IMG/VR virus record: IMGVR_UViG_3300048913_000302
Location: 62,001-116,380 of that record
DNA from: an uncultured virus (IMG/VR IMGVR_UViG_3300048913_000302)
Taxonomy: Duplodnaviria; Heunggongvirae; Uroviricota; Caudoviricetes
Reading direction: 5' to 3' (one strand)
Length of the DNA: 54,380 nucleotides
Translations under genes and position numbers: made by a program
The notes under the pieces: generated by a model
The model's input: only the letters and a program-made list of their open reading frames with translations
What the model was told of the DNA's origin: nothing
Database searches by the model: none
In this document: positions 1 to 54,380 of the stretch, in pieces
How positions within the stretch are numbered: position 1 is the first letter of the stretch
How the letters are laid out: every line of letters begins with the position of its first letter

Positions 1-1
1 A

Positions 2-223
2 CTTCAGCTGGAGAACGGTTTCCTGCCGGAGTACGTGTCGTACGATGACCATGGTGAGTTCGTGATCTCGATCGACAAGAACCTGGTTAACCGTTGGGCG
101 CACGACACTCGACCTTACGCAAAGGAAGACAACTACGTCAACTCATCGAGAGAGTCGAGCTTCCCGACCTTCTACGCCAGTGCGTATCTGTTGGAGATGG
201 GGACTGAGTACATCGAGCAATGA
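2..223 (+). CDS. Hypothetical protein, 5'-truncated by the window edge
   Basis: The frame is open from base 2 to TGA at 221-223 and is followed directly by a terminator hairpin. Confidence 0.7.
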   Translation, partial: LQLENGFLPEYVSYDDHGEFVISIDKNLVNRWAHDTRPYAKEDNYVNSSRESSFPTFYASAYLLEMGTEYIEQ

Positions 224-226
224 CAG

Positions 227-258
227 CATACAGCCGGGGCCAGTGCCCCGGCTGTATG
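227..258. terminator. Bidirectional hairpin terminator
   Basis: CATACAGCCGGGGC-CAGT-GCCCCGGCTGTATG is a perfect 14-bp inverted repeat between convergent genes. Confidence 0.85.
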
Positions 259-262
259 TCGT

Positions 263-532
263 TTACATGGCGATGTTCATCCATGGGTTACCGTTTGCAA
301 CGTGATCACACGAAGCACGGTTACCTGTTCTAACTACCGGCACTCCACCAAGACGCATCCAGGTCGATCCCTCAACCATGACTGGCGCCATGTGTTGTCC
401 AGGACCGTGAGGTGACACAACGTCTCCCAACAGAGAGATCGGTTTGCCCATCACTCTCCATGTAGGTTTGCCTGGACCAATGATCGTACCGCCTGCTTGA
501 GACTCACCTACCAAAGAAACTGGAAGCATCAT
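263..532 (-). CDS. PAAR-repeat spike-tip protein
   Basis: 89 aa with GKPISLLGD and GGVPVVRTG repeats plus His/Cys ligands (PHGPGQH, SCDH). It overlaps the stop of the spike gene. Confidence 0.85.
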   Translation of the reverse strand: MMLPVSLVGESQAGGTIIGPGKPTWRVMGKPISLLGDVVSPHGPGQHMAPVMVEGSTWMRLGGVPVVRTGNRASCDHVANGNPWMNIAM

Positions 533-1422
533 GGACCCCCGTCGAACTGTGGTGATTTGAGAACGGTGCCACCGGCTGTCAGCGTCAAGATGCTGCCGCC
601 ACCATCGATAGATGCAAGCACACCGCCCTTAGCGCGACAGTTCTGCTTGGCATCGAGGTCGATGTTCTGCCCAGCTGTCAGACTGATGTTCTGCCCAGCA
701 TCGAGTTTGATGTCTTTATCAGCCCTGCCTTCGATGTTCTGTGGTGCGTAAGCTTTGATGTCCTTACGGTCCAGCTTGACGAAAGTACCGTCCTGGTTCT
801 GAAGATGAATCAGGTGGTTCTTACTGTTCAGGAGCATCCAGTTGCCGAGGTCGTCGTTCACACTGAACTCACCGCCCGCCAGATCGAAGAACATTTCGTA
901 CGAACAGAACTCACCATTGACCTTCGATGTCTGCAGCGCAACCTTCTTCGAATGGCTGGACATCTCGAACCAATACATGCTTTTGGGATCGAGCGGCATC
1001 TTCTCACCAGGCTTCTGCTCGGTGGTGTTAGCCGAGATACCGAAGATGATGGTTTCAAGTTTCATCAAGTGATCGTCGAGACCCAGGTAACGCCAGTAGT
1101 ACTTTGCCTCGTCCGCCGTCTGGAATAACTCCACCCGCATACCGCGTCGCACCGTTGGAGGTGTCAAACGGTTAGCGCCGGCAGGTAACCACTCACATGG
1201 GATCGTGTTGTTGGTGATGAACCCACCCTGAGTCTCCACACCCTGCGCATCCTGCGACTTGTAGGTCATGGGGGTAGGGTTGTTAGCCAACTCACCGTCG
1301 CGCATCGACAACCACTCTGTGGGCGTCACACGCACGGTGTTGTTGATGGCAGTCCCCGACTTCACCTCGATGTTTTCAGCAACAACCCCGATAGCCACTT
1401 TCTTGAACACCGATGCGTCCAT
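529..1422 (-). CDS. Baseplate central spike (gp5/VgrG-like; phiKZ gp164-like by synteny)
   Basis: OB-fold-like N-terminus (PTVRRGMRVELF) and C-terminal 8-aa beta-helix repeats (ADKDIKLD/AGQNISLT/AGQNIDLD), adjacent to PAAR. Confidence 0.8.
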   Translation of the reverse strand: MDASVFKKVAIGVVAENIEVKSGTAINNTVRVTPTEWLSMRDGELANNPTPMTYKSQDAQGVETQGGFITNNTIPCEWLPAGANRLTPPTVRRGMRVELFQTADEAKYYWRYLGLDDHLMKLETIIFGISANTTEQKPGEKMPLDPKSMYWFEMSSHSKKVALQTSKVNGEFCSYEMFFDLAGGEFSVNDDLGNWMLLNSKNHLIHLQNQDGTFVKLDRKDIKAYAPQNIEGRADKDIKLDAGQNISLTAGQNIDLDAKQNCRAKGGVLASIDGGGSILTLTAGGTVLKSPQFDGGP

Positions 1423-1488
1423 CAGGATCTCCCTCGGTTATTTGTTAATGAAACTTCATATAGTACAGGGCTCTCACGGAGAAGCATC

Positions 1489-3927
1489 GTGTTTTACGAA
1501 GAAATTATTCTTGAGCGTTGTAACCGTACAGCGCTTAACGGTAAGGAACGAGTTGTTATTCGTCCTACCTCTCGGGTTCAAATGGTGCTGGGCACTAACA
1601 GTAGCGGTAAGAGCAGTTTGCTGGAGTTGGGTTTCTCTCCCATCCCACCAGATCCTCACAACTTTGATAAGCCGGGTTTCTGGTCAGTCAAGTTCCACCA
1701 CAAAGGCCGTCACTATCATGAGACTGCTGAGTACGGTGACAAGAACCGCTACACCTTCAGCGTCGATGGTGGGGAGAACCTTAACCGCGGTGGTACCATC
1801 ACCGTTCAGCTGGAGCTGATCAAACAGTATCTTGGTGGTTACGATCGTGATCTGCACGCGTTCTTGACCGGTCAGGAGAAGTCGCGGTTCACTGCGATGG
1901 AAGCCAAACGTCGTCAGCACTGGATCGCCAAGTTCAGCGAGCAAGACTTCACCTACGCTTTCGATCGCTACAACCACTACAAGCGTCAGGCTAACGCCAC
2001 CGACAAGATTGTCGAGTACCTGCGTAGTGAACTGGCAGAAGCTAAACGTCGGATGATGGACCCTGACGATATCGCTTCGATGCGAGCAAAAGCCAAAGAG
2101 CTGCACGATACCCTCGACATGCTCATGATGGAACCCAAGTCCAACGCCGATGAGCGTGACCCGTTCGAGCTGTTGTCGGATCTGGAAAGGACCATCGACA
2201 GCATCGCCATGTTCCTCGATTGCGAGTATCCGAAGACTGAAGGGGCTTTGGGTATGGATCAGCTGATTCAGTTCAAGGCCGATGCTGAGGCTCAACTCAA
2301 TACCCTGCAAGGCGAGCTCAACGTACGTGCTCAACGACTGACCGACTGCGAGCAGCGTAAAGGGCGTGCAGCGGCTCTGACCGAAGTCTCCCCTGAGACG
2401 ATCGAGAACGAGCTAGCACGGCTGCGAGAGGAGCTCTCAGAGGTACCTACGTTGCGTACGGGTATCCATGAGTCGCTGTTGATCCCTGCGTCTCAGATTG
2501 CAAACGATCTTCGGTGGATTATCGCCGACCTTCCGTCTGAGAAACCAGCAGAAGCCGATGCTACGTCTAAGCAAGAAACCATCCATCAGGCTGAGATCCG
2601 TCTTGGCAAGATTGTCGGTTTGCTTGAGTCGCTCAAGCAGAATGCTGACTACATCCACAAATGCGAAGAAGTGGAATGTCCTGATTGCCACAGTCGCTTC
2701 AAGCCGGGTATCAAGCCAGGTGAGTTGGAAGCACTGCAAGCTCGGATCAACCAGGGCGAGGCGCTGGCAGAGAGCGAGTCCATGCGAGTGCGTAAGCTCG
2801 AAGAAGAGCTGAGCGACATGGTAGCTGTCTTGAATGCGTATCGTCGTCTGGATGAGTTCAGGGATCGTTACAGCAGCACGTACAGTGGTCTGTTCTCGTT
2901 CTTCGATCGGTTCGGGTGGAAAGACCTCGGCAAAGAGATTCTGTCGAAGTTTGCTATCTACGAAGGCGACGTCACCGTAGCGGCTAAACGTCAACGTTTG
3001 GAAAGTAACATCACCACACTCGAGAATGCGCTGCGTAACATGAAGCTTGAGGCTGGTGAGTTGGCAGGTGCGTTTGCTGACTACGATGCTGCATTGGCTG
3101 AGTACAACTTGTTGTTCGCTCGAGTTGGAGATGCGAAGCGTCGCAAGGCTCGTATCGAGACAGCTTACTTCAAGATGGTTGAGTGGGAACGTAAGGTCGA
3201 AGACTGTGAACGTGCGTACGAATCACTGCGCGGTAAACTGATCGACTACATGAACCTGCAAGGTGACCACGCCATCATGGAACTCATCAGGAAGACGAAA
3301 GTCACCTTGGGTATCCATGAAGCTGCACTCAATGAGAATGAAACCTACGAGACCTTGGCTAAGGACTTGGAGAACAAACTCAAGCAGGCGCTCGTTCGGC
3401 AGGAAGGTTACAACGGTCTGGTAGCTGCCATGTCTCCGAAGAACGGTCTGATCGCAGAACACATCCAGAACCAACTGGGTCGTATTCTGGGTTGTGCAAA
3501 CAACGTGATCGAATCGGTCTGGGGTTACTCACTTCACATCGAAGCTGGGGAACCGGGTGAGACGGAAGTTGACTACAAGTTCCCGATGATCGTTGGGGAT
3601 ACGCCACGTCCAGATATCAGTGCAGGCAGCACCAGCGTGAAGGACATCGTCAATCAGTCGATGCGTCTGACTGGCTATGAATGCATGGACCTGACTGACT
3701 ACCCACTGTGGATCGATGAGCTCGGTGGTACGTTCGATGCCGCTCACCGTCAGAACCTGATTCCGTTCCTGAAGAGCCTGATCGATAATCCTCGCTTCTC
3801 GCAAGTGTTGATCATCAGTCACAGCTTAGATGGGCAGACTGCGTTCCCGGGCGCTGAGATCATCATCCTCGATGACCGCAACATCAACTTCCCTCACACC
3901 TACAATCAACATGTGGAGTTCTCATGA
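1489..3927 (+). CDS. sbcC: SbcC/Rad50-like SMC-family ATPase
   Basis: Walker A GTNSSGKS, long coiled coils with central zinc-hook CPDC, Walker B WIDE and H-loop IISH. Confidence 0.9.
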   Translation: MFYEEIILERCNRTALNGKERVVIRPTSRVQMVLGTNSSGKSSLLELGFSPIPPDPHNFDKPGFWSVKFHHKGRHYHETAEYGDKNRYTFSVDGGENLNRGGTITVQLELIKQYLGGYDRDLHAFLTGQEKSRFTAMEAKRRQHWIAKFSEQDFTYAFDRYNHYKRQANATDKIVEYLRSELAEAKRRMMDPDDIASMRAKAKELHDTLDMLMMEPKSNADERDPFELLSDLERTIDSIAMFLDCEYPKTEGALGMDQLIQFKADAEAQLNTLQGELNVRAQRLTDCEQRKGRAAALTEVSPETIENELARLREELSEVPTLRTGIHESLLIPASQIANDLRWIIADLPSEKPAEADATSKQETIHQAEIRLGKIVGLLESLKQNADYIHKCEEVECPDCHSRFKPGIKPGELEALQARINQGEALAESESMRVRKLEEELSDMVAVLNAYRRLDEFRDRYSSTYSGLFSFFDRFGWKDLGKEILSKFAIYEGDVTVAAKRQRLESNITTLENALRNMKLEAGELAGAFADYDAALAEYNLLFARVGDAKRRKARIETAYFKMVEWERKVEDCERAYESLRGKLIDYMNLQGDHAIMELIRKTKVTLGIHEAALNENETYETLAKDLENKLKQALVRQEGYNGLVAAMSPKNGLIAEHIQNQLGRILGCANNVIESVWGYSLHIEAGEPGETEVDYKFPMIVGDTPRPDISAGSTSVKDIVNQSMRLTGYECMDLTDYPLWIDELGGTFDAAHRQNLIPFLKSLIDNPRFSQVLIISHSLDGQTAFPGAEIIILDDRNINFPHTYNQHVEFS

Positions 3928-4106
3928 AGTTTGCATTGATCACTATGTTCTTGGCTTTTGGTTGGTTCTTCGTAGTCCCATCGATGTGCAAACCCAATGA
4001 CTGGTTGTGTCGGTTCTACCTGTCGGCATTTGTAGCGGTTGGTTGCGCGTGGACTTTCGAGGATATCGCCATCAAGTATGGATTAACTGCGTGGCTTGGT
4101 ATTTGA
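3924..4106 (+). CDS. Small membrane protein
   Basis: ATGA overlap with sbcC, GGAG RBS, two hydrophobic segments. Confidence 0.65.
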   Translation: MKFALITMFLAFGWFFVVPSMCKPNDWLCRFYLSAFVAVGCAWTFEDIAIKYGLTAWLGI

Positions 4107-4119
4107 TCTGGGAGGTTGC

Positions 4120-4317
4120 ATGGACCTGACTCACGCTGCCATCTACTACTCGATGTGGATCGCCGCTTCCTATCTGTCAATCTTGTTGTTGCGGTGGTCT
4201 GCGTTATTGATCATCCCGACGTGGTGGGAGCACTTAGCCCTCGCCGTCATGACAGGACTCTTAGCAGGAGCTGGGTGGTATTCGTTTGTTCGCGAAATGA
4301 AGTGGTATCTATACTGA
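4120..4317 (+). CDS. Small membrane protein
   Basis: GGGAGG RBS before ATG 4120, two hydrophobic segments, ends at a terminator. Confidence 0.65.
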   Translation: MDLTHAAIYYSMWIAASYLSILLLRWSALLIIPTWWEHLALAVMTGLLAGAGWYSFVREMKWYLY

Positions 4318-4321
4318 GACA

Positions 4322-4355
4322 GCATACAGCCGGGGCGAGTGCCCCGGCTGTATGC
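4322..4355. terminator. Bidirectional hairpin terminator
   Basis: GCATACAGCCGGGGC-GAGT-GCCCCGGCTGTATGC, nearly identical to the hairpin at 227-258. Confidence 0.85.
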
Positions 4356-4362
4356 CCTTACT

Positions 4363-5001
4363 TTACGGAGGAGTGCCTTCCAGCTCTTCAATGCGCGCTT
4401 GCAACTGCTCGACGAGTTCCATCAAGGCTGCTTCGTTCGCACGACTGTTCGCCAGATCGTTGATCAACCGCAGGTTCTCTGCGTAGACAGAAGTCCGGTT
4501 CTTGATTGCAGCGTTACGTGCATTCAAGTCTTGGACGTACTGTTCTTGTGTGATCGCTGAGGTCACCGGTGCTCTGGCTACGAACACCTGCGCAGGAACA
4601 CCGACGTGCTCTGAGATGGCGTCACTCACCGCTTGTTGCAACGCAGTGGTGTCGTACATGTCAGGCAGCATTCCACAGCTGGCCGATACCACCACCCAAC
4701 TGTGCGGTACCACACCCATGTCCGGATACGACTCGATGTACGTGTCCGGTACATGGATCGCCGCTTCAGTGGCTGACGTCAGCGTGACGATAACCGCCCC
4801 AGCTGCTTGGTCAGATGCATACGCCGTTTCGTCAAGCCCTACAGGCCGGTACACCAAATCCATCGGATCGATCTTCTGATCAATGATGTCCTTGAAGTTC
4901 CGGTGTGCATCTACCTTGTAGGCAACCGTAGCCGTAGCCCGGTAAGGAGCTCGTAGGATGAAGAGTCCTACTGAGTTCATTGGTGGTGTGACTCTGGCCA
5001 T
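4363..5001 (-). CDS. Putative virion structural protein
   Basis: 212-aa ORF with C-terminal coiled coil, coupled to the upstream gene, in a structural-gene context. Confidence 0.6.
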   Translation of the reverse strand: MARVTPPMNSVGLFILRAPYRATATVAYKVDAHRNFKDIIDQKIDPMDLVYRPVGLDETAYASDQAAGAVIVTLTSATEAAIHVPDTYIESYPDMGVVPHSWVVVSASCGMLPDMYDTTALQQAVSDAISEHVGVPAQVFVARAPVTSAITQEQYVQDLNARNAAIKNRTSVYAENLRLINDLANSRANEAALMELVEQLQARIEELEGTPP

Positions 5002-5003
5002 GT

Positions 5004-6326
5004 TTAGGCCTCCAGTTGTTCAACGCTGTACTTCGTCACCACAAGGTAGAGGAACTTCTTGTACGACTTGGCGATGTAGACCACACCATCACGCACCACG
5101 CGGTTGAAGCCTTGAGGGACACCAGAGTTCAGCGTCATCTCTTCAGCCTCGAGCAGCATCTTCGACAGCATGTAGACGAAGTTGCGGGTCTCTTCCGACA
5201 TGCGCATGAAGTCAGGGTGCAGCGGCGGTACGCCGATGTAGTCCGGATAGCGCTCGTAGAACATGTCGATGCCATCACGGTTCTCAGGACCACCGACGAT
5301 TGCAGCAGACGCCGATTTGTGCGTGGTCACGATGCCGCTGATGACGGTGTCGATGTGCAGGTCGGTATACCTAACCCCTTTACAAGTGCGATGACACAGT
5401 GCCATTGCCTTCTGGAAAGGTATATTCCCCGAGTAGACCCCAGTCTCCCTGACCTGGTTAGGGATCGCATAATCGTTCCAGAGTGGGGTGATGATAAACT
5501 CGGTCGAAGTAAAAATATCGGGGAAGATCTCCGCCCACTCATCCCGAGTGTGGGTGGTGTGATCCATGATGTAATCGCGGATCGCTTCCTTGACGGCGTC
5601 GAGGTTGTCGCCAGCCAGACCGTAGTGCGCAGTCACCCAGTTGGTATCCACCTTCAGGGTTTTGTCGTTACGGTCTTGCCAAGTGAACACGTCGTTACGC
5701 TGCGTGGTCTGTGGATAATCACCCACAGCGATTCGCAAGCGGTCGAACATGTCGCTCTGCTCGACGTTAGCAATCATCTCTTTGACGTCGTTGTAGTCGT
5801 CGAAGAAACGATCGAGCTCTTCAATCGGTGGGATCACCAGGATCAGGAACTCGTCGTACTGGTTCTCGAACGACTCGTTGGCGAACCACACCTTCCACCG
5901 GAATTCACCCGACTGTTCGAACGGAGCGATCTCGATGAACTCAGGCGCCCAGTAATTGCCGAAAGCAATCATCGAGCCAGAGCCGATCAAGTCGTACTCA
6001 GCGCCCATCGCAGCAATGAACTGCTGTTGGAAGTCAACCTGGTTCTCGGTGAACTTCGACAGACGTGCCTGGTTGTAGACCCAGTTGATCGCCTTCAGGA
6101 CTTTGTACGCATCAGCGTCAGAGATCCGATCTGGCGTATCGTCGGTACGGTGGGAGAAACCGACCAACATCTCGCCGAGGAAGTCCCCGTGAGTGTGTTC
6201 GGTAAGATCACGAGCGAAGGTACGGCTACGAGTGGACAGTTCGCCCACCGATGCCACGACCTTTGGAGCGTTGTCGGTCAGTGGACCGATCTGAGCAAAG
6301 CCCTTAAAGATTTTCACGTTACGCAC
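5004..6326 (-). CDS. Putative virion structural protein (phiKZ gp157-like by synteny)
   Basis: 440-aa ORF, GAGG RBS before GTG, divergent from the spanin-like/RNase H unit. Confidence 0.6.
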   Translation of the reverse strand: MRNVKIFKGFAQIGPLTDNAPKVVASVGELSTRSRTFARDLTEHTHGDFLGEMLVGFSHRTDDTPDRISDADAYKVLKAINWVYNQARLSKFTENQVDFQQQFIAAMGAEYDLIGSGSMIAFGNYWAPEFIEIAPFEQSGEFRWKVWFANESFENQYDEFLILVIPPIEELDRFFDDYNDVKEMIANVEQSDMFDRLRIAVGDYPQTTQRNDVFTWQDRNDKTLKVDTNWVTAHYGLAGDNLDAVKEAIRDYIMDHTTHTRDEWAEIFPDIFTSTEFIITPLWNDYAIPNQVRETGVYSGNIPFQKAMALCHRTCKGVRYTDLHIDTVISGIVTTHKSASAAIVGGPENRDGIDMFYERYPDYIGVPPLHPDFMRMSEETRNFVYMLSKMLLEAEEMTLNSGVPQGFNRVVRDGVVYIAKSYKKFLYLVVTKYSVEQLEA

Positions 6327-6422
6327 CTCGGCGTGAAATATATGACTGCGGACCTATGTAATAAGTTACAATGGATAGGCTAAAATCATAGTATTTTTCA
6401 AGACGTCAAAGAGGATGACGAG

Positions 6423-6863
6423 GTGGGATCTTCTACTGTACTTCTCGTATTGAAGTCTCTCCTACCTTTTCTTAAGGAGATTCTTTTAAAAGACCGGTTG
6501 TTGCGCGAGCTTCTGCTCGAAAATAAAGTCGCAACCATCTTAGCCGGCTGCGTGTTCTTCCTATTCATTTTGGTCGCACACGTTTCCGAAATTGCCACCG
6601 AGTCTGCTAGAGCCAACGACGGCTTGAAGTTGACCAACAGTCATTTATTGGAGAGCAACCAGGACCTCAAGGATAGGGTAGCAAAACTGGAGGAGGAACT
6701 GCGCGAAATGCGATTGGGTCCTCCAAGTCCCGAAGGTCCTAGTGAACATCATCTTCCACAACCCCCAGAGCCTGTAGTGCAGCCAAAGACTGCGCCGAAG
6801 AAAAAGAAGCAGCCACAGAGCTTACGTTCACAAATCGAACTTCGGTTCAAGACCTTCGAATAG
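6423..6863 (+). CDS. Membrane protein, putative i-spanin
   Basis: TM segment VATILAGCVFFLFILVA, then a coiled coil and a Pro-rich linker. It precedes a lipoprotein gene. Confidence 0.55.
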   Translation: MGSSTVLLVLKSLLPFLKEILLKDRLLRELLLENKVATILAGCVFFLFILVAHVSEIATESARANDGLKLTNSHLLESNQDLKDRVAKLEEELREMRLGPPSPEGPSEHHLPQPPEPVVQPKTAPKKKKQPQSLRSQIELRFKTFE

Positions 6864-6878
6864 TCGGACCCACGAGCC

Positions 6879-7277
6879 ATGATCATAAACCACAGAGCGG
6901 TCGCAAGACGTCCACTTCTCCAACTCCCGCTGTTACTCATCGTGAGCCTTGCGATGGGGTCGTGTGCACCACTGACACCCAACATCAACATCAACGTGTC
7001 GATGTCTCAGGAAGAGATGGTCAAGCAGCGCAAACGATTAGCTTCAGCCAAGGAGTTTGAGAAGACGATCAACAAGGTCGACAGTAACAAATGCAAGCCG
7101 TTGACCAAAGAAGAGATCGAGCGCTACAAGTATCCGGCCCTACCCGATCTGTCTAAGTTCGGGGAGAACGACAAAGAAGCCATCGCCAACGCCCTAGCCG
7201 AACATGTCGGCGAACTACGCGGTGAGCTCGGCGTCCTACTGACTCGTTTCAAATGTACCCAAGCCCAAGGCGAATAG
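6879..7277 (+). CDS. Lipoprotein, putative o-spanin
   Basis: Basic N-terminus, hydrophobic core and lipobox-like LAMGS-C, with two further Cys. Confidence 0.55.
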   Translation: MIINHRAVARRPLLQLPLLLIVSLAMGSCAPLTPNININVSMSQEEMVKQRKRLASAKEFEKTINKVDSNKCKPLTKEEIERYKYPALPDLSKFGENDKEAIANALAEHVGELRGELGVLLTRFKCTQAQGE

Positions 7278-7331
7278 TCAAAAGCTACAAAACCTCGCAA
7301 TGGTCTAGAACGAGTTAGAAGGGAATTCGCA

Positions 7332-8807
7332 ATGTCCGAACAACCAGTGGCTACCAAAGCCATTCTCTACGCCGATGGTGGTTTTGATCTCGAGAAGAGG
7401 ATCGGCGGTTGGGGAGTCCACGGATACACCTATTTTGACGAAGAGCCCAAACGTGGTACCGGCAATCCTAAAGCGATACCGTCGGACAAGGGTTATATCT
7501 TCGAAGACAACGTCGGTAACAAAGTCACGATCGCACAGTACGTCGACATCCTCGGTGGCGGTCGTGATTGGGGCAGTAACAACGAAGTAGAAGTGATCGC
7601 TCTGATCCATGCTCTCAAGTGGTTGAAGGAAAATCCTCAGATCACTCATGTACTCATTCGGTCGGATTCGAAGTTTGCAATCCAGGGTACTACCGAATGG
7701 CTCGAGAAATGGTTGAAGCGTAACTGGATGACACCTCGAGGTGAGCCGGTTAAGTATCGCAAGACGTGGGAAGAAACCAAAGAGCTGTACGACGGCTTGA
7801 TGGAATCGATGGAGTCATTGACCATCAACCACGTCAAGGGGCATTCGGGCGATCCGGGTAACTCCAAAGCAGACGCGTTGGCGACTCGCGGTAAGGTGTT
7901 GGGTCGTAACCGAGACGCTCGGATCTTCACGACCGTCAAGGAAGCGCAAGGGTATTGGAAGACTGCCAGTCAGTGTCCTCGCATCTTGCAGGCACCTCGG
8001 TGGTACTTCTACACAGGCGACGAGAACCACGTCCGTGAGGATGGGTCCCACATCTACTACGTCGGCTGTCATGGCGGTAAGGACAAGGAAGACGATCTGG
8101 CCGGTAAGCCGTATGCCGATAACTTCCTGGGGGTGGTGTACGTACCGGAGCCGGAGCCTGTACTTGAGAAGCTGCGGGTAGCAGCCTACGATCGAGATCC
8201 ATTGAAACACGGCAAGTTGGTCTTGGGTCACCTCGACGCCATCTTCTCGCCGAAGACGTATCAAGACCTGACGGAATACGGACCCACCTTCTTGGTGTCT
8301 CACAAGAAGCGTCTGGACATCACGGATGCGAAGGACAACATCATCATGACTGAGCAGAAGCCTTTAGGTCTCGGCTTCCGTCAAGTGGCGATGTGGGAAA
8401 GTCTGTCGAGGCATCTCGACAAGGTATTGGGGGCTGACTCGAGCCACCGGATTACAGATCTGACGGACTTACTGTATGAGGCCCAAGGGAAGAAACAAAC
8501 CCTTAAGCTCAAACCGAAGTACACACAGATCGTGAAGTATCTCGACATTGACGTCGAGTTTAATCTGGAAGTCTCGGGCGATGAACCTAAACCGTTCATC
8601 GGAAACGTACGCCTGATCTTTGGTGGTGATATTCTCACAAGGAACCAGCTGGCGGCTATCTCTGAAGAAGTCAAGTCCGTTAAGGTCGTGACGTGGAGAG
8701 AGTCGGAGTTAGTGGGGAGATACGCCACACTGGTAGAGCTGACGACTGGCGAAATTGGGTTATGGGCCAGGACTGAAGCAAATCTGTACTATCGTCAGAT
8801 CGGGTAG
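7332..8807 (+). CDS. rnhA: RNase HI-domain protein with long C-terminal extension
   Basis: Motifs LYADGG, SNNEVE, IRSDSKF and HVKGHSGDPGNSKADALA. Confidence 0.9.
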   Translation: MSEQPVATKAILYADGGFDLEKRIGGWGVHGYTYFDEEPKRGTGNPKAIPSDKGYIFEDNVGNKVTIAQYVDILGGGRDWGSNNEVEVIALIHALKWLKENPQITHVLIRSDSKFAIQGTTEWLEKWLKRNWMTPRGEPVKYRKTWEETKELYDGLMESMESLTINHVKGHSGDPGNSKADALATRGKVLGRNRDARIFTTVKEAQGYWKTASQCPRILQAPRWYFYTGDENHVREDGSHIYYVGCHGGKDKEDDLAGKPYADNFLGVVYVPEPEPVLEKLRVAAYDRDPLKHGKLVLGHLDAIFSPKTYQDLTEYGPTFLVSHKKRLDITDAKDNIIMTEQKPLGLGFRQVAMWESLSRHLDKVLGADSSHRITDLTDLLYEAQGKKQTLKLKPKYTQIVKYLDIDVEFNLEVSGDEPKPFIGNVRLIFGGDILTRNQLAAISEEVKSVKVVTWRESELVGRYATLVELTTGEIGLWARTEANLYYRQIG

Positions 8808-8835
8808 CCACTCACTAGCCGTAGAGGATTTCTCT

Positions 8836-9246
8836 ATGAGTACTGGTAAGCAAGTGTCCGTCATTGCCCAGACGGGACACCCCGAGAGTGTTGATGTCCC
8901 GGAATCGGCAGCTGGTCGTTTGAAGCGGATGATGTTCGTCGCTTCGTTATACTTCCGACTCCGGGGCGTTAAGGACCCTACTCGGGCTGAACTGGACGAG
9001 GTGAACCAACGGTTCCATCTGGTTCAGGACAATCGCGCATTGCGGTTCCCGGCAGCCTGCTCGAACATGATCTGGGGAAAACTGGATCTGCCGGGCATGT
9101 TCGCCAAATACAAGGCGGGTAATGCGTCGATGTCTGCCCTGGCAATGGAAGTGCTGAACGAAGTACCTCGCTGGATGAAATACGGTGATGGCCGAGCGTT
9201 ACGTCAAGACATGCAAGCTGTGTTCGAAAGCGTGCGCCGGCACTAA
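8836..9246 (+). CDS. Conserved-type hypothetical protein
   Basis: GAGG RBS before ATG 8836; ends just before a terminator. Confidence 0.7.
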   Translation: MSTGKQVSVIAQTGHPESVDVPESAAGRLKRMMFVASLYFRLRGVKDPTRAELDEVNQRFHLVQDNRALRFPAACSNMIWGKLDLPGMFAKYKAGNASMSALAMEVLNEVPRWMKYGDGRALRQDMQAVFESVRRH

Positions 9247-9257
9247 GCTGCGGACGG

Positions 9258-9290
9258 CATAGTGGCGTGGGCAATGCCCACGCCACTATG
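9258..9290. terminator. Bidirectional hairpin terminator
   Basis: CATAGTGGCGTGGGC-AAT-GCCCACGCCACTATG between convergent genes. Confidence 0.85.
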
Positions 9291-9298
9291 GTTTTGCT

Positions 9299-10222
9299 TT
9301 ATGCTGCTGCGTCGTCTTTCTTCTTCGGCAGTTGACCGAGGATGCTGTCGACGTTGCGCTGCATGGCTTCGGAGTGTTGACGAGCCATTTCGATCAGCAC
9401 ACTGCACGCGGTGACGGTCACGCCAAGACGGTAGAACAGATCAGACATCTGACCAGCCGAGAGACCCGAGACTTCTGGCTTGTCGCCTTCTTCCTCGTTC
9501 AGCAGCTTGTTCAGGTGACCGCTCAGATCGCCGATACGGGTTACCAGATCCTGAGCACGCTTGAAGTCGATCTTGCCAAGCGTCTCGTTCCAGACGTTGG
9601 TCAGTCGGTAGACTTCAGTCATGTCGGCGTTACGACCCATGACGTCGCTGACCTTGGCCTGAGACTTGCTACCGTCCTTGAAGTAGCTCTTGACTTCATC
9701 CAGCTTGTCGGAGCTCACCAGCGTCAAGTGTTGTTCCAGATCGCGGATACCGGACTGAGCCTTCATGCGGTCAGGTTCGTTCAGGATCTGAGCCAGACGG
9801 GTAACGGTCACCTTGAGGGTGGTTTCGATACCTACGCCAGCTGGCAGGATGTCGTGAACAATCAGCTTGAGGAAGTTCGGCAGGTTGCCGGTGAAGCCTG
9901 GAGCGACTTCGAAGGTCAGTTTGCGGTTCTCGCTGTACGGCTCAGCCACGTACCGCTGCAACATCTCGGTAGCGTTGATCTGCGCAGTCACTTTGTTGCC
10001 AAAGCTCAGCGACTGGAGGAAGTGATGTACGCGCTGGACGTAATCGAAGAACTTGGATTTGGTGGAGTCGATGAACGCCAACGCCTTCGATTCGTTCGAT
10101 ACCGAAGAACCCAGAGCGATGATCTCATCGAGTTTAGAGAGGTGCTCTTGCGAGACCTGTTTGTACAGTTCATTGAAGTTCGACATAACGGACGATATCC
10201 CAAGAAGATGGTGTTTAGTCAT
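9299..10222 (-). CDS. Putative virion head protein (phiKZ gp153-like by synteny)
   Basis: 307 aa, helical, with N-terminal SQE and SNE motifs matching S-x-E protease sites; divergent from uvsX. Confidence 0.55.
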   Translation of the reverse strand: MTKHHLLGISSVMSNFNELYKQVSQEHLSKLDEIIALGSSVSNESKALAFIDSTKSKFFDYVQRVHHFLQSLSFGNKVTAQINATEMLQRYVAEPYSENRKLTFEVAPGFTGNLPNFLKLIVHDILPAGVGIETTLKVTVTRLAQILNEPDRMKAQSGIRDLEQHLTLVSSDKLDEVKSYFKDGSKSQAKVSDVMGRNADMTEVYRLTNVWNETLGKIDFKRAQDLVTRIGDLSGHLNKLLNEEEGDKPEVSGLSAGQMSDLFYRLGVTVTACSVLIEMARQHSEAMQRNVDSILGQLPKKKDDAAA

Positions 10223-10294
10223 ACCAGACTATTATTTTACTGACGGTCCTTATTCTGTGGATCACTTAACCGCACCCCCGGGGAATTCAAACAC

Positions 10295-11761
10295 ATGGCA
10301 ACGTTCGCTGACATTTACAAGAAGAAGGCCGCCCCCTTCTATCCGATGCCTAACACGGGTACCATTCTCGACATCTCAGCCGGTAGCTGGGTTATCGGCC
10401 ACAAGGGTCAACACGTCCTCAACGGCGGATACGCGCTGTTCTGGGTAATTGCTGCACTGCCGAACATGTTCAAGTCCGCACTGGCTGCCGCATCGGCTGC
10501 TGCTGTCCTGCGGGCCTTCCCAAAATCTCAGATGCACGTTCACGATACCGAGACCACCATGGTCCACGAACGTGTTGAACGTCTGACCCGTCTGGCCATG
10601 CACATCAAGCTGGCCAACATGAAGGTGCCTGAGAACCTCATGTCGGAAGGTCGTCTGTTCTTCACCTCGTCGGTTGACTACGACGGTACCAAGGTCACCA
10701 ACCTTCTCAAGGAATTCGCCAAAGGGCGTGAGAAGGATGAGAAGAAGATCGACCTTGAGATCATCGACACCTCCACCGGTAAGCCGTACAAGTACTGGAC
10801 ACCGATGATCGAGTTCTGGGACTCGCTGTCCGGCCTCAAGGCTGAGAACGCCACTCAGATGCTCGACGAAGGTGAAGTCGGTACCAAAGAGCTGAACATG
10901 TTGGCAATGCGCGTCAACAGCGGTAAGAGTCAGATCGTTGAACAACTTCCTGACCTGACCGCCAAGTACGGCATCTACTTCTGCGGTACGGCACACGTAG
11001 GTCAAGCGTATCAGCTCGATCCGCATAAACCGACCGTCAAGGTTCTCAAGCATTTGAAGGGCGATGTCAAGCTCAAGCGAGTGCCTGAAAACCTCTCGTT
11101 CCACACCGGTAACTGTTATGTCGTGACCTCCATGGAACCCATGATGGTCGACAAGAAGCCGCAATATCCGTACGCCCGTGGCGACGGTGATGACCAGGGT
11201 ATCGACCTCATCCGTCTGACTCTGATCAACCAACGCGGCAAGTTCGGTATCTCCGGTGTACCTCTGCCGATGGTCGTTTCTCAGAAGAACGGCCTGTCTC
11301 CAGAAATGTCGAACTTCGACTTCCTGAAAGAAAACGCTGGGCGCTTTGGTCTGGTTGGTGACAACACCAACTATGCCTTGGCCCTGACCCCGCACTTGAA
11401 GGTCAATCGCAACACGATTCGTCAGACCTTCCGCGATAATTACTCTATGGTGCTTGCAGCACGCATCTTGGTCGACATGTACTGGATGTTCACTTACTGG
11501 ACCGATTTCGACTTCGATCTGGTGTGTGAACCTACCCAGTTGTATGAAGATATCAAGAAGCTGGGCTACGACTGGGACTTGTTGTTGAGTACCCGGTTCT
11601 GGGGCATGTCAGTCGAAGAGGGTAAGGATATCCCATATCTCTCCACAATGGACTTGCTGCTGATGCGTGTTGGTAAGTATCACCCGTATTGGTATCCGAA
11701 AACCCGCAAGCAAATGGAACTGCCTGAGGCCGAGCCTCAAGGGAGTGAACCGAAGAAATAA
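10295..11761 (+). CDS. uvsX: UvsX/RecA-like recombinase
   Basis: NTGTILD, divergent P-loop ALPNMFKS, HDTE and FWDSLS (RecA Walker B DS), as in phiKZ gp152-type proteins. Confidence 0.75.
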   Translation: MATFADIYKKKAAPFYPMPNTGTILDISAGSWVIGHKGQHVLNGGYALFWVIAALPNMFKSALAAASAAAVLRAFPKSQMHVHDTETTMVHERVERLTRLAMHIKLANMKVPENLMSEGRLFFTSSVDYDGTKVTNLLKEFAKGREKDEKKIDLEIIDTSTGKPYKYWTPMIEFWDSLSGLKAENATQMLDEGEVGTKELNMLAMRVNSGKSQIVEQLPDLTAKYGIYFCGTAHVGQAYQLDPHKPTVKVLKHLKGDVKLKRVPENLSFHTGNCYVVTSMEPMMVDKKPQYPYARGDGDDQGIDLIRLTLINQRGKFGISGVPLPMVVSQKNGLSPEMSNFDFLKENAGRFGLVGDNTNYALALTPHLKVNRNTIRQTFRDNYSMVLAARILVDMYWMFTYWTDFDFDLVCEPTQLYEDIKKLGYDWDLLLSTRFWGMSVEEGKDIPYLSTMDLLLMRVGKYHPYWYPKTRKQMELPEAEPQGSEPKK

Positions 11762-11773
11762 GGAACCGCAACC

Positions 11774-12061
11774 ATGGCAACTACCTCTCTGGTGCAGGAC
11801 GTCGAAGACGCTCTGCGCGACAAACGACCGGAACTGGCAGATCGCTTTGCCAGACAATTCGACCGAAAGCAGTGCACGTCCGATGAGGGCTCTATCAAAG
11901 CGCTCAATAAACACTTTCGGTTGATCTTGGCTGAGTCCAAGCTTCCGACACAGGACGAACGTGGCTGCCTGCGCGACGACATTGCGCCAGGGATGTGGTT
12001 GAAGTACTTCAAGTCTCACGTACTACCAACCCTGGTGCGGTTCAATCTCCCTCCGGAGTGA
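11774..12061 (+). CDS. Hypothetical protein
   Basis: AGGA RBS; sits within the operon. Confidence 0.7.
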   Translation: MATTSLVQDVEDALRDKRPELADRFARQFDRKQCTSDEGSIKALNKHFRLILAESKLPTQDERGCLRDDIAPGMWLKYFKSHVLPTLVRFNLPPE

Positions 12062-12066
12062 TCGCT

Positions 12067-12822
12067 ATGAATGCCAAGCGCAAGAAGGTGGAGGAGTTCA
12101 TCCTCTCCTACGTTGCCGAAGTCGTCCCTGGCGATGACAGTAACGTGAAGTTGCTTAAGGATCAGTTTGCAGGGATGTCGGATACGATGTTCGAGGAATG
12201 GGTGCGGGGCTTAGGTCCTGCAATCACGCCTGAAGAAATCACCCGACGTCACTTCATCCCGATCATCGTGCCGAACATGAGCGGCAAGCGCGTCTCGATC
12301 GCCAACAACTATCGCCTGGTGAAGAAGCTGGGCCGGCAGTTGGAACACCGCCTCATCATGACGGACGGTGCTACTGGCGAGGAATACGTGACGCCGCACT
12401 TCTATCCGGTCTATGACCTGCCGGTTCGTCGTCAGGCGCAGACCCAGATGAAGAAGAGTTCCATCCCTTCGCACAACCAGCGAGTGGATGACTTGACTGA
12501 CCAGCCGACCAGCCTTTCCAAAGGTAGTCGTATCTCGTCGGTTGAGATGTCTTCTCTGCTGGGACGGCGTTTGGACAACACCGTCACGGAGTTTGTGGGT
12601 GTGCGCGGTGGTAACGCCGAAGCCTATCGTGAGTATCGGCGACAGCTGATCGAAAACGGTAGCGTCTCACTCAAGGACCTCGAAGGTCTGGGTATGCGTA
12701 AGTCGACACTGTCCATGGCGGTGTACCTGAACTGCATGCTGATCGGCAACAACCTGGACAAGAACACGGTGGTGCCAGATGACGCAAAACCTGACAATCT
12801 CCGACGCAGCGCAGGTCGTTGA
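12067..12822 (+). CDS. Virion RNA polymerase beta subunit, C-terminal part (phiKZ gp149-like)
   Basis: LTDQPTSLSKGSRISSVE parallels the beta motif TQQPLGG..GGQRFGEME; GGAG RBS before ATG 12067. Confidence 0.75.
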   Translation: MNAKRKKVEEFILSYVAEVVPGDDSNVKLLKDQFAGMSDTMFEEWVRGLGPAITPEEITRRHFIPIIVPNMSGKRVSIANNYRLVKKLGRQLEHRLIMTDGATGEEYVTPHFYPVYDLPVRRQAQTQMKKSSIPSHNQRVDDLTDQPTSLSKGSRISSVEMSSLLGRRLDNTVTEFVGVRGGNAEAYREYRRQLIENGSVSLKDLEGLGMRKSTLSMAVYLNCMLIGNNLDKNTVVPDDAKPDNLRRSAGR

Positions 12823-13300
12823 TATCTGCGAAGGTATCGTCCTGCGTTTCGTCAACCACGACGAGAGACAGACCCAAATCCTCAAGTTGATGCTCGAGGT
12901 CAAGTACAACGTCAGGTGGCGTTTGGTACTGCACTCGGATACGGCATTGTCGGCGCTTTGGGACAGCCTGCGCATCGACCACGGGGAGGATGGGATCGAC
13001 CTCATCATTGCGATGACGGGTGAAATGATGTTCAGGCTCTGGCCTCACCTGGCACCGCCTGCGCAGAACTACCCGGACAAGTTCGTCGAGTACCTTGCGC
13101 AGACGATCGCTTGGATGAAGGGGTCGAAAGAAGTCAACCGGGAAGTTTCGCAGTTCGTGGCAGAGCCTCAGGCGTACGCCAAGATGATGCGGGCAAACCC
13201 CTGGGCAATGTTCCTGTATCTGTTGTCGATGACTGATGTCGTCAACAAGGTGCGGGCGCTGACTCCTCCGAAGCTTCCACCTCCTGCTGGAGATGACTGA
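12779..13300 (+). CDS. Hypothetical protein
   Basis: 173-aa ORF overlapping the upstream gene and TGATG-coupled to the next. Confidence 0.65.
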   Translation: MTQNLTISDAAQVVDICEGIVLRFVNHDERQTQILKLMLEVKYNVRWRLVLHSDTALSALWDSLRIDHGEDGIDLIIAMTGEMMFRLWPHLAPPAQNYPDKFVEYLAQTIAWMKGSKEVNREVSQFVAEPQAYAKMMRANPWAMFLYLLSMTDVVNKVRALTPPKLPPPAGDD

Positions 13301-14088
13301 TGAAACAACGAGGACTTGTCTTTGTCGACATGCTCCTCGATACCGTCTACGGCACAATCCGACAGCTCAGCGGCGAAGCCGCTGAGCTGCTGGTTAATTC
13401 TGATGCCTATCGGGATCGACACGTCGACAACAATTTTCACGAGCTCACCAACGGCGTCATCGATGACGCTGAGTTCCAAAAGCTGTATGCCGCTCGGGAC
13501 ATCGATACGATCTTCTACTCCAAGCTGTCCAACTTCGTCTTCGACCTGCGGCAGGACATGCTTGAGGGACGGGCGGACATGTTGCGCGGCGCTCAGGTAG
13601 AGTCGATGGCGCTCGACATCAATCTCTGGCCTTACGACCTAGACGCAGAGTCGGCTGAAGTCATCCGCCGGTCGGTCGAACACTACATGCCTCAAGAGGT
13701 AGTGGTGAGGACGGTGTACGTCGATCCCAAAGATCTCACGCCTCGGATGCTCGACCACTCGTACGAAATGATGGCGATCTACAACCACGAAGACTGGTTC
13801 GCTCACCATTACATGACGACGTTGTTGGAATATCCCATCCCGACATTCGTTTTGATCACACCGATGATTGCTTCAAGCGGTGTGGTGCCAGACGCTACGC
13901 CAGAGATCCGCAACCCGTTCCTCTGCCGCAGCGCCATGCTCATCAAAACGGTGGCGTTGCAATACATCGCAACCTCGAGGGTTTGTTACAACCCTGAGAT
14001 CATTCGGCTTGTTGAACAAAGTCGGCAACAACGAGTTGCTGCTCTCCTTGATCAAGTTCCCCCGGAACAAAGCGAACCGGAACATTAG
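13300..14088 (+). CDS. Hypothetical protein (HAD-like DxxxDT N-terminus)
   Basis: VFVDMLLDTVYGT at the N-terminus; GGAG RBS. Confidence 0.65.
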   Translation: MKQRGLVFVDMLLDTVYGTIRQLSGEAAELLVNSDAYRDRHVDNNFHELTNGVIDDAEFQKLYAARDIDTIFYSKLSNFVFDLRQDMLEGRADMLRGAQVESMALDINLWPYDLDAESAEVIRRSVEHYMPQEVVVRTVYVDPKDLTPRMLDHSYEMMAIYNHEDWFAHHYMTTLLEYPIPTFVLITPMIASSGVVPDATPEIRNPFLCRSAMLIKTVALQYIATSRVCYNPEIIRLVEQSRQQRVAALLDQVPPEQSEPEH

Positions 14089-14434
14089 GCAACTGTCCTG
14101 GTAGAGCACCTTCCACTCGCTCAGCCACAGGCAGTGGAGAGTCGTCATCACGACGGAACGGGTCTCGCCCACCCAGCATTTCACGCAGTTGTCTGTGGTT
14201 GTTGAGCGCACGAGTTGCTTCGTTACTGGCCGACTCTTCGATGTCGAGTTTACGGGTCAGCAGTGCCGTGGCGTCAACGTCCTTGAGGAGTTCTTTCACC
14301 TCTTTGAAGTTGTCGGTCAGTTTGGCCCCGCCTTCTGTAAGTTCATCGAACATCACCCGACGGGCGCGTTGAGTAAACCGCACGGCTTCCGATGGGTTGG
14401 TCAGGTCGGCAGTGGTCAGGATATCTTGGCTCAT
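14000..14434 (-). CDS. Hypothetical protein
   Basis: GGAG upstream on the minus strand, plausible protein composition, 3' overlap with the convergent gene. Confidence 0.6.
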   Translation of the reverse strand: MSQDILTTADLTNPSEAVRFTQRARRVMFDELTEGGAKLTDNFKEVKELLKDVDATALLTRKLDIEESASNEATRALNNHRQLREMLGGRDPFRRDDDSPLPVAERVEGALPGQLPNVPVRFVPGELDQGEQQLVVADFVQQAE

Positions 14435-14471
14435 TTCTCGTTTCTCCCTTATGCCCTCTTAGGAGGGGGAT

Positions 14472-14975
14472 ATGTTCAGACGATTTATACGGTGGTTGTT
14501 TGACATCCAGGACCCACCGCCGGAACCCTTACCGGACGAACCCTGGGAACGAATGTTCGAGTTGGCTAAACGGTTTGAGGAACTCGTTTACGGGGAACTC
14601 ACTATCAACCACCTCGATGTGGCTCCACCCATGTATTCGGATACGCTGACCCAGCTGTTCGAGCGGTTGGAGTTTCTGATCCTCAACGTTACCGACGAGG
14701 AAGCGATCCTGCCTGGCTGGAAGGACCGTAGACGCGAGGTTCTGCGTGTTCGGATGCCAGACTACCTGTATAGTCATAAGTTTGGCTACAGGGCCATTGA
14801 GAGCGTTGTGAGACTCTTAACGGAAAAGATCGTAATCATACATAACCTCTTTGAGAAAGAACAACTGGATGAGCAACACGTCCTGTATCCGTACCTACGT
14901 CGTGAGTTCACGCCCGTGGTGAAAGATACTTGTACGGTCCTTGAGTTCTGTCTCACTCTCGCTGTAAGTAAGTAG
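14472..14975 (+). CDS. Hypothetical protein
   Basis: Strong AGGAGG RBS, 167 aa. Confidence 0.7.
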   Translation: MFRRFIRWLFDIQDPPPEPLPDEPWERMFELAKRFEELVYGELTINHLDVAPPMYSDTLTQLFERLEFLILNVTDEEAILPGWKDRRREVLRVRMPDYLYSHKFGYRAIESVVRLLTEKIVIIHNLFEKEQLDEQHVLYPYLRREFTPVVKDTCTVLEFCLTLAVSK

Positions 14976-15039
14976 TACCAGTCCTGTTTGCCGAACCATC
15001 GCCCACGCGTAAGTTCGGACACGCCCGAAGGATGTAGAA

Positions 15040-15480
15040 ATGAAAACAAGGTCTCAACAGAAAACCACCTTCAGGGAGCTGTTGTTAGCGCCTGACAAAA
15101 AGAAGGGGGAGGCCACTAACGTCCTCGCCATTCTTTTTCGCGATATGCTGATTGCGCAAGGCATCATGCCAAGTGAGTGGGAACATCGTGTCGAGCGGTA
15201 TTTCACGAGGCTCCACACCAACGCCCAGGGCGAGGTGGACAAGAAGCGTGTCGATCAGGACAAAAGCAACCTGACGCGTGCCCTAACCAAGGACCGGCTT
15301 CCTTTGAAACGGTTTGAAGAAGGGGTCGCCGTATTGGGTGCTGAATCCGTTCAGTACACGATACAACTGAACTTCCCCAACAACTACAGTAACATCCACA
15401 AGGTGCTTGTGCGTAATCGTTACGTCCCTCCTGCAAATCTCGAGGACGATGACGACGAGGATGAAGAAGATGCTGAGTGA
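15040..15480 (+). CDS. Hypothetical protein with acidic C-terminal tail
   Basis: 146 aa ending EDDDDEDEEDAE. Confidence 0.7.
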   Translation: MKTRSQQKTTFRELLLAPDKKKGEATNVLAILFRDMLIAQGIMPSEWEHRVERYFTRLHTNAQGEVDKKRVDQDKSNLTRALTKDRLPLKRFEEGVAVLGAESVQYTIQLNFPNNYSNIHKVLVRNRYVPPANLEDDDDEDEEDAE

Positions 15481-16003
15481 TGAAAGACTTTTGGAGCTGA
15501 ACCCTGCGAATGACGGTATTACCCACATCAACTTCTATACTCGTGGGGCGACTCGGTTGGGTCGTCTCGGTACTAACCTGGCGGACGTTGCTGTACAGCA
15601 CCCTGTACATGGCCGTTTCCGTACTGCCGAGGGTCTGTGGTATTACCTGAAGACCGGACTCCAACACGAAGAATTCCGTTCCATGGACGGGTTCCAGTCG
15701 AAGGCGTACGGTAAGGAATTGAAGACTGTCTGGTACGACAAGTTCCAGGAAGACTTCAAGGTGGCGTTGGAATGGAAGTTCGAGAACCATCCTGAGCTCA
15801 AACAGCTCTTGACGGAATCGACACTTCCACTCGAGCACTATTACTACTACGCTGCGAAACGTCAATTCACGGATGCTGAACTGTCCGGACTTTCGCCAGC
15901 GCAGGTGATCCGCAAGAAGTATCAGATTGTAGAACCGAAAGATGTGCGGTGGCTGACGGAGTTCTTCATCGATCTCCGAGAGCGTTACCAGCAAGCTGCG
16001 TAA
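15470..16003 (+). CDS. NADAR/YbiA-like protein
   Basis: INFY...LGTNL...FRTAEGLWYYLK...AYGK...WKFENHPELKQLLTES follows the NADAR motif pattern. Confidence 0.5.
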   Translation: MLSDERLLELNPANDGITHINFYTRGATRLGRLGTNLADVAVQHPVHGRFRTAEGLWYYLKTGLQHEEFRSMDGFQSKAYGKELKTVWYDKFQEDFKVALEWKFENHPELKQLLTESTLPLEHYYYYAAKRQFTDAELSGLSPAQVIRKKYQIVEPKDVRWLTEFFIDLRERYQQAA

Positions 16004-16006
16004 AAG

Positions 16007-16048
16007 TAGAGCGGTGGGGAAACCCACCGCTCTATGCCGTCTTTTTTT
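16007..16048 (+). terminator. Hairpin terminator with TATGCCGT and T-tract
   Basis: TAGAGCGGTGGG-GAAA-CCCACCGCTCTA followed by TGCCGTCTTTTTTT. Confidence 0.85.
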
Positions 16049-16085
16049 GTCTATGGTGTGTAGCCAACCTCATTGGAGTGTCCGT

Positions 16086-17102
16086 ATGACCGGCCGTCTT
16101 TCGTCTACCCTCTTCCAAGGGGATGGTAGCACTCAGGTACTCGTACAAGATGCGTACGGGGTAGCCTCACAAGAATCCCACAACAGCATGTACGACAGTG
16201 TCAAAGGCATTTACGCCGATGCTGTCGATGGTCTATACACCAACAAGAATTCGCCAAAACAACTTGCGCAGATAATCATGGCTGCCAAGAAGGGTAACAT
16301 CGATCGGCAGGACATGATCGATCGTGCGCTTGGTGCGATGGGGACGTCACTCCCCAATCTGCTGGGTCAGCTGGGCGGGAGTCTCAAGAACGTCATTGGT
16401 GATGCTGCCGGTACGTTGATTGGACCTAACGCCAAGAAGAACATCGATGTGTTGTTCAACGGCATTCCGAGCATCGTCAACGTAGTGGATGTCAAGGACG
16501 CCTCCTCGTTGTTCGAGTTCATTGCTGAGATGACCGGTAACTCCGAGTTGGCCAGCATCATCAACATCGAGGCTGAGAGTGCGATCATCTCAGGCATCGC
16601 TTCAGCATTGATGAGTTACGGTATTCCGGATCTCGTCGACTATGTGATCGAGGATTCTCGTAGTGAGCAGGTTCGTCGTAATGCGTGGGCCTACATCTCC
16701 ACAGATGCGGTCTACGGGTCTGACCTCGCCGGGATCAACAAGGTCATCGACAAGATTGGTGTGGCTGCGTTCCTTGAGCGTAACCCAGACGCAATCAACA
16801 TGATCCTAACTCAGTTCTTCTTCGGGACTAATGACACCCCTCCGACCTATCCTGCCAAACGGATCGAGTTGATCAACACGTTGGTGCGCATCAATCCCAA
16901 CTGGGACAAGTACAACCGCAATGGCGTTCTGATTCCAAACCTCGAGCCTTTCCAAGTGTCGAGTACTGACGCCAAGAAACTATGGTTCCTTGAAGAACCT
17001 CAGCGGTCCTACTGTCTGACGGCCACCAACTATCCTCCGAAGACGCCGTACGACGTCATGAGTCTGATGTATCCAGGAGCTCTGTTCACACAGGCAAGTT
17101 AA
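16086..17102 (+). CDS. Putative virion structural protein
   Basis: GGAG RBS before ATG 16086; next to the tail-tip and tape-measure genes. Confidence 0.6.
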   Translation: MTGRLSSTLFQGDGSTQVLVQDAYGVASQESHNSMYDSVKGIYADAVDGLYTNKNSPKQLAQIIMAAKKGNIDRQDMIDRALGAMGTSLPNLLGQLGGSLKNVIGDAAGTLIGPNAKKNIDVLFNGIPSIVNVVDVKDASSLFEFIAEMTGNSELASIINIEAESAIISGIASALMSYGIPDLVDYVIEDSRSEQVRRNAWAYISTDAVYGSDLAGINKVIDKIGVAAFLERNPDAINMILTQFFFGTNDTPPTYPAKRIELINTLVRINPNWDKYNRNGVLIPNLEPFQVSSTDAKKLWFLEEPQRSYCLTATNYPPKTPYDVMSLMYPGALFTQAS

Positions 17103-17117
17103 ACGATTTATGATGAT

Positions 17118-17137
17118 ACATAGTGGGATTGAATCAA
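17118..17137 (+). promoter_or_regulatory. Repeated promoter-like motif ACATAG-N7-GAATCAA, copy 1
   Basis: One of four exact copies, all intergenic and upstream of an RBS. Confidence 0.7.
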
Positions 17138-17164
17138 CCATCCCCTTTGTAAAGGAGAATCACC

Positions 17165-17290
17165 ATGGACCGTTTCCTGTTCCTGGGCGCTGGCATGATT
17201 ATCGGTGCGCTCATGATGTCCGGTCGCTACAAGCGTCGTCTGCTGGAAGCTGAAGTACTGAGCAAGCGTCCGGCACCTGCCGTAAGCTGA
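17165..17290 (+). CDS. 41-aa single-pass membrane peptide
   Basis: AAGGAG RBS; MDRFLFLGAGMIIGALMMSGRYKRRLLEAEVLSKRPAPAVS; has its own motif and terminator. Confidence 0.75.
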   Translation: MDRFLFLGAGMIIGALMMSGRYKRRLLEAEVLSKRPAPAVS

Positions 17291-17328
17291 TCTATCGGGA
17301 CAGCGTTACATCGACGGCGATCGACAGC

Positions 17329-17375
17329 ATACAGCCAGGACCGCAAGGTCCTGGCTGTATCTTTCTTTTTTTTTT
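17329..17375. terminator. Bidirectional terminator
   Basis: ATACAGCCAGGACC-GCAA-GGTCCTGGCTGTAT with a long T-tract on + and TATGCTGTC on -. Confidence 0.9.
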
Positions 17376-17377
17376 GT

Positions 17378-19366
17378 TTACGGACGGCTGGTTGGAGCAC
17401 CTGTGGCTTTGATCAACTCACCGGTGAAGTTATCCATCAAGCCGGATACCACGCGGTTAGCAGATTTCCATTGGTTGAACTCAGCCCGCGTACGAGCCAT
17501 GTTCAGTCTCCAACGACGAGTGCCGTTGATGAGCGTTTCCAATGGAAGGCTGGTCAGAGTAGCCAGATAGTCGGTGTACTTGTTATCCTCGCCGTAGGTC
17601 GACTTGGACAAAGCAGCCGCTACTGTCTCACCGGCAGAAGCACCTTGACTGGCACCTGCACCCGATACAGCACCGCCAGCAGCACCGATACCTTCAACCG
17701 CCAACGAGAACACACCGTTCACGCCAGAGAAGCCAGGGTTGATTGGCATCGAGACCATGGTAGACATGTCGATGATTGTGACGTTGACGTCGATACCGAG
17801 TGTCTTCGCCTCACGACCCATCCCGATGTCACCCACGTTCCGTTCCACAGTGATCGACTCCACCATGCCCTCACGAATCAACGTGTGACCACGGTTGAAG
17901 ATCTCGAGCAATGGGGGACCATCGTAGGAAGCACGACCCGTTGCTCGCGGCAATGCCATCGCAAAGATAGCGCCCAGTGGAATGAACAGGTTCTTCAGAC
18001 GTACCCAGTCATCCGCAGCCCAAGAACGCAGAGGGATGGTGAAGGTCGTACGGTTGACGTCACAGGACGACGATTCGTACGTACGCTGGATGTCAGCAAA
18101 GGCATTACCTGCCACCGCAATGAAGCCCTCGACCTGCGCCGAAGTAAGAATGCCTTTAGCGATGTCAGACGCAATACCCACCAACGTACCGAGCGGACCA
18201 CCAACGTTACCGTCCATGATGTTGAAACGTGCCGCCCGTGCTTTGGACGACATGTTGTTGATCTCAGACTTGATCGAAGGATCGCCTGCCTGGTTGTTCC
18301 AGCTGTCGGAGTTACTGCCGGTGTAGTTCACCCGGAAGGTAACGAAGTCAGCACCCATCCGACGTTCTGCACGGAAAGCTTCCTGCATTTGGTCGAAGTA
18401 GTCCTTGTCCTCACCAACAGAGTCCGACGCATACGAACTGTCGTTCTTGAACTTACCGTTGAACTTGAGGTAAGCGTCCTCGTACTCCTTGAGCGAAGCA
18501 CCCGGATCTTGGATCGCCTTGATGCCAGCATCGACACCTTTGGCCAGCAGCGTACGCAACTCTTCGTCGCGAGTAGCCGGGTTATCGGTCAACCCATCCA
18601 TCACTTCGTTGAGTTTCTCGAAGTACTGGTTAGCCAGACGCTGAGGTTTGGTAGCCAGAGCGAAGACATCGATACCCCCGTCCTTCATCACCACATCCGG
18701 AATCATCCGGTGCATCGAGGTGATGTCACGATCGTCAGGAATAACGTTGGGGTCCATGAACTGTCGTTGGTCAGTGTTGGAGAAGTGTGGCGACAGACCG
18801 AGGTTCACGAAGACGGCGTTGACAAAACCACTCATCGCGTACCAGAACGAGTACATCGATGGCTTGAGGTAGTAGTACTTCGACCGCGGCATGCCGAGGA
18901 AGAACTTCACCACAGAACCTGCGAAGATGAAAGGCTGTAATGGTAGCGTGCCAATCACCCCTGCCACTCGTCCTACTTCGAACCACACCGAAGGCGCACG
19001 ACCCGAACGAGCCATGGAACCTGCGTAGACGTTGTAGAAGTTGCCGAAGAAGTTGGTCATGGTGTTGAATTGAGGGACACCACAACGGACGTGAATCAAT
19101 TGCGCAGAATCTTGCAGAACCTCCCCGTACCACCGTCCAGTACCTAACGAAGCACTGTAGATGGATGGATGTTTGAAGTCACAGTTTGCCGTCAGTTGGG
19201 ACAGCGGGTTGATCTCGAAACTACCGCCGAGTGAAGTGTCCGTGAACTTACGGGAAGTCGACGTGTAGAACCGACGCATGTTGTTCGTCGCATCACTGAG
19301 CGCGCTTCGAGGTGCGAGGAAGGCATTACCTGCCCACTCCGCATCCAAGATTCGTTTCTTTGCCAT
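17378..19366 (-). CDS. Putative tail-tip/baseplate hub protein (phiKZ gp182-like by synteny)
   Basis: GGAG RBS before ATG 19366 (MAKKRILD); immediately downstream of the tape-measure-like gene. Confidence 0.6.
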   Translation of the reverse strand: MAKKRILDAEWAGNAFLAPRSALSDATNNMRRFYTSTSRKFTDTSLGGSFEINPLSQLTANCDFKHPSIYSASLGTGRWYGEVLQDSAQLIHVRCGVPQFNTMTNFFGNFYNVYAGSMARSGRAPSVWFEVGRVAGVIGTLPLQPFIFAGSVVKFFLGMPRSKYYYLKPSMYSFWYAMSGFVNAVFVNLGLSPHFSNTDQRQFMDPNVIPDDRDITSMHRMIPDVVMKDGGIDVFALATKPQRLANQYFEKLNEVMDGLTDNPATRDEELRTLLAKGVDAGIKAIQDPGASLKEYEDAYLKFNGKFKNDSSYASDSVGEDKDYFDQMQEAFRAERRMGADFVTFRVNYTGSNSDSWNNQAGDPSIKSEINNMSSKARAARFNIMDGNVGGPLGTLVGIASDIAKGILTSAQVEGFIAVAGNAFADIQRTYESSSCDVNRTTFTIPLRSWAADDWVRLKNLFIPLGAIFAMALPRATGRASYDGPPLLEIFNRGHTLIREGMVESITVERNVGDIGMGREAKTLGIDVNVTIIDMSTMVSMPINPGFSGVNGVFSLAVEGIGAAGGAVSGAGASQGASAGETVAAALSKSTYGEDNKYTDYLATLTSLPLETLINGTRRWRLNMARTRAEFNQWKSANRVVSGLMDNFTGELIKATGAPTSRP

Positions 19367-19417
19367 ACGTGTCTCCACGTCACTGAAAAGAGGTGGGCGG
19401 GATATCCCGCCCACTTA

Positions 19418-22400
19418 TCACGTTACCGCATCCGTCCTTTTGTTGCTGACAGGATTACGTGGGAAGGGTTCACTCTTAGCGAGTTGGCCTGCCCGTGGGG
19501 TTTGTTGCTGTGGGTCAGCCGGTGTCTTCATCAACGCACCACTTTCCAACAGCCCTTTGATGTCAGCCAACAGTTGACGGCTATCCTTGGCCACTGTGAG
19601 CTGTTCATTAAGGATGGAGTTGGTGGACTCCATGTTGGCTTGCGATGCAATCTCAGAACTATCCGCTGCAGCTTTAGCAGCCGCTTGCGAAGCAGACACT
19701 GGGGTAGGTTGTGGAGCCGATGGTTGGAAGCCTGCTGGTTTCAGATCGTCCAACGACGACAGGTCTGGACCAGGTGTAGCCGGAGCAGGATCGCTCGCTG
19801 GGATCGACGAGGCCGAAGCACTCGAAGACGCAGCCGCCGCTTGATCCAGTACTGATGATGGAGTGGTCTTATCGCCACCTGCACCTGCCAATACCGCTGG
19901 CGAACTAACACCAGGGATTGCTGGACCGCCTGCACCCGCCGCTGCCGGAGCATCACCACCAGCAGCCACGCCACCGTTCGCCGGTGTGGTATCGCTCGGT
20001 GCTCCGTTAGACGGTACCGAAGACGGCGTTTCCGAAGTCGCTGTGCTGCTGGCTGGGTTCCCTGCTTTCTTCCGACCGATGTTCATCCGACGATCCATCT
20101 CTGCCAGAATCTCACCGACGTTCCGATAGTTGGTTGGGTTGGGCGACTTGTAGTCCTTCAGGAAGATCGACGCGTTGGAACCAACCACGGCGTTACCACC
20201 GTCGCGTTTTCTCTTCTGAGGAGTTGCCGAACCGTTACCAACGTGCAGGTACGCCGCATCACCACGCGGAGCGGCCAAGAACCGCTTCGCACCGCCCAAG
20301 CCCAAGAAGTGGGCCATGTAGAGGTCAAGGTCAGTGATGTCTTTACCCAACGACTGCTTCAGACCCTCGTAGTTTTCCTTGAGGTAGCAGACGCCGAGGA
20401 TGGCGTTAGCTCGAGGATCGGTCGGAGGGGTGCCTGGCGCAATGCCGTACTTTGGACCGTACCTTGTCAGCATCGAGTCCCAGGTCGTGCCGATGAACTG
20501 GAACAACCCGTTAGCGATACCGCTACTGGCTTTCGGGTCGAGACCCGATTCGGTGGCTGCAACGTTGAGAGAGATCGTAGGATCAAACCCAACCATCTTC
20601 GCCGCACCAGTAATGATCGGCCCCATTTCAGCCAGACCTGCACCACGGTTATCAGGAAGTGAGTTGATGTCACCGCCCGTACCACCACCAGGGTGCTGGA
20701 CCACGTTACCGAATGATCCCTTGTACAGCATGCTACCGTCGCCGTAACCCGAAGGCGATTGACCGGAAGCACCACCAGCAACAGATTTACCACTGAAGAT
20801 GTTGGCGTAATTCCCCAGGGTCGAGTTGTTGTTGCCAACACCCGGACCGATTGGGTTAGCGCGAGTGTTACCCAGCGCGATGTTGGACAGCTTGGTCCCG
20901 TAGTCGTTGTTAGACGCTTGGGTCCTTGCTTGGGATTCCATTCCCTGTACGTCAAGCACCTTACTGGTATCGCCCGTATCGAGAGCCTCGATATACATCT
21001 TGGTCGACCCAGGAAGTTTCTCCAGTTGGTAGCCAGGCCATGGCGAGTTCTGGACTTCCCACACACTTCGGCTGGAGAACATGGTTTCCACCGCTGCTCT
21101 CGTTGTCTCATCCAACACTTCCTTCATGAGGGTGCCGGTGAGGTTACGCCAACCGTCTCGAGCGTCGCCATTGTAACGACGACGGATCGAGATGCAGTAT
21201 TGTAGGAATGCTGGAATGAAACGATACTCCAGCCAACGGGTCACTTCCTCGTGTTCCAAGTCAGTGGCTGGCTTGAAGATGTCAAACACCTTCTGCTTCA
21301 GCTTGTCCTCGTCACCTGCGAATGTAGCCTTGCTGGTACCCGAGTACACCACGTTGTCCCAATAGACCTCTTCCACCTGTTGCAACTGAGTGCATTTAGG
21401 TAGCTCGAACTCCACCAGACCGTACGTCTTGTAACGCACCGCCGTTGGGATGTTGAGCGAAGAGATCCTCGCCTGAGAACTGGCTTTGGCAGCGTACATC
21501 ATCGCGGCACCACCCGCCCCTGCCAAGCCCGTAGCCGTCAACTTAAGTCCAGATGCGATCTGACGTGGATCGTCACTCCCCTTCGCCGAAACGTTGAGTC
21601 GTGTCACGCCATCGGCCTTCTGGTTAGCAGTCGCTGCCGCCGTAGCCGTTACTCCAGCCACCGCTACTTTGTCCGCTATGTTGTTAGCCTTACCAGACAG
21701 CTTATCCATGTTGCGACGATCGCGGACGTTAGCCACTGCCGACTTAACATCATCGGCGTCCATGTCCAGATCCGAATCGAACGGTGAGGTATCCACATCG
21801 TCGTAGACCTTATCCATCCCTGGTAGGTTGACCGACGACATGAACATCTCAAGGTCTCCATCCCCGATGCCCTTGTCGGCTTCAGCGAGGTTGGTGTGAC
21901 CGTGGATCTGTTGCATGGCTGTGCTGTGCGCAAGGAACACTGGACGGAAGCGCTGACCTACCCAATTGGCGAATTGCTGCACGCGTTCTTGGGAATCCAG
22001 GCCGAACTTCTGAGCCAGTGCATCCATGTTGATGCCGCTAGCATCCATGGTGGCTTTACCGTCAGTACCGATACGCAGACCTGCGGCGGCCTGCTTCTCG
22101 ACTTCGAGCATTGCAGCAACGCGCTTCTCATCAGTGCCGTTGACACCGTACTGCGCCATCCGCAGATAGAACAGTGGGAAGCTCTTCGCCTGGTTCGCTT
22201 TGTAGTACCGGTAACCGGCATACGCCACAACACCCACCACAGCAGCGATTGCAAGAGCAGGCAGACTGATAGCACCACCGATCAAGCTAGCGGCACCGCC
22301 CAGTAACATCGCCCCACCACGCAACAATGTGGTACCTGCAAACATCGCACCGGCTCGAAGCATAGGGCTATTCCACGCCCACTTAGCGCCGGCCTTCGTC

Positions 22401-25400
22401 GCTTCCCATCCACGGCGAAGCCAACCCGCTTTCCCTCGAGGGGGTCTGCGAGCACCACGACGTCCACGCTTACCACCACCCATGCCGTCCTTGATATCGG
22501 CCATGTCAGCTGCGTTTTCCAGCCAACTGTTTTCACCAGCCTCTTCGGTGGTTTCGATCAGGTCTTCAAGCTTGGTATCGAGACGATCCCCCAGCTTATC
22601 GAGTGCGTCAACTACGTCCGAGTTGTCACCGCCCTCTACGACGTCTTTATCCTTCGCCGCCTTACGGCGATCCAGGATGTCACGCCACGACCAATCGCGT
22701 ACACCGTTGCCGTCTGTGTCTCCACGAACAGGTGCTTTGTCGAACGCAGTGCGCAGGATGTTCAACATCTCCAGCTGAGTATCGAGCTGACGACCTTGGA
22801 TTTCCACCATGGTCTCGCCCAGCTCGTCATCCATACCGCCCATTGCGCCGTGAGACGATCCGCCTTTACCGATTCCAAACAACCCACCGACCTTACGTGC
22901 GGTCCACTTACTGGCGCTCCACATTCCCTTGTAGAACTTACCAATTTGCTTCCCGTACCAGACCGCGGCTTTAGCGCCAAGTTCCAGCGCCTTACCGCCG
23001 AGGTTCACGACACCACGCCCGAAGGTGTAGAGCAACGAACCATTGCGGGTGTAGAAGGACTTGTACTTCTGCAGCTCTTCGAGACTGACGACGAGGTTAC
23101 CCTCGATGTCGTAGACGGCACCTTTAATGTCCTTGAGGGACATGATCGGCTGACCTTCCTCGTCGCGATAGTAACCGCGCTTCATTTTCTTGGACGTGAT
23201 GCGGGGTTCGTCCTCACCAGGGAAGTAAGCATCGAACTGCACGAACTGATCCCAAGCGACCTCAGTGAGTTTCTTGGCACCTTTCCACATCAGGCCGTAC
23301 GTGGCACCCATGTACCAGCCCGTCCCGCGCGCCAGCGTACCGGCAAGACCCATGGCTTTGCGACTCAAGTACCCGGCCAAGGATTCGCCCTCACCGCTAT
23401 ACAACCCAGCAGCGAAGTCTTCTTCCGTCAGGACGAGCAGGTTGGTCCTGATGTCACGTACTGCACCACCGATGTCCCTCAAGGACTCAATGATCTTCCC
23501 GGACTTAACGTCCATGTAGAAGCCACGACGGATGTCGCGAGCAGTCATGACTGGATCTTCAGAACCGCGCAGATAGATGTCAGTAACACCCAGACCTGTG
23601 ATCGAGCGGAATGGTGCACGCGCTGCCCAGTTAGCCAGCTTAGCTCCGCCAAACAGGCCCTTACCGATCATCTTGTAGGAGCCTTTGAAGTAGCCGGCCA
23701 GTCCCTTCACAGCGCCTTTAGTCGCCCAACCCAATCCACCCAGGATACGACGACCCCAACCACGTCGACCACTACCACCACCGCCAGTGTCTGGACTGTC
23801 CTCAGGACCAGGACCTTCACCATCTTCCCCATGTCCAGCAATGCCAGCGTACGGGATGGATTCCAGAATCGCTTCCAAGAACCCGTTACTGGCCGTCAAC
23901 GCATCGACGACTGTATCGAGCTTACCTTGAGTGATCTCATCGGAGGTCATCATCAAGTCAGGGAACTTGACGTTGGCGTCAAACGCTTTCGGCATGTTCT
24001 CAAACGCATTGGACAGATCCAGCTTAAGCTCTTCAGTTACCCGATCGGCTTTTGCACGACGAGGACCGAATCTGGAAGAAGCCACCCCAGCATCGACGTC
24101 AACCTTGTCGTTGTTGCCGATACCGTAACGCAGGAGATCCTCTTCGGCTTTCTTTTTGCGTTTGAGGTATTCGGCCAGTTCTTTCTTGTCGGTCGGAACC
24201 TTGGCACTTGGATCGAACGCAATATCGTCGTTGTCCAGCACACGGTCATACACAGCGTCCAGGTCGATGTTATCGCCTTCGATACCGTTGTACTTCGACA
24301 GACCCAGCTCACGCCAAGCTCGACGCCCAGTCACTTTCTGGAGTACGTTCATCCGCTGGCCAAATTCTGGCATACGGCGTTGAGTTGCATCGTACCGTTC
24401 GGTGAAGTTGTTCAGTCGTTCCTTACTCTCAGTGGACTGACTGACCGGCTGACCGCTAGGATCGAGATCAAAGCGGTTAGCAACGAACGTGATGATCTCA
24501 TCGGCGATCCATTCCTCGGTGTTATCCCACGCACCGACTTCCACGTACTTCGATGGATTGAATGGGTTACCGCCCGCCAGGTCTTTCATCAAACGGCGAC
24601 GTAGTGCACGCTGGGCTTCGTTAGAAAGGTCAGCCGCGCCCATGTCTCGCAGCAATCCGTCGATCTCCTGACGTAGTGCTTTACCGGTGTTGTTCTTCAA
24701 CGACACGCGAACATGTTGTTCGTTCAGCGTGGAGCGACTCACCATACCGCCCGTGTAGTGACTGTACGCCATCTCTTCCTGGTCTTCACCAGTGGCCACT
24801 ACCTTGATCCACTTATCGATGCTGGCCAGGTAGCCTGGGATGACTTCGGTTACGCTCTTGTGGAAGAGGTTATCGAAGATCGCAGGCTGGTCCAACTCGA
24901 TGGATGGCATGCCGGAAATACTACCGGTTGCAGTGTAGGTGTCGAAGAGTGACTTCAATCCCTCCTCTATCCAACCTGAGATGCCGTCTTTGGTATTCTC
25001 GGATTTACTCCAGGCGTTGATTTTCTGCGGAATACCGGTGAAGGTAGAGCGCAGATTCTCACCTACCCGATCAAAGCCCGGGATCTTGGAGAGGTACGGC
25101 TTGAGTCTTTCAACAACAGCATGGAGACCTTGTTCAGCTGCGCCGCCTGCGAAACTACCTGCCATGCCGCCGAGCGTACTACCGAAAGCCGAAGCTCTCG
25201 ATTGACCCAACTGAGTCTGACTCTCGATCGTGTCGCGGAACTGGAGGAACGCCCCGAGCATGTCGGACGAGTTCTGTTTAACTCCAGTGAAGAAGTTGGA
25301 CGCCCAGTTACCGACCGTGTTCATGGCGTTCGAGGCGAGTTTATTCGCCATCGTCTGCTTGAGCACTTCGATGTGTTTCATCTTCACGAAGTCAGGAAGG

Positions 25401-26164
25401 CCCGTGTTCTTGAGGATGAGTTTGAGCGTCTCACCAGACTCCGAGAAGTGCTGGTTTTGAAGTTGCAGCATACGCACAGCAACGTCGAGTTGGCGGTAAC
25501 CGATCTCGAGCGACTTGCGGTGGTAGTTGATCGTGACGTTATCTTGATAGCCTACCAGACGACCAATACCACGACCGATGTTCAGTTGCAGTTGCGCCTC
25601 GGTCATGAAGCGCTTCTGTTCCCGGTTGTCGCGAATAGCGTCACCAATCTTGCGATCGGTTTGATCCTTCATCTGACTGGCAAACAGCTTATCCAGTCCA
25701 GCGAGGTTAATGTTCAGCTCGTCATTACCACCGGACGATGAAGAACTGGAACTATTGGCATAGTCCGCATCCTCCATTGCGTCGCGTAAGAACTTTGGCA
25801 TCATGCGTTTTGCCAAAGGACTCCAGCGATCGGTCTTGCGCTTCATGTTGAGCAACGTACCGTTCAGTTCGGTAGCGTTGTCCTTGATGATATCAGCAAG
25901 CCCGCCCTCGATGGCATCGTATGCGTTGAAGGCCTGCGTGTAACCTTTATGCAGGCCCCCAGAAATCAGTCGACGGATGGTGCCGCGATCCAGCAAGCGA
26001 TCTTTCGCTGCATGTACCGCACTGGAGGCAAACTCAGTAACAGCCTCACGAGCACCACCGGATTTTGGAGCTTTCTGTTCGAACGGATCTCCAAAGTCGA
26101 GCGCGTCGAAATTGAAGTCATCCAGGTCGGCTTCACCGAAGTCCACCTTGTCATTCTTAGCCAT
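19418..26164 (-). CDS. Tape-measure-like tail protein with lytic transglycosylase domain (phiKZ gp181-like)
   Basis: 2248 aa; SLT motifs ATESGLDPKA...GLFQFIGTTW...LYMAHFLG; hydrophobic central segment; divergent from the vRNAP genes. Confidence 0.9.
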   Translation of the reverse strand: MAKNDKVDFGEADLDDFNFDALDFGDPFEQKAPKSGGAREAVTEFASSAVHAAKDRLLDRGTIRRLISGGLHKGYTQAFNAYDAIEGGLADIIKDNATELNGTLLNMKRKTDRWSPLAKRMMPKFLRDAMEDADYANSSSSSSSGGNDELNINLAGLDKLFASQMKDQTDRKIGDAIRDNREQKRFMTEAQLQLNIGRGIGRLVGYQDNVTINYHRKSLEIGYRQLDVAVRMLQLQNQHFSESGETLKLILKNTGLPDFVKMKHIEVLKQTMANKLASNAMNTVGNWASNFFTGVKQNSSDMLGAFLQFRDTIESQTQLGQSRASAFGSTLGGMAGSFAGGAAEQGLHAVVERLKPYLSKIPGFDRVGENLRSTFTGIPQKINAWSKSENTKDGISGWIEEGLKSLFDTYTATGSISGMPSIELDQPAIFDNLFHKSVTEVIPGYLASIDKWIKVVATGEDQEEMAYSHYTGGMVSRSTLNEQHVRVSLKNNTGKALRQEIDGLLRDMGAADLSNEAQRALRRRLMKDLAGGNPFNPSKYVEVGAWDNTEEWIADEIITFVANRFDLDPSGQPVSQSTESKERLNNFTERYDATQRRMPEFGQRMNVLQKVTGRRAWRELGLSKYNGIEGDNIDLDAVYDRVLDNDDIAFDPSAKVPTDKKELAEYLKRKKKAEEDLLRYGIGNNDKVDVDAGVASSRFGPRRAKADRVTEELKLDLSNAFENMPKAFDANVKFPDLMMTSDEITQGKLDTVVDALTASNGFLEAILESIPYAGIAGHGEDGEGPGPEDSPDTGGGGSGRRGWGRRILGGLGWATKGAVKGLAGYFKGSYKMIGKGLFGGAKLANWAARAPFRSITGLGVTDIYLRGSEDPVMTARDIRRGFYMDVKSGKIIESLRDIGGAVRDIRTNLLVLTEEDFAAGLYSGEGESLAGYLSRKAMGLAGTLARGTGWYMGATYGLMWKGAKKLTEVAWDQFVQFDAYFPGEDEPRITSKKMKRGYYRDEEGQPIMSLKDIKGAVYDIEGNLVVSLEELQKYKSFYTRNGSLLYTFGRGVVNLGGKALELGAKAAVWYGKQIGKFYKGMWSASKWTARKVGGLFGIGKGGSSHGAMGGMDDELGETMVEIQGRQLDTQLEMLNILRTAFDKAPVRGDTDGNGVRDWSWRDILDRRKAAKDKDVVEGGDNSDVVDALDKLGDRLDTKLEDLIETTEEAGENSWLENAADMADIKDGMGGGKRGRRGARRPPRGKAGWLRRGWEATKAGAKWAWNSPMLRAGAMFAGTTLLRGGAMLLGGAASLIGGAISLPALAIAAVVGVVAYAGYRYYKANQAKSFPLFYLRMAQYGVNGTDEKRVAAMLEVEKQAAAGLRIGTDGKATMDASGINMDALAQKFGLDSQERVQQFANWVGQRFRPVFLAHSTAMQQIHGHTNLAEADKGIGDGDLEMFMSSVNLPGMDKVYDDVDTSPFDSDLDMDADDVKSAVANVRDRRNMDKLSGKANNIADKVAVAGVTATAAATANQKADGVTRLNVSAKGSDDPRQIASGLKLTATGLAGAGGAAMMYAAKASSQARISSLNIPTAVRYKTYGLVEFELPKCTQLQQVEEVYWDNVVYSGTSKATFAGDEDKLKQKVFDIFKPATDLEHEEVTRWLEYRFIPAFLQYCISIRRRYNGDARDGWRNLTGTLMKEVLDETTRAAVETMFSSRSVWEVQNSPWPGYQLEKLPGSTKMYIEALDTGDTSKVLDVQGMESQARTQASNNDYGTKLSNIALGNTRANPIGPGVGNNNSTLGNYANIFSGKSVAGGASGQSPSGYGDGSMLYKGSFGNVVQHPGGGTGGDINSLPDNRGAGLAEMGPIITGAAKMVGFDPTISLNVAATESGLDPKASSGIANGLFQFIGTTWDSMLTRYGPKYGIAPGTPPTDPRANAILGVCYLKENYEGLKQSLGKDITDLDLYMAHFLGLGGAKRFLAAPRGDAAYLHVGNGSATPQKRKRDGGNAVVGSNASIFLKDYKSPNPTNYRNVGEILAEMDRRMNIGRKKAGNPASSTATSETPSSVPSNGAPSDTTPANGGVAAGGDAPAAAGAGGPAIPGVSSPAVLAGAGGDKTTPSSVLDQAAAASSSASASSIPASDPAPATPGPDLSSLDDLKPAGFQPSAPQPTPVSASQAAAKAAADSSEIASQANMESTNSILNEQLTVAKDSRQLLADIKGLLESGALMKTPADPQQQTPRAGQLAKSEPFPRNPVSNKRTDAVT

Positions 26165-26224
26165 AAAACGGGACTCCTAAGGGAGGCTCTTACTCATACA
26201 ACTTCGTTCTAAAGGGGAATATGC

Positions 26225-27901
26225 ATGATTCCTGAAGGACTTCCGGCGCTTATTTGGATTCTCCATACGGAAGACGCTGATCTCAGGCACATCGCCCCGA
26301 TCACCCGTCTGGACATCATGGAGGGCGCTACCAGCAACTTCCACCCGGACGGTTTGTTCTCGACCCGGATCTTTGGGATGGTCGGTTCGAAGGAGCGCGA
26401 TCAGACCTACGGCAAGATTCAGTTGGGTGTACGGATCATCCACCCGAAGGTCTACCGTGAACTCCTCAACGTCAAATCGTTGTACGGCGACATCCTGTCG
26501 GGTGCGAGGACAGCGAAGTTTGACCCGATTCGCAAAGACTTCGTGGTCAGCATCGAGGAAGATGCGGAGAGTGGGTATTCGTTCTTCTTCCGTCACATGA
26601 ATGAGATCGAACTCGTCAAGAACGATTCTCTGTCTCGCAGTGATACGGTCGACTTCCTGGAGCGTTGGCGTCATCGTTGGACGACCATCAACATTCCGGT
26701 TATGCCTGCCGGTATGCGTGACCTGGAAATGGGTGACGATGGACGTGTGGTCAAGCACGAGATCAACGACTTCTACTACCGGATCTTGGCGATCAGTAAA
26801 TCGATCACGCCGAGTCGAGACATGGAGTCGCCTGCTTACGATCACAACCGTTCTGCACTTCAGGCTGCGGTCAATGCGTTGTTCGATTACATCGAAGGTA
26901 TCATCGGTGGTAAGAATGGTTTCCAGCGAGATCGTTGGGCCAGTAGCCGCGTTCACGAAGGTACACGAAACGTACTGACGGCGATGAACACCTCGGGTGC
27001 TCACCTTGACTCCCCGAACGTACCCGGCTATGACGCTACGGTGCTGGGTGTCCACCAGACTGCGACGAGTATGGCGCCGCTGGTCATCCACTGGCTGCGT
27101 ACAGGCTTCCTTGAGCAGTTGATGAACGCAGGTGAGGGCGATGTACCCCTGATCGATAAAGACACGTTGAAACAGACGTGGGTGTCTCTCAGCCCTACCG
27201 AACGGGACAGCTGGGTGACCGAAGACGGGATGCGCGGTCTGATCAACTCACTCGTCAACATCGAAGCGCGTCAGCGTCCGGTTGAGATCGCAGGTCATTA
27301 CCTGAAACTCGTCTATCTGGGCGAGGGTACCTTTAAGGTGTTCGACAGCATTGACGAACTCCCGAACGGTTTCAACCGCGAACACGTCCACCCGATGACG
27401 TTGATCGAGTTGCTGTATCTGTGTGGTTACAACAAGTGGGCGAAGTACTTCACTGATGTTGTCCGTTACCCGATCGAATCGGAAAACTCCACGTATCCTT
27501 CACGGATCTACGTGCGGTCTACCACGATCGGTGAGATGCGTCGTGAGCTCGACCACAACTGGGAGCCGATTGAAGGTCCGGATGGCATTGCGAACGAATA
27601 CCCCAAATACGGGTTGTCGTCGTTCCATGACTCCGAGTCTCCTCACCCAAGTCGTCTGTCTGGCCTCGGCGCTGACTTCGACGGCGATACCGGTTCTGCT
27701 ACTTCGGCGATGTCGGATGAAGCGTTGGCTGAAACTGAACATTACCTCGGTACGCGAGAAGCCTGGGTCATGCCGTCTGGACGTCCTCGTGCCAGCGTGT
27801 CTTATGACACGACTGACCTGGTCATCCGTAACCTCACGGGTCGCTTCGACCACGTACGTCAGCCAACTGAAGTCGAACTCAAGCACATGAAAGGAGTTTA
27901 A
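26225..27901 (+). CDS. Virion RNA polymerase beta-prime subunit, catalytic part (phiKZ gp180-like)
   Basis: DGLFSTRIFG, VRYP and the catalytic GADFDGD motif. Confidence 0.92.
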   Translation: MIPEGLPALIWILHTEDADLRHIAPITRLDIMEGATSNFHPDGLFSTRIFGMVGSKERDQTYGKIQLGVRIIHPKVYRELLNVKSLYGDILSGARTAKFDPIRKDFVVSIEEDAESGYSFFFRHMNEIELVKNDSLSRSDTVDFLERWRHRWTTINIPVMPAGMRDLEMGDDGRVVKHEINDFYYRILAISKSITPSRDMESPAYDHNRSALQAAVNALFDYIEGIIGGKNGFQRDRWASSRVHEGTRNVLTAMNTSGAHLDSPNVPGYDATVLGVHQTATSMAPLVIHWLRTGFLEQLMNAGEGDVPLIDKDTLKQTWVSLSPTERDSWVTEDGMRGLINSLVNIEARQRPVEIAGHYLKLVYLGEGTFKVFDSIDELPNGFNREHVHPMTLIELLYLCGYNKWAKYFTDVVRYPIESENSTYPSRIYVRSTTIGEMRRELDHNWEPIEGPDGIANEYPKYGLSSFHDSESPHPSRLSGLGADFDGDTGSATSAMSDEALAETEHYLGTREAWVMPSGRPRASVSYDTTDLVIRNLTGRFDHVRQPTEVELKHMKGV

Positions 27902-27903
27902 CT

Positions 27904-30900
27904 GTGGCGGAGATGCTCGAGTACTCTGTGTACAACCGCCGCTTTGGTCTGTTCAAGAACTCTCAGTTGGACATCCCGGTCGTTTATCCGATCGCTCGTC
28001 TCCAACTGCCGAAGCGGGCTTTGCTGCACTTCGCTCCGGTGGATGGCGTTACCATGGGTCCGCAAATCAGCGATCCCATGCTGCGCAGTATCCCGGGTGT
28101 TATCTACATCTATCACGAAACCCAGTACCACGACCCAATCGGTGGTCCTCAGCGTAAGTACACCAACGCTCAGGGCATGATCACCGAGTTCCGGCGCAAG
28201 AACCGTGCGTTCCGTCCGTTGAAGAACTTGGAACGCCTGGATCTGGATGACCGCGTGTTGCCTGTATTCAACTACGCAATGTTGTCGCATCTGGTCAAGT
28301 ACCCGCCTACGTTCCGTTCCAGCTATTACCAGTGGTACAACGTGATGAAGGAAGTGGTGCTGAACGTCAACAAGACGACCAAGACCTCACGCCGTCAACA
28401 GTTCATCGAGATCGATCTGCCAGACGTCATGCCGACGCTGACGCAGTTGCGAGAGCTGGCTGCTCGTCAGAGTAGCGATACGCTCAAGCACTTCGGTAGC
28501 GCTGAGATGCTGACCATGGCCGACCTGTTCAAGTGGGCAGGTCCATTGCGTAAGGAATCGCTGTTCGGTCAAATCGATCCTGAGCAATACGGCAAAATCA
28601 ACCTGATCTTCCGTCGGTTGAATGGCTGGGTCTCGGTCAACCTGAAATGGCTGGACGACTTCATCATCTCCCCTAAAGAGGTGATCGAAGAATACAAGGC
28701 CGTTCAGGAGCAGCTCAAGAAAGATCCGAATGCTCAGGTAGAGCTTCCGATCGTCAAGCTGTCTGGCATGGAATCGAAGATCTTCCAGCTGAAGTTCCTG
28801 CGCATGTTGTACAAACTGCACCAGGCTACTTCGCCACTCGAAACACCTACCAAGGAAGAGGTGGTTGACGAGAAGGTTGTTACCATCGACACCCCAGACG
28901 AGAAGCTGGACGATCTCGAGTTTGGGATGGACGCCAACGAGACGGTGGACGAAGACGATGTGGTTATCGACGAGATCGAAACCATTTCGGCACTCGAGAA
29001 GGAACTCGAGGATCTGGAACGCGTGCGCACTGCGTCGCAGACGGAAGAAGTGTTCGATGAAGAAGGTAACGTCATCGACACCAAAACCATCGACATCGAT
29101 GTGTTGCAGACCAAGCACGTAGCGCTTGAAGCAGACGGCTCAGCGATGCTTATCAAGGCCGACGAGTTGCAGCTCAAGGGTTTCCTCAGCCCTGCTGACC
29201 ACAACCGTCTGAAGCGCCTTGCAGAAGCTCACAAGAACATCAAAGACCCGTACGGGTCTGGTGAGTCTTTGGTCGAGGCGATGAAGATCGCCGAAGAAGA
29301 CCTGATCATTGAGCCAAAGCCCATCACTGACGACAAAACCGTCATTGATCGGTCGATGCTCCATTCGCGTGTGGATGAGTTCGACAAGCAGTACATCGAG
29401 AAGACGTTGCGTAAGGATATCCTGCGTTGCGTCATGGCGATCCAGAAGTCTCCAGTGGCAGTGACTGGCTATACAGTCGAATACGAACAAGACGCGGTGA
29501 CGGACAACGAGATCCACATCGTGAAACTGGTTCCGGCTGTAGGTCTACCGTCGACAGTTCGGTTTGCAATCCCTCGCCTTCGTCCGAATGGCACGTTCCT
29601 GTACAAAGGCACTGAGTACCGCATGCGTAAGCAGCGTACCGACTTGCCGATCCGCAAGATCTCGCCGTCTCGTGTGGCGCTGTCGAGTTACTACTCGAAG
29701 GTCTTCGTGGAGCGATCTGAGCGTAAGACGTTTGACATGAACCGTTGGTTCGTTGAGCGTCTGGTGATGAAAGCGCAGGACACGCAAGACCCTGTAGTCC
29801 ACAAAGCGGTGCTCAGTACCGTGGTTGACTATAAGGCCGATGTTCCGTTGATCTACACCGAGATCTCTGAACGTCTTCTGAGCTTCAGTGCGGGTAAGTT
29901 GAACTTCTGGTTCGACCACCGTCGTCGCATTGCTCAGAACGACTACAGCGAACGCGAACTGGCGTTTGAGAAAGATGGTTGGGTGTTGGTGGGTCGCGGG
30001 CCGAAAGGCGCATTGATCATGGACAAGATCGGTGCGGTCTATTCGATCACTGGTGGGAAGCTGGAAGACGAGGGTAGTATCTTCGAGCTGTGTGGGATTC
30101 CGATCGAGGCTGGCGTTACACCAACCATGATGGCTGAGGTCAAGGTCTATTCCAAGAACATCCCTATCGGGGTTGCCTTGGGTTACCTGCTGGGGCTGGA
30201 TGGGTTGCTCAAGATCACCAAGGCGAAGGTACGGCGCGTGCTCATGAGCGAACGTGCTAACCTGACTCAGGATGAGTTCGCCGTACGTTTCAAGAACGAG
30301 ACGTTGGTGTTCGACCGCAACAACCCAATGGTGTCGATGATCTTCAGTGGCTTCAATCTGTTCCACGAGTCGATCAAGTCCTACAACTCGGGTATGTTCA
30401 ACGATAAGGACGTGTACGCTGCTGTATTGGACCGTTCGCGTATCGGTAGTCGTTATCTGCGCGAGCTGGATTCTCTCAACACGTTGTTTGTCGATCCGAT
30501 CACGGAAGATCTGCTGAAGTGGATGGGCGAGCCTCGGACCTTTACGGGTCTGTTGATTCGTTCGGTGGAGATGTTGACCACCGCTCAGGTCAGCAACCGC
30601 CGGGAGGACAAGAACAAGCGGGTGGAACTGCTGGAGCGTATCCGTGGTTACGAACGCGTACCGGGCATCATTTACGAAACGCTGGCGAAAGCTGTGCGTC
30701 AGTACAATGCTCGTGCAGCAGGCGGCCGGGGGTCGGTAACGATCAACCCGAACGATCCAACCAACATCCTCGTGATGGACCCAACCACATCGCCAGTGAA
30801 CAACATCAACCCAATCCACGCTCTACGGGAACGGGAAGTGGTGACGTACACAGGCCGCGGTGGGCGAAGTCGTCGTGCGATGGTGGCCTCTGCTCGTCTG

Positions 30901-32220
30901 TTCCCGATGGAAGACTTGGGCTTCATGTCCGAGGGTACTGTCGACTCCGGTGACGTGGCGATCATTACCTACATGTCACCTAACGCTAACCTGACCACTA
31001 CCCGTGGTACGGTGCGTCTGTACGACGCTAAGCGTGACGGTAACTCCTGCATCATGTCGACGTCGGCTCAACTGGCATTCGACGCAGAGGGTGACGATCC
31101 GAAACGCCGTAACTTCATCAACGTACAGCACGGTCACGGTATCATGGCCGAGGGTTATGAAGTCCCTGCTGCGCGTACCGGCATGGAGCGTGCGATCGCA
31201 GGTCGTGAAGGTCCTGAGTTCGCCGTAACTGCAACCGGTAAGGGTGAGATCACGGAGCTGTCTGCTGACCACATCGCGGTCAAGTACGAAGACGGTCGAG
31301 TGGAACGGCATGAGTTGGGTCTGATCCACACCAATGCGGAAGGTTCGTCCTATCCGAACACCCTGGCGACTACGTTCAAACTCGGCGATAAAGTCAATGA
31401 GTTCGATGTATTGGCGTACAACCGTGGGTTCTTCAAGCCTGACCCAATCAACCCACGTCGTGTTGACTACATGGCTGGGTGCATGGCTAGGATTGCGCTT
31501 CGTGAGGCGGTGTACACGGTAGAGGACTCCTGCTCTCTGTCGATCGCCTTTGCTCAACGGATGCGTACCTACGTGTCGAAAGAGAAACCAATCACCGTCA
31601 ACTTTGATTACGAGATTAACAACCTCGTCAATGTAGGCGATACGGTGGATCTTAAGACAATTCTATGCGATATCAGGGGTGCAGTCTCCTCCGATGACGG
31701 ACTGTATGACGAAGCAGACCGTGAGGTCATGGGACGTCTGGCCGGCATGGCGCCAGAGGCTGGGGCTGTTGGTGTGGTATCGAAAGTTGAGGTCTTCTAT
31801 TGTGGTGATGTCGACGACATGTCGGAGTCGCTGCAAGCGATCGTGACCTTGGCGGAGAAGGAGCGTCGTCGTAAAGCACGTCGTCTTGGCAAGGACTATA
31901 CCTCCGGGCAAGTACCTCGCGGCGTGCGGATCGGCAAGAATGCTCTGGAGAACCAACAAGCCGTCATCATCGTCCACATGACTGTGGGTGTACCGATGGG
32001 TACTGCGGATAAGTTGGTGGTGGGGAACCAGATGAAGTCGACTGTGGGTGAGACGCTGTTCGGTAACAACCGTACGCTGACTACCAACGAACCGATCGAC
32101 ATGATCTTCGGTGCCAAATCGCCAATCGACCGTATCATCCTCGGACCGTTCTCGGGCGGCTCCACCAACACCCTCATGCGGTACGTGGGTGAGGAAGCGT
32201 TCCAGATGTATTTTGGCTAA
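27904..32220 (+). CDS. Virion RNA polymerase beta subunit, N-terminal part (phiKZ gp178-like)
   Basis: 1438 aa; TYTGRGGRS, GTVDSGDVA, TVEDS and ADKLVVGNQMKSTV parallel beta-subunit motifs. Confidence 0.9.
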   Translation: MAEMLEYSVYNRRFGLFKNSQLDIPVVYPIARLQLPKRALLHFAPVDGVTMGPQISDPMLRSIPGVIYIYHETQYHDPIGGPQRKYTNAQGMITEFRRKNRAFRPLKNLERLDLDDRVLPVFNYAMLSHLVKYPPTFRSSYYQWYNVMKEVVLNVNKTTKTSRRQQFIEIDLPDVMPTLTQLRELAARQSSDTLKHFGSAEMLTMADLFKWAGPLRKESLFGQIDPEQYGKINLIFRRLNGWVSVNLKWLDDFIISPKEVIEEYKAVQEQLKKDPNAQVELPIVKLSGMESKIFQLKFLRMLYKLHQATSPLETPTKEEVVDEKVVTIDTPDEKLDDLEFGMDANETVDEDDVVIDEIETISALEKELEDLERVRTASQTEEVFDEEGNVIDTKTIDIDVLQTKHVALEADGSAMLIKADELQLKGFLSPADHNRLKRLAEAHKNIKDPYGSGESLVEAMKIAEEDLIIEPKPITDDKTVIDRSMLHSRVDEFDKQYIEKTLRKDILRCVMAIQKSPVAVTGYTVEYEQDAVTDNEIHIVKLVPAVGLPSTVRFAIPRLRPNGTFLYKGTEYRMRKQRTDLPIRKISPSRVALSSYYSKVFVERSERKTFDMNRWFVERLVMKAQDTQDPVVHKAVLSTVVDYKADVPLIYTEISERLLSFSAGKLNFWFDHRRRIAQNDYSERELAFEKDGWVLVGRGPKGALIMDKIGAVYSITGGKLEDEGSIFELCGIPIEAGVTPTMMAEVKVYSKNIPIGVALGYLLGLDGLLKITKAKVRRVLMSERANLTQDEFAVRFKNETLVFDRNNPMVSMIFSGFNLFHESIKSYNSGMFNDKDVYAAVLDRSRIGSRYLRELDSLNTLFVDPITEDLLKWMGEPRTFTGLLIRSVEMLTTAQVSNRREDKNKRVELLERIRGYERVPGIIYETLAKAVRQYNARAAGGRGSVTINPNDPTNILVMDPTTSPVNNINPIHALREREVVTYTGRGGRSRRAMVASARLFPMEDLGFMSEGTVDSGDVAIITYMSPNANLTTTRGTVRLYDAKRDGNSCIMSTSAQLAFDAEGDDPKRRNFINVQHGHGIMAEGYEVPAARTGMERAIAGREGPEFAVTATGKGEITELSADHIAVKYEDGRVERHELGLIHTNAEGSSYPNTLATTFKLGDKVNEFDVLAYNRGFFKPDPINPRRVDYMAGCMARIALREAVYTVEDSCSLSIAFAQRMRTYVSKEKPITVNFDYEINNLVNVGDTVDLKTILCDIRGAVSSDDGLYDEADREVMGRLAGMAPEAGAVGVVSKVEVFYCGDVDDMSESLQAIVTLAEKERRRKARRLGKDYTSGQVPRGVRIGKNALENQQAVIIVHMTVGVPMGTADKLVVGNQMKSTVGETLFGNNRTLTTNEPIDMIFGAKSPIDRIILGPFSGGSTNTLMRYVGEEAFQMYFG

Positions 32221-32281
32221 GGTCGACAAACAGTACGTCCGCCCTCTTGGGCGGACGTATGCACTTTAAGAGGTGGGATAG

Positions 32282-32476
32282 ATGACCCCTAATGAATTGA
32301 ACAACCTGCCAGTGCTTGGCTCGGCAGTCGATCTCGTCACGGCTATCGCCTGTGAGATCGTTGGCAACGAGGTTGCCGGTGAACTCGAAGGCGAGAAACT
32401 CACCCAAAACGCCATTCGCGTTCTGGCGTCTTCGACCCTCAACAACGTCCTGACCGAGAAGACCCGCTATGCTTGA
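32282..32476 (+). CDS. Small hypothetical protein
   Basis: GAGGTGG RBS, strong codon bias, overlaps the next gene. Confidence 0.65.
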   Translation: MTPNELNNLPVLGSAVDLVTAIACEIVGNEVAGELEGEKLTQNAIRVLASSTLNNVLTEKTRYA

Positions 32477-33854
32477 TCCAAATGCACTGAAGAGCGTAGT
32501 AGCTCTGACGCAGAAACTCAGCAGCGACGGTCTGATCCTGACTCCTGTCGCCAACACCCCTCTGGCCCTGCTGGTCCACGAGTTGTCCATCGCCGGTATC
32601 GATCCGGAGAAGGCTACCTACGACGGCGCCATCAGCGCAATCGTGGACTGCTCCCGTGACGAGCGTCACAACGAAGTTCGCAAGACCTACCTGAACGGCG
32701 CCGTTTCGGCAGTACGCAGCACATTGTCGTTCACCCGCACCGAGGTCATGCCTCACATCCGCCGTGTGCTCCAGTCGTATTCCGACATGATGGACAGCTA
32801 CCAGTCTGGCCGTCCGCCGATCGAGTTCGATATCAAGTACGTGCCGGAAATTTACACCAGCCACATCGGTCGTGATCTGATCGACCGCTGGAACGATGTC
32901 CCGACTGCCAACAGCCCGGGCGCGATCAACCTCGGTTCGTACGAGCCTGACGAAATCCTCCAGCTGGTGCAGGTCACCAACGACCAGGACTTCAACACCG
33001 ACATGGCTGAGCTGTTGTCTGCCAACGGCGGTGAAGGTCTGAAGCAAATCATCGAAGTAGTTGGTGGTGTGCGTAACGTTACTCAGCTGGACGACGTCTA
33101 CTCGCTGCCTGCCAGCATCGTCCTGCAAGCGATCAGCCAGCCGAAAGAAGGTGTGCCTGGTACGCTGAGCAACTACAACGCCAACCGTGCCGTCATGTCC
33201 AACGTGGCTGGTAAGGCAGCGATGGCAGTGCTGGCTCGTCTGGGTACTTCGATTCGTGATACCAACATCTACAGCTCCCTGATCATCCGTCCGGGCGAGA
33301 AGGTTGTGCTGTGCGGTGAAGTGTACCGCGATCTGCTGGAGAAAGGCCTGACCGTCGAAGCCCTGATGGGTAACGAGATCCTGGGTCGTCCTCATCGTGG
33401 TCAAGCGCTGCTGGTGCCTGAAAACATCGAGCGCATGATGGCCGCTTACGAGAAAGACCGTCTGGTTCGTCAACAGGCGGCTGCGCAGGATCGCAAAGCG
33501 AACTCCCGCAAAGCCATCATGAACTCGCTGCGTGCTGATCTTGACGCTGTGGTCGAACAAGGCAAGATGGTTATCGAGGGCGACGACAAAGAGCGTGCCT
33601 GGAGCCGTCTGCGTACTGTGGTCGATCAGGTGTTGAGTTCCGAGTGGCGTGATGCTGAGCCGATCTACCTGATCGCTACCTGCATCTGCGTGACCTGGTA
33701 CGCCCACACCGATGCTGCTCGGTTCATCGACATCATGCTCGATATCGAGAAGCAGAACCCAGGCATGGCTGAAACTCAGTTCGACTTCCTGGCAACCCTG
33801 CGTTACATCTCGCTGTGGGTGGCGTCGCAGATCTCGGCTGAACGTGCAGCCTAA
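32469..33854 (+). CDS. Putative virion protein (phiKZ gp177-like by synteny)
   Basis: 461 aa with strong codon bias, between vRNAP and the protease. Confidence 0.6.
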   Translation: MLDPNALKSVVALTQKLSSDGLILTPVANTPLALLVHELSIAGIDPEKATYDGAISAIVDCSRDERHNEVRKTYLNGAVSAVRSTLSFTRTEVMPHIRRVLQSYSDMMDSYQSGRPPIEFDIKYVPEIYTSHIGRDLIDRWNDVPTANSPGAINLGSYEPDEILQLVQVTNDQDFNTDMAELLSANGGEGLKQIIEVVGGVRNVTQLDDVYSLPASIVLQAISQPKEGVPGTLSNYNANRAVMSNVAGKAAMAVLARLGTSIRDTNIYSSLIIRPGEKVVLCGEVYRDLLEKGLTVEALMGNEILGRPHRGQALLVPENIERMMAAYEKDRLVRQQAAAQDRKANSRKAIMNSLRADLDAVVEQGKMVIEGDDKERAWSRLRTVVDQVLSSEWRDAEPIYLIATCICVTWYAHTDAARFIDIMLDIEKQNPGMAETQFDFLATLRYISLWVASQISAERAA

Positions 33855-33873
33855 TCCGTAAAGGCGAATCGTC

Positions 33874-34596
33874 ATGAGAAAAAGTGACTACATTCGCTCG
33901 AAGGAACGGGTAGACAGTTGCCTCAAGTTGGTTGGTGAGGCACTGGTTGCGTTAGAACCCCTCAGAGTCCAGATCCCCGAACGGTTCGCCGATCGGGGAC
34001 TGGCTTTGATTGAAGACGTTACGAACATTCTCGGTTTCATGGCTATCATTACCGAGGACAACTTCTACGCGTCTTGCACTCAAACCAACATGGTCCGGAC
34101 AGAACCGGACCGTATCGGTAAGGTGGTGGTCGACAACGTCCGTTACATCGAGCTGCATTACGACAAGGGTTCCAAGGTCATTGCCAACGTCAATCTGGTG
34201 ATGAATGACAACCTCCCGCACCCGATCTTCACTGAACATTGGGGTAAGGCCAAGATCCCGTGGTACTACGATCAAGAGGACCTTGCCTGGATGTTCATGA
34301 ACACTGGGCGCGACAATGGTGTGACGATCGGCGCAGATCCTGCCATTTTGGAGTTTGGTGCTGGGCGACTCTGTCGCAATCCCGATGACCCGACAAAGTT
34401 CTACCGCGAACAGTTGGGCTCCAAGGAACTCTTCAAAACCAAGCCGCCGGTCATCGTCGGGTTCAAGAACGTCAGCTACGGCGCAAACAACTTCAGTACC
34501 AAAACCGGCGGTTCGTTCTACAGCCCCGGCCAGACTTCTGCACTGGCCCACCCTGCGGAGCGTAACGAACGAGTGGAATGGTTCTTGCGCCAATAA
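33874..34596 (+). CDS. Conserved virion protein, candidate vRNAP-associated subunit (phiKZ gp176-like by synteny)
   Basis: 240 aa directly upstream of the prohead protease; function inferred from gene order only. Confidence 0.5.
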   Translation: MRKSDYIRSKERVDSCLKLVGEALVALEPLRVQIPERFADRGLALIEDVTNILGFMAIITEDNFYASCTQTNMVRTEPDRIGKVVVDNVRYIELHYDKGSKVIANVNLVMNDNLPHPIFTEHWGKAKIPWYYDQEDLAWMFMNTGRDNGVTIGADPAILEFGAGRLCRNPDDPTKFYREQLGSKELFKTKPPVIVGFKNVSYGANNFSTKTGGSFYSPGQTSALAHPAERNERVEWFLRQ

Positions 34597-34608
34597 AGGA
34601 AAACCAAC

Positions 34609-35406
34609 ATGGGCGCAGCAGCGGCTAGAAGCGACCAGCAGTATTTTGCGACGTACAGTAACGTCGCGCTGCAAGGGACGCTCAAGAAAGGCATCCTCAA
34701 ACAACTCGACAACGGTTACTACGAGATCATCCTCGGCGCCTTCGCAGCGTTTGGTAATGGCGGTTGGATCTACGATGAAGCGACAGCAATGCGCTACATC
34801 GAGAACGATCGTGATTTCCTGGCTGAACTGAAGGGCGGTCGGATGTACAGCGAGTGGGGTCACCCGGTTCGTCAACCAGGTCAAAGCGATGCGGATTGGT
34901 TTGCTCGTATCTGCTCGATCCTGGAGACCAACACCTCGTCGCACATCCGTGCTATCAAGTTGTCGTTCAACACTGTGACTGACGAGAAAGGCCGCAAGGT
35001 TGTCGCCGTCATTGGCGAAGTCAAACCTGCCGGGTACAAGGCTGACGAATTCCGTCTGCTGTTGGAAAACCCGCATGCGGATGTGGCGTATTCGATTCGC
35101 AGCTTTGCGCGTCGCGACTTCGCTACCAGTCGCAAACACATCACCAAAATCATCACCTGGGACAGTGTCACCACTCCGGGGATTGCGGTGGCGTCGAAGT
35201 ACAACACTCCTTCGCTGGAATCCAAGGACGTTACACTCATCCTGGACAAGGTCGAAGTGGAGTTCAACTTGCAGCGGTTGCGTAACAGCGTTCCTGAAGC
35301 CATGAACGCCGAGAGCTTCGAAAGCATGCCGCACGTCAAGATCCTCAATTCCTTGTATGAAGAGCACAAGCGCTCCATTCAAGTTCCCGCAACCTTCAGA
35401 TGGTGA
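34609..35406 (+). CDS. Prohead (head maturation) serine protease (phiKZ gp175-like)
   Basis: YSEWGHP (His), YSIRS (Ser), TWDSVTTPG, and C-terminal SLES/AESFES candidate autocleavage sites. Confidence 0.9.
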   Translation: MGAAAARSDQQYFATYSNVALQGTLKKGILKQLDNGYYEIILGAFAAFGNGGWIYDEATAMRYIENDRDFLAELKGGRMYSEWGHPVRQPGQSDADWFARICSILETNTSSHIRAIKLSFNTVTDEKGRKVVAVIGEVKPAGYKADEFRLLLENPHADVAYSIRSFARRDFATSRKHITKIITWDSVTTPGIAVASKYNTPSLESKDVTLILDKVEVEFNLQRLRNSVPEAMNAESFESMPHVKILNSLYEEHKRSIQVPATFRW

Positions 35407-35416
35407 GAACCTCCCC

Positions 35417-36784
35417 ATGAGCCACAATATTGCCGATATGCTGTCGCAGCTGACCACCGAAGCGGCTGTCGTTGACATGCCAACCGAAGGTCCGATCGAA
35501 GAACTCGACAGCTCCCTGATGGATCAAGCCGACGGTGCTGGTGAACCTACCGTTGCCTCGATCGTCGAAGACCTGAAGCGCTCCGAAGATCTGGGCGGTA
35601 CTCTGAACGACATCGCCGATCGCGCCGAAGTCGTCGAGACCCAACTTGCCAAGACCGGCGAAGATGCGCCAAGCGAAACCGAACTGAAGGTGGCTGAAAT
35701 CACCGTCGAAGGTCTGGTTCGCGAATACGGCACCACCGTACGTGCTTTCGGCATGCAAGCTTCGTGGCAGTCCTATTCCACCGAAGCTGCCCAAACACCA
35801 ATCGAGCGCGCAACTGCGATCAAGAACGACAGCCGCAAGTTCGGCGGTATCGCCAATCAAGCCGCTCTCAGCCTGGGTGATGTTTCGACCGAATCGTCCG
35901 GTATCGTCAAGGTGTTGGGTCGTCACAAGGCGCGCCTGGAAACCGCACGCGCTGCGTTGCAGAACGCTTCCCGCCGTGTCGAGGCGAACATCGCTGAACT
36001 GAAAGATCAGCCGAAGATCGTCCACAACAACGGCGTTGCTCGCTTCATGACTCGCCACAACGGTGCGGTGACCAACCTGCCGGCAGCGATCAAAGAAGAA
36101 GCCGCGTGGATGGCCAAAGCTCACAGCGCTGTTCACAGTGCGATGGCTGCGATCCATACCGCCGTTGCCAAGGTCAAGGCCAATCCTGAACTGACCATCG
36201 AGCAGATCTTGTCGTCTGGTGAGTTCAAGGCCATCAACGAACTGTCGACCAGCGTCGGTTTCCTGATGGGTAACCACACTGTCGAGATCAAGAAGTCCGA
36301 AGTGCCGGTTCCTTACTACTACCGCCACACCAAGGACATCCACAGCACGGTAGGTTCTCGTGTTGCCGGCGGTATCTTTGCCGTGGCTGGTGGTGTGGCT
36401 TCTGGTAACACTGCTACTCTGCTCACCCTCGCGATTGGTGGTCCGGCAATCGGTCCAATTGTCGCCGCAGCAGCTGGTGGTGTGGCTCTGGGTAAAACCA
36501 TGTCCAGGTACGTTAAGGACCGGTCCAGCGTTACCAGCGCTGCATCTGCTCAGGACATGAAGCAGGTCTTCGATCTCGTGCTGGGGTACAACAAGTACAC
36601 CGACGCGACCATGGACTGGAATGTCTTCAACGAACTGGACGACGCCCACAGCGCTACCAAGAGCAAAGCGATCGGCGCTCTGAGTCACGCTGCGTGGAAC
36701 GTCTACGTCGTCAGCGAGATCCTGTACGATCAGGCGCTCTACACCACCACTCGCCTGGCCATCCTGGCTCGCGACATTTCGTAA
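35417..36784 (+). CDS. Putative internal head protein with acidic propeptide
   Basis: Acidic N-terminus, two STE motifs, Gly/Ala-rich hydrophobic C-terminal segment. Confidence 0.65.
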   Translation: MSHNIADMLSQLTTEAAVVDMPTEGPIEELDSSLMDQADGAGEPTVASIVEDLKRSEDLGGTLNDIADRAEVVETQLAKTGEDAPSETELKVAEITVEGLVREYGTTVRAFGMQASWQSYSTEAAQTPIERATAIKNDSRKFGGIANQAALSLGDVSTESSGIVKVLGRHKARLETARAALQNASRRVEANIAELKDQPKIVHNNGVARFMTRHNGAVTNLPAAIKEEAAWMAKAHSAVHSAMAAIHTAVAKVKANPELTIEQILSSGEFKAINELSTSVGFLMGNHTVEIKKSEVPVPYYYRHTKDIHSTVGSRVAGGIFAVAGGVASGNTATLLTLAIGGPAIGPIVAAAAGGVALGKTMSRYVKDRSSVTSAASAQDMKQVFDLVLGYNKYTDATMDWNVFNELDDAHSATKSKAIGALSHAAWNVYVVSEILYDQALYTTTRLAILARDIS

Positions 36785-36796
36785 GGGTTTTCCAAC

Positions 36797-38194
36797 ATGA
36801 ATGACATCGAAGAGCTGTTGAAAGGCTACACCGCCGAATCGGGCGCTATCACGCCTGAGGACACCGGTGCGGTCGACGACGCCGTCGTTCATCGCCTGGA
36901 CGACGTTACCGAAAACAGCCTGGCGGCTGAGATCTCTTCTGCGGCTGACGCTGGCGAAGTGGCTGACCATCTGGATGAGATTGGCGATCGTGCTGAAGTA
37001 CTGGCCGAAGCCAACGACACCCTGACTGCTGAAGTGGCGATCGAAAGCCTGCACCGCGAGTTCAACACCGTGGTACGCGCCTGGAAGTTGCCGGCGACTG
37101 CTGAGTCGTTCGAATCGGCAGGCAGTGATGAAGGTCGGATGCGTGGTCTGGCGCGTGATGCGCGTCGTTCGGCTGAGATCGCTCGTGAGTGCCGTGCACT
37201 CACTCTGGACTTCAGTGCGGAAGGTCGCATCGTGGAGTTCCTGCGTCGTGACAAGGCCAAACTCGAGAGCGCTAACAAGGCCCTCGAAGAAGCCATGCAT
37301 ATGTTGACTCCGATCGCAGCCAAACTGCGTGAAGGCGGTGTGATCCTCAAGCACGACGGCTTCCGTCGGTTCCTGACTGTGGAAGGTAAAGAAGTCAACG
37401 ACCTGGATGCTGCTCTGCATCGCCAGACCGAACTTCTGACTCACGCTCACGACGCTGCGCTTAAGGGCCTGTCCGAAGTCGTATCGATGGCCAAGTCCCT
37501 GCTGGGCACCAACGTCAAGGCTGGTGTGGCTAACGCAATGAATGGTCGTCACTTCGGTGAACTGTCGAACGTTGCGACTGCCAAGGGCGGGCTGCTGGGT
37601 AACTTCACCATCAGCGCCAAGGACAAGCCTGGCAAGATGGCTCACCTGGCAGTTCCTGTCTTCTCGCGCTCCAACGAGCACAGCTTCTCGAAGATGGGTC
37701 TGGCCAAAGGCGTGGGTACCGCCACCTGGAAGCTGTTCGTCGGTTCCGTACGTCATGCCGCCATCCAAGGCGCCATCGGGCAGAACGGTAACCGGTTCGC
37801 TCATGGCGTTAATGATGCCCTGCATACGGCAAGTGACGTCGATGCGATCAAGAAAGGTGTCGACAAGTATCACCAGCACGTCAATGCCTCGAAGATGAAG
37901 TCTGCTGCCACCTACGAAGAGTTGGTGAAAGCGGCTGAAATGGTTCGTGGTTACGTGAAGTTCACCACCGATCGTCTGAACCTGGACGACTTCGAATCGG
38001 CTCTGAAGTCTGCTCGCGGCAATACCGCAACGCTGACCTCGGAAGAGAAGTCCGATCTGAAGGGTGTGTGCTCGGCGCTGGAAGATGCGGCTGGTCGTAT
38101 CGCCGGTCTGGAGAGTGTTGTCTATGAGCAGGCGGTGTACACCACCACCCTCATGGCGTCCCTCATCAAGAACGTCGTCGACAAGATCGAGTGA
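36797..38194 (+). CDS. Putative internal head protein, paralog-like to the previous gene
   Basis: Acidic N-terminus with AIE, SFE and SAE motifs; C-terminus YEQAVYTTTL versus YDQALYTTTR in the neighbour. Confidence 0.65.
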   Translation: MNDIEELLKGYTAESGAITPEDTGAVDDAVVHRLDDVTENSLAAEISSAADAGEVADHLDEIGDRAEVLAEANDTLTAEVAIESLHREFNTVVRAWKLPATAESFESAGSDEGRMRGLARDARRSAEIARECRALTLDFSAEGRIVEFLRRDKAKLESANKALEEAMHMLTPIAAKLREGGVILKHDGFRRFLTVEGKEVNDLDAALHRQTELLTHAHDAALKGLSEVVSMAKSLLGTNVKAGVANAMNGRHFGELSNVATAKGGLLGNFTISAKDKPGKMAHLAVPVFSRSNEHSFSKMGLAKGVGTATWKLFVGSVRHAAIQGAIGQNGNRFAHGVNDALHTASDVDAIKKGVDKYHQHVNASKMKSAATYEELVKAAEMVRGYVKFTTDRLNLDDFESALKSARGNTATLTSEEKSDLKGVCSALEDAAGRIAGLESVVYEQAVYTTTLMASLIKNVVDKIE

Positions 38195-38200
38195 TGGCCT

Positions 38201-38242
38201 GACCACCTACGGCTTTGCGGCCGTAGGTGGTCTTTATGCCGT
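38201..38242 (+). terminator. Hairpin terminator with TTTATGCCGT tail
   Basis: GACCACCTACGGC-TTTGCG-GCCGTAGGTGGTC-TTTATGCCGT. Confidence 0.85.
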
Positions 38243-38271
38243 CGAATTAAAGTTAAAGATTTTACACTGAC

Positions 38272-38291
38272 ACATAGCCAACGTGAATCAA
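38272..38291 (+). promoter_or_regulatory. ACATAG-N7-GAATCAA motif, copy 2
   Basis: Exact motif, preceded by AAAGATTTT, upstream of an AGGAG RBS. Confidence 0.7.
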
Positions 38292-38315
38292 TACAACCCT
38301 GTCAGGAGAAACATC

Positions 38316-38459
38316 ATGAATATACCGAACGGTTATGCTCTCTTTCTGATCGCACGCGTGGCTGTGCAGTCCGCTATCATCGGCGCTGCCGCTGGCGGTG
38401 TCATTATCGCAATGGCGTATAAGGGTCGTGCCGACGGCAAGAAGGAACGTGGAGAATGA
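38316..38459 (+). CDS. 47-aa membrane peptide
   Basis: AGGAG RBS; hydrophobic core and basic tail (MNIPNGYALFLIARVAVQSAIIGAAAGGVIIAMAYKGRADGKKERGE). Confidence 0.7.
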   Translation: MNIPNGYALFLIARVAVQSAIIGAAAGGVIIAMAYKGRADGKKERGE

Positions 38460-38611
38460 ACCTCTCAGTCTTTAAGGTAGTTGTCAACGTGGTTGGTATT
38501 ACCAGCCTTCTTGGGAGCGCGTATCTTACTGTCAAAGTCTGGACAGATAAGAGCGAATTGGGCCAGAAGATGAAGGTCCAATTGAAGGAAGAAATATCGA
38601 AGTTAAAATAG
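38456..38611 (+). CDS. 51-aa membrane peptide
   Basis: ATGA overlap with the previous ORF; N-terminal TM (FKVVVNVVGITSLLGSAYLTVKVW) and Lys-rich tail. Confidence 0.6.
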   Translation: MNLSVFKVVVNVVGITSLLGSAYLTVKVWTDKSELGQKMKVQLKEEISKLK

Positions 38612-38621
38612 TTTCAATGAT

Positions 38622-38641
38622 ACATAGTTGTCATGAATCAA
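38622..38641 (+). promoter_or_regulatory. ACATAG-N7-GAATCAA motif, copy 3
   Basis: Exact motif upstream of the AGGAGG RBS of the gene at 38693. Confidence 0.7.
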
Positions 38642-38692
38642 ACCAATGCTGACTCACTAATGAGTCATACACCGTCCTAGGAGGACACTGAA

Positions 38693-39097
38693 ATGAAAGC
38701 ACTGAACACACAAACTCTGGAAGCCACCATCATTGCTCGCATCGTGGCTACCGAAGGCGAACCCTCTGCCCGCTTCTCTCCTGAAGCGCTGGTGCAGTTC
38801 AACGCCATCAACGACAAGCTGCAAGAACTGCACGCTCGTCCCGTTGAAGAACTCACCGCCGAGGAAATCGACATCATCGAGAACTCGGTAGCCAACGTCG
38901 ATCCATGGTCGATCACCGGCCTGCAAGTCGATGGCGTGATCGAGCCGATCGCTGACGACTTCTTCCAGGAAGTCATGGCCGGCCTGAACAACGGCGTTGA
39001 GCAACACGCCGCTGGTATCGCGTTCTCTACCAGTCTGATCGCGAAAGTGGTGAACACAAACACCAACTTCAAGCTCAGCCTGAGCCCTGCCGTTTAA
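38693..39097 (+). CDS. Hypothetical protein
   Basis: AGGAGG RBS, 134 aa. Confidence 0.75.
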   Translation: MKALNTQTLEATIIARIVATEGEPSARFSPEALVQFNAINDKLQELHARPVEELTAEEIDIIENSVANVDPWSITGLQVDGVIEPIADDFFQEVMAGLNNGVEQHAAGIAFSTSLIAKVVNTNTNFKLSLSPAV

Positions 39098-39160
39098 TTT
39101 CATTCAATCAACGGGACCTTACGGGTGTAGGGTCCTTACACCGTCTTAGGAGACAACACA

Positions 39161-40153
39161 ATGAACGCAGCAGAATTCCTCACCTCCCTGTTCGAAGAAA
39201 ACACTCGCAAGATCGTGGACATCGAATACAAGGAAGAGTTTCGTGGTAGCACCGGTTACTTCGAACCCATGATGTCGATGGCTCTGGGTCTGCCTATGGG
39301 CACTCGCTTCCGCTTCAACACCGGCCCTGAGAACAACCGTCGTGTCGTGGGGATCGTTACCCCTGTCGGTAACGTGATCTTCTTCGACCGCTTCACCGGC
39401 GGCGAGAACGAGGTGGTTGTTCAAAACGTACCGGCTCCACTGTCGGGTCTGTACCCCACGGGTGCGGTGACCTTCGAATCCATCCATCAAGCGATGGGCG
39501 GTAAAGACGGTTACGGCGTGGGTATCTCCGAGGTTGTCTCGCGCATTTGCAATATCGCCAACATGCTCCCCATCCACGCCAAAGTGGGTTGGTTGGTGAA
39601 TCGCGAAATCGTCATCGGCGACAGTGTTCCGGAAGACTTCGAGGGTGATCACCTTAACGGGGTCAAGGACATCCTTGCGCCAGCGCCGGGAACGATAGAA
39701 GACGAGCCTCGTGGCGAAGGGTTCGACGAGTCGTTCACGTTGCTGAACTACGGGAGCTTCCCTAACCTGGATCATGGTGGTCCAGCACGGCTTCCGTTCT
39801 CTACCGAACTCCCAGTAGAGGCGCGTGCACGCATGGAGATGACCCAAGTCCATGCAAGGGCCAAGATCGAAGATCCGGACAAGGTAGATCTCACCGCTAT
39901 CATGGCGCGGGTCGAAGCCTATCTGACCGGTACGCCTGACAACACTCTGCAAGAACGAGTGGAAGAACTGGCCGGCATGCTTCCGGAAACTGGCGATCGC
40001 TACCGTCGTGCACGTCTGGCGCTGCGCATCACAGCTGTACACATGACACCAGTTCAGATCACCAATCTGATGGTCCAACTGCGCACAGCTGATCCTGCGT
40101 ACGTCAACGATCTGGTAAACAACACGATCGCAAACGCACGCCTCATGAAGTAA
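39161..40153 (+). CDS. Hypothetical protein
   Basis: AGGAG RBS, 330 aa. Confidence 0.75.
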   Translation: MNAAEFLTSLFEENTRKIVDIEYKEEFRGSTGYFEPMMSMALGLPMGTRFRFNTGPENNRRVVGIVTPVGNVIFFDRFTGGENEVVVQNVPAPLSGLYPTGAVTFESIHQAMGGKDGYGVGISEVVSRICNIANMLPIHAKVGWLVNREIVIGDSVPEDFEGDHLNGVKDILAPAPGTIEDEPRGEGFDESFTLLNYGSFPNLDHGGPARLPFSTELPVEARARMEMTQVHARAKIEDPDKVDLTAIMARVEAYLTGTPDNTLQERVEELAGMLPETGDRYRRARLALRITAVHMTPVQITNLMVQLRTADPAYVNDLVNNTIANARLMK

Positions 40154-40178
40154 TCGCAGTTAAAAGATTTTCAGTAAT

Positions 40179-40198
40179 ACATAGCTGTTCCGAATCAA
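40179..40198 (+). promoter_or_regulatory. ACATAG-N7-GAATCAA motif, copy 4
   Basis: Exact motif, preceded by AAAGATTTT. Confidence 0.7.
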
Positions 40199-40249
40199 TA
40201 CCAACCTCTTAGCAATACCCTACCTATTTAAGACACAAGGAGATTTACC

Positions 40250-40450
40250 ATGGCTGCTGAAATCCAAGGCGCTGCTGCTGTTGTTGCTGTTACTGCTGAA
40301 GCTATCCGCGGCGCCACTCTGGTTACCCGTGCCAAAGACCTCGCCTCCGCTCACCCAGTCGGCGCTGTCGTCGTCGGCGCTGCTGTCGCGGGCCTGGCCG
40401 TCTTCGGCGGCTACAAGCTGATGAAGAAAGCGTTCACTCCGAAAGAGTGA
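40250..40450 (+). CDS. 66-aa Ala/Val-rich membrane protein
   Basis: AAGGAG RBS; C-terminal TM with basic tail. Confidence 0.75.
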   Translation: MAAEIQGAAAVVAVTAEAIRGATLVTRAKDLASAHPVGAVVVGAAVAGLAVFGGYKLMKKAFTPKE

Positions 40451-40457
40451 CGGTATG

Positions 40458-40501
40458 AGAGCAGCACCCTTTCGGGTGCTGCTCTACCATTCTTTTTTTT
40501 T
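40458..40501 (+). terminator. Rho-independent terminator
   Basis: AGAGCAGCACCC-TTTC-GGGTGCTGCTCT followed by a T-tract. Confidence 0.85.
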
Positions 40502-40672
40502 GCGAAGTTAACCAAAACACAGCGATACATTATCATCGTGATTCCAGCATCTTCTCGCAATCCTTCATGGGTTGCGTGTAAGTAGTTACAAACACTCACT
40601 GTCATGTGAACGAACAAAACCCTCGAGAGTCCTCTCGATCCATCAGCAACACCACTATCAAGGAAATGCCCC

Positions 40673-41143
40673 ATGTCCCGTGAAGAACTGAACCCACGTA
40701 TCCGCGAAATCGCCGACGCTGTCAAGCCGGAGCTGGTACTGGATGCAACCACCAACGTGACCGTGCCCAAGGACGAGAAGCAACTCGATGACGTCTTCGC
40801 CCGCTTCCTGCCGCCGACCCTGACCATGGACGGCCTGAAAGACAGCCAAGACTTCACCCTGGACATCACCGCCGGTCTGGCTCTGGCCCACGGCGAGCTG
40901 CAGCAAGACCACATGAAAGCCAACCCGGAACTGAAGTCCGGTTCGCTGAAAGTCAAGCTGGGCTACAGCACCATCGAAAACAGCTACGAGCGCGAGCGTT
41001 CCGGCACCGCCATGGGCAAACCGTGGCAGAAGTTCGGCGTCTCCACCACCGACGTCATCCTGGGCAGCGGCCGCAAGAAGACCGACCTGAAGAAGGTCGT
41101 CAGCTATCTGGGCGAAAGCGCAGCCAGCACCTTCGCCAACTGA
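40673..41143 (+). CDS. Hypothetical protein, probably highly expressed
   Basis: AAGGA RBS, very strong C/G third-position bias, long leader and its own terminator. Confidence 0.8.
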   Translation: MSREELNPRIREIADAVKPELVLDATTNVTVPKDEKQLDDVFARFLPPTLTMDGLKDSQDFTLDITAGLALAHGELQQDHMKANPELKSGSLKVKLGYSTIENSYERERSGTAMGKPWQKFGVSTTDVILGSGRKKTDLKKVVSYLGESAASTFAN

Positions 41144-41198
41144 TTCGGCCTGGTTGGCGCGCCGCCTGGAACGGCCAACGTCCTAGCGACGCGCGACA

Positions 41199-41248
41199 CA
41201 TACAGCCGGGACTTCGGTCCCGGCTGTATGCCCTCTCTTTTATTTTTT
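41199..41248 (+). terminator. Hairpin terminator (CATACAGCC family)
   Basis: CATACAGCCGGGAC-TTCG-GTCCCGGCTGTATG followed by a pyrimidine/T tract. Confidence 0.85.
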
Positions 41249-41266
41249 GTCACAATGGAGTTTATG

Positions 41267-41692
41267 ATGGGTCAAGCAATCTACTATTACTTGGAAGTGC
41301 AGACAGACGGTAAGTGGAAGAAGATCGATGAGGTCAGCCACAAGCCGTCCGATGAATTCGCCGCTATGTTCTTGGGTAAGGAGTTCGGTCACCAGCACGA
41401 TCGTTTCATCGGCACTGCTGGGATACCGGACGGCACCACGTACCGCGAGTACCTTGATAGCGATTACGGGCATTGCTGGTTCATGCTCGAAGATCTGCTG
41501 ACGTTCAACTTCGACAAGCCAATGCTGCTGAACGGAGAACCCACAGGTAGCGGGTGGGATTGGCGTGACTATCTGTCTGAAGTCCTCTTCCGCGATAACA
41601 GCGACGCGGGTGATGTCGATGACTTCCTGGAAGAATTTTTCGAATTGAAAACTCGTCCAGACATTCGCGTTCTGGTTTACTTCGATCATTAA
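41267..41692 (+). CDS. Hypothetical protein
   Basis: GGAG RBS; acidic and aromatic; ends RVLVYFDH. Confidence 0.7.
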   Translation: MGQAIYYYLEVQTDGKWKKIDEVSHKPSDEFAAMFLGKEFGHQHDRFIGTAGIPDGTTYREYLDSDYGHCWFMLEDLLTFNFDKPMLLNGEPTGSGWDWRDYLSEVLFRDNSDAGDVDDFLEEFFELKTRPDIRVLVYFDH

Positions 41693-41702
41693 GGGGAACG
41701 GC

Positions 41703-42143
41703 ATGAACAGCAAACGTAAGTACGCAACTGCAGCTCAAGCTTTGGATAACTTCAGCAAGTCCACCAAGGCTATCGGCAAAGCAATAGGCGGTAAATCCAA
41801 GACCGGTCTTGGTCGACACGAGCTCAAAAACGTCGGTGATCTGGAGACTGCATTCCATCGTGAATACGGTATCCGCATGGTGATCCGACTACATCCAAAG
41901 ACCACCATCAAATGGACCGGTACGCAAGTTCATGATCTTAGCGATAAGGTCTCGAACGACTTTACTGCTGTCCGCACCGTGGCGCAGTTGCGTGCTGCTA
42001 TTCGTGAATACGTGCGGCCTTATCGCGGCGGCGTTTTTGCCGAAGGTATCGATCTGGAAAAGGCCGAGATCGAATTCATCGGTAAGGCAGGTGTGGTAGC
42101 AAGCGGTAATACTTTGGTAAAGAACATCCGTTTCGGCGAATAA
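41703..42143 (+). CDS. Basic hypothetical protein
   Basis: AGGGG RBS, 146 aa. Confidence 0.75.
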   Translation: MNSKRKYATAAQALDNFSKSTKAIGKAIGGKSKTGLGRHELKNVGDLETAFHREYGIRMVIRLHPKTTIKWTGTQVHDLSDKVSNDFTAVRTVAQLRAAIREYVRPYRGGVFAEGIDLEKAEIEFIGKAGVVASGNTLVKNIRFGE

Positions 42144-42170
42144 GCAAAATCATCCAGAAGGAGCGTCACC

Positions 42171-42509
42171 ATGTCGGAAATCGTACATCGTCTGAGCAAT
42201 CACGATACCAGCACCATCGGTAAGTTCGAAGCAGCGCTGCGCAAGGAGTTCGATCTGCGCGTTGTGTTTCGACTCGATCATCACAAAGAGCACGTCACCA
42301 ACGACGCTAACCTGCGTGACATCTGCAATGCATTGAGCGACGTCAAGCTCAATAAGTCTTCCCAGGTCCGTCAGCTGTTGGCTGCGAAGATGGTGTACAT
42401 GAAACATCCGCGTGGTTACTCCGTCGCCGGACGTTGTCCGAAGGACATGTTCGCTCATCCTGAGCGTTCACAAGTGGTCGTGGTCAACATGCCACGGCGA
42501 GCAAAATAA
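42171..42509 (+). CDS. Basic hypothetical protein, similar to the previous gene
   Basis: AAGGAG RBS; IGKFEAALRKEFDLRVVFRL versus VGDLETAFHREYGIRMVIRL. Confidence 0.75.
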   Translation: MSEIVHRLSNHDTSTIGKFEAALRKEFDLRVVFRLDHHKEHVTNDANLRDICNALSDVKLNKSSQVRQLLAAKMVYMKHPRGYSVAGRCPKDMFAHPERSQVVVVNMPRRAK

Positions 42510-42552
42510 GATTCTCCTGTAAAAAGTTACAGAGCAGGTAGTATCTTATGTT

Positions 42553-42728
42553 CGAGAACTGCCTAACGTCCTACTTGCTCGTGGCTGCGTTCGGTTGTTC
42601 TCGTCTTCCGGAAACGCGCTGCTGCCATTTGGGCTGCTTGGCCGCGGGTCCGGACGTTGCCGGCGAGGCGCTGCAAGGTCTAACCTAAGCGTTCCGCCTG
42701 CCGGCGAGATGTGAGTTCTGGCCATCTC
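42553..42728 (+). ncRNA. Four consecutive hairpins leading the tRNA/ncRNA cluster
   Basis: Closing stems CGAGAAC/GTTCTCG, TCCGGA/TCCGGA, GCCGGC/GCCGGC and GAGATG/CATCTC, just after TATG at 42547-42550. Confidence 0.45.
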
Positions 42729-42755
42729 TCACGAGAATCTAAAGATGTCCAAATC

Positions 42756-42832
42756 GCTGCGTTAGCTCAGCTGGTTAGAGCACTAGCCTGTCACGCTAGG
42801 GGTCAGGGGTTCGAGTCCCCTACGCGGCGCCA
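42756..42832 (+). tRNA. tRNA-Asp (GUC)
   Basis: Full cloverleaf: acceptor GCTGCGT/ACGCGGC, anticodon arm CTAGC-CTGTCAC-GCTAG, TTCGAGT T-loop, encoded CCA. Confidence 0.97.
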
Positions 42833-42839
42833 CTTTCAT

Positions 42840-42915
42840 TCCACGATAGCTCAGTCGGTAGAGCAGCGCACTGTTAATGCGCGGGTCCCTGGTTCGAGTC
42901 CAGGTCGTGGAGCCA
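42840..42915 (+). tRNA. tRNA-Asn (GUU)
   Basis: Full cloverleaf: acceptor TCCACGA/TCGTGGA, anticodon arm GCGCA-CTGTTAA-TGCGC, encoded CCA. Confidence 0.97.
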
Positions 42916-43000
42916 TTTCTTTAGATCCGAGCGTCACCTACCCTAGGCGCACCGCCCTCTCGGATCTTCATAGCTACAAAGTAAAATTCGTCGTTATCTT

Positions 43001-43229
43001 GGTCTATCAGGATAGCTCCGGAGGCAAAGCGCCGTACCCTGCTGGGCAAGTGACTGGAAGAATAGACTCAACCTATCACCGCAGCCAAATAAGCCTGAAG
43101 CGTATGAAGGCTCCTTGATTACTGGGGACGTCAGTGATGTTTCAAGCGTAAGTCCTCCAACGGGTTTCAGTGCCGGCAGTTGGAGGCAGCCTTATTCCTT
43201 TGGTACGGCAGTCTACGGACTGCCTGACC
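43001..43229 (+). ncRNA. Multi-stem structured RNA of unknown family
   Basis: Stems GCCGTACC/GGTACGGC, CCTCCAAC/GTTGGAGG, ATTACTG/CAGTGAT, AGCCT/AGGCT and GGCAGTC-TACG-GACTGCC. Confidence 0.55.
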
Positions 43230-43250
43230 TTATGCTCTTGTAAGATTTAC

Positions 43251-43363
43251 GTCTAGGGGAGAGGTTCGAAACCTCTCGGTGATGGCCACGGGGTGGCACG
43301 TGCCGTACAGCGGTACGTCACTTAAGTTTCAGGCATATGGGTTCGACTCCCACCCTAGGCTCC
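43251..43363 (+). ncRNA. Double-T-arm tRNA-like RNA, copy A
   Basis: Acceptor-like GTCTAGG/CCTAGGC plus TCC; T-arms AGAGG-TTCGAAA-CCTCT and TGGG-TTCGACT-CCCA. Confidence 0.7.
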
Positions 43364-43370
43364 GTTTTAT

Positions 43371-43505
43371 CCCTCGGTCACAGATGGGTTGTCAGGAAAA
43401 GATGTTCGATACGCTTACCATGACGCAGGCACAGCTGGCTTGTACGTAAACTTTGGTAAACGTCGTTCATCCTTCTGAGGTGGTTCGAATCCACCACTTG
43501 GGGCC
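43371..43505 (+). ncRNA. tRNA-like RNA with 3' T-arm and no D or anticodon arm
   Basis: GGTGG-TTCGAAT-CCACC followed by ACTTGGGGCC, with a weak 5' partner CCCTCGGT. Confidence 0.45.
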
Positions 43506-43566
43506 TTGTTCGTATCTTATCAGACCGGATAGCCGTGAAAGGGCTGGAATGTTGGGGTACGCGCGT

Positions 43567-43681
43567 TACCATTGTAGGGGGTGGTGCAACTCCACCTGGT
43601 GATGGCCGTTGTAGATCGGCTCCGGCATCCGTGCCGCTGATGTGAGGAACTCATACGGGTTCGAATCCCGCCACAATGGTA
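43567..43681 (+). ncRNA. Double-T-arm tRNA-like RNA, copy B
   Basis: Closing stem TACCATTGT/ACAATGGTA; T-arms GGTGG-TGCAACT-CCACC and CGGG-TTCGAAT-CCCG; shares GGTGATGGCC with copy A. Confidence 0.7.
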
Positions 43682-43759
43682 GTCTGAAGCACCGCTGATC
43701 TGGGTACTGGGTCAGACACGACGGTCACCGGGACTAGTCCGGTACAGCCAGCGATTTCC

Positions 43760-43906
43760 CAGCGTGTAGCTCAACATTTAGAGCAACGGAAACGAAGCGT
43801 AAGTCGCAGGTTCAAGTCCTGCCCTCCCGTGGTACTGGGAGGTAGTGGAGAGAAACCACGTACGCGGGTGACGTAGGGTCTCGGTGAAAATCCGGGGGCG
43901 CTGACC
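43760..43906 (+). ncRNA. Nested double tRNA-like RNA (outer tRNA body plus inner permuted tRNA)
   Basis: Two D-arms, two T-arms, one open and one loop-closed acceptor stem; see findings. Confidence 0.75.
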
Positions 43907-43919
43907 TATCAAGTATATC

Positions 43920-43948
43920 GCCCGGCCTAGCGCCGGGCTTTATGCCGT
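43920..43948 (+). terminator. Hairpin with TTTATGCCGT tail closing the RNA cluster
   Basis: GCCCGGC-CTAGC-GCCGGGC-TTTATGCCGT. Confidence 0.8.
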
Positions 43949-43998
43949 TACTTTTCTAATTACTGCACTAATCATGCAGATCACACTGGAGATACACC

Positions 43999-44970
43999 AT
44001 GAAACAGAATCCCCTCAAAGTTGTATTGGGTACCAGCCGTCGCGACATGGTTAACGAACTCATCGACATCCTGAAGATTCCTCAGGGCAGTGAGGTTCGC
44101 AGCATGAGCTGGGAAGGCAGTAACATCCATCCGCAAGTGGTGCGTGAATGCATTGAGACCGACCTGCGTGATGAAGACCTTCTCAATCAGGGTTTCAGTC
44201 AGGGCGCTGATATCATCGCCGTGATGAACGCCAGCGGGTATCGTGTGGTTCGTGATAATCGTCCGGATCATTCGGCAGGTGCGTTCGTTCACTTCTCGAA
44301 GAACATGATCGTGATCCACCCCGTCGGCGCTGACGTGTCCGAGCACACCAAGGATGCCATCACGGTCCGTACTGAAAGTTACTACCCAAATACTACCAAA
44401 GGTTTCTCGGTGTCTGGTGTGGTGTACGATCAGGAGAACCTGGATCTGCGTTACCCTCGTTCCATTCGGATCGTCAATCTGCTCGAAGGTGAAAACCCTG
44501 CGGCTTCTGCCATCGTCCACACGGTCAATGAGCAAGTGCTGGCAACGTACATCAGCCTCGGTGCCATCGGTCTGTCTCTGGGCGCTGTGGACGTGGCTGT
44601 AGACCAGCACGAACTGATGACTCGCGATGACAGTGAGTATGGCTTCGTCATGACAGAGCTGGCTCACGTCCTTCTGTGGGGCCTGTTGGAGCAACAGCCT
44701 ACGTCTATCATTGACGAACTGCTGACGTTCCTTCAGCGCTCTCTGCGCTTCGTTGATCCGGCCTTGTTCGATGCTGAGTTCGAACAGCGTTGGGTATTAC
44801 AAGAAGAAGCCTGCACTCAGTTCGGCGATGGTGCCTGGAGCTTCATGGTCAACACCCTGGTCAGCCGTAACCTCATGGCGTATGAGGAACGCAACTACCT
44901 GTTGACTGGTACCGGCATCCACTTCTACTACCTGCTCCAGATCGCCATGGTGCAGCACCACCTGGAGTAA
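43999..44970 (+). CDS. Hypothetical protein
   Basis: GGAG RBS, 323 aa. Confidence 0.75.
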   Translation: MKQNPLKVVLGTSRRDMVNELIDILKIPQGSEVRSMSWEGSNIHPQVVRECIETDLRDEDLLNQGFSQGADIIAVMNASGYRVVRDNRPDHSAGAFVHFSKNMIVIHPVGADVSEHTKDAITVRTESYYPNTTKGFSVSGVVYDQENLDLRYPRSIRIVNLLEGENPAASAIVHTVNEQVLATYISLGAIGLSLGAVDVAVDQHELMTRDDSEYGFVMTELAHVLLWGLLEQQPTSIIDELLTFLQRSLRFVDPALFDAEFEQRWVLQEEACTQFGDGAWSFMVNTLVSRNLMAYEERNYLLTGTGIHFYYLLQIAMVQHHLE

Positions 44971-44973
44971 GTC

Positions 44974-45252
44974 ATGGACCGTGAGCAACTTAAAGCAGCT
45001 CCTGGGTATTTCGAAATACCGGAGATGTTCACGGCATTCGCTGTAGGCTGTCTCGATGGTACGGCACGTCAGGTGGCGTTGGGGATTACTCAACGCCACT
45101 ACGCTGACCCGACTCTGGCCGGCAGCTGGTACCGCGCTCTTCGTGCCGACCTCGCACGATGTCGTCCCAGGTTGTCCAAGAACGAATACTCCCGCGTCAT
45201 GAATGAAGCCGGGGAGTTGTTCAAATCCATGACCAAAAATCTGAAGTCTTAA
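44974..45252 (+). CDS. Hypothetical protein
   Basis: GGAG RBS; sits within the operon. Confidence 0.7.
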   Translation: MDREQLKAAPGYFEIPEMFTAFAVGCLDGTARQVALGITQRHYADPTLAGSWYRALRADLARCRPRLSKNEYSRVMNEAGELFKSMTKNLKS

Positions 45253-45260
45253 GGACAAGT

Positions 45261-45848
45261 ATGTCGAAAGAACAAATGAATCTCCAGCTGGACCAATCGT
45301 CACTGGAACCGTGGCAGATCCGCATCAATGACGTGTTCAACATGGTGGAGAACCTCGAACGCCGGTTGGGTATCAAGCCAGCTCCTCGTCCGAAAATCAT
45401 CCGCGAGATCCTTGAGATCGAATACTTCGGTGGCGAGAGTCAGTTCAGCCAGCGCGCTCGCGGTGTGAAACCTGAACCTTTCCCAGAGTCAGTTCTCTGC
45501 GAGCCGGGTATTGCAGCGGCGGTGAAGAAGAAGGTGCAGTTGTCTCTAGGCGGTAAGCTGTACGGTAATCGTCAAGTCAACGACATGTCTCTGTTCATCC
45601 ACGTCGTTGACGAAGGTTCACTGAAGATCACCGCCTACAACCACAAGGACCGTAGCGTCGAACTCACCCACTCCACCTACAACAAAGCTGGGGATGGTGA
45701 GAAAATCACCTTCAGGGTCTACGGACATCTGGTCGTGGTAAACGTCGATGCGAAGTTCCGTACCGGTAACGCCTACTACCAAGTGGGCGATCAGAAGGTC
45801 GGGATGGTCGAACTGAAAGAGTGTCCTCTCAATCCGTTCGAGGAGTGA
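45261..45848 (+). CDS. Hypothetical protein
   Basis: AAGGA RBS, 195 aa. Confidence 0.7.
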   Translation: MSKEQMNLQLDQSSLEPWQIRINDVFNMVENLERRLGIKPAPRPKIIREILEIEYFGGESQFSQRARGVKPEPFPESVLCEPGIAAAVKKKVQLSLGGKLYGNRQVNDMSLFIHVVDEGSLKITAYNHKDRSVELTHSTYNKAGDGEKITFRVYGHLVVVNVDAKFRTGNAYYQVGDQKVGMVELKECPLNPFEE

Positions 45849-45850
45849 GT

Positions 45851-46552
45851 ATGAGTAAATACAGCGCTTGTCGTGTCCAGCAGATTCAACCTAACGGTGA
45901 GTTGAAGTTGTTGGCCTACGTATACCTCGATGGAGATCCGTTGGATTCGTCAACGGGTCGTTATCCAAAGGTCTCTGCGTGGGATGAGGACGGCCTTCCT
46001 CTGCCGATTCCGGAGTACGACACAGAGATCGATTGGCTCACTCCGGATAAGAAAGCCGTAAGGCGGTACTACATGTCGCTACCTTTTCGCACTGGTAAGG
46101 TAATGATCAAGGTAGATCCTGCCGATAAGACCGTCGAAGCGTGTTACAGCTACCAGAATCGGATGGGGTACTTCACCAAGTTCGAGCCTGTGGTTGAAGG
46201 TTGGCAACCAAGCGTTGACTTTACCGCGCGTCTTCATCAACTGACGCTGGAGGCGACGGGAAAGATGATCTCCTTCCCGTTCCGACATCCTGAGTTGATG
46301 ACCAACCTGACTGACTCTATTGCCAGTGCTCAGTTGGTTGGGGTGATCGACTTCGAAGGTGGTCATTGGCCAATCAGGCCAATCGGTGGTTGGGCGGAGA
46401 ATGCGAGCTCGAGTGCGTTCACTTCCAAGATGAACCAGCGCGGCGGTCGAATCGACATCAACTACCAGAACATGGAACTGCGTTGGGACGGTGACTTTGC
46501 CGGTTGTAAGTTTGTCGTCAACATCCGCATGCACAACAGGAATAGATCATGA
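45851..46552 (+). CDS. Hypothetical protein
   Basis: AGGAG RBS before ATG 45851. Confidence 0.7.
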   Translation: MSKYSACRVQQIQPNGELKLLAYVYLDGDPLDSSTGRYPKVSAWDEDGLPLPIPEYDTEIDWLTPDKKAVRRYYMSLPFRTGKVMIKVDPADKTVEACYSYQNRMGYFTKFEPVVEGWQPSVDFTARLHQLTLEATGKMISFPFRHPELMTNLTDSIASAQLVGVIDFEGGHWPIRPIGGWAENASSSAFTSKMNQRGGRIDINYQNMELRWDGDFAGCKFVVNIRMHNRNRS

Positions 46553-46704
46553 CGGCTGACTTCGACGGCGATATGATCAACTACGTTGAACCGCCAGTGG
46601 ATAAGAAACGCGTAAGACAACAATTCAATAACCTATCGTTGTGTAAGAAGAATGCGCGGCGGCGACTATTGAAGAAGTTGAGAAAGCCCCAGATCCTCAA
46701 GTGA
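46549..46704 (+). CDS. 51-aa basic peptide beginning with ADFDGD
   Basis: AGGA RBS, ATGA coupling, MTADFDGDMINYVEPPVDKKRVRQQFNNLSLCKKNARRRLLKKLRKPQILK, then a terminator. Confidence 0.65.
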   Translation: MTADFDGDMINYVEPPVDKKRVRQQFNNLSLCKKNARRRLLKKLRKPQILK

Positions 46705-46710
46705 GGTTAA

Positions 46711-46761
46711 CGGCATACAGGAGCAGGCGCAAGCCTGCTCCTGTAGCTTTCTTTTTTTTTT
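46711..46761. terminator. Bidirectional terminator
   Basis: TACAGGAGCAGGC-GCAA-GCCTGCTCCTGTA with a T-tract on + and TATGCCG on -. Confidence 0.9.
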
Positions 46762-46763
46762 GT

Positions 46764-47081
46764 TTATCGACGTGAGGTGATGTTGAACTTGGTACCTTTG
46801 GGCAATACCAACTTCCCAGCCAGCGTGTTGATCATCGACTCACGCGTCATGCTGATTTCATCGATTCGGTAATCACTGCCTTCAAGGAAACGCACGTCAC
46901 AGATGTTTTGGCTGTAGTTGACGACATTACCAACTTCAGACAGGCTCTCTAAGACCCTACGGACGCCTTCAGAAGCGTTTGGAGCGTCCATGTATACAAT
47001 GCCCCCAGTTCCACGTCCAGTGAGCGCTAAGTCGCCTTCCAGCTCCTTCAACGCACAGAGCAGTGTTTGTTGTGCAGACAT
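46764..47081 (-). CDS. Hypothetical protein
   Basis: 105 aa with AGGGA RBS, between two terminators. Confidence 0.6.
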   Translation of the reverse strand: MSAQQTLLCALKELEGDLALTGRGTGGIVYMDAPNASEGVRRVLESLSEVGNVVNYSQNICDVRFLEGSDYRIDEISMTRESMINTLAGKLVLPKGTKFNITSRR

Positions 47082-47107
47082 GTATGATCCCTTCCCTAAT
47101 CACGTAA

Positions 47108-47146
47108 ACAAAAATAAAGCCCACACTGCGCCGAAGCGCAGTGTGG
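47108..47146 (-). terminator. Terminator of the sheath-tube operon
   Basis: CCACACTGCG...CGCAGTGTGG hairpin with a T-rich tail on the minus strand. Confidence 0.8.
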
Positions 47147-47162
47147 TGCTCCTGGTCAGCCC

Positions 47163-48029
47163 TTACGGACGAACCATGTTCGACTTCATGGCAGTGATCT
47201 GCTCTTGGAAGCCAGTCGGTACTGCCGCGGTGTTGGCGTCGACAGACTTCACAGCGGTCTGCTGGTACGACGGATCGATACCAGTGACACGAACAGCATC
47301 CATGAAGCCTTGTGCCAGCTTCTCGACAGCGTAGCCCACTTTCTGCCAGCCTGCCCATTGCAGGTTGTAGGTGCGGGTCTCACCGGCTTGTTGCAGAACA
47401 CGTTGACCAGTGTCCTCGCCGATTTCGCCGTTCGGGTAGAAGTTCGCGATCATCCACGCGTTTTCCACGTAGCGGAAGGTCTTGTCCGGTTCCCAGGCCA
47501 GGATGCAACCGGCGTAAACGTCGGCCAGCTGGTCGGTGAACTCGTTGGACACCGCCGACAACAGCGGGTGACCGGTATCCGGGTCGCCGATGAGGTAGCG
47601 GACGTAGTCCTTCAGGAAGCGGATGATCGGACGACGATCCTTCTCCACAATGGTCGACGTGATCTGCGAACGAGCGCGGCTCACGCGGCCAGGGGTCTGG
47701 AACATCTCACCGGCGTTACCCAGAGCGGTTTCTTGCGATTCCACGCTGAGCGTCTGGTTGAAGCCAGACCAGCCCTGCATCCAGTTCTCGATGATGTTCT
47801 TGTACGCAGCGATGTAGGCCTGCGCATTCGGCATCATCATCAGACCCAGAGGGATCTGCAGAACCTTGATGATCAGGTTCTTGTTGATGTAGTCGGTTGC
47901 CGACGGATAGAAAGCCATATCCGTCAGGTAACCTTGTTGACCCTGGACCGCGAGGTTCAGGATGGTGGTTTGAGCGGTAGAGGCCGACCCTTTGTTGGTC
48001 AGCGTATCCTTGTACCTCAAGTTAGCCAT
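47163..48029 (-). CDS. Tail tube protein (phiKZ gp30-like by synteny)
   Basis: GAGGA RBS before ATG 48029 (MANLRYKD), overlaps the sheath stop, strong codon bias. Confidence 0.75.
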   Translation of the reverse strand: MANLRYKDTLTNKGSASTAQTTILNLAVQGQQGYLTDMAFYPSATDYINKNLIIKVLQIPLGLMMMPNAQAYIAAYKNIIENWMQGWSGFNQTLSVESQETALGNAGEMFQTPGRVSRARSQITSTIVEKDRRPIIRFLKDYVRYLIGDPDTGHPLLSAVSNEFTDQLADVYAGCILAWEPDKTFRYVENAWMIANFYPNGEIGEDTGQRVLQQAGETRTYNLQWAGWQKVGYAVEKLAQGFMDAVRVTGIDPSYQQTAVKSVDANTAAVPTGFQEQITAMKSNMVRP

Positions 48030-50103
48030 TGGCAGTATCCTCGTTGCGGCGACGTTGGGCGATGATGGCCAGGTTCTCCACGCCGCGCAGACCTTCACCT
48101 TCCATGTTGATGTCGAGGTGCCATGCGGTACCCATCGCCTCATCCAGCGCGGTGTAGTACGCGTTCGGCGTCACGTCAACACGACCGTCGTAACGGTCAG
48201 GGTTGGTGGTCTTCGCGATGACGCGGCGTTCTACTTCTTCCAGGAACGCATCGTCTTCCAACTGATCGTCACCTGCCAGTTCACGCCAGACGATGTGGCC
48301 GATCCGGGTGAGGTTACAGATGATGACCACGTTCAGGTAACTGTGCAGTACCGAAGTGTGGTCCTCGTGGATCGACTGCACGCCCAGCCAGGCCAGACGA
48401 GACATGTCGTACTCGGTGGCGAGGTTCAGACCGTTGTCCCAGTCGTTCACACGCACATCGTCGTCGCGGAAGACGGCGTTGTGGTCGCGGTAACGAGTGA
48501 TGATGGTCTTCTCGCCACGGCCGAAGGTGAACTCGCTGGTCATCGAACCGGAGTCCGAGCTCAGGTACTTGGCACCGAGGATGCAGAGGTATTCCAGGAA
48601 CGGAACCAGCTGATCGTAGTCATCCTCGATCAGATAACCGGCGTTCGGCACGAGGCAGAAGCGCATGGCTTTGGTACCGAACTCGGCGGATTCCTGCATG
48701 GAGCGGAAGGCCGAACGCAGAGCCACGCCGATCGAGGAGTCCTCGGCCGAGGTGTTGATGCGCTTGGACACGTCCTGGGTGCAGCAGTGGATCAGCACGT
48801 CTGGACGGATCTGGTGGAACTTGCCGAACTTGATCTTGGTAGCCAGCGGGAAGCCGGAATCCCAGACCGAGTCGTACGGCATGCGCGCGATCGACTTGAA
48901 CGGAATCGGCGAGTTCTCGATGTTGGTCAGCAACTCGTCAACCAGAGTGTTGTAACCTTCTGGGGTCAGAGTACCGTCGCTACCACCTTTGAGGTACAGG
49001 TTCGAGGTCTCGTTCAGGTACACGCCACCAGTGGTCGGACCTTCCAGCACGAACGTGTGGTAAGGGTTACCGTCCATGTCAACGCCCGACAGGAAGTTGA
49101 ACAGGTGGATGTCGCTGAAGTCTTCGCCGGTGTGCGCTGCTTCAGCTTCGGAAAGCTTGGTCAGCAACTCGGTGATGTTGGCATCGTAAGCGAACGCCTT
49201 TTCCATCGGACCGAAACCGGTGAAGGCAGTTTCCTTCTTCGACTCGTAACGTGGCACGATGGCCTTGTCGAAGCTGTACTGCGTGCGAGTCGAGCGATCG
49301 ACCACGCCCTTCTTGAAGCTGAAGGTACAGTAGGATTCTGCAGTGATGGTACGAATCGGCGATGCGGTCGAAGCCGAGGTCGCACGTTCGATCATCTGAA
49401 TGCGGTACAGCCGAGACTTCAGCTGCTCTACCAGGCTTTCGTCCAGAGGTTCAGACGACTTGCTGGTTGGAGCCCACATGCGGAAGCCGATGTTGCTACC
49501 GCGAGCACCACGGAAGCGAGCAGCCCAGTCAGTGACCGGAACCACTTCGGACACGCTACCGTCCTTGACCGATACCAGAGCACCGGCAGCACGAGAACCT
49601 GCGCCATAGCCGTTGGTACCTTCAGGACCTGCAACGATTTCGACCACACGCCATTGACCACGGAAACCAGGAACGGTATCGCCAGTCGGGATGCGAGCGC
49701 CAGTGCCGTCGAACTTCAAGCTGCCGTCGAGGTTACGCTCGTACAGCGGGATGTCGTCGGCGACAAGGTCGAGGACCATACGGCCGGTAGCCTGCTTGGC
49801 GTCAGCAGGACGCAGACCCAGGAGCAGTGCTTTACCACCAGCTTCCAGGTGAGACTTCAGGAACTGGGTCTGGTGAGTGAAGAAAGGCGACAGCGGCTCG
49901 AGCAGGTCGGAACCGTACAAAGCCGTGGCGGTGTTGGTGTTGATGTAGCGAGCGCGGTTTTCCTCACCCCATGGCGCAAAGTCCATGAACAGTGGGATAC
50001 GGATCGGCAACGCTTCGGAAGGCGTAGCGATATTCACCGGGCTACGGTCGTCCGTCCCGCGGAAATTAACCCGCGGCAGAGAACTGGTTTGAGCGACAGG
50101 CAT
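48022..50103 (-). CDS. Tail sheath protein (phiKZ gp29-like)
   Basis: 693 aa; PLFMDFAPWG, LYGSDLLEP and VWDSGFPLATK resemble jumbo-phage sheath motifs. Confidence 0.85.
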   Translation of the reverse strand: MPVAQTSSLPRVNFRGTDDRSPVNIATPSEALPIRIPLFMDFAPWGEENRARYINTNTATALYGSDLLEPLSPFFTHQTQFLKSHLEAGGKALLLGLRPADAKQATGRMVLDLVADDIPLYERNLDGSLKFDGTGARIPTGDTVPGFRGQWRVVEIVAGPEGTNGYGAGSRAAGALVSVKDGSVSEVVPVTDWAARFRGARGSNIGFRMWAPTSKSSEPLDESLVEQLKSRLYRIQMIERATSASTASPIRTITAESYCTFSFKKGVVDRSTRTQYSFDKAIVPRYESKKETAFTGFGPMEKAFAYDANITELLTKLSEAEAAHTGEDFSDIHLFNFLSGVDMDGNPYHTFVLEGPTTGGVYLNETSNLYLKGGSDGTLTPEGYNTLVDELLTNIENSPIPFKSIARMPYDSVWDSGFPLATKIKFGKFHQIRPDVLIHCCTQDVSKRINTSAEDSSIGVALRSAFRSMQESAEFGTKAMRFCLVPNAGYLIEDDYDQLVPFLEYLCILGAKYLSSDSGSMTSEFTFGRGEKTIITRYRDHNAVFRDDDVRVNDWDNGLNLATEYDMSRLAWLGVQSIHEDHTSVLHSYLNVVIICNLTRIGHIVWRELAGDDQLEDDAFLEEVERRVIAKTTNPDRYDGRVDVTPNAYYTALDEAMGTAWHLDINMEGEGLRGVENLAIIAQRRRNEDTANG

Positions 50104-50268
50104 GGTTAACTCCCAGGAGTAAGTTCTGCGCAGAACGTCGGGGAATGGTATGGTTGCCTAACTTCAGCCGGTCGATGACCGATACGCTGGAGTTAGCATA
50201 CTATTTTTGTTTCTGCGCCAAGTACTAATTTGTAACTTTTTAACTCACATAAGTTGGAGACGCGAGCA

Positions 50269-51165
50269 ATGTTCCTTACGCCCTATCAAACCACTCCCTG
50301 TTCGCGTTACGATCTCTCGAAAACTTTCTCGGGGATCAGACGCCTTGAAATCGATTCTGCGCTGGTAACTGCTCAAGGAGCACCCGGCGTAAAGCTGGTT
50401 CCTGCGGGAGTGGATACGTTCCAACCGTACGGCCAACCGATCACCAAACTCGATTCCCCAAACCTGGAGTCTTCGGTGGTCATCGATGGTCGTTCGTTGC
50501 TGCGTGCAGACCGTACGCCAGTAAAGCTTGACGTCTACAACCATGCCGTACTCTACGGTCATCTGGTTGAGATGTGGTACACCCAGCAGAATAAAGGTAT
50601 CGCTGCGGACCTGCTGAACCTCGGCAACTTCCCAGCGAAGATCTTCATCAACTGGATCTCCGGTCCAATGGTTCGTCTGGGTCTGGAGTTTGGTCAGATG
50701 CAGCAGTTCCGCATTCTGGCTGCGGTCTACTACATCCAGTTGTTCAACCCACTGCCGGAACATCCGACGGCTGACGATCGCGAACGCCTGCTTACTCGCG
50801 CTACTCGATTGATCCCAGGGTTCGACATGGTGACCATCGAGCAGTTCCTCGGGGAAGTTCCTCGACTGAACAACATCCGCGATTTCGTCAAGTGGGTTAT
50901 CGAGAAGCTCGACACCGAGCGTCTGCACAACCTCATCGTCGATTACTTCTATTCTGCACTCGGCTTCAACTTCGGTCCTCAGTACCGTGAAGCTGTGGCT
51001 GTGGCTCTGGAGTACCCGCCTGCCTTCATGGCCATGGTCTATACCGCTTGTAAGGAACGGACCTACCAGAAGAGTGGACTCGGCAAGATCATCGAGAAGC
51101 TGATCAGCCGTGGGGACGACAAAGAGTTCATCAAGAACATGAACCACCTCACCGGGATGAAGTGA
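50269..51165 (+). CDS. Virion structural protein (phiKZ gp28-like by synteny)
   Basis: GGAG RBS, MFLTPYQTT start, divergent from the sheath gene. Confidence 0.65.
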   Translation: MFLTPYQTTPCSRYDLSKTFSGIRRLEIDSALVTAQGAPGVKLVPAGVDTFQPYGQPITKLDSPNLESSVVIDGRSLLRADRTPVKLDVYNHAVLYGHLVEMWYTQQNKGIAADLLNLGNFPAKIFINWISGPMVRLGLEFGQMQQFRILAAVYYIQLFNPLPEHPTADDRERLLTRATRLIPGFDMVTIEQFLGEVPRLNNIRDFVKWVIEKLDTERLHNLIVDYFYSALGFNFGPQYREAVAVALEYPPAFMAMVYTACKERTYQKSGLGKIIEKLISRGDDKEFIKNMNHLTGMK

Positions 51166-53792
51166 ACATGAGACAACCGGCCGACTTCCTGGTCAACGAT
51201 GCCTACCGTCGGATCTGGTGTGGACCAGGTCAGGACCGGCAGTACATCGTTGCACCCACCCGTTTCAGCCCGAGACTCGGTGCTCTGTCGAGCGTCAAGA
51301 TCGGCATGCGTGTTTACAACCTACCAACCCAAGGCGAGTTCTACCACTGTTTCATGATCGGTGATCTTCCGCCGGTTTTGGTGGGAATGGACACTATCGT
51401 CAACAAGTGGGTTGCTGTGCGTGGGCATTGCATTGCGACCTCTCTGCTGGTCGACCTCTACACCAAGCAGGGGAAACACTTCCCGACCCACCGCGCTTAC
51501 TTCCTGTACACCGGAATGGGCGCTTTGGTCATCGCATTCCTACATACGCCTAAGGTTGCCAACCTCGGTCTCGAACAACCCTACATCCGTTGGCGGTCTG
51601 GGTTGGCGATGGATGACTCGAGCAAGTACCCCTTCAATGGCGGTATCGAGATCGAGGGTATCGTTCCGACCACTCAGAACGAGTTCATCCTGTACCAGAA
51701 CATGTGGCGAGCTGCCCAGCAGAAGCAGGGTTATGCGTGGGCGTTTGTCAACGGCATGCGCGTCAAGGATATCAACCCAACAACCGCCAACTTGGGCGAT
51801 GTGATCGAATACTACCGCGATGCTACCGTCAAGGAAGTGGTCGAAGTGTTGGTCAAAGACATCCTGCCGTTTGATAGTCGGATGGATGAGATCGGCAAGT
51901 ATCTGATCACTCGAGCAGGTCTCGGTGAGACAGTCGACTTCTACGACGATATCGACATCTATCTGCTACGCTACACCAAGGCAGCGGTGTATACCGGGTA
52001 CTATTACCACTTCAACCAACCGGATTCGATTCGGATGGTGACGCATCGCGATTACGCTATTGGTCAGGCTTACCTGGCTGCGTACATCGAGTACGATCGT
52101 GATTGGACCTGGAACCATGACTTGCGCCTTGAGCTGATTATCCGCGACAGTGGGAAGAATCGTCCTCTACCGGATGAAGCGCACCACATCAAGGATCTGT
52201 TCCGTCTGCCTGAACCACAACGGATCAAGGCGATGATTGGCGAGAAGTCCATGGAGGTGTGGCAAGCTGCCGAGTTGGAAGACAGCTTCTACCCGAAAGT
52301 CATGGCAGCGCCCCAGGGTGGGATCACTCGCTTGATGGTAGAGAAGGCCTTGGGCTACAACGCCATTAGCAAGCGGATCAACAACACGCCGATCAAAGTC
52401 ACCCCAGGTACCGACAAGTGGGCTACGCTGCCTGAAGGCTTGTGGGATCGTTCGACGATTTACGAGTACGCGGCCGATGGCACGTTGCTCGGGTGGTATC
52501 TGCACGATGCGTCGTACGAATACCCGATCCGCAACAACAATACCCGTTACCTCGAAGGGTTCTACGGGTACGGTGGGGATGGTTCGTCGACTGACTTCGA
52601 TGTCGACGGCACGGTGATCGATCCGACCATGGATTACCGCTTCTACATCAGCCACATCTACAACGGTGTCCGCAAGAACGATTGGCAGGACATCACTGGC
52701 GATGAGCGGTACTACAAGATCCAAGGCGGAAAGGTGGTCTGGTACGTGGACCGTGCGAAGTTCAGCACGGCAGTTCGCAACAGCGTCGACTTCTTGGCGT
52801 ATGACCTGCAACTGAACTACCGGGACGATCTGTTGGCATTCAGCCTCAACGCCGATGAGATCCGTGTGGGTCGTGTATCTGCAGTGGGCGTGCTTGACAT
52901 TCCGTTTGGTCAGACCAACATCTGGATGAACGGACATGAGCTCGTACCGGAGATCGATTACTACTTCGAGTTCCCTGAGTTCTGTATTGTCAACAAGGCA
53001 TATCTGAAGCCAGGGCCGGTGCAAGACATCCACCTGCGTAGTCGCAGCTTCTGCAAGTCGGATATGTCGGCAAGACCTCCGGCTGAAACTGGTTTCGTGG
53101 CGTACCGGCAACTGAGTCACAACTCGCGCTACAACGTGCGGGAAGACAAGGTGAATCACGTCTGCATCGGTGGGGCGATCTACACCCGCGATGAACTCGG
53201 CTTTACCGAGGACAACCAGACGTTGCCGGAGATCGCACGTAACGGGCTGCCGTACATGGTCCAGCACCCGGTGATCAACATGCTGGGTGTAACGGATACC
53301 GACACGTACACGTTGCTCGAAGCCGCTGAGGTGATCGACAAGAAGGTGGAAGATTACCTGACTGTCGAACTTCCTCTACCAGAACAACCGAACCCTACGC
53401 CGATCGAGTATTGGTGGCAGGTGTTCAGTCCGTTCACCACGAAGCTGATCTACGACATGCTCAACGGCATTCTGCCGATGGACGAGTTCAAGGGTGAGTA
53501 CAGCGATGACTGGCTGCGTAAACGTCTGGCAGGGTACGACTGGATTCTCAAGTACGACCCAGCACTCAACGACGTAGACGAACAGTTCGTCGTGATTCAC
53601 CCGCACCCTGAAACTGGTGTGATTGAACTTAACGTGTATCAGTATCGTGTCCTTGACCGAGCGATCAAACTGTTCTTGAACAACAACGTTGTCTTGAACC
53701 GTCATCTAGTCATTGTCGAGGAAGGCTTCGAACACGATCAGCGCGACCACCCGCATCCCCACCAGACTTGGGAATCCGTAGGTCTTTCGTAA
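51162..53792 (+). CDS. Virion structural/baseplate protein (phiKZ gp27-like by synteny)
   Basis: 876 aa, beta/aromatic-rich, IWCGPGQDRQY N-terminus. Confidence 0.65.
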   Translation: MNMRQPADFLVNDAYRRIWCGPGQDRQYIVAPTRFSPRLGALSSVKIGMRVYNLPTQGEFYHCFMIGDLPPVLVGMDTIVNKWVAVRGHCIATSLLVDLYTKQGKHFPTHRAYFLYTGMGALVIAFLHTPKVANLGLEQPYIRWRSGLAMDDSSKYPFNGGIEIEGIVPTTQNEFILYQNMWRAAQQKQGYAWAFVNGMRVKDINPTTANLGDVIEYYRDATVKEVVEVLVKDILPFDSRMDEIGKYLITRAGLGETVDFYDDIDIYLLRYTKAAVYTGYYYHFNQPDSIRMVTHRDYAIGQAYLAAYIEYDRDWTWNHDLRLELIIRDSGKNRPLPDEAHHIKDLFRLPEPQRIKAMIGEKSMEVWQAAELEDSFYPKVMAAPQGGITRLMVEKALGYNAISKRINNTPIKVTPGTDKWATLPEGLWDRSTIYEYAADGTLLGWYLHDASYEYPIRNNNTRYLEGFYGYGGDGSSTDFDVDGTVIDPTMDYRFYISHIYNGVRKNDWQDITGDERYYKIQGGKVVWYVDRAKFSTAVRNSVDFLAYDLQLNYRDDLLAFSLNADEIRVGRVSAVGVLDIPFGQTNIWMNGHELVPEIDYYFEFPEFCIVNKAYLKPGPVQDIHLRSRSFCKSDMSARPPAETGFVAYRQLSHNSRYNVREDKVNHVCIGGAIYTRDELGFTEDNQTLPEIARNGLPYMVQHPVINMLGVTDTDTYTLLEAAEVIDKKVEDYLTVELPLPEQPNPTPIEYWWQVFSPFTTKLIYDMLNGILPMDEFKGEYSDDWLRKRLAGYDWILKYDPALNDVDEQFVVIHPHPETGVIELNVYQYRVLDRAIKLFLNNNVVLNRHLVIVEEGFEHDQRDHPHPHQTWESVGLS

Positions 53793-53835
53793 TCGACAGG
53801 GGAGGTAACTCCCCTCTCAATCATGGGTATTCGCA

Positions 53836-54380
53836 ATGGCTGAAACTAAACAGCAGCTCAGCAATGGCGATAGTGTCATCCTGAACGATGACCGCCGTAG
53901 CTTGCAGTTCAACATCAAGGATCTCTACAAGTACCGCGACATGGACAGCGGTAGTGAGATCATCAAAGGCGAAGGTGAGTACGTCCCTCGAGAAGACGAC
54001 AGCATCATCGACTACACCAACGGCTTCAAACGCGTGGCGAGGGTCGACCCCACCACCTTTGTTGCCGATCTGGTGGCTTGGCACATTCCTCACAACGACG
54101 ACGATGTCGATGATGAAGACAAGCTGCTGGGTGGTGGTCCGGGTAAGCTGAGCGAATCGTTCCGGGTCATGATCGACACCCGCGTAACCCCTCACCGTCT
54201 GGATATCAACTCCCGTCTGCACGCCTACGGTGAGCAGGCTGACCACATCCTGGTCTTCAACGGAACCGACGTCGACAGAGACAGCGGTGAAATCATCAGT
54301 GCCTTCTATCGCCAGAACGGTGATTACGTGGGTCCTGAGATTCCGTTGTCGCTGGCCTGGAACCCAGATCCGAACAACCG
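53836..54380 (+). CDS. Virion structural protein (phiKZ gp26-like by synteny), 3'-truncated
   Basis: ATG 53836 (MAETKQQLSNGD...) with the frame open to the window end. Confidence 0.7.
   Translation, partial: MAETKQQLSNGDSVILNDDRRSLQFNIKDLYKYRDMDSGSEIIKGEGEYVPREDDSIIDYTNGFKRVARVDPTTFVADLVAWHIPHNDDDVDDEDKLLGGGPGKLSESFRVMIDTRVTPHRLDINSRLHAYGEQADHILVFNGTDVDRDSGEIISAFYRQNGDYVGPEIPLSLAWNPDPNN

Follow-up and report, generated by a model that had tools for sequence, protein, structure and literature searches.

What does a phage make of 1.4 kb of DNA in which annotation recognizes little more than two tRNAs? The question is raised by a region of the window analyzed here, a stretch of 54,380 nucleotides that forms part of a 116-kb virus record. 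The region sits between an open reading frame (ORF) that ends at 42509 and another that starts at 43999. A sequence-only reading had described it (42547-43948) as an RNA-only operon of abutting structured units, interpreted as a co-transcribed set of tRNA mimics. Our analysis supports the view that the region is a real, partly conserved RNA operon, and modifies the description of its parts. All features given below lie on the plus strand, and units are designated by letters in their order along the DNA.

A tRNA operon in a phiKZ-like phage

The contig carries a tail sheath gene of phiKZ type at 48022-50103 (PHROG 3242, E 4e-176 in a PHROG profile search) and a neighbouring structural gene of the same type (PHROG 3185). 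Identity of the sheath to those of DT01, PhiEaH1, Goslar and SPN3US is about 30-35%. Judged by these sequences, the contig is a phiKZ-like jumbo phage. Its relative G001, a record of 243 kb, is ~98% identical across the RNA region. Sequencing runs that hold half or more of the region's words make up seven rows, with root, plant and rhizosphere metagenomes among them.

ARAGORN calls two tRNAs in the region, tRNA-Asp(GUC) at 42756-42832 and tRNA-Asn(GUU) at 42840-42915, both with an encoded CCA and with Rfam scores of 68.2 and 69.2 bits, respectively; it detects no further tRNA and no tmRNA there. Additional Rfam matches are all below threshold, among them a tRNA match at 43766-43823 (28.7 bits against a cut-off of 29) and a tRNA-Sec match that concerns unit j (22.4 bits against a cut-off of 47). 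For tmRNA, RNase P RNA, group I intron and GOLLD/ROOL, no Rfam match at E <= 5 was obtained in 40000-46500 of the window or in the locus of the relative G017. Four ORFs of 56-135 amino acids overlap the region, the longest of which spans both tRNAs, and a PHROG search with the four gave nothing better than E 0.012. Hence, the predictions that standard tools would call only two tRNAs and that the region would contain no convincing ORF were both borne out.

T-arm-like hairpins were counted with a T-arm rule. Exactly nine are found in 42547-43948, as the sequence-only reading had it, and their loops start at 42810, 42893, 43265, 43342, 43484, 43585, 43660, 43811 and 43885; the loop is TTCRA in seven and a variant in two. 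In 1000 dinucleotide shuffles, the mean was 0.037 and the maximum 2. When both strands of the 116-kb contig are considered, 9 of 17 such hairpins fall inside the RNA region. Four units that are not tRNAs (g, h, j and l) contain T-arms.

The spacers between units are indeed AT-rich, with a measured GC content of 14-43%. The structured nature of the units holds in part: folds clearly beat those of shuffled sequences for a+a2, c, f and g (z -2.8 to -3.5) but not for b, d, e, h, i, j, k and l (z -0.1 to -1.75). In turn, the three N-CC ends that had been pointed out in non-canonical units (43361-63, 43503-05 and 43904-06) are correctly placed, but in G001 the CC of unit g reads CT.

The operon had been proposed to start at a TATG (42547-50), which the sequence-only reading named as the phiKZ late-promoter core. 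The TATG is present; alone it is uninformative, because its frequency is 1.2 per kb. A likely phage-polymerase promoter, supported by its recurrence in relatives, is found at 42519-42550 and consists of GTAAAAAGTTAC (42519-30), 16 nt, and the TATG. This composite site is the sole one of its kind in the contig, and a GTAAAAAGTTAC-type element located 15-16 nt before (T/G)ATG heads the arrays of G004, G007, G020 and L043. In the sequences compared, the A-rich TTAC element is the conserved promoter mark, more than TATG, and transcription would probably start near G42550. According to PMC8244752, the phiKZ middle promoter has a TACT motif centred at -22 after an A-rich run, and PMC11512511 describes a tRNA of phage 201phi2-1 that is transcribed from a middle promoter. 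The promoter marks point to an element of the phiKZ middle type rather than to TATG alone, and the text of the two articles does not mention a late-core role for TATG.

At the opposite end, a terminator-like hairpin followed by TTTATGCCG is found at 43920-43947 (z -3.2), the place where a hairpin terminator had been predicted. Similarity to this hairpin is detected by nhmmer in G017 (E 5e-4) and in G007 (E 9e-3), and a hairpin followed by TTTATG also closes the arrays of relatives; a simple terminator scan, however, makes no call at 43920-43947.

Units built on tRNA parts

Unit h (43371-43505) combines a tRNA top half and a long rod, as seen with a covariance model, an acceptor table and covariation. 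Its parts are an 8-bp acceptor, a T-arm, a G-CC end, a short hairpin at the D position, and a rod that replaces the anticodon arm. A model built without the window, using four homologues (G007, G020, L043 and G017) and scored over 19 sources, matches 43370-43506 with 48.5 bits (E 2e-8), and under this model unit h outscores every canonical tRNA in the 19 sources. When 40 records were searched, matches at E <= 0.01 were obtained in six: four full copies (in G001 and in three training genomes), a tRNA-like unit of G004 that shares the acceptor, and an ordinary tRNA of FLC9. The acceptor has a distinctive makeup in 6/6 cases, with -1 paired to 73, mismatched pyrimidines at 4:69 that alternate between C-U and U-C, and G5-U68. 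In G004, this acceptor sits on a different body. A full CCA is encoded in all five homologues with an h-type acceptor.

In the alignment of unit h, 94% is paired and 8 of 48 pairs have changed on both sides, mostly in one lineage contrast; none of 500 shuffles reached this level. Two compensatory changes in the T-stem (43481/43493 and 43482/43492) are also present in run X8, while the rod changes of this run, among the differences listed, either convert G-C into G-U or lie inside mismatches. Both paired and unpaired nucleotides of the rod (the CGATAC/CGTCG region) are invariant across the window, G007 and G017. Pattern searches for unit h yielded real copies in 3/7 viral loci and 4/21 metagenome loci, the rest being chance matches. 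By sequence comparison, unit h is conserved in three distant phages.

A different architecture is predicted for unit l (43760-43906), which was analyzed by means of a helix map, pair probabilities and tertiary pairs, and has 10 homologues. In the resulting model, which goes beyond the sequence-only reading, two tRNAs are fused into a double tRNA in unit l: where the outer one would have its anticodon loop, there is instead a second tRNA domain that is circularly permuted and YrlA-like. Its elements are, in order, the outer acceptor (43760-66/43897-903), D1, half an anticodon stem, a variable strand, the inner T-arm or T1 (43806-22), an inner acceptor of 7 bp that is hairpin-closed by a 6-nt loop (43823-42), and D2, followed by the other anticodon halves, a variable strand, the outer T-arm or T2 (43880-96), the returning strand of the outer acceptor and an A-CC end. 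The permuted order of YrlA (T-arm, loop-closed acceptor, D-arm) is thus present in the inner half, at 43806-43859. In the predicted fold, the anticodon strands are exchanged between the halves and there is no anticodon loop.

The same exchange of strands is predicted in the homologues. The first anticodon strand forms 5/5 pairs with the strand that precedes T2 in 10/10 of them, against 0-3 for the best local pairing, while the control, four ordinary tandem tRNA pairs, formed local anticodon pairing in all four. Unit l of the window has 3/5 swapped pairs plus a tandem G-A, and five pairs on the inner side. Its pair probabilities are 0.51 and 0.63 for the swapped helices versus 0.04 and 0.11 for the local ones, with an energy gap of only 1.7 kcal/mol between the two folds. 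As for tertiary pairs, A15-U48 and G15-C48 face each other in the swapped wiring only, and U18/U19 of D1 match the variant G55/A56 of T2, the far T-loop. Applied to 11 cases, the 15:48 test favoured the swap in three and the unswapped form in one, and was silent in seven.

The 10 homologues are distributed two each in G007, G020, FLC9 and RTH11, and one each in L043 and G029, leaving out near-duplicates in L036 and L039 and a second L043 copy. Those of RTH11 and FLC9, both cultured phages, are unannotated. An alignment of five homologues, three of them close kin, was made leaving the window out: 93% of its cells are paired and 19 of 37 pairs have changed on both sides, with 0/500 shuffles as high and only 35-50% paired in slid controls. 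A double-tRNA model trained without RTH11 finds RTH11 75848-75998 at 102 bits. The model is not specific, as the ordinary Asp+Asn pair scores 67.8 bits and unit l 48.3 bits; the membership of unit l rests therefore on helix-by-helix analysis. Six matches were inspected in 20 named records, and those in SPN3US (2930-3074) and FLC1-1B turned out not to be doubles. A descriptor script for doubles gave two false matches and missed two true ones.

A full CCA is encoded in 8/10 homologues, and one FLC9 copy encodes a CCA after the inner acceptor. Inner loops range from a tetraloop to branched inserts, without a common cleavage signal. Compensatory change has kept the homologues in phages whose hosts are Xanthomonas, Burkholderia or uncultured. 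Unit l of the window is the most degenerate member, with a G-G mismatch in the acceptor and D-loops without GG, and the contig of run X8 lacks 43753-43916, which amounts to removal of unit l as a block. Outer acceptors distorted by mismatches or bulges are found in unit l of the window, the h family, G029, RTH11, FLC9 and FLC1-1B, and suggest selection against entering translation; the outer acceptors of the G007 doubles are perfect. The simplest origin of unit l would be the tandem duplication of a tRNA, accompanied by an exchange of partners among the acceptor strands as well as among the anticodon strands, and the product would be two tRNA elbows linked tail to tail.

Units g (43251-43363) and j (43567-43681) are paralogues. 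The former has an 8-bp closing stem flanked by two T-arms, a T-CC end and a fold z of -2.8; the latter, identified by comparison with g and by the sub-threshold tRNA-Sec match, has two T-arms and no CC end. In both, the closing stem leads directly into a T-arm, after which come the decamer GGTGATGGCC, hairpins inside the unit and the other T-arm. All 12 pairs compared form in both units and 3/12 have changed on both sides, a comparison that involves two effective sequences only, and compensatory pairs are found in both T-stems. The two units are present only in their own and near-identical genomes (2/48 records), and searches for a distant homologue found none, the best outside match having E 0.12. 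Candidate loci proved real in 1/2 cases in one hunt and in 1/56 in another, and the others were rejected. Units g and j may be reduced double tRNAs without D1.

Compared with a canonical tRNA, units g, h, j and l lack a cloverleaf with a 7-nt anticodon loop. The anticodon position is occupied by a rod in h, by the second tRNA domain in l, and by short-loop hairpins in g and j. The combination of acceptor stem, T-arm and N-CC(A) is found in h and l; unit g has T-CC (CT in G001) and unit j lacks the CC.

Units without tRNA features, and distribution among relatives

Unit d+e (43015-43195) is probably a structured RNA of ~180 nt without T-arm or other tRNA features, with a conserved hairpin loop of sequence GAAGCGTA and a putative pseudoknot, as indicated by profile search and covariation. 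Pairwise nhmmer relates it to Noxifer (E 0.0035) and to G017 (E 0.21), and leave-one-out nhmmer on 854 kb of redundant loci recovers the third sequence at E 0.002-0.005 in two of three directions. In the alignment, both partners have changed in 8/28 predicted pairs, a covarying helix precedes a CGC that is invariant, and the hairpin loop GAA(A)GCGTA can, as far as complementarity goes, pair with this upstream CGC to form a pseudoknot. Unit d+e is probably one pseudoknotted RNA common to G017 and the cultured phage Noxifer, whose copy lies inside an unannotated 405-nt gap (197155-197561). Two pattern searches provided no independent copy, as the 3/9 real loci were those behind the pattern design; two new pattern matches among 45 records were both inside a protein gene and were discarded. 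Blastn with the Noxifer copy returned Noxifer only. A likeness of the d+e motifs to RNase P RNA received no support from Rfam. As a separate observation, a candidate long-range pairing exists between e and g.

The 5' leader hairpins a, a2 and b (42550-42752) are not tRNA-like; z is -3.4 for a+a2 and -0.55 for b, and a2 differs from G001 by 10 substitutions in 94 nt. Other hairpin units are c (42923-42967, z -2.9), f (43202-43229, z -3.5), i (43508-43566, z -1.3) and k (43684-43756), the latter made of two small hairpins and the weakest unit of all (z -0.1). No homologue of a, a2, b, c, f, i or k was found by nhmmer in 27 related loci. The idea of a set of tRNA-mimic RNAs has thus to be narrowed: it suits four of ~11 non-tRNA units, whereas d+e is apparently another RNA and seven hairpin units are without homologue. 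A 174-nt contig matches 42937-43110 in a run that is only guessed to be RNA, and was left out of the evidence.

Sheath searches provided 15 and 34 loci, and tRNA matches were found in 3/15 and 10/20 records of the relatives so defined. Six relatives are near-complete and have 54-58% sheath identity: G004, G007 and G017 possess an array, and G002, G010 and G016 do not. The arrays of relatives mix canonical tRNAs with abnormal units, and many different inserts are carried on tRNA tops. A synteny comparison had been advised by the sequence-only reading: related arrays are bracketed by like promoter and terminator marks, and they are not syntenic with the sheath. Because 3/6 relatives lack an array and X8 lacks unit l, the units are dispensable. 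When the region was compared by blastn with 50,697 phage records, the matches listed concerned the tRNA pair only, and those of the non-tRNA part were confined to weak tRNA or terminator pieces. Conservation of the remainder in relatives, a point that the sequence-only reading had declared critical, is observed for h and l, which have covarying homologues in distant phages. No member of the CCA-adding family was found in the five records searched, and therefore CCA maturation would depend on the host. RtcB is present in one of five records.

Explanations, known relatives and significance

The interpretation that we prefer, with a probability of roughly 0.68, is that the tRNA-like units are selected, host-processed, non-decoding tRNA mimics. 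The whole operon would yield one RNA from the phage-polymerase promoter; host tRNA-maturation enzymes would then separate the units at the AT-rich spacers, trim their ends and finish the CCA. We infer both the co-transcription and the processing by the host, with RNase P as the trimming enzyme and CCA completed afterwards by host enzymes. Two working tRNAs would result, along with stable RNAs that keep acceptor stem, T-arm, elbow and N-CC end and that, without an anticodon loop, would be unable to decode. Against such a reading, the alignments hold 4-5 related sequences, g and j are without distant homologue, g has lost its CC in the relative closest to the window, and j is without a CC end. 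The ways in which hosts attack tRNA and phages reply are reviewed in PMC7824862. Patchy, modular gain and loss fits a role in conflict, and together with such attacks leads us to favour shape decoys, with cargo scaffolds in second place. The most likely role, proposed tentatively, is that the RNAs might serve as uncleavable shape decoys that occupy, in the infected cell, those host proteins that attack or sense tRNA; nucleases that recognize the anticodon loop would, however, hardly be diverted by RNAs in which it is missing.

The cargo-scaffold alternative, which we regard as doubtful, is that the tRNA parts are handles for processing and stability, as in an engineered tRNA scaffold, and that the work is done by the rod in h, the inner domain in l and the d+e pseudoknot, inserts that would bind specific phage or host proteins. 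The invariant nucleotides in the rod of h (window, G007 and G017), the many different inserts on the tRNA tops of relatives, and the apparent conservation of d+e despite its lack of tRNA features are in agreement with this possibility. In h and l, however, it is the tRNA-like parts that are conserved best, and G004 joins an h-type acceptor to another body. It is also conceivable, if unlikely, that the units are processing intermediates. The inner domain of l might be excised in the manner of an intron, or its inner loop might be opened by RNase P and CCA-tailed to give an RNA in two pieces, with two ends that could be charged. In l, the inner acceptor forms a helix of 7 bp, the feature that allows cutting and CCA-tailing of YrlA in M. 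smegmatis; in one FLC9 copy, an encoded CCA follows the inner acceptor; and Lak phages have tRNA introns, one of which possibly encodes a tRNA, according to PMC6784885. Nevertheless, inner loops vary and have no cleavage signal in common, removal of the insert restores no anticodon loop, and RtcB is found in only 1/5 records.

Decay of tRNA duplicates, together with recombination debris and without any function, would account for the patchy presence of arrays (absent from 3/6 near-complete relatives), the clean loss of unit l in X8, the seven units without homologue, and the degenerate features of l, g and j. Compensatory changes that preserve tertiary pairs and swapped helices in different phages are not what decay would produce, nor is decay compatible with an odd h acceptor signature kept in 6/6 cases. 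As an explanation of the whole, debris is quite unlikely; it is unlikely for h and l in particular, and possible for a2, b, i and k and perhaps g/j. An extremely improbable option is a Y RNA role for unit l, as a tether of the Ro60 protein. The inner module of l has the YrlA order (T, closed acceptor, D) and a weak YrlA match. This match has 22.5 bits, far under the cut-off of 69 bits for RF02553, at which none of 10 related loci gave a YrlA match; a TROVE/Ro60 gene was absent from 10/10 records searched, including G000 (46% complete) and G001 (complete), and the ends of unit l form a tRNA acceptor, not a Ro60-binding stem.

Stable RNAs of this sort have precedents. In T4, RNAC (species 1) and RNAD (species 2) are late RNAs of the tRNA region whose role is given as unknown in PMC9697503 and PMC3014915, and the T5 record annotates several stable RNAs (RNA1, RNA2, RNA3 and others), three of which are called tRNA-like. 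Like the units described here, they are non-coding RNAs of 110-150 nt located beside phage tRNA genes, and the present region is likewise a phage tRNA operon, non-coding and with a tRNA-like 3' half in its units. The folds of RNAC, RNA1 and RNA2 resemble that of unit h in that a closing stem and a T-arm are combined with an enlarged middle. Two T-arms or a fused second tRNA domain occur in none of the folded T4/T5 RNAs. Homology was not detected with the g/j models or nhmmer (T4 and T5 loci) or with the h model (T4 locus).

YrlA (Rfam RF02553) is a permuted tRNA-like domain entered through the anticodon-stem position, as is the inner half of l; in M. smegmatis it is cut by RNase P and gains CCA, and dimeric tRNAs can score as false YrlA matches (PMC4201824). 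In unit l, by contrast, the outer part is another tRNA body, complete with a genuine acceptor end, and no Ro60 gene accompanies it in the records searched. The tRNA introns of Lak megaphages, with their intron-less alleles, resemble l by their description in PMC6784885, but the insert of l is a permuted domain wired via swapped stems, and no anticodon can be restored. Closer to the window, the clusters of phiKZ, DT01, Noxifer and D6 share the Asp(GUC)+Asn(GUU) pair, the A-rich/TAC promoter element and the hairpin + TTTATG end; only canonical tRNAs are annotated in them, and the units in between are unannotated. Literature searches, which mostly covered articles outside subscription, turned up no account of phage double tRNAs of the fused kind. 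In sum, unexplained stable tRNA-like RNAs of phage tRNA regions are known, and two tRNA bodies fused via swapped anticodon stems were not found in print; a viral RNA screen (PMC10690425) reported five tRNA-like candidates, and its 10,006 candidate RNA models may already include these families.

The units described here provide covarying, defined families of stable tRNA-like phage RNAs, and turn the old question of the role of the T4 and T5 RNAs into one that can be tested with structural mutants. Unannotated copies exist in the cultured phages RTH11 and FLC9, and d+e is probably present in Noxifer. Standard annotation overlooks most RNA genes in operons of this kind. A speculation that we hold to be rather unlikely is that phiKZ-like phages have evolved a family of two-headed tRNA dumbbells, with elbows joined anticodon to anticodon and possibly two CCA ends, which might act as bivalent inhibitors, resistant to cleavage, of the tRNA-targeting defences or tRNA sensors of the host. 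If true, such molecules would make up an RNA-only class of counter-defence, beside cargo-bearing tRNA tops with deliberately distorted acceptors.

Fused double tRNAs and other abnormal units in related phages

Fused double tRNAs, in which two tRNA bodies are joined through swapped anticodon stems, are also found in cultured phages. Two are present in RTH11 (OQ790161, 75699-75998; locus L169) and two in FLC9 (LC667451; positions 4203-4663 of locus L002). In FLC9, a tRNA bearing a large anticodon-loop insert sits between the two fused units, and the FLC9 record carries no annotation for either double tRNA or for the insert-bearing tRNA.

Several abnormal units, found at 3899-3975, 4789-4940 and 5123-5249 of the G007 array locus (L024) and at 2200-2338 of L169, show a G-1:C73 pair followed by an encoded CCA. 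This pair is the tRNA-His identity element. The arrays of relatives harbor additional non-canonical T-arm RNAs (L024, 5724-5834; L030, the G020 array locus, 2744-2854; L043, 2742-2852; L088, ~1680-1825 and ~2125-2225; L003, ~4415-4490; L153, ~1805-1917), of which the window has no counterpart. A protein-coding gene is inserted mid-array in G007 (L024, ~4110-4782) and G020 (L030, ~890-1562), and is absent from L043.

A solitary, YrlA-like circularly permuted tRNA domain was detected in Klebsiella phage FBKp24 (MW394391, ~45975-46079, minus strand; L171), in the order T-arm, long hairpin-closed acceptor and D-arm. A search for a TROVE (Ro60 protein) gene in FBKp24 found none.

Promoter-like elements and antisense ORFs

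A second AAAAAGTTAC element, the mark of the likely phage-polymerase promoter heading the operon, lies upstream of the tail sheath gene (~50230-50245, minus strand), and a similar element occurs elsewhere in the contig. Long antisense ORFs of 936 and 705 aa (35396-38206 and 47992-50109) shadow real genes, and are probably a codon-bias effect.

Divergence between the window and G001

The 243-kb relative G001 lacks ~700 bases of the window (~46005-46698, a gap between two blastn blocks), an absence that removes most of a 243-aa ORF (45821-46552). Substitutions relative to G001, which is 98% identical, are clustered in the anticodon stem of tRNA-Asn (42866-42883; six, partly compensatory) and in the leader hairpin a2 (42648-42688; ten). 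This sequence pattern suggests that both clusters are local recombination patches.

Follow-up and report, generated by a model that had tools for sequence, protein, structure and literature searches.

We identified, in a block of phage tRNA genes, a 147-nt RNA built as a tRNA in which a circularly permuted second tRNA body replaces the anticodon loop, and we regard it as a real and new form of known tRNA mimics. On sequence comparison, its pairing is nested, its anticodon is lost, and it is gained and lost as a unit. The element lies at 43760-43906 of the window, that is, of the whole 54,380-nt stretch of DNA analyzed here, which is part of a 116-kb virus contig. Judged from protein sequence, the source is a phiKZ-like jumbo phage, because the contig encodes a tail sheath with the phiKZ gp29PR domain and 29-35% identity to those of the 40 best phage matches listed (the top one being Pseudomonas phage pPa_SNUABM_DT01); a complete 243-kb relative is near-identical to the window's phage. 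The element closes a non-coding tRNA block between a gene ending at 42509 and a gene starting at 43999. Beyond tRNA-Asp and tRNA-Asn, this block holds seven T-arm motifs, the last two of which are the nested element's own. No sigma-70 promoter was found in our scan, and 9 of the 11 flanking proteins lack a Pfam family. The features, all on the given (+) strand, are as follows.

42756..42915 (+): canonical tRNA-Asp(GTC) and tRNA-Asn(GTT), at the head of the non-coding block
43760..43906 (+): whole unit, a two-headed tRNA-like RNA and 147-nt presence/absence module (from the fold, covariance model R1 and the X5 contig)
43760..43766 (+): outer acceptor, 5' strand, pairing with 43897-43903 (pair probability 0.82-0.98 for six pairs)
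43767..43784 (+): U8-A9 and outer D arm, its loop with A15 (43774) and without G
43786..43796 (+): outer anticodon-stem 5' strand (43786-88, pairing with 43872-74; probability ~0.55) and purine-rich linker 1
43797..43805 (+): inner anticodon-type strand (43797-801, pairing with 43861-65; probability 0.59-0.68) and inner variable loop, its last base being C48 (43805)
43806..43822 (+): inner T arm, canonical at U54-U55-C56 and A58 (partial matches to Rfam YrlA and tRNA)
43823..43842 (+): inner acceptor stem of 7 bp (7/7 pairs), capped by a 6-nt loop (43830-35)
43843..43859 (+): inner U8-A9 and D arm, its loop with G15 (43850) and without U
43861..43879 (+): inner anticodon-type strand, linker 2, outer anticodon-stem 3' strand, and outer variable loop, its last base being U48 (43879)
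43880..43896 (+): outer T arm, retaining U54 and A58 but non-canonical at G55-A56 (43886-87)
43897..43907 (+): outer acceptor, 3' strand, discriminator A (43904), then C-C-U
43915..43943 (+): GC-rich hairpin 3' of the element (inverted repeat I23; the scan made no terminator call here), where the block's transcript may end

All of the helices that an earlier note on this DNA had named for the nested fold could be located, including an outer acceptor with six of seven pairs and one G.G, exactly as that note had it. Both D arms pair 4/4 and both T arms 5/5, and the capped inner acceptor (7/7), the inner anticodon-type helix (5/5), and the outer anticodon helix (3/3) are likewise fully paired. 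The CCA-ended species that the note envisaged is not what the DNA encodes, the end being discriminator A followed by C-C-U, which the host may repair to CCA. The minimum-energy fold of 43760-43906 is the nested one (-53.1 kcal/mol); fold energy by itself is weak support for the design, with a z-score of -1.78 and 11 of 200 shuffles folding equally well. Both acceptors were present in at least 98% of 2000 sampled structures, and the two nested anticodon helices formed jointly in 56%; the local hairpins appeared in 3% and 10%. A descriptor of the nested design, written after the element was seen, had a single match on the two strands of the 116-kb contig and none in 2.2 Mb of first-order Markov sequence. 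Neither ARAGORN nor Rfam called the element as a tRNA, and it has no 7-nt anticodon loop on a 5-bp stem. Relaxing the ARAGORN threshold with introns allowed returned 303 calls, which we discarded as noise, and a k-turn in the linker loop, judged by eye, was unsupported.

The loops of the window copy carry a second signature of the nested wiring, one that is independent of homolog selection. The first (outer) D loop has A15, is U-rich and lacks G; U48 is the final base of the last variable loop, and G55-A56 stands in the last T loop. The second (inner) D loop has G15 and lacks U, with C48 in the first variable loop and C56 in the first T loop. The matching contacts would be A15-U48, with the U-rich D loop facing G55-A56, in the outer body, and G15-C48, with G facing C56, in the inner one. 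Hence, as read from sequence, the Levitt and 19-56 contacts can be satisfied only if the first D arm joins the last T arm and the second D arm joins the first T arm, because the letters of the D, variable, and T loops match only in this way; the loop changes are thereby matched across ~100 nt. Loop positions are given in tRNA numbering, and which U or G is placed at position 19 is our own assignment rather than a measurement.

Comparison among homologs argues for the same wiring. In ten hand-parsed copies (a count that omits L152A, L170, L159B, and L095A, which have an irregular junction or are near-duplicates), 224 of 227 positions in the four long-range helices were paired, specifically 67/70 in the outer acceptor, 47/47 in the outer anticodon stem, 43/43 in the inner one, and 67/67 in the capped acceptor; read as two tandem tRNAs, the acceptors of the same copies pair at 64/140. 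The compensatory changes that the earlier note had proposed to seek with a covariance model were found: in a model-fitted alignment of seven sequences, 96.6% of 291 cells are paired, two-sided changes occur in 31 of 42 pairs, none of 500 shuffles reached the nested pairing, and RNAalifold returned the identical 42 pairs. On the same alignment, the tandem wiring pairs in 30.3% of cells, a level that 311 of 500 shuffles equalled or exceeded, and the case of two decayed tRNAs, which the note had set against its own proposal, fails on this result. These figures carry the caveats that the alignment leans to the model, that several homologs were picked for pairing, that some are close kin, and that our search patterns required a canonical inner T-loop. 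In four close orthologs aligned with MAFFT only, which misaligns the divergent copies, 168 of 168 cells pair and 8 pairs have changed on both sides, the inner anticodon helix being invariant and uninformative in this set. Homolog covariation thus supports the back-to-back elbows, the missing anticodon, and the YrlA-like inner topology that had been proposed.

The design is not confined to the window. It is present, unannotated, in cultured Xanthomonas phage RTH11 and Burkholderia phage FLC9, and through architecture patterns and a motif from the block we reached further contigs on which tRNA-framed RNAs form arrays, with two nested types per contig. The earlier note's statement that no such module was known within a tRNA stands for the literature searched, where no description of a tRNA nested in a tRNA was found (most subscription journals, the older T4 and T5 papers, and the phage YrlA lists in the PMC4201824 supplement lay outside this search), and falls as regards other phages, where the design recurs. 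Covariance model R1, built from four close orthologs of one nested type with the window copy excluded, aligned 43760-43909 end to end at 46.1 bits with filters off, missed the window copy at default filters, and found copies in G002 (a complete phage with a tail tube 72% identical), RTH11, and FLC9; it scores tandem tRNAs at up to 86 bits, so that score alone cannot identify members. BLAST of the block without its tRNAs against 50,697 phage records produced nothing but short matches to tRNA arms, as did homolog queries, one of which matched at full length only RTH11 itself, and single-protein locus searches recovered only the near-identical contig. Pattern scans returned mostly ordinary tandem tRNAs, with nested copies in at least 2 of the 121 loci listed (L036 and L095), in 4 of 24 loci (all repeats of known sequences), and in at least 1 of the 118 loci listed; a further scan yielded 2 new nested copies in 55 loci, with no new ones in 21 metagenome loci and none in 11 GTDB loci.

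Across the copies, the D and T arms are conserved, and caps, linkers, and acceptor sequences are variable. The linkers of the ten copies measure 0-9 nt, conserve neither length nor sequence, and share no common anticodon loop or splice junction. Acceptor sequences and discriminators vary so widely that no amino-acid identity is kept in the family. The encoded outer ends are CCU in six copies, CCA in three, and ACA in one, a distribution partly set by the search patterns, and the CCA and ACA ends weaken the idea of a special role for CCU, which we set aside. Other tRNA frames in the clusters carry different inserts at the anticodon position.

Several further RNAs were encountered in these searches. 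What we call one-and-a-half-headed RNAs (L292 1344-1490 in RTH11, L270 ~2818-2945 in G002, L229 106-234, and L323 in FLC9) combine a tRNA frame, a T arm, and a capped acceptor, with a GG-containing strand replacing the D stem. YrlA-like permuted modules in other frames (32-40 bits) occur in two 160-kb phages, at L137 490-555, directly 3' of a permuted tmRNA, and at L145 457-595. Four Bacteroidota genomes (L448, L449, L452, and L454) contain chains of permuted modules (T arm, capped stem, D arm, twice) that finish in an anticodon-like hairpin. Ralstonia phage FLC1-1B (L004 4281-4394, unannotated) and Pseudomonas phage D6 (L005 4498-4578, annotated tRNA-OTHER) hold tRNA bodies with a hairpin insert or an enlarged anticodon loop. 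A nested copy at L204 1199-1341 lies in a 330-kb contig whose tRNA genes mostly lack an encoded CCA and look eukaryote-like by eye, beside an ORF that we take to be GIY-YIG-like; if this contig belongs to a giant virus, the nested design extends beyond phages.

The rest of the window's block is also rich in tRNA-like structure. At 43074-43290, a 217-nt fold, closed by an acceptor-like helix beside a T arm (43260) and ending in G-CCA, is a candidate for a much larger tRNA-framed RNA, as modeled; a 19-nt motif within it (43093-43111) recurs 5' of nested RNAs in L152, L153, and L159. Between 43291 and 43757 are four T-arm motifs (43337, 43479, 43580, and 43655) and more tRNA-like frames, and 43606-43679 matches tRNA-Sec weakly (22.4 bits against a cut-off of 47) and lacks an anticodon arm. 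The 237-nt leader 5' of tRNA-Asp (42509-42745) folds strongly (-100.7 kcal/mol) and holds 14 of the 34 strain differences to the near-identical L001, and its first hairpin and a downstream motif resemble, by eye, the start of the G002 tRNA block. In tRNA-Asn (42866-42883), six positions in or beside the anticodon stem differ from L001, with the anticodon loop the same, which may be an allele swap under nuclease pressure.

Assembled contigs from four public runs, compared with the block, reveal the element as an optional unit with borders at the predicted RNA ends. This reading of the sequences follows from two contigs that omit the element and one that spans it: the 14.8-kb X5 contig joins 43757 to 43905, leaving out 147 bases that, given two ambiguous letters, equal 43760-43906; the X8 contig leaves out 43753-43916 and has 8 other letters in their place; and the X6 contig covers 43400-44050 with the element included. 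Among 24 runs, none with the block was listed as RNA; in X12, a run that we guessed to be RNA, a 177-nt contig lies on 42937-43110, and no listed piece spans the element. These observations are evidence neither way. Two other assemblies with the element, identical to each other across the block, were counted once. The element itself shows zero differences to L001, which is not significant (P ~0.10). Distribution among relatives is patchy, with copies in 2 of 14 cultured jumbo phages and in 1 of the 5 near-complete tail-tube relatives searched, counts in which blanks are not absences, as R1 misses degenerate copies. Such a patchy, optional distribution is expected of conflict genes; a neutral cassette could also be lost this precisely.

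Among known RNAs, YrlA and the tRNA-like stable RNAs of phage T5 come closest. The element resembles the effector module of YrlA (RF02553), sharing the order of inner T arm, loop-closed acceptor, and D arm, the lack of an anticodon loop, and a Levitt pair; it differs in that beyond its anticodon-side stem lies a whole second tRNA body whose acceptor is open, whereas in YrlA this stem leads to the Ro60-binding stem. The element is not a Y RNA, because tests of the Ro60 stem, the Ro60 gene, and the score all fail. Specifically, Rfam YrlA positions 1-22 and 86-114 (the Ro60-binding terminal stem) are unmatched and the element's termini instead form a tRNA acceptor; TROVE/Ro60 (PF05731) was detected in none of five genomes, including the complete, near-identical G017, with the control positive in 2 of 14; and the partial match at 43798-43864 reaches 22.5 bits, and that of one homolog 37.7, against a gathering score of 69. 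A model given in bioRxiv 10.1101/312249 derives YrlA from a dimeric tRNA, its T arm coming from the first tRNA and its D arm from the second, with outer halves that pair as a stem. In the element, the outer halves make a second tRNA body, and by this analogy it looks like a domain-swapped tRNA dimer of the precursor type proposed for YrlA. Further, the 7-bp capped stem of Mycobacterium smegmatis YrlA is cut by RNase P and gains CCA (PMC4201824), and a corresponding RNase P site is predicted in the element between 43835 and 43836.

In T5, RNA1 and RNA2 are annotated as 'tRNA-like stable RNA with unknown functions' (GenBank AY543070), and T4 has rnaC/rnaD (AF158101); like the element, these stable RNAs lie in phage tRNA clusters. 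When folded, RNA1 and RNA2 take the form of a tRNA frame whose anticodon domain is enlarged, a feature the element shares, and RNA2 has a T-loop hairpin within that domain; compared by folding alone, none of the T5 or T4 RNAs has a full capped acceptor plus a second D arm. Permuted pre-tRNAs, whose processing in algae and archaea is summarized in bioRxiv 10.1101/312249, resemble the element in their closed acceptor loop and in that the ends of the permuted unit pair as the anticodon stem. They differ in being spliced into decoding tRNAs, whereas the element's permuted unit sits inside another tRNA and has no conserved anticodon or splice motif. The tRNA-like domain of tmRNA pairs a tRNA acceptor and T arm with a large domain that replaces the anticodon arm. 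The element shares this layout and differs in lacking alanine identity and a tag reading frame and in having full D stems, and ARAGORN and Rfam called no tmRNA in the window.

Judged from sequence, the element probably binds tRNA-handling proteins rather than reading codons. We favor, at somewhat less than even credence, a bivalent RNA that serves as ligand or decoy to proteins recognizing the elbow or acceptor of tRNAs. In this scheme, the element would be an accessory phage non-coding RNA gene acting through tRNA mimicry at two ends, having arisen from a tandem tRNA pair whose halves swapped partners. Going by tRNA biology, it would be co-transcribed with the tRNA block and released, like its neighbors, by host RNase P and 3' trimming, as two L-shaped bodies joined via their anticodon stems on a flexible internal loop. 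Its two elbows and one open acceptor end would be offered to a host protein that reads tRNA shape, with a tRNA-targeting defense or toxin enzyme, a stress sensor, or a dimeric tRNA-binding enzyme as candidate targets; this protein would be bound with avidity or soaked up, by an RNA that has no anticodon loop to cut and does no decoding. The sister RNAs with a T arm and capped acceptor and no D stem also point to an elbow- or acceptor-directed ligand. The anticodon-nuclease decoy suggested previously, a weaker version of the mimic idea, appears to fit less well, because the anticodon loop is gone and the linkers vary, while elbow and acceptor are kept. No partner gene linkage emerged across the five genomes searched for TROVE/Ro60, CCA-adding enzyme (0 of 5), and RtcB or RNA ligase (1 of 5, FLC9 only).

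Two alternatives would keep the RNA functional and change what it does. That RNase P opens the 7-bp capped acceptor, with CCA added at both ends and the swapped helices holding two tRNA-sized strands together, is rather unlikely as the mature form; it is compatible with the bivalent ligand and would shift the action from the elbows to 3' ends that, chargeable or deliberately uncharged, engage synthetases, EF-Tu, or CCA-reading toxins. The processing of M. smegmatis YrlA is a precedent, and the inner acceptor is complete (7/7) in 8 of 10 copies; the G002 stem of 6 bp, the interrupted stem of RTH11, the mixed outer ends, and acceptors and discriminators too variable for amino-acid identity all speak against it. 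A scaffold or tether, in which the outer tRNA is a processing and stability frame and the permuted body one of several exchangeable cargos, linking a protein of the phage or host to an enzyme of RNA decay or repair in the manner of Y RNAs, is also unlikely. It would account for the clusters' tRNA frames with other inserts at the anticodon position, as in T5 RNA1 and RNA2, and for an outer T-loop that is the degenerate one in the window copy, L170, and L204, a bias to which our search patterns contribute; against it, Ro60 is absent from all five genomes and the outer elbow of the window copy has changed in a compensated way.

The remaining alternatives question the integrity of the window copy or of the RNA itself. 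A functional family with a window copy decaying toward loss is quite improbable: this copy has the lowest model score of the seven aligned (46 bits against 64-203), is missed at default filters, and has a G.G in the acceptor, a 3-bp outer stem, local hairpins that are near-isoenergetic (-49.2 against -50.3 to -52.8 kcal/mol), and deletions in two related strains (X5 and X8), but all eight of its helices still form and its long-range loop matches persist. That the element is a tandem of tRNA genes in decay, or a precursor from which ordinary tRNAs are spliced, is largely refuted and very improbable. An Rfam tRNA match to the core at 43766-43823 (28.7 bits, just below the cut-off of 29) and the processing of permuted pre-tRNAs elsewhere are what this explanation can draw on; it is opposed by tandem pairing at the level of shuffles, by tandem acceptors that pair only 4/7 and 3/7 in the window copy, by the irregular linkers with no shared anticodon loop, and by the absence of RNA ligases from four of five genomes.

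In its broadest form, which we consider doubtful as a whole, the bivalent mimic would belong to a modular family of tRNA-framed RNAs carried by jumbo phages, its two-headed member being a tRNA dimer with swapped domains in one covalent chain, and thus the proposed YrlA precursor in living form. Host RNase P may open this member into a two-strand, two-ended tRNA mimic, and through bivalent shape mimicry it would act as an RNA counter-defense that neutralizes a tRNA-directed immune or stress protein. Regardless, the family is an architecture defined by covariation, with natural variants (two heads, one and a half, other cargos, and gene-free strains), that standard annotation misses or would read as broken tRNAs. 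It illustrates, from nature, the dimeric-tRNA route to Y RNAs and supplies a naturally occurring bivalent RNA scaffold. With the tRNA-like stable RNAs of T5 still annotated as of unknown function, the unannotated copies in two cultured phages make a role for tRNA mimics in phages testable.
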